From the NCBI GenBank assembly GCA_001724265.1, contig MEDY01000296.1, positions 1 through 38,502 on the forward strand: a stretch of 38,502 bases of DNA, given 5' to 3'. Origin of the DNA: Rhizaria sp. SCN 62-66. Its lineage: Eukaryota. Below the pieces are notes generated by a model, which had not been told where the DNA came from, did no database searches, and saw only the letters and a list, made by a program, of their open reading frames with translations. Every line of letters begins with the position of its first letter. The first letter of the stretch is position 1. A program made the translations under genes and the position numbers. Positions 1-38,502 of the stretch are shown here, in pieces.

Positions 1-1209
1 CGGCAGCGGCGGCGGCAGTCGTGGCGGCAATGCGGGCCTTGAGGGCTTCGGCCTCAGCGTCCTGGTGGGGCGGGAGAAACAAAAGTAGAGTCAGAAAATG
101 AGTGACAATTGCATGATGTGAAGCGGTTTTGCTATAATTTGGATAGATAAAACGATTTCATTTCAAATACCAGAAATTACATATAATAATGTCATATTTG
201 CATTTATATCAGCTCATACCTGTTTGAGCGAGTACCGCATGTAGTCAGTATTGCTCAGCGCCAGCGCAGTCGGCGTCGACAGCCGGCCGCGGCCGCCGAT
301 CGAGCCCGCAGCGGTCGGCCGCGCCGCCGCTGCCGCAGCCGCGCGCGGCACCACCACGGGGTTGACTTGCACCTTGATGCTGCTCGCCCGGAACTTCGGG
401 TTGACGACCGCATTGTTCGGATTGGTATTGAGGTGGTTGCTGTTGGTCAGGCGCGCCGTCTCCCACGGGTCCCGCGCCGCCATGAGGCGCAGCGGCGCCC
501 AGAGCACGCCCGCAACCTCGCGCGCGTCCAGCGCCAGCGGCGGCGTCGCGGGGCACAGCTGCAGGAACACAAAGGTGCCCACGGTCAGCGGCTTGACTTG
601 TTTGTGCGGGTCGATGTCGCGGTCGGGCAGGCGGCCGATCAGCGCAAACAGCGGCACGGCCGCCCCGGGCACCGCTGGCTGCGGGCACCCCCGCTGCTCC
701 TGGCTCTGGCTCGGGATCGGGATCGGGCTCTCACTCAGCTCCTGCTGCCGCAGCTGCAGCGCGCGCGCTGCGTCCGTGACGGCGGCCGCAGCGGGCGCAG
801 TGAGCGCCGTGGTGGGCGTGGCGAGCGGTCCTAGCGCCAGTCCTACCTCCTCGGAGACCTCGCGCACGGCCGTAGCCAGCGGCGGCTCCAGGCCGTCACG
901 GCGGCCGCCGGGGAAGGCAACTTGGCCAGACCACCTGTCGTAGGAAAGAAGACGAGGAAAATAACAAAAGTGGGTTTGAAACGGATGATGATGCACAATA
1001 GTTCTCACGTTCAGAAAGCTTTGTAGAATACACTCTCAAGTGAGAATTTTTTTAAGAGATATATGCGGAACTGCGTACCTGTCCTTGGGGTTCGTGGAGC
1101 GTTTCATGTAGAGCACCTCGGTCTGGCCAGTCCGGACCCAGTCCTGGGCCAGCCACGCCTCGACGTCCAGCAGCGGCGCACCGGCAAAGGCGTACCGCTG
1201 CGCGCCAAG

Positions 1210-1243
<34 letters not shown>

Positions 1244-1880
1244 TCGGCAGGGTCAGCGGCAGGCGCGGCTGCGGGGTCCGAAGCCGAAGCTGACGATGAC
1301 GACTGCGCCTGCGCCCGTGAAGACGCAGGGAGCTCGGCTGCAGTGGCGAAGGTAATGCCGGGCACGCACAGGTTAGCGGGGCTCGCAGGCAGCGCCACCG
1401 CCGCAGCAACGGCCCCAGCCATAACACCAAGACACGGTGCACTTACACTCGCACTACTCGCGGCCGCTGCTGTCGCGGCTGCGAGCGCTTCGGCAGGGCT
1501 AGGCAGCAGAAAGGGGCGCACGGCGGCAACCGCGGCAGCATGTGCGGCGGCAGAGGGCGTGAGCGTGAGCGCGAAAGGGTCGACGGCGGGGCGCACGCGC
1601 ACGACGATGGCGACGGAGGCGCGCTTGGAGCGGGTCGACGAGTAGGGCTCCGCCACGTGCTGTGCAGTGCGGAGATTGATCACACGTAAAACAAGAAGAG
1701 AAGATATTATGTTTGATCAAGTGTCATTGACAACAGGGCAAAGTCATGCTTAGACCCGGAAAGATTGTGATTCTGGAGAACGAAAAACTGCGAGATGTCG
1801 AAGAAGAGTTTGATTGAACGTACGGGAAGATGAAACAGACGGCGCAGCAGCGCCAAATGTTCTTCGTCCGACGTTGCCAT
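1..1880 (-). CDS. Nudix hydrolase, CoA-diphosphatase-like (PCD1/NUDT7/NUDT8 type); 3' end runs off the window
   Basis: Exons 1880-1824, 1659-1079, 934-220 and 61-<1, joined in frame by GT-AG introns 1823-1660, 1078-935 and 219-62. The spliced product has VLYMKRSTNPKDRWSGQVAFPGGRRDGLEPPLATAVREVSEEVGL, i.e. a Nudix box GX5EX7REUXEEXGU preceded by the SGQVAFPGG motif typical of CoA pyrophosphatases. Confidence 0.85.
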
Positions 1881-2429
1881 CGCGGGCAAGGTTGACGAAC
1901 TAGTTTACTAGCTAGATAAGTTGGTCGGTAGTGTCAGACTAAATATGTAAAAGCGCTAGATTGATGAGACTCTGGTGTTTGTGAAGCGAAGGGTCACAGT
2001 GGGCGAGCAGTGGATTAGTGATGTGAATCAAGCAGATAAACGGGACTTAACATACAAATAATAATAGAATAAAGACTAGTATTAAGGAATACACTTATTA
2101 GCAACGTGCTGCAGCTACAGACGATCAGGAAATGGTAGATATCTATGTTTGAAAGCGCGGGACTCGACTTGTGGCTGGACATGGCTCATCATGGCGCTTT
2201 AAGTCGACGCAACATTTTCATCATCACAGCGTCATAATGACCGTCGCTAGCGACATAGATACTTAATTACAGTATTGTGATGTTGTTTGGTACTTCTTCT
2301 TCTTTATAGCACCTCTAAAAATTCGTTTATCTTTCCGTATCGACCTGCTCCTCCCGGCACACCTCCTCGTGCTTCATCCAGCAACTACACACTTTCCGCG
2401 CTGTCCCGCGCCCTCACCCGTCTGCCTCA
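1881..2429. promoter_or_regulatory. Divergent (head-to-head) intergenic/promoter region between the Nudix and USP genes
   Basis: AT-rich 549-bp spacer between ATG 1880 (-) and ATG 2430 (+). Inferred from gene orientation only; no specific motif identified. Confidence 0.45.
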
Positions 2430-3265
2430 ATGGGCAACACTTTCTCCGGATCCCCGGATCCCCCGCGCGCTCCCCCGGTGCCGCAGCCCCCGCCCGTGAT
2501 CCCGCTCGCCGTCCCGCCCGGGCACAGCGCCCCCGGCGGCCGCGGCGGCCCGCGCGTGCAGCCCTACGTTGCAGCAGGCCAGTACAACCAGTTTACCCCC
2601 GCCGGCCAGTACAACCAGTATAGCCAGTACAACCCCGGCGACGACGCGCACCGTCGCAACGCAGCCGCGCGGCAGCAGACGCAGCAACAGCAGCAGCAGC
2701 AGCTGCTGCAGCCGCAGCGCCCGATGCAGCCGCAGCAGCAGGCCGAGTACGAGCAGCAGCTGCAGCGGCAGCGGTTTGAGCAGGTGCAGTACGAGGAGTA
2801 CATGCACTACAAGAAGGCCGCGGCCGCGCAGACCACGGCCGCGCAGACTACACCTGTAGATGCAGCTGCCACGGCAGCCGGGTCCGCAGGGCCGCCGAAG
2901 AACCGGGGCCCAAACAACAGCGCCGGCGACACGACCTCGAGCGTTGCGAGCGCGCGCGGCGGCGACCCTCGGGGCAGTGGCGGCGAGCCCGCGACCGCGC
3001 CTGCGCCCGCGTCCATGACCGCCTCGGCGCCCGCGCCCGCGCTGGGCAGACTCGTCGCGACGGGCCCGACGGCGATGGGCTCGTACGACCACAACGCGTG
3101 CTACCAAAACAACGAGCATTATAACAGCATTGCCAACGCGGGCAGCGACTTCTCCCTCGACTCCTACAGCGCGCACACGAACGGCGCCGACGACGGATAC
3201 TACGCCGAAGCCGCTCGCGCCGAGAGGCAGCAGAACGAGTGGGACCGTTGGTACGACTACGACCC

Positions 3266-3296
<31 letters not shown>

Positions 3297-6200
3297 CAGT
3301 TTGTGCAGCCACAATACACGCAGCAGTATACGCCGCAGCAACAGCAACAGCAGCAGCAGTACCAACAGCAGCAATACCAACAGCAGCGACAGGGACAGGG
3401 ATACGCGCCCGAGCCGGGGCGGCACCAGCTCCAGGGGCAGCATTTCTCGCAGCAGCAGCACCAGACCGCCATCATGCGCGCCGCCGCTGTCGAGTCTCTC
3501 CGCTACACCGACAACAACAACAGCGGCAGCGGCGGTGGCAACAACGCTGCCGAGCCGATGCGCCGCAACAGCGCCGCGATGAGCGCGGGTGCGGGCGCGG
3601 GCGCTACCACCAGCAGCGGCAGCAGCGTTAGCGGAGGCCCGGTGCCGAAGGGGCTGTTCAACGCGGCCGGCCTGCATCACTGCTACATCAACGTGTGCCT
3701 GCAGCTGCTGTGGCACCTGCCCGAGTTCCGCGAGCCCTTTTTTGCGCTCGCCGCCTCGCATCGGTGCGGCAACAGAGCCAGAGCCAGTGCCAGCAGCGGC
3801 AGTGGCGGCGCCGGCTCGAAGGACATGCACATCACAATGCGCGACACCAGCGAGTCACCGAGCCCGAACCCCAACTTCGACGGCAGCGCCAACGCCAGCA
3901 GTGTTAGCAGCAACAGCGTCATCGACCCTAGCAGCGACGGCGGCGGCGGCAGTAGCGACGCCGAGTGCGTGTTTTGCGCGCTGCAGTCGCTCTTCTCGGC
4001 GCTGGCGTGGGCCGAGGAACCGGTCCTGCGCGTCGACAATGTGCGCCGCGCGCTCGCCGCGATTGACCCCACCGGGCTCTTCAGCTGGGGCACCATGGGC
4101 GACGCCGAGGAGGCGCTGGGCGCGATTCTCGACCGCGTTCACAGCCACGCTGTCGCCGCCGCTGCCAGTCTGGGGGCCGCGGCGACAACAGCAGCGACGC
4201 GAGACCGTGGCGGCAGCAGCGGCGGCAGCAGTGGGGGCGAGAGCGGCGCAGTGAAGGCGAGTCGCAGGAGCAGTAGCCGCATCGCGAACGCGGCTGGCAG
4301 CAACGGCGCGAGCTCAGCCATGACTGACGAATGCAACGCCGCGACCGCGACTGGGGCTGCCGCGACTACCGGGGGCCCTGTGACCGCGAACATCCTCGGT
4401 TTGTCTCCACGCTTTCTCGACTCGAAAACAGCGACGACGAGTGTGGCGACTGCGGCGACGACTGTGAGCACCGCCGCGGTGACTGTGGGCAGCGAGGTGA
4501 CCGTGGACAGCAGCGGCGCGGCGTCCTCGCTCGCGCTGAGCGTCCCTGCGAGCGGCGGCGCGCCCGTGATTACGTGCCCGACGCACAGCGCGTTCGGCGT
4601 GCGCTGGCGTGACTACCACACGTGCACCTGCAGCGTCCATTCGCTTACTCTCAGTCATGGCCACGGCCACGGTCACGATAGCGCTGCGAGAGCCGCCGGC
4701 GGGATCCCCACGGCCGCCGCTGCCGCTGGCGCCGCGGGGCGCTGCACGGCGGCCCCGGTGCCCGCGGGCCCCGCGGCGTCGGGGCTGGGGTTGATGGTTT
4801 TTGCCGACTCGCTGCTGGCCACGGCGCGCGCGCTGCGCGACGACTCGGCCGCGATGCGCGACACCGTCGAGAGCATTTCAGACGGCGTTAAGGCCGAGGC
4901 AGAGCGCGCGCGGGCGCTGCAGCACCGCGCCGCCGGCTCCCATACACCCGGTCACGCACACGCACATGCACACGCGCACGCGCACTCGTCGCAGCCGCAC
5001 CAATCTGTCGTGGCGGCTGCGGCGGCCGAGCGCGCCGCAGTCCGCGAGGCCGTGGGGCAGGTGATGGGTCCGCGCGCGGCGCGCGTGTTCGCCGCGCACG
5101 CAAGTGCGGGCGCCTTCTTCGCCGAGGCGCTGCGCAGGGCGCTTGCCGGCGAGACCGACGAGGCGCACCCAGGTACGCGATGCGCTCAGCATCTCGAACG
5201 CAAATGAATCATTGTTACTGTGAATGTATTTGTCATTTTCTTATGTTTTATTAATTCCTTATGCTTTGCTCAATTTTTTGTCTTTGCTCTCTTTGTAGGC
5301 GAGAATGCGACTCAAAACGAGTTCAAGTGCCCTTCACAGATCCGTGCAGCCGCCGCAGCCGCCGCTGCGGCCTCTACGAGCACTGCTTCAAGCGCAAGTG
5401 CCACTGCTGGCACAGCCGCCGCTTCTGGCGCTGCAGTTGGCGGCGTGATTGCGAAGGCCGTGACGATGACGCTGACGAATGAGACGCTGCAGTGGATCGT
5501 CGACACGGACCGCGAAGGTCACGGCGCTCACACTGTCAGTGCGCCCGCGTCTGCGCCCGTGCCCGCCCCCGCCCCCGCGCCCGTGGCCGTGGCGGGGCCG
5601 GGGCCTCTGTGCAGCGGCCCCGGCGAGGTGCGGCGCGTCCTGTCGCACGCGCCGCCCTGTCTGCTCATGTCCGTCGCCTGGGATGGCGTCGCGCCGCGCG
5701 AAGTGATTCACGTACGTGAATGCCACTGATTTTTGTGCGACAATTGTTACTATTCTGTATGTTGTGTTGTGATGCCTCTTATTTCTTCCAAAATCTAACA
5801 CACGTCTGTGTACCTTTTGTGTGTGTGTTTTTATTGATCGATATTGTAGGAGTTCTACCAGCTGCTCCCGCTCCGTTTCAACTTGGGCGATGCTGTGCTC
5901 TTTGCCCCAATCCCTGCTCCCGGTCACTCTACCCACGGTCAGTGCGCCGACAAAGACGACCTCTGCAGCCTCACCTCGCTCGGCTTGCCAGAGCTCCCCC
6001 TCTATGCACACCAGCAGCCGCAATCGCAACAGTCTCAGTGTCCGTATCACGGTCCCTCCGCGCCGACCACGGCGACAGCGGCGGCGGCGACAGCGGCGGC
6101 GGGGTCACAGGCCGCGAGACCGCGCGCGCAGCAGGTGCTGGCGCAGTCGGCCTCGGGCTCCGCGCTGCCGCCGCCCGCCAAGGCGCCCCGCCTCTCCACC

Positions 6201-6839
6201 CAACAGCAGCAGCAGGGCGACGGTGACGGTGACGGCGACGGCAGCGGCGATGGCGAGTGCTCGTGGCCGGGCGGCCGCTGCGCGCATGCGGCGCAGACGG
6301 GCGACGGCGGCGGCCTCGACGGCAGCAGCTACGACAGCAGCGCCACGCACGCGCTCGCACAGCCCTCCAGCGGCAACGTATACGGCAGCCCCGCGAGGCC
6401 GCTCGCGGGCGCGTGCGCGAAGGCTGCGAAGGCTGTGAAGGGCGCGGCGGCGCGGTACGAGCTAAGCGCGCTCATCTGCTACTTTGGCCGCCACTACGTC
6501 GCATTTGTGCGCGACCCCCGCCGCCGCCGCCGCGCCGCCGCCACGGCCACTGCCTCAGCCGCTGGCGCTGGCTCTGGCTCTGGCACGGCGGGTGCGCGCT
6601 GCTCGGACGACGAAGACCCCGCCGCGCGGTGTCCGCACGGCGCCGCCTGCGCCGCGCACTGCGGTGCAGATGACGCCGATGCTGACGCGGGCGAGGGTGA
6701 GGGCGAGGGCGAGTGGGTGCAGCTCAACGACAAGGCGGTGCGACCGGTGGGTCAGTGGCGCGAGCTCGTCGATCTCTGCTTGCTGGGCAGGTACCAGCCC
6801 ACGGTCGTATGCTTCACGAAGGTCAACAGTGCCGAGTGA
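2430..6839 (+). CDS. Ubiquitin-specific protease, USP53/USP54-like (about 1381 aa)
   Basis: Exons 2430-5172, 5299-5711 and 5850-6839, with introns 5173-5298 (GTACGC..TAG) and 5712-5849 (GTACGT..TAG), all in frame; stop TGA. Cys box KGLFNAAGLHHCYINVCLQLLWHLPEFR, CVFCALQSLF, MGDAEEALGAILDRVH, His box YELSALICYFGRHYVAF and terminal WVQLNDKAVRPVGQWRELVDLCLLGRYQP resemble the USP53/54 subfamily. Starts MGNTFS. Confidence 0.85.
3267..3386 (+). repeat. Coding CAG/CAA polyglutamine tract in the USP N-terminal region
   Basis: Runs of CAG with interspersed CAA encoding QQQQQQQQQQQFVQPQYTQQYTPQQQQQQQQYQQQQYQQQ. Confidence 0.9.
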
Positions 6840-7317
6840 TCGTGAGCTGAAACAGGAAGTTAGACGTAATCTTAAGAAAATTGGTCAAAAGCATGCATAC
6901 TACTGGATGTTGTCAGTGCGATTATTAATAAAAAGCAATGTTTCATGATTGAACGCATTATTTAGACCTCTTGATAATACAGTATTATTACTCTTCTTTC
7001 TGGGAACACTGGAATCTCTGCGCCATTGTCAACGTGAATTCGCCGATGCATCTGCGCGTATCCACCTTATATCGAACGTTCATCAAAGATGCTCGTTTTT
7101 GTACATTATGTACGGTACGTGTATTGTATTAATGTGAAGAACACGTTTGTGTGGGAAAATCTAGTAACGCAGATCGTATCGTTGCAATTCCCAAATTTGA
7201 AAAGATATGGACAGATTTCACTAATTAGCAAAGAACTACATGTAACTAACTCGTAGTATTCAATAATAAATGTGTCATTAACTTTAACAGTCGCAATAAG
7301 CTCCAAGCACTCGCATG

Positions 7318-9834
7318 TCAGCCCCCGACGACGACGGAGGCCGCGGTCTCGCAGACCCAGGTCCCGGCCTTAATCATCTCCACGCAGCCCGTCACGCCGC
7401 GGTCCCACGCCAGCGGTGCGAGCACCACGCACGCGTGCCAGAGCCCGTGCGAGGAAACGCCGAAGTCGAAGGTGTTGGGGTAGTAGCGCTCAGGGAACTT
7501 TGTCAGCCAGAAGCCGAAACCGAGCGCGTAGAGCGCGAGGGCGACAAGCTGCAGCGGGAAGAACGCCGCGACCTGCTCCGGCGACGCGAAGGACACGAAG
7601 TGCGCCGTGGGGATGATGCAGAAGGAAGCCGCCAGCAGCGTAAGCCCAATGCGCAGCGTGAACCAACGCGGCGCGAGCAGCGCGCGACAGTTCTGCGCGA
7701 TCAGCGGTAGCGCGTTGACGACCGTGGTGGCGATGAGGTACGCGCGCTGCAGCGCGGGGCGGCACTCGAACGCGACGACGATGCCCGGCAGGAAGGAGCC
7801 GTAGACCATGAGACACACGCCGGTCATGTCGAGCCGGTAGAGCAGCAGCTGGACCTGGAGCGAGATGCAGCCGAAGAGGTGGTACGCGGCCGACAGCAGC
7901 ATGCAGATCATGACGCCGCCGTAGAAGCACGCGAACGACACCTGCAGCGCTGGGCTGGCGTCAAAGAGCAGCGTCTCCCAGCGGAACCACGCGAGCGCGG
8001 CGAAGAAGAAGAAGCCGCCGATATGTGTCCACACGTTGCACGTCTCGTTGTGGAGCGCACAGAGCGAGAGCACGCAGTCGCGCGGTGTGTAGTTAAGCCG
8101 GTAGCCCGTGTTAAGGTACTGCGCGCGCATCCACAGCGGCGCGGCGTGCACGTCGCCCAGCCGCGCCGGCCCGCCGCACGCGACGGTCTTGCCACCCTCG
8201 CAGAGCCCACCGTGTGGGGAACCGCAGAAGCCGCTGCACTCGGCGCTCTGCTGGTGCTGCAGCGAATGTTGGTGCTGAAGAGAGTGGCTGTGCGCGTGCA
8301 CGCGCAGCGCCTTGGCGCCCAGCGCGGCGGCGGCGCTCGCGGCGCTCCTGTTTGGGCAGGCACAGCGACTGGGGTCGATGCAAGCCGCCGCAGGGTGCCC
8401 GTCGCAGTCGCTCGCGCTGCAAGGCACGAGCCCGCCGCCAGCGAAGTGGCTGTGCGCGCAGACGCCGCCCGCGGCCACGGAGCTGTGCTTCGAGAGCCGG
8501 CCAAGCTCAACGTCGCCGGCGCCGCCGCTGCCGTCGCCGTCGCTGCCGTCGCCGAGGCCGCCGCCGCTAGTAACGGCGGCCGCGATGCCAGAGCCGGTGT
8601 TGGTGCGCCGCAGCGGACCGCCGTAGTCGCCGCTGCCGCCGGCCGCCGCGGCGGTGGCGGAGACGGCGTGGCGGTGCCGCGGCACGTGGTCCAGCCCCTG
8701 CTGCTGCAGCTGTTGGTCAGACTGCGAGTGGGCGTGCGGGTGACCGTGGGCGTGGTGGTGGTGGCCGGGTCCCGCAGCGGCCTCGATGTTCTCCAGCTGC
8801 TGCGCGAGCGCGAAGACCTGCGCGGCGCGCGAGGCCGGCTTGGGCAGGTATGGCTGCGCGGGGTTGGTCGAGTAGAGCAGCGTGCCGCGCGCGGGCGGCA
8901 GCGGCAGGAACGTGGCCTGCGGCGACGCCACGGCCGCGAGCGCGTCCAGCTCCGATTGCAGGCGCAGGCGCAGCGCCGCCGTCACGCACGGGTCGTCGCA
9001 GTCGGTGCAGGCCGCCACATGAGCGATGTCCGCCGCCGAGACCGCCGAGACGGCCGATGCCGCGGAGCCGGCCAAGACACCGGTCGCGGCTCTATCGCTG
9101 GCGCTGACCGCCTGACTGTGACTGCTGCTGCTGGTGGTGGGAAGTGAGAGGGACAGTGATGAGAGTGAGCTCGCGTTTGCGCTCGAACTGCTGCTGCTGT
9201 TGATGTGACTGATAGGGTTGCGGGGCAGCGGGGCGGAGGCGGAGGCCGGCAGGCTCGGCAGCGTCAGCGCCGAAGCAGACTGCAGCGACGACAACGAAGA
9301 CGACGACGGCATGACGCTGGCGTGAGCGCTGCTATTGCCACTGCTGTTGCCGCTGCAGTTGCTCATATGCATAATGTTGGTGGAGAAGGCGGAGGGAACA
9401 GGGCTGGCGAGCGGGCCCAGCTCGGCCATGCACGCGCGCGACCCGCCCACAACAACGCCGGCGCCAACAGCAGCGCCAGCAGCGGCGCCGGCGCCCGAGA
9501 GCAGCTGTGCGCGCTCGCCCCGATCGCCTGCGTCGGCCTCGGGCTCGGGCTCGGTGGGGTCGGAGGAGTCGGCGCGGTAGTGGCGAGTGAAGGCCAGCGA
9601 CGACGCCGCGGCCGCGGAGATCGTCGACGACGCCTCGGGATCGGAATCGTAGTCACGCGCACTGGCGCCAGGCGCGGTGGTGCTCGTGCTGGCGCTGGAG
9701 GCCGAGGGCTTTGAGGAGAATGATGCTGTTGAGGCGGCGTTTGCAGTATGAGTGCGGGGCCCGGTCTGGGAGGCCCCATCTGCGGTGGACGATGGGATAG
9801 ACGTCCATCCAGCAAGGCGACGCACGACGTCCAT
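7318..9834 (-). CDS. PAQR / adiponectin-receptor-like (hemolysin III family) membrane protein (about 838 aa)
   Basis: Single exon from ATG 9834 (MDVVRRL) to TGA 7318. C-terminal region has YLNTGYR, HNETCNVWTH, SAAYHLF, RLDMTG, KFPERYYP..FD and SHGLWH, with multiple hydrophobic helices. Confidence 0.9.
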   Translation of the reverse strand: MDVVRRLAGWTSIPSSTADGASQTGPRTHTANAASTASFSSKPSASSASTSTTAPGASARDYDSDPEASSTISAAAASSLAFTRHYRADSSDPTEPEPEADAGDRGERAQLLSGAGAAAGAAVGAGVVVGGSRACMAELGPLASPVPSAFSTNIMHMSNCSGNSSGNSSAHASVMPSSSSLSSLQSASALTLPSLPASASAPLPRNPISHINSSSSSSANASSLSSLSLSLPTTSSSSHSQAVSASDRAATGVLAGSAASAVSAVSAADIAHVAACTDCDDPCVTAALRLRLQSELDALAAVASPQATFLPLPPARGTLLYSTNPAQPYLPKPASRAAQVFALAQQLENIEAAAGPGHHHHAHGHPHAHSQSDQQLQQQGLDHVPRHRHAVSATAAAAGGSGDYGGPLRRTNTGSGIAAAVTSGGGLGDGSDGDGSGGAGDVELGRLSKHSSVAAGGVCAHSHFAGGGLVPCSASDCDGHPAAACIDPSRCACPNRSAASAAAALGAKALRVHAHSHSLQHQHSLQHQQSAECSGFCGSPHGGLCEGGKTVACGGPARLGDVHAAPLWMRAQYLNTGYRLNYTPRDCVLSLCALHNETCNVWTHIGGFFFFAALAWFRWETLLFDASPALQVSFACFYGGVMICMLLSAAYHLFGCISLQVQLLLYRLDMTGVCLMVYGSFLPGIVVAFECRPALQRAYLIATTVVNALPLIAQNCRALLAPRWFTLRIGLTLLAASFCIIPTAHFVSFASPEQVAAFFPLQLVALALYALGFGFWLTKFPERYYPNTFDFGVSSHGLWHACVVLAPLAWDRGVTGCVEMIKAGTWVCETAASVVVGG

Positions 9835-10314
9835 CGGGGCGCGGCGGCAGGCGCGAGCGAAACGCGCTGGAAAGAGAAAAAAAGTTTTGCGCGAGGCAAA
9901 CGCGAAGGCGGCAAGGAGAGTGGAAGGCCGAAGGAGGGGGAGGCGACAAAAGCCTCTTCTGAGTATCGAAGTAGAACAAAAAACGCGCAAGGATGATATA
10001 AAAAGAGACAAAGTGATAGGTACAGGTGAGCAGACTCAGCCTCAGGGAATTTCGAAGGAAATTACCGCAATTAGGAGGCATGCAAAGAGCTGTCTCACTG
10101 CGCAGCTCAGAATGTCATTTTCGAACGATAACTTGGCGCATGAAAACAGTGCCACTTCAAATTTGAATTGAGGTTAATATAGAGAAGTTGGATGACTCAT
10201 CAAATATGACACCTCTATTTAATATGACGTTGAAATTACTTTGTATAACTCTATTCCGTTTCCGGCAATTTGACCCCTCTCGCGGCTCATCAGTGAAGGT
10301 CGTCACGTAAAGCT

Positions 10315-10338
10315 TACCATGGTTACTACCATGGTTAC
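10315..10338. repeat. Perfect 12-bp tandem duplication TACCATGGTTAC x2 with palindromic core
   Basis: TACCATGGTTAC at 10315-10326 and 10327-10338; related palindrome TACCATGGTA at 10904-10913. Confidence 0.8.
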
Positions 10339-11068
10339 GGTTGGGCAAGCCTACCTCAGAGTGCTGGAACCATGGAGAGCCGCAAGTATGAGCAAAAAGA
10401 TTAAGCTTCAATAATCGTTGAATAATATAAACCACATGGTGTGACTATAGAAATTAGCACAAGAAACTGTTGTCGAGATATTGCCTCGGCAAACCGCTCG
10501 CAACATGCGCGTACATGTGATTGTGCTCTTCAACGTGGACAAGTAACTGCGTGTACGAAAAAAAAGAACTCAATCGATACCTTGAGTCGTTCGGTACACC
10601 TTTATTAAGATACAAATGTTTGTTGCATGATCTTCAAAGTTATTAACAAACATTCTGTATCAACGGCTTCATCGCAAAAATCGGTGATATACGTAGAAGA
10701 CTTCCGGTTGTTTTTGTGGAGCTTCGGGAGCGGATATGCACTTCAAATAGAAAGTTGTATAAAACAGTTAAAGCTAACCTTGTGACACACATCTGGAATC
10801 GACAAGACAAACTCGCGCATCATCGCCCATCGCTGCCGCAGCCACAGCCGGTGTAGCGACAGCTGAAAGAGGGAACGACGACGCGCGTGATAGCGCGTGG
10901 TCTTACCATGGTACTCACGTGTACGTCGTACATCCTTAACATAACCAAACATTAAAAGGAACTATTTTAAACAAGCATTTAACTCATGGAGTTCACTCTC
11001 ATGGAGTTAACTCTTCTTCTTTAGGAGCGCAGCGAAACGACCACGCTTCCGGTATGCCTCCGCAATGA

Positions 11069-14000
11069 TCACTTCTTCCCAACGAGGTCCGCAGGATCCA
11101 CGAGCACAAAGGTGTTGGGCTCCTCGATGAGGTCGATCTCGTCCAGCAGGCGGTCGAGCGCGCTCGAGTCGGACTGGAACCGGAGCGTGAATACGTACAG
11201 CACAATCACGGGGAAAATCACCCTGAACGGCACGAACCACAACACGAGGAACACGACGGTGAGAATGCGGCAGAACTTCATCGACGTCGTCGGCGTGTGC
11301 CAGCGCAGCAGCGCATGGAACTTGGCGATCTTGAGGTTCTTCTTCTCCACCTCGTTCTGGATCCCCTCCAGCTTCGACTTGGCGTCCGTCACCAGCGCCT
11401 TGTAGCTACGCAGCTTCTCGATCAGCTCGCGACTGCGCGACGCCAGCGCGAACGCCGCGCGGAACGTCTTCCTGCCAGCACGTGCCTCGCGGGCCGCCTC
11501 GGGCGACAGCACGGTCTGCGCGTAGGCGACGACGGCGGCCTGCGTGCGCTCCCGGTGCGCCGCGCCCAGCAGCGACAGCGGGTGCATCGGGCACGTCAGC
11601 TGGTGCGGCGAGCCCCAGACCGAGGCCGAGAACGGCAGCGCGGCGCCGGCGCGCGCGGCCGCGAGCAAAGGCACCGGGACGCGGGGCAGCGCGCTGTCGC
11701 TGTGGAGGCTGCCGGCGTCGCCGTCGTCGTCGCTGTTGTCGTCGCAGTCGTCGAAATCAACGAAGATATCGTCGTCATCGTCGTCGTCGTCGCTGTCGGC
11801 GGCCTTGTTCTGGCCAGCGCTCCCGTTACGCGCGTCGCCCTTGCGCTTGCCGCGGCCAAAGCGCTGGCTGTCTTCGGGCAGCACCAGCGCGCCGACGCCA
11901 GTCACAGTGCTGCGCGCCGCGGCGGCCGACAGCGACGCGCCAGTCACCACGTCCACGCCCGCCGCGTCCGTGTAGCTGGCCGTGAGCGCGTTGGCGTTGG
12001 CGGTCGCCGCGGAGATGAGCGCGTTGTTGTGGTTCGCAATGCTGTTGCGAATGTTCGCGAAGCGCGAAAGGAACTTGCGCTTTTTGTCGCGCACGGCGTC
12101 CATCGCGCGCTCGATCCCGCCCCTGACGCCGGAGGGGTTGGCCGCGGGGCTGGAGCCAAAGCTCGGGCTCGCGGCGGACTGCGCTGCGGTGGAGCTGGGG
12201 ACGGCAACGGACAGAGACGCCGGCGCGGGCCGCGGGGCGGGGGCGTCGAGGCTCATGCTCAGACTGGGCGGGGCGGCGGCTGTGGCGGCGGCAGCGGCAG
12301 CGACAGCAGATGCAGCAGCGTTGCGGCTGTCGTCGTTGCCGTTGCGCGACACCGAGATCGAGTGGCTTTGCCGGCGCTTCTGCTGCCGCTGCCTCTGGCG
12401 CAGCGTGCCGGTCGCTGTGTCGGCGTCGTAACCATCGTCGCCGCCGTCGCCGTCGCCGGCGTCACTTTGCCTGTCGCTGCCGTCATCGCCGTCGCTCTCG
12501 CTGTCGCTAGCGCTCGCAGCGCCGTCACTCTCACTTCCGCTGACGCCGCCCGCCGCAGCCTTCGCGGCGGCTCTCGCAGCAGCGCGGGCGACAGCCTTGG
12601 CCGCAGCCTTCTCAGCCTTGGCCGCAGCCTTCGCAGCGGCGGCGGCTGCAGTGGCGGCCGCGGCGGCCTCGTTGCTCTTAGCGAGCTTCCTGGCGGCGCG
12701 AGCGGCGGCGACGGCGTCGTGGCGCGGGCACTTGCATGTGGCCTGCGTGGCGATAACGACTGCGCGCAGCACGCGCTCGCGGCGCACGTGCGCGGGCCCC
12801 GTGGGGTCGCGCTCAGCCCAGGGCGCCAGCACCAGCTCCAGGAACCACGGCGCCTGGCGGTGCGCAAGCAGCAGAGAGAGCAGCAGCAGCACCGCGAGCG
12901 CGGGCAAGTAGCTCAGCTTGTCCTGCGCGGCGAGGTGGAGCAGGAACACGAGCGTCGACAGCGTGAACCACGGCCGATGCCACTGCACAATCGTGCGGCC
13001 AATCGCGACGGCCACGAACACGGGATCGACGAGCCGCCGCAGCATGGACACGTTCGACACGAGGGCCTGGATCGAAAAGGGCGTGCGCTCGCGCGGCGCG
13101 GCCACATCGAGTCCCGCGGCAAAGTCGTCGAACTCGGGGTCCGAGAAGCGCAGCGCAAGTGGGGCGCCCGCGCCGTCGGGCAGCGCGCGCGCGCGGGGCC
13201 GCGCAGAGCCCACGGCCACCGCGGTCGACGCGCCCGCGGCGGCCGACTGCGCCGCGACGGCCGAGAGGGCCTGCGCGGCGCGGGCCGTCGTGCCCGGCAG
13301 CAGCGGCGAGGCCGGGTATTGCAGTCCGGACGCGGGCTGCGGCGACGCAGACGCGGAGCCGGGCGCTGAGGCCGTCGCCGCCGCCAGCAGAGCCGCAGAC
13401 GACGCGGCTGAGGCAGCTGAGGTCCCGGGAGACGTCGTCGTAGTAACCGCAGCTGCGCTGCCGGGACCGGTATAGACCGCGCCGTTGGCAGCGAGCGAGC
13501 GGTTGGGCACAGCCGGCGAGGCCGTAGCTGAGGCCATCGACAGAGCGCCCGGTGACACCATCCCAGCGGCAGCGGCGGCGCTGTTTTCAGCAGCATCGCC
13601 GGAGGTGTTGGTGACGCTTGTGGGCGCGGGCAGCAGCGGCAGCGCGCCGACGGTTGCGCCCGCAGCAGTGACGGCGGGGGCGACGTTCGTGGGGAGCGGC
13701 GCGGCGAGCGTGGTGGTCGCACACGCAGCGGCCCCGGTCCCCGCCGCGGCTGCCGCGGCCGTCGCCGGCGGCGCGGCGGCAGGCGCGGGGACGGAGATGA
13801 CGGGGGAGGAGATGCCGATCGCGGTGGCCAGGTCGAACCGCGGCAGCACCTTGTTCAGCAGCGAGCGGCGTGTCTCGCGCTCGCGCCGCGCGGCGTCGAC
13901 CTGGTCCTTGAGCGACATCAGCAGCGCCAGCCCGCGCAGCTCGAGCAGATGCGCCAGCGGCAGCACCGCGGTCGCGCTCACGCCAGCGCCGGGGCCCGTC

Positions 14001-17000
14001 GCGGACGGGACCGCAACGGGGGGCTGACGCGCCGCGGCCGAGGCGGCGGCCGCGGCCGCGGCGGCCGGCACGGGCAGCGACATGGTCGCCGCGGCGTCGA
14101 GGTACGTCGGGTAGTAGCCGCTGCGCGTCAGCGCCGCGATGTGCTGCGTCAGCAGCATGTGCGTCTCGCGCGCCTCGCGGGCCGCGCGGCGCTCGCTGCT
14201 GCCGCCTGCAGACGCCGCAGATGTGGCCGCCGCAACAGCGGCGTTAGCGGCGGCCGCGGCGGCGTTGGTGTCGGCCGAGGCAGCGCCAGAGCCCGAGCTG
14301 GAGCCGGAGTTATTGGACGACGACGAAGACGACGACTTCTTCTTATCGGCAATGTTGCGGCGCGAAGTGACCAGAGTGCAGAACCGCGCGTGCGCCGCCG
14401 GGTCGGCGATCGCGGCGGCGTCGGCCACGGCCCACAGCGGCGGCAGCGAGTCCACCGAGGGCGTGAAGGCGCCCATGCGCTCCAGCGCCAGCCGGCGCGC
14501 CACGGTAGCGCAGATCTAAGGGTGAGCAAAGTTAACATAGTGTGATGATGTGAGATAATGCGTTAGAAAAAATTAAATTATGATTAAAAACGTGTTATTT
14601 GTGTTATTAAAGTCGTACCTCTCGTTGGAAAACGCGGAGGTAGACCTCGCGCTCCTTGCGCGTGCGGCCCAGCTTGCGCATCGCGGCCGCGGTGTAGCGG
14701 TGCACGCCCTCGGTCGCGGCAGTCGAGTGCGCAGCCAGCGCCAGTGCCGAGCGCTCGAACCGGCCCACGCAGCGCGCCAGCACGCGCGCGCGCACGGGGC
14801 CCTGCGCGGCGGCGGCCGCCGCGGCCGCGGTGGCGTCGGCCGCGAACACCGACGGCGGCGCCGCCACGCTGCCAGAGCCGCCGCCGCCCGCCACAGGGCT
14901 GCCGCCCGCGCCAGAGCCAGCGCTTAAGCCAGGGCCCGCGCCGGCGCCAACAGCGACGACGGGGGACGCCGTGGCCGAGCCCGTGGAGGAAGGCGCGAGC
15001 GCGGGCGAGGGCGTGGGCGTCAGAGCGGGCGGCAGCGGACTCGACAGCCCGAGCTTGGGCAGGCCTAGCAGCGTCGCGGCGGACACAAACGTCGCCGAGC
15101 GCAAGGCAGAGACGGAGCCTGCGGCGGCGCCGGCGTTGCCGAGGCGCGCGCTGCAGTGCGACTGCGTGCGCGACAGCGACCTTGACTGCGAGTGTGTTTG
15201 CGAGACAGACATCGAGAGCGAGAGCCCGCGCGAGCGGCGTGTGCCGAGCGCGGCCAGCCCGTCGCCCGTGGCCTTGGCCTCGTCGTCCAAGTCGGCGACG
15301 GTGTGGCCTTGAGTGCCGCCGCCGCCGCTGCCGTTGCTGCCCTGTTCGCCCTCGCTGTCGCTCCCGGCGCCGTTGAACTCGCTGATGCTGAAGGGCAGCG
15401 CGCGACTCGTGCTGACGCCGTCGCTGTCGCCTTCGCAGTCGCTGCCATCGGGGTCCCGGTCGCTGCCGGCGTCGGCCTCGGCCTCGGTGGCCGCCGCGTC
15501 CGCCGCCGTGGCCGCACTCGCCAGCGCGCTGTCCGCGCCCTCGTGGAACACCAGCGCGCCCGCGACCTCCCACAGCCTGCTCACGGTCATCAGGTCCACG
15601 AGCGCGGACGCGAAGCCCACGGTGGTGGGCACGGCGCCGATGCCGCCGCCGCCGCGCGCGCCCGCCGCCGCCGCGGCCACGGTCATGGCCGTCGCGCGCG
15701 GATCCGCCGCCGCGGTCATCGCTGCCGCCGCCGCTGCCGCGGAGTCGTCGACGGGGTAGAAGGCGCGCGACGGCTGCAGCAGCGGCTCCTCGGTCAGCCC
15801 CAGCGTGCCCGCGGCGGACTCGGCCGCGCGCTCGGCGGCGGCCACGGCGCTGGTGGCGGCCTGCGGCGCGCCGAAGCCCGCAGCAAAGGCGGCCATGGGG
15901 CCCAGCGGCGCGGGCGTCGACGGCGCGGCCATCGACCCGGCGCCGGAGCCGTTACTGCTGTACGCGCTTTGGTTGTAGCTGACGCTGTGGCTCGGGGTGT
16001 ACGCGTACGCAGGTGTACTGGCGATGGCGTGGCTCGTCGTCGGGGCGGCGAGGGACACGGAGATGCTACGAGAGCCCCGTGGCGTGGACGTGGGTGACCC
16101 CAGCGCGTAACCGCCGACGCTGTACGCACCACTGCCGCCGACGACGTCGCCGGCGGTCGAGCTCGAGCCAGCGCTCGCGTTGGAGACCGTGAGAGACGCG
16201 TTGTGCGTGGTATGCGCGGCGCGGCGGCGCACAAAGAGCGCGTGCGCGGGCGTGGTGGCGTGGAACGGCGGCTCATCCTTGCCGTCGTCGGCGAGTGCGA
16301 GGTCGACGTGTTTGAGCCCGTGCATCAGAGAGTGTGGCTGTACGCCCCCGCCGACGCCGGGGGAGCTCCCCGCAGTCGCCGGCGTCAGCAGTGCGCAGCC
16401 CGCCGAGTCGACGGCAACGCCCGTCGGCACGGGCGCGAAGAGCGCGCGCGCGGCGGCGGCGATCGCGCCCGCGGGGCCTGACAGCGACACGGCAGTCGCG
16501 GCGGACGCGGCGGCGGCGGACGCGGCGGCGAGCGCTTCCTCGGCGGCCGAGCCTTCGAGAGGCTCGGTGAACCACAGACGCAGCGTGTACACGAACTGGT
16601 CCGCGGGCACACGGCGCGCGCTCTGGCCGCTGCTGCCGCCTGTCCCGCCGCCGCTGCCGCTGAGCGAGAGGGAAGAGGGGCACAGCACGTCGCCGCTCGC
16701 AGCTGATGCGGAGAGAGACGAGGCGTAGGGCGACGGGGGCGGGTATGAGATGGACGATGGCAGCGAAGCCATGGAGCCGGAGCCCGTGCCGTAGGCAGGA
16801 ATGACGTGGTGGTCAGTGCTGCCCCCGTTGTTGTGGCCGCCGTCCTTCTCCTTCTCCTTGTCCTTGTCTTTGCCGGTGAGGGCCGAGGCGAGCGAGAGAA
16901 TGCCCGCGCCGACGTGGCGCCGGCGCAGCAGCTCCACGCCGCGCAGGGACGCGTACGACCACGCGCGGTCGCGCGAGAGCTGCCCGCGGAACAGCAGGCG

Positions 17001-18359
17001 GTCCGTCGTCAGGCCTGTGCACGACGAAAAGACAAAGCAAGCAGGAATGAGCAATGGTGAATATGAGGTCGTCAGTCAAGTAGTGAGTATTGGGGGGAAT
17101 ATTGGACAACCACAGAAATAAAACAAACTCAAAACACAACTTATGAGTTCAGGACTATCCGTACCGAGCGAGCCATTGGAGTTAGTGATGGTGGACTTGA
17201 TCTTCGCGCCGGGCCAGGCGAGGACGAGCTTCTCTGTGTCGCGCACAGCAGCCGCAGCCGCGGCCGCAGCCGCCGCGTCAGCCGCCGCCGCGCTGTCGTC
17301 GTCGCCGTTGGCAGCAGCCGCCGCAGCCGCAGCGGCCGCCGCAGAGGCCGAGGCCGCGGCTGCCCCAGCCCCGCCGCCGCCGCCGCTGTTGGCACCGCCG
17401 CTGACGGTGCCCGCGGCCGTAGCGCTGACGGGCGCGATGCCGAACGCGGCGCGGAGCCCGAATGACGTGTCGACGCGGGCCTCCGAGAGGCGGTGGAGCT
17501 GCGCCACGAAGCGCGAGAAGGTGGCGTATGTGATCGCGCCCGTGACCGGCCGCAGCGCGTGGCCGGCGCCGACGACGAGCTGCCTGCCCGCCGCGGCCCC
17601 GGTCTTGTCCTTGTCCTTGTCCTTGTCTTTGTCGCCAAAGGCCGAGAAGACGCGCGACAGCACGCCCGAAACGCCGCGCTGCCGGCGCGCGGCCTCCTCC
17701 TCCTCCTGCTTGGCCTTGGCCAGCAGGCAGCGGTCCGCGACCTGCGCGAGCAGCGCGAAGACGGCCGCGGCGTCCGCGCGCGACGCCAGCCCCAGCGCGT
17801 GCGCGTAGCGGTGCCACGCGCACGCCGCGATCGGCACGTCGGGCCCGCCGCTGGGGCCGTGCGCGGGGTGACTGTGGGCGGAGTGACCGTGGGGCACAGT
17901 CAAAGAAGACGAGGAAGCTGAGGGAGCTGAGGCGGCGGCTGGCTGGGCATCGGCGAGCCCAGTGGTGAGGATTTGGTGAGTTAATGAGGTATGCGCAAAC
18001 GCGAAGCTCTGCACAGAGCGGATCGCGGTGAAATACACGAATTCAGGGAAGCGCAGCAGCGTGCTGTTTGGCTCGTAGCGGCGCTTGTCAGCGGCGTAGT
18101 CGATGTAGCGCTGACGGAGCTCCTCGGGGGTCGCGTCCAGCAGCGCCAGGCATAGCTGGAACGGGAGCTCGTCGGTCGAGCCCGCAGGCACGACCCAGAA
18201 CTGCTGCTGTTGCAGGAGCTGTTGCTGTGTCTGCTGAGACTGCGACTAGGGAGGGTTCGCAGAGGAGGCTGAGGCCGGGGCGGCAGCGGCTGATGCGGAT
18301 GCGGCCGCTGTGGACCCCTGCAGGGGCGGCGCGGAGGTCGACAGCGACAGAGACGACAT
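11069..18359 (-). CDS. Large GRAM/PH-like domain protein with C-terminal membrane hairpins (GRAMD4/MCTP-PRT_C-like), about 2345 aa; contains an in-frame TAG at 18246-18248
   Basis: Exons 18359-17165, 17014-14619 and 14515-11069; introns 17164-17015 (GTACGG..CAG) and 14618-14516 (GTACGA..TAG); total 7038 nt, in frame, stop TGA. Splicing creates the GRAM-like EKLVLAWPGAKIKSTITNSNGSLGLTTDRLLFRG. C-terminal PFSIQALVSNVSMLRRLVDPV..QWHRPWFTLSTLVFLL and LLRWHTPTTSMKFCRILTVVFLVLWFVPFRVIF resemble reticulon-like ER hairpins. The start at ATG 18359 requires reading through TAG at codon 38. The family call is less certain than the gene structure. Confidence 0.7.
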
Positions 18360-19108
18360 CAAGGCGCGGATTGGTGGTGATAGTCACGTAAGTTGCGAGG
18401 GCTGGGACGAGCGCGGTGGCGTCGTGTCAGCAGCAACAAACGGAAGGTGGTGTGAAACGCTCCGGGCAAAAGGCGCGGAAGGCCGGGGTTTGGGAGTTAA
18501 ACGCGCGGATTACCCACGCGGGGCTGGGGAGAACAAAACGACGGGTGAAAGCACGAAGCTGTGCGAGGGTGAATGTCCTGAAGAGCTGTGGGGGGTGGGC
18601 GACAGCAGTGTGGGACCAGGGAGGCACTGTGAGAGTGATGTAGATAGTGCGGTGTGGAACCAATACAATTAAGATGGCAAAACGGAAATGGAAATATATA
18701 AAATTCGTGAAACTAAAACCAGTCCCAAACCAGCGCTGCTGGTGACGGACGGCAACGCGGGCTTTTGAGTGTGAAAGACCACTGACATCCGTCTCCTCGG
18801 CTTCGGCCCCTTATGTCGTCATCGATTTCTTAAAATGCCGTGGGTGACCTAAAACTTGCATAAATCAAAAGAAAAACAAGAAATTAACTATGTATTAAGA
18901 TCAAAAGCCTTTGAATAAATACTTTTACGCCACTGATCCACCTGTACCCCTGGCCAGAACCCACTTTCTCGGCCCGATGCGCGTTTTAGACCAGAAATCG
19001 CCGTTCCTCTACATCTCTCTGGTCTTCCACTCTCGCATCAGTACCTTTCTCGGACACGCAAACACGCGTTTTTATCACAGACGCGCCGCGCGCACCGCCG
19101 CGGGTCAC

Positions 19109-20428
19109 TTAGAGCTTGTAGCCGGAGTGAATGGCGACCATGCCCAGCGAGAGCGAGTCGAAGCCGACGTTGCGGAAGCCGGCGGCGCGCATGCGCATGG
19201 CGAGCTCCTCCTTGGGCGGGAACTGGCGGATCGACTCGGCCAAGTACTGGTAGCTCGCGGCGTCCTGCGCCACGATGTCGCCCAGCAGCGGCATCACCTT
19301 GAACGAGTACTCGTCGTAGAGCTTCTGCATCACCACGTTGTCCATGGAGCTGAACTCAAGGCACATGAAGCGGCCACCCTTCTTGAGCACGCGGTGAGCC
19401 TCCCGAAGCGCCTTGTCCATCTCGGTCACGTTGCGCAGGCCGAAAGCGATGGTGTACGAGTCGAAGTGGCCGTCGGGGAAGCGGAACAGGTTCGCCGCGT
19501 CGCCCTGCTGGAACGAGATCGCTGGGTCGGCCAGCCCGTTGGACAACACGCGCACAGTCGAGCCGAAGCTAGAGGTGCTAGGGCTTGCAGTCGCAGTCGC
19601 GCTGCTAGGGTCAGCGACGATCTGGGCCTCGGTGACGGGGGCGTCGGCGAAGGGGCAGGGCACGACGTTGTAGCCGAGCTTGGTCGCGCGGTCTGCGCCG
19701 ACGTTCAGCATGTCCTGTATCGTACAACGGTTCAGCGGAGCATAACAGTGCATAGAAAAGAATGTGTTGACAATGTAAGAGGATATCGGAGTGAGATATA
19801 ATTTTGATGAAACAAAATTAAAGAAGGGTATATAAAGTGGGAATACATATTTGACTATGGAACTATATCCAGCTATGACGAGATGTTGTGTCGCAAAGTG
19901 AGAAATATCTTCGATAAAAGATGAGCGTACCTGGTTGATGTCGCAGACGATGATCTCGGACACCGCAGCGCTGGCAGCGGGAGAGCTGCCGGGGTAGGGG
20001 AAGAAGGCGCGCAAAGCGGGCATGGCGCGGAGCTTCTCGAGAATGCGGAAGGAGATGTCTCCGGTACCGCCGGCGACGTCGAGGTGCTTGATGCCGGGGC
20101 GCGGAGCGAGCGAGTGCACCATCTGGTCCTTCCACACGCGGTGGATGCCCACGCTGAGCACGTCGTTCATCAGGTCGTAAGTGTTGGCCACGCGAGTGAA
20201 AACCTCGCCGACGAGCTTTGCCTTGTCCTTGGCCTTGACGGTCTGGAAGCCGAAGTGTGTCTCGGCCGCGTCGTCAATCGTCGAGTTGCCCGCGTTGGAG
20301 TTGGCCGCGGTCGCAAACAGAGAGCGCGAAGAGCGCAGGGGAGCCGCGGCAGAAAGCGCGGAGGTAGAAGAAAACATAAGCTTGCCAAGAACGTGCTTGG
20401 AAAGCAAGCCCTTGCGAGATGCGAGCAT
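19109..20428 (-). CDS. COQ5: Ubiquinone biosynthesis C-methyltransferase COQ5 (UbiE family), mitochondrial, about 367 aa
   Basis: Exons 20428-19931 and 19714-19109; intron 19930-19715 (GTACGC..CAG). Motifs THFGFQTV, YDLMNDVLSVGIHRVWKD, LDVAGGTGDI, YTIAFGLRNVT, LKKGGRFMCLEFS, YQYLAESIRQFP; ends HSGYKL-TAA. Basic Ser/Arg-rich N-terminus resembles a mitochondrial presequence. Confidence 0.96.
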   Translation of the reverse strand: MLASRKGLLSKHVLGKLMFSSTSALSAAAPLRSSRSLFATAANSNAGNSTIDDAAETHFGFQTVKAKDKAKLVGEVFTRVANTYDLMNDVLSVGIHRVWKDQMVHSLAPRPGIKHLDVAGGTGDISFRILEKLRAMPALRAFFPYPGSSPAASAAVSEIIVCDINQVRSSFIEDISHFATQHLVIAGYSSIVKYVFPLYIPFFNFVSSKLYLTPISSYIVNTFFSMHCYAPLNRCTIQDMLNVGADRATKLGYNVVPCPFADAPVTEAQIVADPSSATATASPSTSSFGSTVRVLSNGLADPAISFQQGDAANLFRFPDGHFDSYTIAFGLRNVTEMDKALREAHRVLKKGGRFMCLEFSSMDNVVMQKLYDEYSFKVMPLLGDIVAQDAASYQYLAESIRQFPPKEELAMRMRAAGFRNVGFDSLSLGMVAIHSGYKL

Positions 20429-20977
20429 GGCTGGTTGGGTTGCAAAGTGAAGAGGGGCAAAACAGGTGTTTGGTGAGGCTATGTTAGTAGAGTCAACAGG
20501 TAGCTTTACAAAGCGAGTGCAAGAACAAAATGCAAATTGTATCATAAACAAAAATTAATATTTTGTCTCTACTGTTACTCTTGTGTTAATTCTACGATCG
20601 CTCATCGCGTGGGTACGATCGCCAAGAACGTCCGAGATGCCGGCCAGACCACCCTCTCTGTGTACTGGGAGCTGGAGCGCTGGCTGTGGTATGTGACTCC
20701 CCAACAAAACACAACTTAATGAGCCAACATGATATCAGATATGAACATCATCGCGGCAGAATATAAATGAGAGCGCTTGTCATTTAAAAATTGGTGATTG
20801 AATTTCACACTTGCAAATAGATCTGTGTATGCCTGGGCCAAAGTCGGCGTTCCCTATCAGTGACCATATAACAATGCTAAGTAAACTTTGGGTTGATAAA
20901 AAACATGATGAACACATAATGGCACAAATAAAGCTTTAAATAACAGCAATAGAGTTGTACAGCTAATAATCTGGTGC

Positions 20978-21053
20978 TCATCGACCTCCATAATTGTGCT
21001 GTTGGTGCTGCTGCTGTTGCTGCTGGTACTGTTGCTGTTGCTGAGGAGGATAC

Positions 21054-21085
<32 letters not shown>

Positions 21086-23074
21086 GTGCTGAGGAGGGTA
21101 CTGCTGCTGGTAGGGCTGCTGGTGGTGCTGCGGCAACAGGTGAGGCGGCGGCGGCGGCGGGAACTGAAGCGTCTGTTGCTGGTGTTGCATGGGAGCGTGC
21201 TGCGGCTGCTGATGATAATGCGGCTGTTGCTGCATAGGAGGACGTTGTTGCAGCTGCGCCTGCACAGCCTCCGCCCGCATCTCCTCGTCCGCGTCCGCAA
21301 ACGCAGACAGAGTGTTGACGTTCTTGGGCCGGCCCGCCATAACTGCCTGCGGCGGCATCTGCCCGTGCATCTGCTGTCCGTGCTGTCCGTGAGGTGCTTG
21401 CGGCCCCTGGGGGCCCTGGTGACCGTGGGCAAACTGGCCCTGGCCCTGGCCCTGGCCCTGCTGCTGCTGATACGGCCCCTGCCCATGCTGCTGCTGCTGC
21501 TGCTGCTGCAGCATGTGCTGTTGGTAGAACTGCGTCTGCGGCGCGCCGTACTGTGTGTGCGCGGGGATCGACCCAGGGTTGTAGGCCAGCCCCGCCACGC
21601 TCTCGGTGAAGGCGTTGCGTGGGACCTCCCCGGCGTCCAGCTGGCAGTAGCCGGTCCGCACGTCGAAGCCCTCCTTGGGGACGCGCACGCCGCGGCCCCA
21701 GCTCGGCCGTAGTACCACCGGCAGCGGCACGCCGCCCGGGCCGGCCCCCGGCAGCACCACGGTCGCGCCCGCGCCCGCGGCGCCGCCCGCGCCCGTGGCC
21801 GCGGGGTTGCTTGCCGCCGCCAGCGCCTCGAACGCGGCCACGGCGGCGCGGCGCGAGCGGTAGAAGACGAAGGCCATGCCAGGGCGCGGCACGCGGAGCT
21901 GGAACACGGGCCCGAAGCGCTGCAGCAGCGGCGCCAGATCCGCCTCTGTGATGGGCGCCTGCGGCGGCAGCGTGTTGAGGAAAAGCGAGGTCGACGCCAC
22001 GTTCACGCGGCCAGGCGCCGCGGCCGACTGGTCCTCGGTGACAACGTAGCCGTGCGTCTCGCCGGAGCCGCCCAGCCCGCCGGGGCCGCAGGGCGCGCCA
22101 GACGGCCCGCCCGCCGCGCCCGTCTGCGCGCTCGACAGCGCCTGCGAGGGCGGCGGCGGCAGCGGGCCCAGGTGCGCGTCCGCGGTGGCCGCGGGGGCGT
22201 TGGGGTCCGTGGGGACGAAGGGGCGCTTGGCGGGGCGCTCGCCACCGCTGCCGCTAACACTCTCGTCATCAGCTGCATTGGCTGCTGCGTCGGCGCCATT
22301 AGCGTCGCCAGCGCCGTCCGCGCCGGCCTTCTTGCCGCTGTTGCCGGCAGCGGCGTCAGCGGCATCGGCGGCGGCCACGGCGGCCGCGGCGGCGTCGGCG
22401 CCGAGGATGTCGACGAGCGACGTGGGGACAATAGTAGAGAGGCGGGCGAGCAGACCGTCCGCGGCGCGCGCGGCGGCCGACGCGGCCTCGGCCTGGACGC
22501 GCTTCTGGTGTGCCTCGAGCTGCCGCTGCTGTGCGGCAAGCCGGAGCTGCGCAGCCTCGCCGTCCTCGTCGTCGCTGAACTGCGCCTCCGCCTCGGCTTC
22601 AGCGGCCGCCGCGGCCGCGGCGGCGGCAGCGGGGTCGGCGACGGAGCCGCCGCCGGCGAGCTGCGCCTGGACATCGGTGCGCGCGTCTTCAATAACCGTC
22701 TTGATCTCGTCCAGGACCTTGACGTGGAAGAAGCGCTGCGAGGTCCAGTACTCGACGCAGCGCCACACCTTGTCGAAGTCGTCCAGGTTCACGTACGCGA
22801 GCGTCTTGAACGAGCCCGCGATGGTGGGCTCGAAGCGTTGCGCGAATGGGTGCTGGCGCGCGGCGCGCAGCAGCGAGTCGAGGAAGAAAACGGCCGCTAG
22901 GCGCATCTCGGGCGTGGTGCACTTACGGAAGTGGGAGGAGCAGAGGTGCACGACGTGCTTGTAGAACTTGGCGTACTTCAGGGCCACTTTAGTCGCCTGC
23001 TCGATCGGGTCGCGCGAGCTCGACTTGAGCTGGCTCAACGCCTTTTTCAGCTCGGCCTCGCCCTCGAAACTCAT
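20978..23074 (-). CDS. CID + RRM protein, SCAF4/SCAF8 - Nrd1/Seb1-like (about 698 aa)
   Basis: Single exon, ATG 23074 to TGA 20978. N-terminal CID (ATKVALKYAKFYKHVVHLCSSHFRKC..RLAAVFFLDSLLRAAR), RRM (VASTSLFLNTLP..FGPV..MAFVFY..SWGRG..FDVRTGY) and Q/H/P-rich C-terminal tail. Confidence 0.85.
20995..21513 (-). repeat. Coding Gln/His/Pro-rich low-complexity (CAG-rich) tail of the CID-RRM protein
   Basis: Dense (CTG)n on the + strand encoding QQQQQQQHGQGPYQQQQ...QQHQQHQQQQQYPPQQQQQ. Confidence 0.85.
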
Positions 23075-23683
23075 CGGCGCTGGAGTGGAAGCGGCACTGG
23101 CGCGGGACTGATTTGTAGGTGGTGTCAGGCAGCGGGAAGGAAGAACGCGGTGAGTCTTGTCTATCACGAAAGTAGGTGGGAGGCAGTGAGAGTGAGCTGG
23201 AATTCAAAAGATAAATAGCGAATAGAAATAATACTCACGTCTATAATACATATCGCGAGATTTTTTGCTAACAACGAACGCAAGAAGCCGATTACAAAGG
23301 TCTTTTTGCCCTGATCCGAGCTATCCACCATTCCTTTTTTTACGAACCTCGGCCGACTGCCGACTGCCACGGACCTGTCGCGAACGAGGAAGCCTGAGAG
23401 TCGCCTTTCGCATTTCATCGATTCGTGGGTCTCAGCGCTATCAACGCGTGTGCTACTAATATGGTGTGAAACTACAAGTGCGCTTCTTATTGGGCCCGTT
23501 TGCCTTTTTGTTAACGACGGACACACCATCTTATTACTCCTCACGTTTTGACCACACTTCGACTCCACTCCGCCCCAGCTTCCTTTTCGCCTTCGCACAG
23601 CACTCTCACAGTTTCCCAGCCATCGACACGCAAGAAAGCTTCTTGTCTGCGTTCCAGCGCTTGCGCCTTGCCCCCCGCACGTT
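23075..23683. promoter_or_regulatory. Divergent intergenic/promoter region between the CID-RRM gene and NOL10
   Basis: 609-bp lower-GC spacer between ATG 23074 (-) and ATG 23684 (+). Orientation-based inference only. Confidence 0.45.
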
Positions 23684-26500
23684 ATGTCCGCCTCTTCCGC
23701 TAACGAGGACAGCGTGGCCGGCCCGCTGAAGCTGACGACGTTCAATGGCGTCAAGGTCTACAACTGCACTGCCAGCAAGTCTGCCCCTGAGTGGGCCTCG
23801 GAGTTCAAGAACCGCGAGGGCGCGCTGCGCTACAACGACGACTTCCGGCGCCGTATCGAGGTGATCCAGGCGTTCGAGTGCCCGCACTCGGTGACGCGCG
23901 TCAAGGTGTCCCCCGATGGCCGCTTCGTGGCCATCGCCGGGCTCTACAAGCCGCGCGTACGCATGTACGAGTGCGCGCAGCTCTCGCAGAAGTTCGAGCG
24001 CTTCTGCGACAACGACGTCACGCAGTTCCAGTTCCTTTCTGACGACGCGTCCAAGGTGCTGTATCTGCGCACGGACCGCGTGCTTGAGTTCCACGCCCAA
24101 GGCGGGCTCCACGCTAAGATCCGCGTCCCTCGCCCCGGCCGCGACCTCTTCTACCACCGCCCCACGTGCGACGCCTACGTCGCCGGGTCCTCTTCCGAGG
24201 TCTACCGCATTAACCTTGAGCAGGGTTCATTTGTGGCGCCGCTGCAGACGGGGCTGGACTCTGTCAACGTCATCGGCTCCAACCCCGTGCACCCGATCCT
24301 GGCCTTCGGCGGCGGCGACGCCGGCCGCGTCGAGTGCTGGGACCCGCGCGACCGGACGCGCGCCGCCGTGCTCGACCTTTCGGCCTCGGTCCTCGCCTCG
24401 CACCCGGCCATCGCGCGCGCGTTCCGCGACCCCGCGGCGAACAAGCTCGCCGTGCACTCGGTCCGCTTCGCCGACAACGGTCTCACCATGGGCGTCGGCA
24501 CATCGACGGGCCACGTCATGCTGTACGACATCCGCGCCGGCGCGCCGTTGATGGTCAAGGACCACCGCTACGGGCTGCCCGTACACTCGCTCAAGTTTCT
24601 CGAGTCTTCGGGCAAGTTCATGTCGTCCGACACCAAGGTGCTCAAGTTCTGGGACACGCAGACGGGCGCGGCGCACACGACAATCCAGCCGCCCGCGGAC
24701 GTCAACGACGTCACCGTCGTCCCGGGCTCCGGGCTCGTGTTTGCCGCCTGCTCCACGCCGCGCGTGCAGGTCTTCTACGTCCCCTCGCTCGGTCCCGTGC
24801 CCAATTGGTGCGCGCATCTCGAGGGCCTCACTGAGGAGCTGGAGGAGTCGACCGAGACGGCCGTGTACGACGACTACAAGTTCGTCACGCGCGAGCAGCT
24901 CGACGAGTGGGGGCTGTCGCATCTCATCGGGACCAACCTGCTCCGCGCCGTTATGCACGGCTTCTTCATGGACGTGCGACTCTATACGCAGATCCAGACC
25001 GTCGCGCTGGGCAGCGCCGAGTCCGCCATCGCAAGCTCCATCGCGCAGGGCAACCGCGCGGCCGCGGCTGCGGCCGCCGCCGGGGACGCCACGACAGGGT
25101 CCGCGTACGACAAGTACATCCGCGAGCAGGCGGCCAAGAAGCTCGACGACGCGACACGCAACCGCATCTCGACTGCGGCCGCGCTGCCCGACGTCAACCG
25201 CGACTTCGCCGAGGCGCTCATGGCCCGCGCCAGCGCCGAGGCCTCGGCCGGCGACTCGATCGGCCAGAAGAAGGCGGCGCGCGCGGCCCGCGACCGGCAG
25301 GCCGGCGCGTCGCTGCTGGCCGACGAGCGCTTCGCGGAGCTGTTCGAGGACGAGGACTTCCACATCAACAAGGACAGCTCCGAGTACCAGCGGCTTAACA
25401 TGACCGGCCTCTCCGGCGGCGTGCGCGAAGCCGCGGCCGCGCTGAGCTCCTCCTCCGGCTCCGCGGCGCCCGGCAAGAAGACTATGTCGCTGGGCGCGAA
25501 CGCGGTGGTGATGCGCATGGGCGACAACGTCGGCGAGGACGGCGTGGACCTCAAGCTGCTGGCCAAGATGGAGGCCGACCTCAACGCCGCAGAAGCCGCG
25601 CGCAAGAAGGCCAAGACCGCGGCCGCCGCCGCTACGGGCGGCAAGGGCGACGCCGACGTCAAGCTCGGCGGCAAGAACAGCAAGAAGGCTACTGTCGATG
25701 ATGGTGACGACGACAGCGAGGACAGCGACGACGACGACGGCGCCCGCGGCGGGCTCAGCGTCTCTGCCCGCGCGCGCGCGGCCGCCCAGGCTCAGCTGGC
25801 CGCTGCGCAGGCGCAGGCCGAGGCCGCCACCGCCGCCGCCGCGCGCGGGCAGCCTAAGAGCAAGCTGCAGCTGCTGAAGGAGGAAGAGGCTGCCATCGGC
25901 TCCGTCCGCGGCAAGCGCCCCGCCGCGGTGGACGCTGCCGCGGCTGCAGCCGCGGCGGCCCGACTCCGCGCAGCGCAGGCGCCCTCGCACTTCGACCTCA
26001 TGGCCGAGTCGGCCGCGTCCGCGGGCGCCGAGACCCGGGGCGCGCTGCTGGCGGTGCGCGCTGGCACCGGCATGGGCGACGTGCTGCAGCGTGTGCGCGC
26101 GGAGAAGGGCTTCGACGTCGCCCTCTCTGGCAGTGGCGGCGGTGCGGCGGTGCGCATGCAGTCGTTCGCGCACCTGCCGATGGCGCAGCGCCTGGCCGCC
26201 GAGGAGGCCGAGCGGCGGCGCGTGGCGATGCTGCGCGAGGCCGACAAGGCGCGCGCCGAGCGCGACGAGGCCGCGGCCAAGAAGAAGGAGGCCGAGGACG
26301 CGCACGGCAAGCGCCGCGGGCTCAAGGAGATCTTCCACCCATCCGAGATGGGCATGGGCGGCGGCAGCCGCGAGCGCCAGCGCGGCTTCGGCGGCAGCAG
26401 TGGTGGCCGCGGCGGCAGCAGGGGTGGCAGTCGCGGAGGAAGCTTTGGCGGCGGCCGCGGCGGGGCGCGTGGGCGCGGCGGAGGTCGCGGGCGCTTCTGA
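23684..26500 (+). CDS. NOL10: Nucleolar protein 10 / Enp2 (WD40 SSU processome factor), 938 aa
   Basis: Single-exon ORF. NGVKVYNCTASKSAPEW, RRRIEVIQAFE, SPDGRF..GLYKPRVRMYECAQLSQKFER, FYVPSLGPVPNWCAHLEGLTEELEE, VYDDYKFVTR, LLRAVMHGFFMD and NUC153-like DERFAELFEDEDFHINKDSSEY; RGG-rich tail; stop TGA. Confidence 0.95.
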   Translation: MSASSANEDSVAGPLKLTTFNGVKVYNCTASKSAPEWASEFKNREGALRYNDDFRRRIEVIQAFECPHSVTRVKVSPDGRFVAIAGLYKPRVRMYECAQLSQKFERFCDNDVTQFQFLSDDASKVLYLRTDRVLEFHAQGGLHAKIRVPRPGRDLFYHRPTCDAYVAGSSSEVYRINLEQGSFVAPLQTGLDSVNVIGSNPVHPILAFGGGDAGRVECWDPRDRTRAAVLDLSASVLASHPAIARAFRDPAANKLAVHSVRFADNGLTMGVGTSTGHVMLYDIRAGAPLMVKDHRYGLPVHSLKFLESSGKFMSSDTKVLKFWDTQTGAAHTTIQPPADVNDVTVVPGSGLVFAACSTPRVQVFYVPSLGPVPNWCAHLEGLTEELEESTETAVYDDYKFVTREQLDEWGLSHLIGTNLLRAVMHGFFMDVRLYTQIQTVALGSAESAIASSIAQGNRAAAAAAAAGDATTGSAYDKYIREQAAKKLDDATRNRISTAAALPDVNRDFAEALMARASAEASAGDSIGQKKAARAARDRQAGASLLADERFAELFEDEDFHINKDSSEYQRLNMTGLSGGVREAAAALSSSSGSAAPGKKTMSLGANAVVMRMGDNVGEDGVDLKLLAKMEADLNAAEAARKKAKTAAAAATGGKGDADVKLGGKNSKKATVDDGDDDSEDSDDDDGARGGLSVSARARAAAQAQLAAAQAQAEAATAAAARGQPKSKLQLLKEEEAAIGSVRGKRPAAVDAAAAAAAAARLRAAQAPSHFDLMAESAASAGAETRGALLAVRAGTGMGDVLQRVRAEKGFDVALSGSGGGAAVRMQSFAHLPMAQRLAAEEAERRRVAMLREADKARAERDEAAAKKKEAEDAHGKRRGLKEIFHPSEMGMGGGSRERQRGFGGSSGGRGGSRGGSRGGSFGGGRGGARGRGGGRGRF

Positions 26501-27066
26501 AGTGAGGTATTTTCTCCTCCACTTGTGTGCATGCAGTCACGTCTGTGTGCCCTCTCTGGTCCGTAAGAGTACCGTGGGAAATCTATTGGCCATAATGGGT
26601 CCTAAAACCTCTGTATACAAAGTCATTCTTTTTTTGTTCTCGTTGAATCTGGTAACCTGGAACAGATGACTGATAGTTAGTTCGTTGATTCATATTGCCC
26701 TGTGGATCGAACCAGATATTTTATTAATAAACAGCTAAACTTACAAACAATCCATGGCATATTGCATCGTGTACCACGCGGCCACGGCGCGTACCACCGG
26801 TTACTTGTGATTTTTTCGGAACCGGGCTCTGAACTCCAAGAGCTACTTGGTCGACAGAATAAAACGATGTGCGACGCGGTGCAGAATCCGTCAGTGTGTA
26901 TGCCATACTGGTCTTGATATTAAACACATGTTTTCATATAAAGTTCTGAAATTAGAGCGATGGGAAACTTCATCAACACTTCCATAAACTCATCAACCCG
27001 CAAACTCTCTCGCATGGCCCTCATCCTCTTCTCTTGGGTTGTCGTTCCACTGCAACAAGCACAGAG

Positions 27067-28742
27067 ATGCTCCGTAAGCTATCTCTTGCGCGCCGCGCCG
27101 GATCCCTTCTCCGCACACCTGCCGCGGTTTCGTCGCTGCTGCCGTTGTCGCGCATGCAGAGCGCCGTGGCCGCGGGCTCGGCAACAGTGCCCGCGGACGT
27201 GGAAGTGTGGATCAACGCCGCGCATCCGGCCGTCGGTCTGCGCGACCGCGTCGACGCGCGCTCGCTTGTGCGCCTGTCGCAGACGCTTAACACCAGCACA
27301 CAGTCTGAGTGGATGTACAACGAGATCCACGGCGCGCACCCGGCGGCACACTGGCTGTTTTGCACCGAGGGTGGCGCCACCAAGGACCTCAACGCCGACG
27401 GCTACTTCAACACCTTCCGCCCGCCGAAGCCCTTCTCGGTGTGCATGTGGGGCGGCGGCACGATCCACTTCCACGACGCCCTGCGGGTGGACGCGCACAT
27501 CCACTCGGTCGTGCGCGTGTCGAAGCCGCAGTTCAAGGCGGGCCGCACGGGCAACATGGTGCTTGTGTCCCGCACCAACGACATCGTCGCCAAACACAAT
27601 AATAAGCACCTCGTGCGCGACGTCGTCAACCTCATCTACCGCGACGAGAACGCCGCCAAGCCCGGCCCCGAGGCGCCGCTGTCGCCCGAGCAGGCCGCGG
27701 TGCGCGCGCGCCCGCTGGTGCAGGGCCAGGACTACGACTTCGAACGGAGCGTGCCGTTCGAGACAGACGCGCGCACGTTGTTCCGCTTCTCCGCGCTCAC
27801 GTGGAACACGCACCGCATCCACTACGACTCCGAGTACGCCAAGAGCGAGGGCCACGACGGCGTCCTTGTTCATGGCCCGCTCCAGGCCACCGTGCTCCTC
27901 GACTTCGCGAACGAGGTACGTTTAGTTTGATGCTCAAACTACTTCGCCCACCTTCCTCTCACATGCAAGCGATGTCATGAAAGTGCTTTGCTTGCAACTA
28001 AACGTGTGTGTGTTTTTTACTAAGATTGAACTGTTGTAAATAACCTCATTTTTTAAATCTTCTTTTCTTGTATTTCAACTTGCACTCGATACTTGCTTCT
28101 TAGATCTCCAAGGCGATCGCGCCGCCCGTGGAGCCGCTGCTGGAGCGCTACTACACGCGCCTGATGTACCGCCAGCTGGTACTGGAGCAGAACGAGGCCG
28201 TGCGCGCGCGCCGCAACGCGCGCAGCGTGCATGGCCCGTCCCCGGCGCAGGCGCCCGCGCACTCGCACTCTCACGGGGGCGAGCCTTGCGGCCACAACCA
28301 CGGCGGCGAGAACGGCGAGGACGAGGAGGAAATTCCTGACGTGCCGATCCCGCCTGCGGACCGCGTGCCGCTGGACTACAGCGACATCCCGCTCATGCAG
28401 GTCGAGCCGTGGCACCTGCGCTACCAGAAGCTGCGCTCCTTCAGCTACCGGGCGCTCAAGCCGCTGGTGGCGGGGACGCGCGTGCGCGTGCTGGCTCAGG
28501 TCGTCGAGGACCAGGGCCGCGCCGACGCCGAGGCCATCGCGCGCGCCGACGCCGAGTGGGCCGCGCACCCGACCCGCCGCACGCCGCCGCAGCTCGAGGA
28601 GGAGCACTACTGGAAACGCGTCCTGCCCGCGCGCGTCAAGGTGTGGGTGCAGGACGCGGAGAAGAGCGACGTGCGCTACATGGAGGGCGAGATGACCTTT
28701 ACCAAGCTCAACAAGGAGTACGTCGGCTCCAAGGTCATCTGA
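27067..28742 (+). CDS. HTD2 / mesaconyl-CoA-hydratase-like double hot-dog (MaoC-type) dehydratase, probably mitochondrial, about 495 aa
   Basis: Exons 27067-27915 and 28104-28742; intron 27916-28103 (GTACGT..TAG), phase 0. Motifs MWGGGTIHF, KAGRTGNMVLV, LFRFSALTWNTHRIHYDSEYAKSEGHDGVLVHGPL, FSYRALKPL. Presequence-like start MLRKLSLARRAG. Stop TGA. Confidence 0.85.
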
Positions 28743-29014
28743 GTGGCATTGTGAATCAGGGATCGCGTCTGTGACGGTGCGCGCCAGTGACTGTGAGCTT
28801 AATGGCTATGTATTGTCGCTCAGTGAGAGGCAACAAGGATTTTAATTATATAAACGAATAAAATAAAATAATGTAAAAACTCCACACTAACTCCAATTAT
28901 CAACTTACTGAATCGAAAGATACAATTGGGACAAAGTCAGACGCACAATCAAATCAAATCTCAATGTCGCGTTGTACGAACATGTGGTTGTTTACACGAC
29001 TACAAATCGGCAGT

Positions 29015-32000
29015 TTACAGCGCAGCTGGGATCGCGCTGGTACGCGAGACTGCGCCCGCAGGCAGCGGTGTGACAGGCGCCGCCATCCCGCCTGCCTCGA
29101 CCGTCGCGCCGCCACTCCCCACATTCGCGCTCGCATTGCTGGAGTGACTGTGGTCGCGGCTACTAGGGGGAGCAAAGCCAGGCGCCACGGCAGCGGCAGC
29201 GGCAGCGGCAGCAGCTGCGTCGGCCTCGGCCGCCGCCACGCGCACGACAAAGTCCCTCAGCGCCTCCTCGCGGCCGCCGCCCAGGAAGGCGCAGAACCAC
29301 GCCCCGCGCACCAGCCCTGACAGGCGCGCGCTGCAAAACGACGCGCCTGCTGCGTCCGCTCCAGCGCCAGTGCCCGCGACTGCAGTGCCCGTGCCTGCGC
29401 TCGCGCCAACGACGGCCGCGGTGCTGCCGCTGTGCGCGCCTTGCGGCGTCGGTGTCGGACCGCCGCCGCTGCCATCGAGCTCAAGCGCGTCCGCGCCGTG
29501 CTCCGCCGCGTCCAGCTCTGCCTCCGTGGCCATGCCGAGCGGGTCGTAGACGTCGAAGCCGAGAATCTTGCGCGCGCTGTCGCCCGCCGTGCGCAGCGCG
29601 CGCGCCGCGGCCCACGCCGCCAGCGCCACGTCGCCCGCCACTCGCCGCGACGGCGCCGCCACCGTCAGCGTGTCCTGCGCGCGCCCGCGACTGGCGTTGC
29701 CGGGACTACCGCCACTGTTCCCAGTGCTTCGGTACTCAGAAGCAGCATCTTTGTCGTTGCTATTGTTGTTGTTATTGTTGTTGCCATTGCCTTCGTCGTC
29801 TTCGTCGTCGTCATCGTCATCATCAGATGCCTTGCTGCCGGGCTTGGCACCGCTCTTGACGCCACTGCCGTTGCCGTTAAGGTCACTCGTGTTGCTGCCG
29901 CTGCCGCTGCCGCTGTCGCTGTGCGCGTCCCCGCCCGCGCGCGCCGCGGCCTGCGCGGCGGAACGCCACCGCCTACCCGCGCGCTGCGCCTCTACGTCCT
30001 GCGCTGCGGCTCTCGCGCTGCCGCCGCTGCCGCTGCTAGCGTCCCCGTTGCCGCCGCCGCTGCTGCTGCTGGGCAGCGCGCGGTAGGACGACCGCAGGTG
30101 CGCCTCGCGCGAGCGCAGCACCGCGATGCGCGCCGTGCGCTGAGCGAAGGCCAGCTGGTGCGTCGCGGCGTCCGTCAGCGCCTGTGCCGACTCCAGCAGC
30201 AGCGCAGGCTCGCCCAGCGCGCTGCGCGTCGTCGACGAAGACTGCAGCAGCGGCCGCGAGCGTGCACGGCTCAGCGACGCGTACCTAAGGTAAGTTTCAC
30301 AAAAACAAGGAACAACAAAACGTAAACATCAAATTGGAATAAACGGAATGAAATACAGTGTTAAAACACTACTTAAACAAAAATTATAATCTTTTAAACG
30401 ACAACCCACTATCGTAAAACTTCTAGTCGTGATTTACGTACAGGAATACATCGGCGAGAATGAGGCGCGCAAGGCGCACATTGACGAGTGCGCCGACCCA
30501 ACGCTGCGCCTCGAGACTCGACGTCAGCAGCGCCGCCAGCGAGGGGTACAGGCACTGACGCGAGGCGAGCGCGCGGGCCTGTTCGCGGGCGCGCGCGTCC
30601 TCGGCTGACTCGGCCAGGTCTGGCTCGCACTCGGACACAGGCGTCGAGGCTGCCGCCTGTGAGGACACATGCGCGGCAGAGTCCAACTCAGCGGAAGCCG
30701 CCGCCGCCGCCAAAGAGGCGTAATTGTCCGTTGCAATCGGAGCAGAGACAGGAGCTGACGCAGGAAGCGGCTGCGCCGGCGCGTGCAGACGCAAGTGTGG
30801 CCAGAGCGACGCCAGGGACAGCGGCGGCGGCGGCGTCAGCGACTGCGCGGCCGCCGCAGCGCTGCCGCTGTCTCCGCTGTTGTGGCTGTTGCGGCTGTCA
30901 CTGTGGGGCACTGCGACAACGGTCGACAGCCGGGAGAGTCCCGCGTAGAGCGGGTGCGCGCCCTAGTGGCGCAGTTCGTGCCGTGCCACGGGCCCGCTGT
31001 CGTCGTAGCAGCCCCTTAGACCGGGGGAGCTGGCGCCACTTAGACGGCGGCCAACGGCCCCAACGCTCTCCTGGGTCAGAGAGCCGGGACTACTGTCACT
31101 GCAGTCGTTGTCGCTGCCGCCAGCATTGCTCATGTCGCCGCTACCGCTGCAATGCGCGGCGCCGCCGAGGCCGCCGGCGCAGGGCGCGCCGTGGCATCCG
31201 ATGACCCAGGAGGGGTCGACAAGCAGCCTGCGTAGCCGCAGCCACGCGAAGGCGGCGCGCGGCAGCGGGCGCTGCCAGGCCAGAGGGTGCCGTGCCGAAG
31301 CCACGCCGCCCGCGCGGGGCGTCAGCGGCGGCGCGAACGCGTCGTGCCGCAGCACCCTCCCGGGGTCCGGCGGCGGTGCTGCAGACGACGGCGGGGGCTT
31401 TGTGTTGCCCGCGACAGCGCTCTTCACTGCAGCTGATGCTGTCGCGGTGGAAGAGTGCATCGGCGGCAGGGGGATTAGTAAGTTCGCGTACGATACGCTG
31501 AGAACGGCCGCAGCGCCGCCGCCAGCGCTAGTGGCAGCAGCGGCGGCGCCAGCAGCGGCGTCGGCTGCGGTCATGGGCACGCTGGCGGCAGCAGATGCGC
31601 CGGCAACGGCAGCGACTGGCGGCGCGGCCGGCGTGAGCACGACTGGAGTGATCAGGTAGTCTGCGATTAAACCTGCGAATACGCGCGGAAAATGAAATGG
31701 AAGGAAAAATCTCATCAGAAAAATGGTTAGATAAACATATGAACGGTGTGATCACTCGTAAATAAAACTGCCTCAATAGAATAATATGCTCGTGCAATTG
31801 CAAGCGCTCACTGAACGCACCATTGAGAACCCACGCCTTGGCGCCGTTGACCATAAGCATGAGCGCGTCGGTGTCGCCATCAGCCTCGCCGTCGCCGTCA
31901 CTCTCCGCCTCTGCGTCGACCTCCTCGCCCGGACTGGCGCCTGTGTCGCCCGCACTCGCAACAGCACCCGTCGCGCTCGCGGTCGCAATCGCGTTGACGC

Positions 32001-34239
32001 TTGCACCGCTGCTGTGCCTGGTCTTGTTCACATTAGCGCCGTCCGCTGCGCCGTGGTTTGCCGCGCCGCTCGCCGCGCCACTTGCTGCGTGTGCCTCGCT
32101 GTCTGCCGCGCTCTCGGCGGCGTACGCGGCCGAGGTCGCCGCCGTGGCGCTGCTGGCGGCGGCGGCGGCGCGGTCCGCGTGGCTCTCGGAGAACACGCCC
32201 TCGGTCGCGGCAGCAATCGCGGCCGCAGCCTCGGTCGCGAACGCGCCCAGCCCCGTCTGCGCCGACGGCGACGCGGGCGATGATGGCGACGCAGCGGCCA
32301 ACGCAGAAGAAGCTGACGTTGACGCAGAAGCAGATGCTGACTGCACAGATGCTCGTGCCGAGGCTCGCGCCGAAGGTTGCGCCGAGACTGCAGACGCCGG
32401 CGCTGACGCTGGCGCCGGCGTCGGTGTGGCCGGCGCGGGCGTGAGCGTCGACGCAGGTACGGCCACGGCAGCCGCATGCACCAGGCGAACAAATGGCAAT
32501 CCTTTCTGGCTCTGGCTCTGGCTAAGAGCGTCCACGCCGGCTCCCGCCGTCGCGGCCGCGGTGGCCGCCGCGCCCGCGCTCGCGCCTGCGGCGGACATAA
32601 GGTGTGAGTACACGTGACCCTCGGCGACCGACACTGCGAGCAGGGCTTCGCCGCGCAGCAGCGGGCCCAGCACGCAGCGCCGGCAGCGCGGCGCCTGGCG
32701 CGCGGCGGCCGCGGACGCACCGCACGACCACGGGGAGCGCGGGGCGGCGCGAGAGCCCAAGTCAGAGTGACAGCTACCGGAGCCAGAGCCAGGGACGGGG
32801 GTCTGACTCAGGTGGTACGGGCAGAGATGGGTCGGGGCCCCGCAGTAACCGTGGCCGTGGCCGTGGCCGTGGTGGGCGCGGCCAGGATCGCCAGCGCTAT
32901 CGCGAGCCGTATTCGAGCCCGTCGCAGCGCCAGACATCAGGCGACGGCGACGAGTGCTCCGAACAACACTCGCATCAGCATCAGTGTCACTATTGCCATC
33001 GTCGTCATAGTCGTCAAGATCGGCGTCGCGCACGCTCCCACTCGCCGCCGCACCGCCGCCGTCACTGCCCCGGCTCTGGCTCCGCTCAGCCTCCGCCTCC
33101 GCCTCTGCCTCCGCCTCGGCGGCCTCGTCCTCCTCAAGCAGCTGCCCCAGCGCGAGCGCGGGCCCCAGCAGCGCCCAGGCCAGCCCAGGCGGCAGCGCCG
33201 CGGCCACGGCGTCGACGAGCGCGCCCACGTGGAACGGGTCTAGGCTGCGCGCCGCGACGCCACCCGGCAGCACAAACCCGCGCCCGCGTCCGGCCTTCTC
33301 GCTGACGCCGGGCGGGGGCGGGGGACATAGTGGGCAGACGGGGGCCGCGAAGGCCCACTCGGGGAACGCGCGAGGCCTGCCTCCGCTGGCGACCGCAGCC
33401 AGCAGCCCGTGGCGGCCACAGAGCGCCGTCACCGCACGCGTCAGCGGCGCGCCCGCGGCCGGCAGCGCGGCGGTGGCGCCCCAGGCCCCCGGTCTAGCCA
33501 CCGCCGCCATCGCTGCCGCCGCCACCGCTGGTGCTGCGCCGCCGCTGCTGTCATTCACTGCGTTTTCATTCACGATGTCGTCCCTGTTGTCGTTCGCGCT
33601 CGCGTTTCCACCGCGCGCTCTAGCGCCCGCGCCCGCGCTGCTCGCATTGCCGACGTGCACGCCGCTGTAGTTGTTGCCCAGCGCCAGCAGCGCAGCGGCC
33701 TCACGCGCGAGCAGTCCGCGCGCGGCGGCGGCCAGCGCGGCGTGGCTCGGGCCGCGGAACGGCGACGGCCCGCGCGGGAACGGGTCCGCGTGCGCGTCGT
33801 CCACAAACGAAGGAACGCCCGGCGCCAGGCCCAGCGTGGGGGGCGCGCGGCGCGCGTTAGGGAGCGAACCCGCACCGCCTGGGGTCGGGGCCGTGCTGCT
33901 GTGGTGGCCGGCGGCGGCGGCGGTGTCGAGGTCGTAGACGGCGCCGCGCAGCCACGAGGGCTCGGCGAATGGCGAGGAAGACAGTGCGCAATGCGACGCC
34001 AGCGGGGCCGGCAGCGCGGGGCCGGCCGCCAGCGAGCGCGGGGGCGGCTGTGAGGCGCACAGGGCGGGGGCGTGCGCGACAGGCTAGCACGGCTGGGGGA
34101 CCGTTAGACGGGCGGGCGGGGGCGGCGGAACAGGGTACGACTGCAGCATGGCGGTGTCGTAGGTCGCTGCGGACGCATGCAAGCACGGATCACGCGCAGG
34201 CAAAAGCGCGGATGCGTCATGGGGCGTGACGGAGCTCAT
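29015..34239 (-). CDS. Highly divergent, insertion-expanded acyl-CoA dehydrogenase-like protein (about 1639 aa); contains in-frame TAGs at 34084-34086 and 30963-30965
   Basis: Exons 34239-31821, 31672-30442 and 30284-29015; introns 31820-31673 (GTGCGT..CAG) and 30441-30285 (GTACGT..TAG); 4920 nt, in frame if both TAGs are sense; stop TAA. ACAD-like blocks in the correct order: PFAEPSWLRG, SPFRGPSHAALAAAARGLLARE, LPGGVAARSLDPFHVGALVD, VLGPLLRGEALLAVSVAEG, MVNGAKAWVLNGLIADYLITPV, WLRLRRLLVDPSWVIG, QARALASRQCLYPSLAALLTSSLEAQRW, GDSARKILG, LVRGAWFCAFLGGGREEALRDFVVR. An alternative start is ATG 34149. Confidence 0.72.
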
Positions 34240-34748
34240 GGGGCAGCGCCAAGAAGAGCGGGGAGCGAGAGGGGGGATATCGAGAACTGACCACTCTTCT
34301 GAAAAGCGCCAATATAACGAGTGTCACAAGCTACTCGGTAGAAATAATAATGGAAGATATGCTATGATAAGTTAAAGTATTGTTTTGAGCTGCTCTAATT
34401 CGTATTGTCGATCAGGCCATGTCGCACGGATGTTGAACACAAAGACAGTCATCAGCCTTTGAAATTTGCCGACTCGTTCGGCGCCTCATCGACGAATCGA
34501 TATATAGTATGTACAGCATGATCCTGAGCGGTGAACAATGCAGCGCTAGTTGATCGGAATAGCTCTATTTTACAACTGTTCTTTCACTTAATTATACACC
34601 AGAAATCTGTCGTTAAGCTTGTCAAATGCTCTCTCAAAATGTTCGCCCTCCCTTACGACATTCGACCGAACTTCTCTCGACCGTTTACCCATGACAGAAA
34701 CCACAAAGCTCTTCTTCAGCCGCACCTGCACAGGAGAAGTTTGCACAC
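34240..34748. promoter_or_regulatory. Divergent intergenic/promoter region between the ACAD-like gene and UBC9
   Basis: About 510-bp AT-rich spacer between ATG 34239 (-) and ATG 34749 (+). Orientation-based inference only. Confidence 0.4.
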
Positions 34749-35633
34749 ATGTCCACCATTGCCCGTGACCGTCTTATGGCCGAGCGCAAGGTACGCTTTT
34801 CTGCATAATGCGACCCCGCAGAAACCTCCACTCTCGGCCCCTATCTCAACTGCTCTTGCTCGTTTGCATTTCTCTGTCGCTCGGTCCCCACGCTCTCTAT
34901 CACCGCCCTCTCGCCGATTTCTATTGCTTATCTCTCACATGCATCCACCTTTTTGCTTTGCTTTTACTCGCTTCCTGTTTTTCGCGCTTCTGCGCAGCGC
35001 TGGCGCCAGGACCACCCTCCCGGCTTTTACGCTCGCCCCGAGTCCGCCGCCGACGGGTAAGTCTCTGATCCTCTTAACCCGCCACAAATCACTCTCTAAC
35101 CATGTCAATATGCAATTATACTTTGTTTTACATCTCATCGCATTATTTTATTCTCCTCAAACTCGCATGTCTCTCCACGCGATCGCCTCACCTCACCCGT
35201 ACTCTTCTCTCGTCTTCTCTCACTCCTTAACATGCAAACACGTCCCGCGCCCCGCAGCTCGCTGAACCTGTTCACGTGGCGGTGCGGCATCCCGGGCAAG
35301 CCGAACACGGACTGGGAGGGCGGCGTGTTTCCCATGCGCATGGAGTTCCCCCCCGAGTACCCCGCCAAGCCGCCCAAGTGCGTGTTTGAGCCCGTGCTGT
35401 TCCACCCCAACGTCTACCCCTCGGGCACCGTCTGCCTGTCGATCCTGGTCGAGGAGAAGGGCTGGCGGCCCTCGATCACGATTAAGGACATCCTGCAGGG
35501 TGTGCAGGACCTGCTCGACGAGCCCAACGAGGAGGACCCGGCGCAGTCGGAGCCCTTCAAGCTCTACCGCAGCAACCTGCCAGAGTACCGCCGCCGCGTC
35601 AAGCAGTTCGCCGCCACCTGCCCGCCGCCATAA
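34749..35633 (+). CDS. UBC9: SUMO-conjugating E2 enzyme UBC9, 158 aa
   Basis: Exons 34749-34790, 34998-35056 and 35258-35633; introns 34791-34997 (GTACGC..CAG) and 35057-35257 (GTAAGT..CAG). Product [56 protein letters not shown]...[16 protein letters not shown]...; stop TAA. Confidence 0.97.
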
Positions 35634-36345
35634 GCGCGCGCGCTGATGCGGAAGTCAGGCCGCCGCGTGTCCCGCGTGTCCGCAGCGGCGTGCGCTGCGC
35701 TGGAGGAAACTGAACTATCAACCGGGATGGGCTGGGCTGGGACATCTGTTTGCACTGCACTAATCACGAAAACAATCAGAAAACTACGAAATCAGGTGAT
35801 GTGACGACAACAACGAACTAAAACGACGACATTGACATTATACTCGAATACTACGACGACATCCAACAACAGAAATCTGTTGTCGTACAGAAGTGTTGTC
35901 AGTCGAGTGATGTTAAATGTGTTTGTGGGGGCGGCTGTTGGAGTCGCATCGCCGATCGCGCCGGTCACGGGGGCCACGCATGTGCCTTGTGAGCGCGCGA
36001 AATACCTTAGAATACACATGCAAGTTATAGAACCAATATACCGCTCTCAATTTATTCAATGATCATTAGCGATACAACAACAGTGAGTATTCATAAAAAC
36101 GTTTCTAAATGTATTACATGTTGATAAAATGGCCATTTAATCGCCAAAATTTTTGTCTAGATAACTTTATACATTGAAAACTCACAACGACTCATTTCTT
36201 AGTCCTTAGTCTGACGCATCACAAAGCATCGCACATTTCTCGCGCCAGTCTTAGCCGCCAACGCGACATGTCATGACTCAAAACGCGCGCGCGTCTCACT
36301 CACGCCGAACCGCTCGCCGGTCCGCTCGTTCACCCGCCCGCCCGC

Positions 36346-37369
36346 TCACAGCGCGATGGCAATGCCCGCGGCCTTGGTGGCGGCGACGCGCGCGACGACG
36401 TCCCTGAGCTCCGCGGGCAGGCGCGCGAGCTGCGCGGGCGGGAGCGCGAGACACTGGCGCAGCACGGCGCGCTGCTCGGCCGCCAGCGCGGGCAACGCCG
36501 CCGCCAGCTGCGCCATCTCCTCGCGCGTCATCGCCTCCACCGGCGGCAGCTCGGCGCCCGCAGCGGCGGCGGAGGAGGAGGACGCGGCGGCGGTGGCCGT
36601 GAGCGCGGTGGAGGCTGCGGCAACGGCGGAGGACGAGGCGGCGACGAGCGCGGAGATCTCCTGCGGCGAGATGAGCCCGAACAGGACCTGGATCTCGATG
36701 AGCGCGACGGCGAGCTGCGGCGACTCGGCGAGCAGCTGCTTCGCCACCTCGGGCTGGCTCGCCTGCAGCTCCTTGAACTCGGACAGCACCTCGAGCTGCT
36801 CCGCCTGCGAGAGCGCGCGCAGCACCGCCGTCACCGTCGACGGCTGCGCGGCCGCCGCGAAGACCGTGGGCGCGGCCGCCGCGCCGACCGTGATGGGCAC
36901 CTGGCGGCGCACGGCGACGGCGCCAGGGAGCCCCGCGAAGTCGCGCGTGGCCGAGACCTGGAGCACGGAGCCCTGGAAGGTACTGCCGTTGAGGTTGCGC
37001 ACCGCGGCCTCGGCGCTCGCGCTGCTGCGGAACACGCACTTGCCCGTGCCCTTCGAGCGGTTGTTCTCGGTGTCGATGTCAAAGCGCACCACGAGGCCGA
37101 TGCTGCTGAAGTGCACCAGCAGCTCCTGTTCCGTCGCGTTGTACTGTGCGGGGGCACGGGGCGAAGAGGAGCGAACGAGGAAAGCGGAGATAAAGGGATA
37201 TTAATTAGCTATATGTGCATACTCAGCGTCGCAACATGTAGACTTTACGCTTGTGAAAACAAAATATTGATAGGATTGATTCTAGAAACTATATGGTGAT
37301 GCGGTATGGTGTGAGACGTACAGGGATGTTCCTCACATAAACGATGTGGCTCTCGTCCGCCATAGACAT
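36346..37369 (-). CDS. Cleavage stimulation factor 64 kDa subunit-like (CSTF2/Rna15 family), divergent, about 281 aa
   Basis: Exons 37369-37322 and 37143-36346; intron 37321-37144 (GTACGT..CAG). RRM IVYVRNIPYNATEQEL..RSKGTGKCVFRSSASAEAAVRNLNG, hinge LSQAEQLEVLSEFKEL..PEVAKQLLAESPQLAVALIEIQVLFGLI, and C-terminal QCLALPPAQLARLPAELR; stop TGA. Confidence 0.85.
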
Positions 37370-37620
37370 CCTCTGTGGGCGCTAAAACAGAAGTTTATAG
37401 AGTGACAATTGAAAATCCAAAAAGGTGATAAGTAATATTTTTTGAATAAGCAATCTAATCTAAGTTTGTCGATCTGACTAACGAGATACTCAATGTACAA
37501 AATAGGTTCTCACGATACTGGCTGTTGCCGGCCACAGGCAGCTGCCACCACCACCAACCCGCCGCGCTGCTCACCAGAGTCAAACTTACTTGGAACAACA
37601 GTATCGACAATTCTTATTTG

Positions 37621-37668
37621 GGCTCTAACTTTGGAACTAGCTTTAGTTCTGGCTCTAGTTTTGGCTCT
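37621..37668. repeat. Degenerate (GGCTCT)8 hexamer array in intergenic DNA
   Basis: GGCTCT AACTTT GGAACT AGCTTT AGTTCT GGCTCT AGTTTT GGCTCT. Confidence 0.7.
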
Positions 37669-38312
37669 ATACACAGGGGTGCCTCCGGCGATGAGCACTC
37701 GCAGATATGCTCATGAAGCTCACACATGTCCGTACATGCATCAAATCCAAGCATTCAGCGGGTGACGTGATTGGTAAGTGTGTATGTTGATACAGTTTTT
37801 GCACTCATAAGTGCATTCTAGTTGCACCAACGTAGCCTCAATCTCGATATCTGCGTGCCTGGTCGCAGTGTTGTTGTTGACAACAGTGCGGACTTAGTAC
37901 ATTTGTGTCACACGTTCTCACGAGCCACTCGCAGCCGCGGACTCAAACTCGATTACGCGTCTTGCTGCAAGATATATGGAAGCCCTTTAATAATTTTACG
38001 AGCATCAGCAACAATATTGACTCTAAACATCACAATAGTTACCTGTAGTCTGTTTCTGACCTCCAAGGGCATGAGCAAGACCCACTCAAGGCTAATTCCG
38101 ACCAAGGCAAATACGCACTGAATGATTGTCACAGGGGGTACTATTAAGCTTCATCGTTTATTAAGTGCTTATAATTGTACTATAAATAGTTCTCTTTCTA
38201 AGCTCATTGTTATCACATCAAACTCCTGCCCCCTCTGTCAACTCTCTCTTTGGACCTTCACACGGCTCTCCCTAAAAGGTCATGGCGTTCCCTACAGACT
38301 GCGCACAAAACA

Positions 38313-38502
38313 TCACTTGCGACGTAGAGACTTGTTGCGTGCCCCTTTGAGCTCCGCGTCAGTGATGCCGAGCATCTTCCTGAACCCCTTGATCGCGAAG
38401 TGCGCCGGCATAGACTTGAACGCGAAGAGCATCGCCTGCATGCGCGACATCATCTTGGCGGCCGAAACCCCCTTGCGGCGAACGTCGACTCCGCAAACAT
38501 CC
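38313..38502 (-). CDS. 3' end of an unidentified protein-coding gene entering from beyond the window
   Basis: GC-rich open frame DVCGVDVRRKGVSAAKMMSRMQAMLFAFKSMPAHFAIKGFRKMLGITDAELKGARNKSLRRK ending in TGA at 38313-38315, followed by AT-richer sequence. No recognisable motif. Confidence 0.55.
   Translation of the reverse strand, partial: DVCGVDVRRKGVSAAKMMSRMQAMLFAFKSMPAHFAIKGFRKMLGITDAELKGARNKSLRRK

Follow-up and report, generated by a model that had tools for sequence, protein, structure and literature searches.

Two long genes containing in-frame TAG codons

The window, by which we mean the whole 38,502 nt stretch of DNA that was analysed, is a multi-gene contig with spliceosomal GTACG introns and a GC content of 43-77% per kb. 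Eleven gene ends are visible within it, and two long genes, here termed gene 1 and gene 2, are interrupted by TAG triplets (Table 1). The spliced model of gene 1 has 2346 codons, is divisible by three in length and ends with TGA, its sole internal stop being the TAG at codon 38; that of gene 2 has 1643 codons, is likewise divisible by three and ends with TAA, with TAGs at codons 52 and 1046. The preliminary description of this DNA had placed in-frame TAGs at these three sites, and all of them were found again as real bases in two long minus-strand genes; the plus strand reads CTA at each, hence the TAG codons belong to genes on the minus strand.

Table 1. Exons, in-frame TAG codons and terminators in the window
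Feature	Position	Strand	Remarks
Gene 1 leader	18360..18787	-	ATG-free in every frame; nearest upstream ATG 429 nt from start codon
Gene 1 exon 1	17165..18359	-	ATG 18359 in context cgcgccttgATGtcg; no further in-frame Met in exon
Gene 1 exon 2	14619..17014	-	Preceding intron 17164-17015, GTACGG...CACAG
Gene 1 exon 3	11069..14515	-	TGA end; preceding intron 14618-14516, GTACGA...CCTTAG
Gene 2 exon 1	31812..34239	-	ATG 34239 in context cgctgccccATGagc; in-frame Met at codons 1, 31 and 244
Gene 2 exon 2	30442..31672	-	Preceding intron 31811-31673, GTGAGC...TTCGCAG, phase 1
Gene 2 exon 3	29015..30284	-	TAA end; preceding intron 30441-30285, GTACGT...CCTTAG, phase 2
TAG1	18246..18248	-	Gene 1 codon 38; Gln-rich tract; heads TAG-TCG-CAG-TCT-CAG run
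TAG2	30963..30965	-	Gene 2 codon 1046, mid exon 2; 173 open codons to donor, then 422 in exon 3, splice phase matching
TAG3	34084..34086	-	Gene 2 codon 52
NUDIX terminator TGA	214		ORF end only, uncertain
UCH terminator TGA	6837-6839		ORF end only
HlyIII terminator TGA	7318
Gene 1 terminator TGA	11069	-
COQ5 terminator TAA	19109..19111	-	After ...HSGYKL
CID/RRM terminator TGA	20978
NOL10 terminator TGA	26498..26500	+
MaoC-like terminator TGA	28740-28742
UBC9 terminator TAA	35631..35633	+	CDS of 158 aa, 3 exons
CSTF2 terminator TGA	36346		ORF end only

The three TAGs are present in the DNA, in frame and in sequence of exonic type. Metagenome DNA contigs of two runs (X2 and X3) have no differences from the window over 17987-20259 and 30534-34400, which include all three sites, and X4, a 2025 contig from another study, has none over 17774-18511, which includes TAG1 only; this identity establishes the triplets as real bases at the level of assembled contigs, these rather than raw reads being what was compared. 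X2 and X3 either come from the same study as a possible source run (X1) or have the same record size, hence X4 is the sole independent support, and for TAG1 alone. The organism is a GC-rich eukaryote of wastewater and bioreactor metagenomes. TAG1 is by implication also present in another strain or assembly, the source of protein P0002: this protein departs from gene 1 by a single DK repeat, and its ORF was called from a GTG directly after the TAG.

The preliminary description had called for the TAGs to be confirmed in raw DNA and RNA reads. At the level of contigs, DNA shows all three, and a polyA-RNA contig (X5 record 32, 33841-34106) retains TAG3 unchanged but stops 20 nt beyond it on the upstream side. 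Among the X5 contigs listed, none lies over TAG1 or TAG2, and among the contig joints listed, none matches an intron. RNA contigs do map onto both genes, the in-frame UAGs lying in two spliced, phase-consistent CDSs.

None of the three TAGs falls at a conserved position. TAG1, which is the strongest of the three sites, resembles a CAG to TAG change within a Gln/Ser repeat, given the run of triplets that it heads. Both TAG1 and TAG3 lie within the first 52 codons of their genes; by our own arithmetic, random placement of two of three TAGs this early has a probability of about 0.002-0.009.

Gene ends, nonsense mutations and splicing

The 11 gene ends comprise eight TGA, three TAA and no TAG, the count given in the preliminary description and obtained again on recounting. 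Eight are taken from full CDS models (five TGA, three TAA), and three (UCH, CSTF2 and NUDIX) from ORF ends only. TAG is assumed to terminate 20-30% of genes normally, on which basis the probability of finding none among 11 is about 0.02-0.07. That TAA remains a true stop holds up, as UBC9 comes out at 158 aa and COQ5 ends in ...HSGYKL. Also correct is the earlier statement that TAA and TGA are absent in frame: the 7481 sense-position codons of the eight reconstructed CDSs include no TGA, no TAA and three TAGs, set against 248 CAG and 28 CAA codons for glutamine. Six genes have a clear Pfam family, gene 1 not among them; together they make up about 3500 of these codons and contain no TAG.

The restriction of in-frame stops to TAG nevertheless carries little weight, because with GC3-rich codon usage 69-73% (about 71%) of single-base nonsense mutations are expected to produce TAG, and three out of three would do so with a probability of 0.34-0.39. 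Under a standard code the TAGs would be genuine premature stops: gene 2, decaying or dispensable, would have acquired two nonsense mutations, and gene 1 would carry a nonsense allele close to its 5' end. The expected mutation spectrum would suit this, as would the likeness of TAG1 to a simple CAG to TAG transition in a repeat. Such an explanation leaves the absence of TAG from 11 gene ends unaccounted for, and does not sit easily with the presence of TAG1 in the 2025 contig of another study and, by implication, in a variant assembly; taken with the state of the two genes described below, we consider it unlikely.

The same gene ends bear on the idea that, under a standard code, only these three sites are recoded, either by programmed readthrough of leaky UAGs or by editing that turns the UAG of the mRNA into a sense codon. 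Filamentous ascomycetes are known to convert UAG to UGG by A-to-I editing, a process that favours the UAG triplet and would fit the observation that all the in-frame stops are UAG, in genes of otherwise functional appearance. However, site-specific recoding does not predict the lack of TAG among the gene ends, there is no indication that the organism is an ascomycete, and the bases following TAG1, TAG2 and TAG3 (TCG, GGC and CCT, hence T, G and C in the first position) share no motif. The RNA contig across TAG3 is unedited, which is weak evidence in view of its being a contig rather than raw reads, its bridge of only 20 nt and the possible presence of DNA in the library. Recoding of this kind appears the least probable of the explanations considered.

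Removal of the TAGs by splicing was also examined. Eight introns were observed, with GTACG (six), GTAAG (one) or GTGAG (one) donors, and the five measured have a GC content of 0.29-0.42, against 0.63-0.83 around the TAGs. A consensus-donor filter (GTRHG) was used in place of a listing of frame-preserving GT/GC..AG pairs, which yields chance candidates in the hundreds (for TAG1 alone, 229). The 600 nt upstream of TAG1 contain no GTRHG donor, and those for TAG2 and TAG3 are only distant or located in the promoter; hence the TAGs are not removed by an intron of the organism's own type. All three are preceded by pyrimidine-rich sequence resembling that of local YAG acceptors, three of which are themselves TAG. 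Spliced leader trans-splicing at the CCCTAG site was considered and rejected by inference, given that genes of the two strands are interleaved and contain cis-introns, and that 440 codons without an AUG follow the site. An unbiased search for stops with coding signal on both sides failed to distinguish true frames from antisense shadows, and its result was not used.

Coding evidence on either side of the TAGs

In gene 1, coding statistics are strong throughout, with a GC3 of 0.88 and a mean codon log-odds of 0.51 over 2346 codons. The codon score directly after TAG1 is +13.4 and is positive in the frame of the TAG only, and the open stretch that follows was equalled in just two of 2000 shuffles; the stretch from the ATG to TAG1, by contrast, stays open in 1335 of 2000 and is not significant alone. 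Similarity to P0003 (53% identity over 219 aa, E 2e-61) begins 63 residues after TAG1 and that to P0004 (38% identity over 136 aa) 35 residues after it, the called P0004 protein beginning at the equivalent of gene 1 codon 73, from about which point gene 1 is conserved. Near the C terminus there is a weak, sub-threshold match to DUF639.

Following the methionine at codon 1, the next in frame is at codon 480. As conservation starts at about codon 73, an AUG start for gene 1 has to lie upstream of TAG1, and AUG-initiated translation under the standard code would lose conserved protein. ATG-free leaders of 53-247 nt precede six control genes, the start contexts of which are similar to that of ATG 18359. 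A gene otherwise intact over 2345 codons, strongly biased and conserved in relatives is not what a nonsense allele would lead one to expect.

The column of TAG1 itself is covered by no relative, P0003 and P0004 both starting after it. A homologous-protein search with gene 1 exon 1 against longer proteins gave no match, and one with residues 1-140 gave two, neither covering TAG1. HMMER, searching the same residues against 1.84 billion representatives, returned five matches with TAG1 covered by none; three are real (P0002, P0003 and P0004), and the other two were dropped as bacterial repeat proteins by inspection. Cluster members include no form with a longer N terminus.

Gene 2 has a weaker codon bias than gene 1 (mean log-odds of 0.17 per codon against 0.51, GC3 of 0.79 against 0.88), and has no Pfam family; a homologous-protein search with exon 2 around TAG2 found no homologue, although the self match was absent too. 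Two of the three TAGs lying in such a gene is in keeping with decay through nonsense mutation. On the other hand, its 1643 codons contain no frameshift, TGA or TAA, both introns keep phase, and RNA contigs map to it. The 173 codons open after TAG2 are matched in 99 of 2000 shuffles, and the 422 open codons of exon 3, beyond the phase-matched intron, in one of 2000. Around TAG3 the picture is divided: the first 51 codons of gene 2 have a codon score of -7.6 and remain open in 954 of 2000 shuffles, which is not significant alone, whilst the score directly after TAG3 is +14.0, in the frame of the TAG only. Between TAG3 and Met244 the frame remains open in 200 of 2000 shuffles, and several out-of-frame ATGs precede Met244.

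These data bear most directly on the alternative of a standard code with incorrect gene models, in which TAG1 and TAG3 end short upstream ORFs or lie in 5' untranslated regions, translation starts downstream (at Met244 for gene 2, at a non-AUG codon for gene 1), and TAG2 falls in an atypical intron or at the true end of its gene. The position of two TAGs no more than 52 codons from the first ATG, the chance openness of the sequence before them and between TAG3 and Met244, the poor codon score of the first 51 codons of gene 2, the end of the RNA contig 20 nt upstream of TAG3, the called start of P0004 and the acceptor-like sequence before all three TAGs would each be expected in this case. Yet gene 1 offers no in-frame ATG between TAG1 and codon 480 despite its conservation, its 429-nt ATG-free leader indicates ATG 18359 as the start, a consensus donor is lacking within 600 nt of TAG1, and codon scores turn positive straight after TAG1 and TAG3. 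In gene 2, moreover, 595 open and phase-consistent codons after TAG2 would need to be non-coding, and the ATGs out of frame before Met244 stand against initiation there. We regard mis-modelled genes as an improbable explanation, to much the same degree as nonsense mutation.

A possible reading of UAG as a rare sense codon

UAG-only reassignments depart from the usual coupling of UAA and UAG, and to our knowledge they occur in very few lineages, namely Iotanema, one sainouroid rhizarian and certain ciliates (phyllopharyngean and oligohymenophorean), each with UAG already abundant. As described by Panek et al. 2017 (PMC5304391), UAG encodes glutamine in Iotanema spirale and leucine in the sainouroid rhizarian exLh; in the data given there, as here, in-frame stops are restricted to UAG, and gene ends to UAA and UGA. 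For exLh, that report gives 56 UAA and 15 UGA gene ends and 384 in-frame UAGs in 71 genes, many of them at hyperconserved leucine positions, unlike the three TAGs in 7481 codons found here, none at a conserved position, in GC-rich sequence where UGA is the commonest stop. Phyllopharyngean ciliates, in the account of McGowan et al. 2024 (PMC11687900), include codes with UAG as leucine and as glutamine; they resemble the present case in that UAG is uncoupled from UAA, with a CUA-anticodon suppressor tRNA as the expected mechanism, but are reported to use UAG widely and to prefer UAA as a stop, in contrast to the mostly TGA stops of this window. The ambiguous or context-dependent codes described for Condylostoma, karyorelicts and Blastocrithidia also tolerate stops inside ORFs in a position-dependent manner, as here; those, however, involve all three stops, or UAR together with UGA, which still terminate genes at their ends, whereas here only UAG is involved and it ends none of 11 genes. 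A literature search at the level of abstracts found no report of UAG reassignment in a GC-rich wastewater eukaryote.

The proposal of a UAG-only sense code survives in part. It is favoured by the real in-frame TAGs, their absence from the gene ends and the need for an AUG upstream of TAG1 in gene 1, and weakened by the small number of sites and their lack of conserved positions. The data fit a rare UAG-only code change, whilst being too little evidence for proof. That UAG is a rare sense codon here, probably for glutamine, has in our judgement not quite an even chance of being correct; the sole hint of glutamine is the local repeat at TAG1. UAG would then terminate inefficiently and serve as an infrequent codon, most likely for glutamine, with UGA and UAA ending genes. 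Ribosomes would initiate at the 5'-most AUG of a message and pass through TAG, giving proteins of 2345 (gene 1) and 1642 (gene 2) residues, and we infer that a tRNA with a CUA anticodon, or a near-cognate one, would decode UAG, which eRF1 would recognise poorly. The window contains no tRNA gene according to ARAGORN and Rfam, and the eRF1 gene is not within it.

The rarity of TAG, its early positions in ORFs and the weak constraint on the surrounding sequence suggest that the reassignment is young or inefficient. Slightly more tentatively, we propose that this GC-rich, intron-bearing, non-ciliate wastewater eukaryote, in which UAG would have been uncoupled from UAA as a rare sense codon (probably glutamine), may be at an early or inefficient stage, the codon surviving only near 5' ends and in weakly constrained sequence, and would represent a natural intermediate of stop-codon capture. 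If so, the presence of only a few UAGs, near ORF starts and where constraint is low, would reveal the first steps of a stop-to-sense change. There would also be a practical consequence, in that calling genes with the standard code in eukaryotic metagenome bins of this kind shortens the proteins, as with P0002, called from the GTG after TAG1. Should the sites prove instead to be nonsense alleles, or the 5' ends to have been modelled wrongly, the finding would be an ordinary one.

As to the organism, a ciliate origin is unlikely, because of the multi-gene contig, the GC content of 43-77%, the GTACG introns and the preponderance of TGA stops. A search of metagenome contigs with NOL10, 10-kb flanks of which would span all three sites, gave three loci with 30-40% identity on short contigs and no syntenic relative, and NOL10 was taxonomically uninformative in the Atlas. 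The nearest Atlas clusters to the gene 1 C terminus are diatom proteins (score 0.87), a lead only, from which the organism may have a stramenopile affinity.

TAG codons and gene ends

The plus strand reads CTA at all three positions where the preliminary description had placed in-frame TAG codons, giving TAG in two minus-strand genes, both of which assemble in frame with identified junctions. Assembled contigs from two DNA metagenome runs (X2/X3) span all three sites with zero differences from the window, as does a DNA contig from a separate study (X4) at the first site, TAG1. Since X2/X3 may share a campaign with the possible source run, the confirmation is independent for TAG1 only. The reported lack of other in-frame stops was also reproduced: eight reconstructed CDSs, comprising 7481 sense-position codons, contain three TAG codons (about 0.04%), no TGA and no TAA. 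The tally of gene ends likewise stood at eight TGA, three TAA and no TAG among 11, eight of these being taken from full models and three from ORF ends, with that of the NUDIX gene uncertain. Assuming that TAG normally terminates 20-30% of genes, its absence from all 11 ends has a probability of about 0.02-0.07.

Coordinates of features in the window
Feature	Position	Strand	Remarks
Gene 1	18359 to 11069	-	3 exons, 2346 codons, TGA end
TAG1	18246-18248	-	codon 38 of gene 1
Gene 2	34239 to 29015	-	3 exons, 1643 codons, TAA end
TAG2	30963-30965	-	codon 1046 of gene 2
TAG3	34084-34086	-	codon 52 of gene 2
Example introns	17164-17015, 14618-14516, 27916-28103, 19930-19715		sequence-derived
Gene 1 C-terminus	11072-12571	-	weak DUF639/GRAMD4-like signal
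GDKDKDKDKDK tract	~17500-17560	-	gene 1 exon 1
Length variant	29379-29381	-	gene 2 exon 3
Gene 2/UBC9 intergenic region	34240-34748		head-to-head pair
CID-RRM/NOL10 intergenic region	23075-23683		head-to-head pair
Shadow ORF, 766 aa	11069-13369	+	opposite gene 1 exon 3
Shadow ORF, 769 aa	24227-26536	-	opposite NOL10
Densely substituted in X4	24429-24550, 27594-27612, 28676-28700		first lies in NOL10

Reading frames across the three sites

TAG1 is the strongest of the three sites. It is followed by 360 open codons, a length equalled in 2 of 2000 shuffles, and this stretch scores as coding in the TAG1 frame only. The protein past the codon is conserved in two relatives, P0003 (53% identity over 219 aa, E 2e-61, from 63 residues after TAG1) and P0004 (38% identity over 136 aa, from 35 residues after it). 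The only in-frame Met codons of gene 1 are 1 and 480, and the ATG at 18359 is the first after 429 nt without any; six control genes behave alike, their leaders lacking ATG over 53-247 nt and their start contexts being comparably rich in C and G. No GTRHG donor was found within 600 nt upstream of TAG1. Hence, taken together, these data mean that the standard code would demand a non-AUG start in gene 1 immediately after an abutting in-frame uORF. TAG1 is also the first codon of the repeat TAG-TCG-CAG-TCT-CAG, which hints at Gln.

TAG2 lies in the middle of gene 2, with 235 open codons before it (39 of 2000 shuffles) and 173 after it (99 of 2000), beyond which a phase-matched GTACGT...CCTTAG intron leads into a further 422 open codons (1 of 2000). 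TAG3 is the weakest site: the preceding 51 codons have a coding score of -7.6, 954 of 2000 shuffles leave that stretch open, and Met244 is available downstream. One assembled RNA contig over TAG3 retains the TAG unchanged, but stops 20 nt past it. The minus frame of gene 2 is continuous and the plus frames are broken. Its coding signal is weak (0.17 log-odds per codon and GC3 0.79, against 0.51 and 0.88 for gene 1), and neither a Pfam family nor a homologue was found for it. The weak signal and the lack of a family or homologue favour premature stops under the standard code, either as nonsense alleles or through decay of this gene, an explanation that we consider unlikely overall. It is also favoured by the expected mutational spectrum, in which 69-73% of single-base nonsense mutations yield TAG, given a codon usage including 248 CAG, 221 TCG, 254 GAG and 120 TAC. 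Three TAGs out of three thus have a probability of 0.34-0.39, and the 'TAG only' pattern discriminates poorly for a code change.

UAG as a possible sense codon

The preliminary description had taken UAG to be a sense codon, with UAA and UGA kept as stops. The codons themselves are real, in frame and absent from gene ends, and the interpretation placed on them has partial support. The constraint on where gene 1 can start, the frame that carries on in phase past TAG2 and the lack of TAG terminators make it a serious, if tentative, possibility that the organism reads through UAG, probably as Gln. Against a code change, two of the three sites fall within the first 52 codons (P about 0.002-0.009 under random placement, by our own arithmetic), which suits uORFs and mis-set starts; it would also suit a codon that is decoded inefficiently and at a cost, and is tolerated only near the start of an ORF. 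Also against it, TAG is absent from the six genes that have a clear Pfam assignment, gene 1 having only a sub-threshold DUF639 match. Wrong gene models, with mis-modelled 5' ends or atypical introns, appear rather improbable too; site-specific readthrough or editing is less probable still.

Known UAG-only codes are those of Iotanema and the rhizarian exLh (PMC5304391) and of phyllopharyngean ciliates (PMC11687900). The window resembles these in that its in-frame stops are exclusively UAG and its gene ends UAA or UGA. However, in those organisms UAG is described as abundant and at conserved positions, exLh having 384 in-frame UAG sites in 71 genes (PMC5304391), whereas here it makes up about 0.04% of codons, 3 in 7481. 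If UAG is indeed sense, this would be a further UAG-only code, at an unusually early stage. A literature search at abstract level found no such code reported for a GC-rich wastewater eukaryote. No tRNA or eRF1 gene was found in the window, no syntenic relative of it among metagenome contigs, and no homologue spanning any of the three sites among the relatives found.

Gene content and sequence variation

The contig is eukaryotic, with a GC content of 43-77% per kb, and is present in bioreactor, wastewater and activated-sludge metagenomes. It carries about a dozen genes distributed over both strands, with Pfam matches to UCH, HlyIII/PAQR, COQ5, CID+RRM, NOL10, UBC, CSTF2, NUDIX and MaoC-like dehydratase. 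Coding sequence has a GC3 of about 0.9, introns and promoters being AT-richer. The two antisense shadow ORFs, in frames broken chiefly by TGA and TAG, are a consequence of this GC3; hence ORF length by itself is no evidence of a gene in this genome. In each of the two head-to-head gene pairs the short region between the genes is AT-richer and resembles a bidirectional promoter, and all eight start codons examined are preceded by ATG-free leaders of 53-429 nt.

The signal at the gene 1 C-terminus (Pfam E 1.7e-7) is under the curated cut-off; its closest Atlas clusters, diatom hypothetical proteins (score 0.87), are the sole lineage hint and a weak lead towards stramenopile affinity. The GDKDKDKDKDK tract is one DK unit shorter in P0002, an ENA-derived variant of the gene 1 protein from a 38598-nt contig; the repeat varies in length, in frame, between strains or assemblies. 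One polyA-RNA contig (X5) is 3 bases short in gene 2 exon 3 (1 + 2 left out), an in-frame length variant within a low-complexity tract. X4 holds two types of contig, one identical to the window and one densely substituted (19 substitutions in 122 nt of NOL10), which suggests a related strain or species in that sample.

Eight introns of 103-216 nt were identified from sequence, with a GC content of 0.29-0.42 in the five measured and YAG acceptors, TAG in three of them. The 5' splice site is strikingly uniform, being GTACG in six introns and GTAAG and GTGAG in one each, and might aid taxonomic placement.

What the first reader, a model, noticed from the sequence alone, without database searches (positions are those of the whole stretch)
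30963..30965. In-frame TAG in the middle of the ACAD-like fold, at or near the LCAD/IVD-type catalytic Glu position
Seen: ORFs 30963..31715 and 30423..30911 (-) share a frame and are separated only by this TAG (..GPVARHELRH*GAHPLYAGLSRL..), with GC-rich flanks and no GTACG-type donor nearby. ACAD C-terminal helical motifs (QARALASRQCLYPSLA.., GGGREEALRDF) and a further correctly phased intron lie downstream, so termination here would bisect the fold. Established: in LCAD/IVD-type ACADs the catalytic Glu sits in the helix-G (Q/H/L)ERL motif and the C-terminal motif reads GG(T/S)xE. Inference from a by-eye alignment: RHELRH* matches the ..NFNHERL/..ELPQERL segment, placing the TAG on that Glu. 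This makes it the most informative site for the codon meaning (favouring Glu or Gln), although the protein is very diverged.
Basis: partly seen in the sequence, partly recalled or inferred. Interest (0 to 1): 0.8.

Follow-up and report, generated by a model that had tools for sequence, protein, structure and literature searches.

The report
Protist reading UAG stop as glutamate
This single-celled eukaryote appears to read the stop codon UAG as glutamate while keeping UAA and UGA as stops, using a dedicated tRNA, and the flagged codon is one ordinary example of that code rather than the active site of an enzyme.

Summary
The TAG at 30963-30965 (-) is real and in frame, at codon 1043 of a three-exon, 1,639-codon gene that also has a TAG at codon 52. 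The gene is a degenerate acyl-CoA dehydrogenase, but this TAG is not on the catalytic base. That column falls on Gln1196, 153 codons downstream. The TAG sits in a low-complexity insertion and says nothing about its own meaning. The meaning comes from the rest of the genome. Of 28 stops inside kinase-domain matches, 6 TAGs are exonic and all 13 TAA/TGA are intronic. TAG occupies eRF1 Glu107 (E in 108 of 117 homologues) and a kinase hinge Glu (39 of 52). One tRNA gene with a CUA anticodon has a tRNA-Glu acceptor stem. Genes end in TAA or TGA. Best reading: nuclear code UAG=Glu, UAA/UGA=stop (about 0.85; Gln about 0.07). My five literature searches on code variants did not show this combination. 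UAG is used very sparingly (0 of 2,146 Glu codons in dyneins), and eRF1 needs its own UAG read through. Not shown: transcript cover of this codon, proteomics, the organism's lineage.

The parts
30963..30965 (-). In-frame TAG, codon 1043 of the ACAD-like gene; inferred Glu; lies in a low-complexity insertion
34084..34086 (-). Second in-frame TAG of the same gene, codon 52; the next Met after it is residue 244
   Evidence: an identical RNA-library contig includes it with only 20 nt on one side
31821..34239 (-). Exon 1 (ATG at 34239 is inferred); ACAD N-domain block at residues 324-359
31673..31820 (-). Intron 1, GT-AG, 148 nt, 40% GC; splicing joins the best-conserved ACAD beta-domain motif (residues 791-824)
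30442..31672 (-). Exon 2: rest of the beta-domain, long insertion with the TAG, start of helix G
30531..31178 (-). Ala/Ser/Gly-rich insertion (residues 972-1187) that holds the TAG; bounds approximate
   Evidence: the upstream beta-strand block ranked only 3rd
30504..30506 (-). Gln1196, the true equivalent of the LCAD/IVD-type catalytic Glu
30285..30441 (-). Intron 2, GT-AG, 157 nt, 30% GC; the helix G/H alignment runs across it in frame
29015..30284 (-). Exon 3 ending in TAA; C-terminal ACAD motif at residues 1542-1565 (29311-29240) has Gly at the MCAD-type catalytic column
18246..18248 (-). In-frame TAG near the start of a neighbouring gene, beside a Gln-rich stretch; probably the same code
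   Evidence: no domain covers it

Best explanation
The organism uses a variant nuclear code in which UAG is a rare glutamate codon and UAA and UGA remain stops. Shown in sequence: exonic in-frame TAGs in conserved genes, one tRNA gene with a CUA anticodon and a tRNA-Glu-type body, gene ends in TAA/TGA, and an eRF1 with unusual N-domain substitutions. Inferred: the tRNA is charged by glutamyl-tRNA synthetase and reads UAG only (C34 cannot read UAA), and eRF1 has lost most of its UAG response. The window's TAG is one such codon in a tolerant insertion of a probably inactive ACAD-fold protein.
For: Kinase control: 28 distinct stops inside domain matches; 6 of 15 TAG exonic, 0 of 13 TAA/TGA exonic. 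eRF1, the only eRF1 found (the other hit reads as pelota by my inspection), has TAG at human E107: E 108, D 8, V 1, Q 0 of 117 homologues. Kinase hinge site: E 39, D 9, Q 0 of 52. UBE2J1 site: D 20, S 6, E 5, Q 0 of 38 aligned. Pfam bits summed by hand over 8 sites: E 522.5, Q 518.4, K 517.1, D 516.1, S 512.0, Y 504.7, L 501.9, W 499.4. tRNA(CUA) at G000:C84 forms a full cloverleaf, scores 58 bits against RF00005, is closest to the genome's tRNA-Glu(CUC) (47 of 73 identical, best score of 17 tRNAs compared), and shares U1:A72-C2:G71-C3:G70 with both Glu isoacceptors, unlike tRNA-Gln. Coding-to-noncoding transitions: TAA 32, TGA 24, TAG at most 2 plausible. The eRF1 TAG is identical in another assembly (L195). 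In Gln runs TAG is 1 of 446 against CAA 70.
Against: Few informative sites: E is best or tied at 5 of 8 and leads Q by only 4.1 bits. Only 8 residues were tried at 7 of the sites (16 at the eighth). Against own paralogues TAG faces Q twice (ubiquitin-like L189; L053 against L054), K once and D once, and several TAGs sit in Gln-rich runs. The closest eRF1 relative (P0006, 84%) has V, not E, at 107. Human eRF1 T32S works at all three stops in vitro (PMC3632111), so that change does not explain the loss. No RNA contig bridges any TAG by the tool's 31-nt rule. UAG is absent from 2,146 dynein Glu codons.
Confidence: 0.85

Rival explanations
1. UAG encodes glutamine, as in Iotanema spirale and two phyllopharyngean ciliates, through an undetected tRNA-Gln(CUA) or glutaminylation of the Glu-derived tRNA.
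For: TAG faces Q in two paralogue comparisons and occurs in Gln-rich runs. Q is second in the Pfam sum. Amber tRNAs with G73 are often glutaminylated in E. coli (recalled, no call).
Against: Q is absent from the eRF1, kinase-hinge and UBE2J1 columns (0 of 117, 0 of 52, 0 of 38). No match to the anticodon pattern resembled tRNA-Gln, and 0 of 17 candidates fetched were called tRNA (26 further non-tRNA-assigned matches not fetched). CAG-to-TAG transitions giving tolerated Q-to-E changes would explain the Q-facing sites (inference).
Confidence: 0.07
2. UAG is still mainly a stop. The CUA tRNA is a weak natural amber suppressor, and TAG-containing genes, this one included, are leaky or are pseudogenes.
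For: UAG is very rare as a sense codon; one tRNA gene against 8 tRNA-Glu(CUC) matches; 2 TAGs (L063, L165) could be gene ends; the ACAD-like gene lacks catalytic residues.
Against: The only eRF1 found needs read-through at codon 111 of 441. TAG is nearly absent from gene ends. Exonic TAA/TGA never occur in the kinase set, and the window gene has no frameshift, TAA or TGA in 1,639 codons, unlike a decaying pseudogene.
Confidence: 0.05
3. The focal TAG is removed by a tiny intron, by RNA editing, or is an assembly error, with no code change needed at this site.
For: The site is in an insertion that could lose nine codons without harm; no RNA cover.
Against: The candidate is 27 nt and 67% GC against 134-292 nt and 30-52% GC for five measured introns. 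The TAG-terminated ORF is on 5 contigs. Other TAGs lie in gap-free conserved alignments.
Confidence: 0.04
4. One reading: the TAG encodes the catalytic Glu of an active LCAD/IVD-type dehydrogenase.
For: By-eye likeness only; Glu is the likely meaning of TAG.
Against: The helix-G profile places the catalytic column on Gln1196 (rank 1 of about 1,600) and the TAG at rank 31-282; three HMMs give the same alignment.
Confidence: 0.03

Closest known systems
Oligohymenophorea sp. PL0344 code (UAA=Lys, UAG=Glu; PMC10553269, passages read)
   Same: UAG=Glu, with tRNA-Sup(CUA) most similar to tRNA-Glu
   Different: There UAA is also a sense codon, UAG is common (10,160 Pfam-aligned codons) and 10 CUA tRNA genes exist. 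Here UAA is the main stop, UAG is very rare and one CUA tRNA was found.
UAG-only reassignments: rhizarian exLh (Leu) and Iotanema spirale (Gln) (PMC5304391); phyllopharyngean ciliates (Leu, Gln), Protocruzia tuzeti (Gln), Scotinosphaera (Ser) (as listed in PMC11687900; passages read)
   Same: UAG sense while UAA stays a stop; altered eRF1 N-domain (T32G in I. spirale)
   Different: None of those listed is Glu. Usage here is far lower (UAG is about 8% of Gln codons in I. spirale).
Blastocrithidia and peritrich UAR=Glu codes (PMC12153298, PMC11687900; passages read)
   Same: tRNA-Glu-derived CUA tRNA; reassigned codons avoided in highly expressed genes (Blastocrithidia)
   Different: Both UAA and UAG are Glu there; Blastocrithidia has a UUA tRNA, and none was found here.
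Cytochrome b5-fused acyl-CoA dehydrogenases with the helix-G ERW motif (own paralogues L032, L034, L037; P0183)
   Same: Four collinear blocks from the N-domain to the C-terminal helices, including the Trp after the catalytic column
   Different: Catalytic Glu replaced by Gln, about 1,200 residues of low-complexity insertions, no Pfam match; no b5 domain detected by Pfam.
Plant eRF1 autoregulation by readthrough and NMD (PMC5397192; search listing and start of abstract only)
   Same: eRF1 output tied to termination efficiency on its own mRNA (here only a hypothesis)
   Different: Here the sensor would be an in-frame reassigned codon inside the N-domain coding sequence.

Membership tests
Nuclear codes with UAG reassigned and UAA kept as stop | In-frame UAG in conserved coding sequence, not shared by UAA/UGA | tested here: met
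   6 of 15 TAG and 0 of 13 TAA/TGA exonic in kinase matches; eRF1 and UBE2J1
Nuclear codes with UAG reassigned and UAA kept as stop | UAA and UGA terminate genes | tested here: met
   32 TAA and 24 TGA coding-to-noncoding transitions, a few of them intron donors; eRF1 ends in TAA
Nuclear codes with UAG reassigned and UAA kept as stop | UAG no longer terminates | tested here: inconclusive
   Of 11 TAG rows, 6 continue as coding, 3 stay open for 16 or more codons, 2 could be ends or split codons at donors; under 3% of the genome was read
Nuclear codes with UAG reassigned and UAA kept as stop | Cognate tRNA with CUA anticodon | tested here: met
   G000:C84, L100 1490-1562 (-), cloverleaf followed by a T-run; expression not tested
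Nuclear codes with UAG reassigned and UAA kept as stop | No tRNA with UUA anticodon | tested here: inconclusive
   None found by patterns; 17 of 43 unassigned matches checked, 0 tRNAs; intron-bearing tRNAs could be missed
Nuclear codes with UAG reassigned and UAA kept as stop | UAG present in mature mRNA | tested here: inconclusive
   No cover at 30963; one RNA-library contig includes 34084-34086 with 20 nt on one side
Nuclear codes with UAG reassigned and UAA kept as stop | Residue confirmed in protein | not testable with these tools
   needs mass spectrometry
UAG=Glu codes (PL0344, peritrichs, Blastocrithidia) | UAG at conserved Glu columns | tested here: met
   eRF1 E107 108 of 117, kinase hinge 39 of 52; only two strongly conserved columns available
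UAG=Glu codes (PL0344, peritrichs, Blastocrithidia) | CUA tRNA most similar to tRNA-Glu | tested here: met
   Best score to Glu(CUC), 47 of 73; His and Glu(UUC) next; Gln 38-40 of 73
UAG=Glu codes (PL0344, peritrichs, Blastocrithidia) | UAA also a sense codon | tested here: not met
   TAA is the commonest gene end and never exonic in the kinase set
Acyl-CoA dehydrogenases | Collinear N, beta and C domain homology | tested here: met
   28.9 bits in four ordered blocks with a five-sequence profile; only 1.7 bits, level with the best of 200 shuffles, with a broad profile, whose best domain still scored 11.8 against 1.5
Acyl-CoA dehydrogenases | Pfam ACAD domains over cut-off | tested here: not met
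   No hit for three exons or ten blocks; not among 14 PF00441 matches in the genome
Acyl-CoA dehydrogenases | Catalytic Glu on helix G (LCAD/IVD) or in the C-terminal loop (MCAD/SCAD) | tested here: not met
   Gln1196 and Gly at the two columns; which columns are catalytic is established knowledge, recalled
Acyl-CoA dehydrogenases | FAD binding and activity | not testable with these tools
   needs protein
Pyrrolysine decoding | tRNA-Pyl body plan | tested here: not met
   ARAGORN names it Pyl from the anticodon; the body is a standard cloverleaf with D-loop GG and T-loop TTC; tRNA-Pyl features recalled
Pyrrolysine decoding | PylRS and pyl biosynthesis genes | not tested
   no genome searches left

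The most novel reading that the evidence does not exclude
UAG is still contested between a single-copy tRNA-Glu(CUA) and a partly UAG-competent eRF1, and the UAG kept in eRF1's own N-domain coding sequence acts as a feedback sensor: excess or UAG-responsive eRF1 truncates its own synthesis. That would be a living ambiguous-intermediate stage of stop-codon reassignment with a built-in ratchet. Basis: one TAG among 31 Glu codons of a gene with GC3 0.90, against none among 2,146 in dyneins. Against: chance is not excluded (roughly 1 in 10 at the kinase rate, my estimate), and the closest relative has Val there.
Probability: 0.2. Interest if true: 0.9.

Novelty: new variant of a known kind. Interest (0 to 1): 0.78.

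Why it matters
UAA and UAG almost always change meaning together, and the few uncoupled nuclear codes listed in the papers read give Leu, Gln or Ser for UAG, or make UAA a sense codon too. UAG=Glu with UAA as the main stop would be a further variant. It comes with a whole genome, the decoding tRNA and an eRF1 with a short list of candidate changes (T32S, M34V, G57S, T58K, L124M, L126M, K130Q), which makes the question of how eRF1 drops UAG but keeps UAA directly testable. The codon is so rare that standard annotation splits the affected genes, as public ORF calls do here (P0001, P0002), so similar codes could be overlooked elsewhere.

Tried and rejected
Pfam on three exons and ten blocks, PDB search of exon 2, hhalign against own ACADs: no ACAD signal. 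phmmer of exon 2 over 1.84 billion representatives returned only the gene's own two half-ORFs, so no orthologue shows the residue at this site. Eleven dynein heavy chains: no exonic TAG; TAGs in those frames are intronic. RNA and DNA contigs: no cover of 30901-31091; most joints and differences listed at 88% likeness come from repeats or other organisms. Runs X1 and X2 hold exon pieces identical to the window, and X1 shows no depth in the two intron bins, which proves nothing by itself. The genome-wide codon count was swamped by antisense shadow frames and is not used as a rate. A single-sequence fold of the eRF1 N-domain was uninformative (pLDDT 38). The tRNA's minimum-energy fold is not the cloverleaf (z -1.5), as is common for unmodified tRNA. 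Thirteen further TAG-bearing stretches had no Pfam domain. Lineage: not settled. The only SSU rRNA found is AT-rich and may belong to another organism. I considered sainouroid Rhizaria but have no test for it (one search gave nothing usable). Earlier scan notes: none. No structure- or language-model-based look-alike search of the window protein was obtained, so the ACAD assignment rests on sequence profiles only.

Full report
Setting. The window is a whole contig (G000:C296) of a 34.9-Mb, 714-contig eukaryotic assembly with GC-rich exons and AT-rich GT-AG introns. Eleven dynein heavy-chain genes point to a flagellate (inference). An RNA run that holds part of the gene is labelled activated sludge metagenome. 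The lineage is not established.

Observation. 30963-30965 reads TAG on the minus strand, between two open stretches of one frame. Flanks are 72-73% GC. The gene has three exons (34239-31821, 31672-30442, 30284-29015) and 1,639 sense positions, with TAG at codons 52 and 1043 and a final TAA. Public ORF calls stop at the same TAG on 5 contigs (P0001) and restart after it on 7 (P0002). The 27-nt intron alternative is 67% GC, against 134-292 nt and 30-52% GC for five measured introns. Neither run laid covers the codon.

The protein. Pfam, PDB and hhalign give nothing, and phmmer finds only the gene's own halves. With exons joined in a script, a broad ACAD profile finds the beta-domain motif across intron 1 (best domain 11.8 bits, best shuffle 1.5), although its whole-sequence score of 1.7 bits ties the best of 200 shuffles. 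A five-sequence profile of cytochrome b5-type ACADs scores 28.9 bits in four ordered blocks (residues 324-359, 794-818, 1193-1267, 1422-1471), with the best reported shuffle at -0.7. That profile was chosen after I noticed the likeness, so its score is somewhat favourable. The helix-G column that carries the LCAD/IVD catalytic Glu aligns to Gln1196, rank 1 of about 1,600 placements in four scorings. The TAG read as E ranks 31st to 282nd. So the TAG lies in an insertion, and the protein is probably a catalytically dead ACAD-fold paralogue (inference). The genome also has conventional ACADs, including one with the IVD-type motif intact (family labels are mine).

TAG is read through across the genome. 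I inspected every stop listed inside kinase-domain matches of two searches (2 of 152 rows were not listed). Of 28 distinct stops, all 13 TAA/TGA follow a donor or lie in AT-rich intron sequence, 9 TAGs are intronic or acceptors, and 6 TAGs are exonic (classification by inspection). Further exonic TAGs occur in UBE2J1, a ubiquitin-like domain and eRF1. Gene ends in the fetched sequence are TAA (32 rows with noncoding-like downstream sequence) and TGA (24), a few of which are really intron donors. Of 11 TAG rows, 6 continue as coding, 3 stay open for 16 or more codons, and 2 might be ends. In 140 kb fetched without regard to gene content plus three kinase loci, 3 of 11 TAG, 0 of 17 TAA and 0 of 18 TGA with coding upstream continued as coding.

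Which residue. eRF1's TAG aligns without gaps to human E107: E 108, D 8, V 1 of 117 homologues (3 longer hits left out). A kinase hinge TAG faces E in 39 and D in 9 of 52 own kinases. The UBE2J1 column has D 20, S 6, E 5, G 4, T 2, K 1 of 38. Three looser kinase columns have E 13 of 53, 10 of 52 and 4 of 49, with Q 2 in each. Pfam bits summed over eight sites are E 522.5, Q 518.4, K 517.1, D 516.1, S 512.0, Y 504.7, L 501.9, W 499.4. Leu, Tyr and Trp are excluded; Gln trails narrowly. Against Glu: TAG faces Q in the genome's ubiquitin and in one paralogue pair, K and D at two other paralogue sites, some TAGs lie in Gln-rich runs, and the closest eRF1 relative P0006 has V107. CAG-to-TAG transitions tolerated as Q-to-E would produce the Q-facing cases (inference), and in Gln runs TAG is 1 of 446 against CAA 70 and GAG 2.

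Machinery. One tRNA gene with a CUA anticodon lies on G000:C84. It forms a standard cloverleaf followed by a T-run and scores 58 bits to Rfam tRNA. It is closest to tRNA-Glu(CUC) (47 of 73 identical, ungapped) and shares the U1:A72, C2:G71, C3:G70 stem of both Glu isoacceptors, while the genome's tRNA-Gln begin G1:C72. CUC to CUA is one base. The searches found 8 Glu(CUC) matches and 1 Glu(UUC), and no Gln-like CUA or any UUA tRNA (53 matches against 68 in the reversed control; 17 of 43 unassigned ones fetched, none a tRNA). tRNA-Glu-derived CUA tRNAs are the known decoders in PL0344 (PMC10553269) and Blastocrithidia (PMC12153298). eRF1 differs from near-invariant columns at T32S, M34V, G57S, T58K, L124M, L126M and K130Q. 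T32 contacts the G of UAG (PMC5304391) and K58 matches the Tetrahymena KATNIKD motif, but human T32S behaves normally in vitro (PMC3632111). The cause of UAG loss is therefore not identified. P0006 shares T58K and L126M but keeps T32 and G57.

Usage. UAG is rare: 0 of 2,146 Glu codons in 34,574 dynein codons and 6 in the kinase domains, roughly 0.3% of their Glu codons by my estimate. This fits selection against a codon served by one tRNA gene, or residual competition with eRF1. eRF1 itself carries one at codon 111 of 441, identical in another assembly (L195; possibly the same sample). Full-length eRF1 thus depends on read-through.

Comparison and novelty. PMC11687900 (passages) lists UAG-only reassignments to Leu, Gln and Ser, and UAG=Glu only with UAA=Lys or UAA=Glu. 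Searches (open-access PMC and bioRxiv only) listed no paper with UAG=Glu and UAA as stop in title or abstract start; subscription papers were not searchable. I read passages of five papers (PMC11687900, PMC5304391, PMC10553269, PMC12153298, PMC3632111), only the listing of PMC5397192, and no supplements. It works like the exLh/Iotanema type of uncoupled reassignment, with the PL0344-type tRNA, and matches neither code exactly.

Verdict. Observation confirmed. The real finding is genome-wide: UAG=Glu, UAA/UGA=stop, confidence about 0.85, a new variant of a known kind, interest 0.78.

Noticed in passing
L046:1594-1596 (-) (G000:C63): The eRF1 gene itself has an in-frame TAG at human E107 in an otherwise strongly codon-biased gene; possible autoregulation.
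   Followed up: partly
L100:1490-1562 (-) (G000:C84): Single tRNA gene with CUA anticodon and tRNA-Glu-type acceptor stem.
   Followed up: yes
P0006 (JGI/IMG protein): Closest eRF1 relative (84%) shares T58K and L126M, keeps T32 and has Val at 107; its genome may show an earlier or parallel stage of the code change.
   Followed up: partly
L001:1501-5945 (G000:C706): SSU rRNA of 4.4 kb on a 41% GC stretch with four group I intron matches and an extra hairpin near 1985-2010 that recalls the heterolobosean helix 17-1 (recalled label); may come from a co-assembled organism.
   Followed up: partly
L187, L188, L190, L191, L194: Ubiquitin genes seen are divergent monomers with a two-residue N-terminal extension and a short C-terminal tail; no polyubiquitin junction was seen, and some copies look collapsed or mis-assembled.
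   Followed up: no
L189 (G000:C681:1512-4727): Ubiquitin-like domain fused to another domain in a 629-codon frame, on a stretch with three in-frame TAGs and no intron-like layout; possibly a mobile or viral-type element using the host code.
   Followed up: no
L053, L054, L055: A family of related kinases with repeat-like C-terminal regions carries several in-frame TAGs each, more than most genes.
   Followed up: partly
window 29015-34239 (-): ACAD-fold protein with Gln at the catalytic column and about 1,200 residues of low-complexity insertions; likely a pseudoenzyme, role unknown.
   Followed up: partly
window 214-37200: Neighbouring genes by Pfam: NUDIX, ubiquitin hydrolase, PAQR/HlyIII, DUF639/PRT_C-like, COQ5, CID+RRM, NOL10, MaoC-like dehydratase, CSTF2; a ubiquitin-conjugating-enzyme-like gene near 34750-35633 by eye. 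Their frames show no exonic TAG except at 18246-18248.
   Followed up: partly
L046 first intron: eRF1 intron 1 has an unusual donor (GTCCG) and is 52% GC; P0006's predicted N-terminus suggests an intron at the same place.
   Followed up: no
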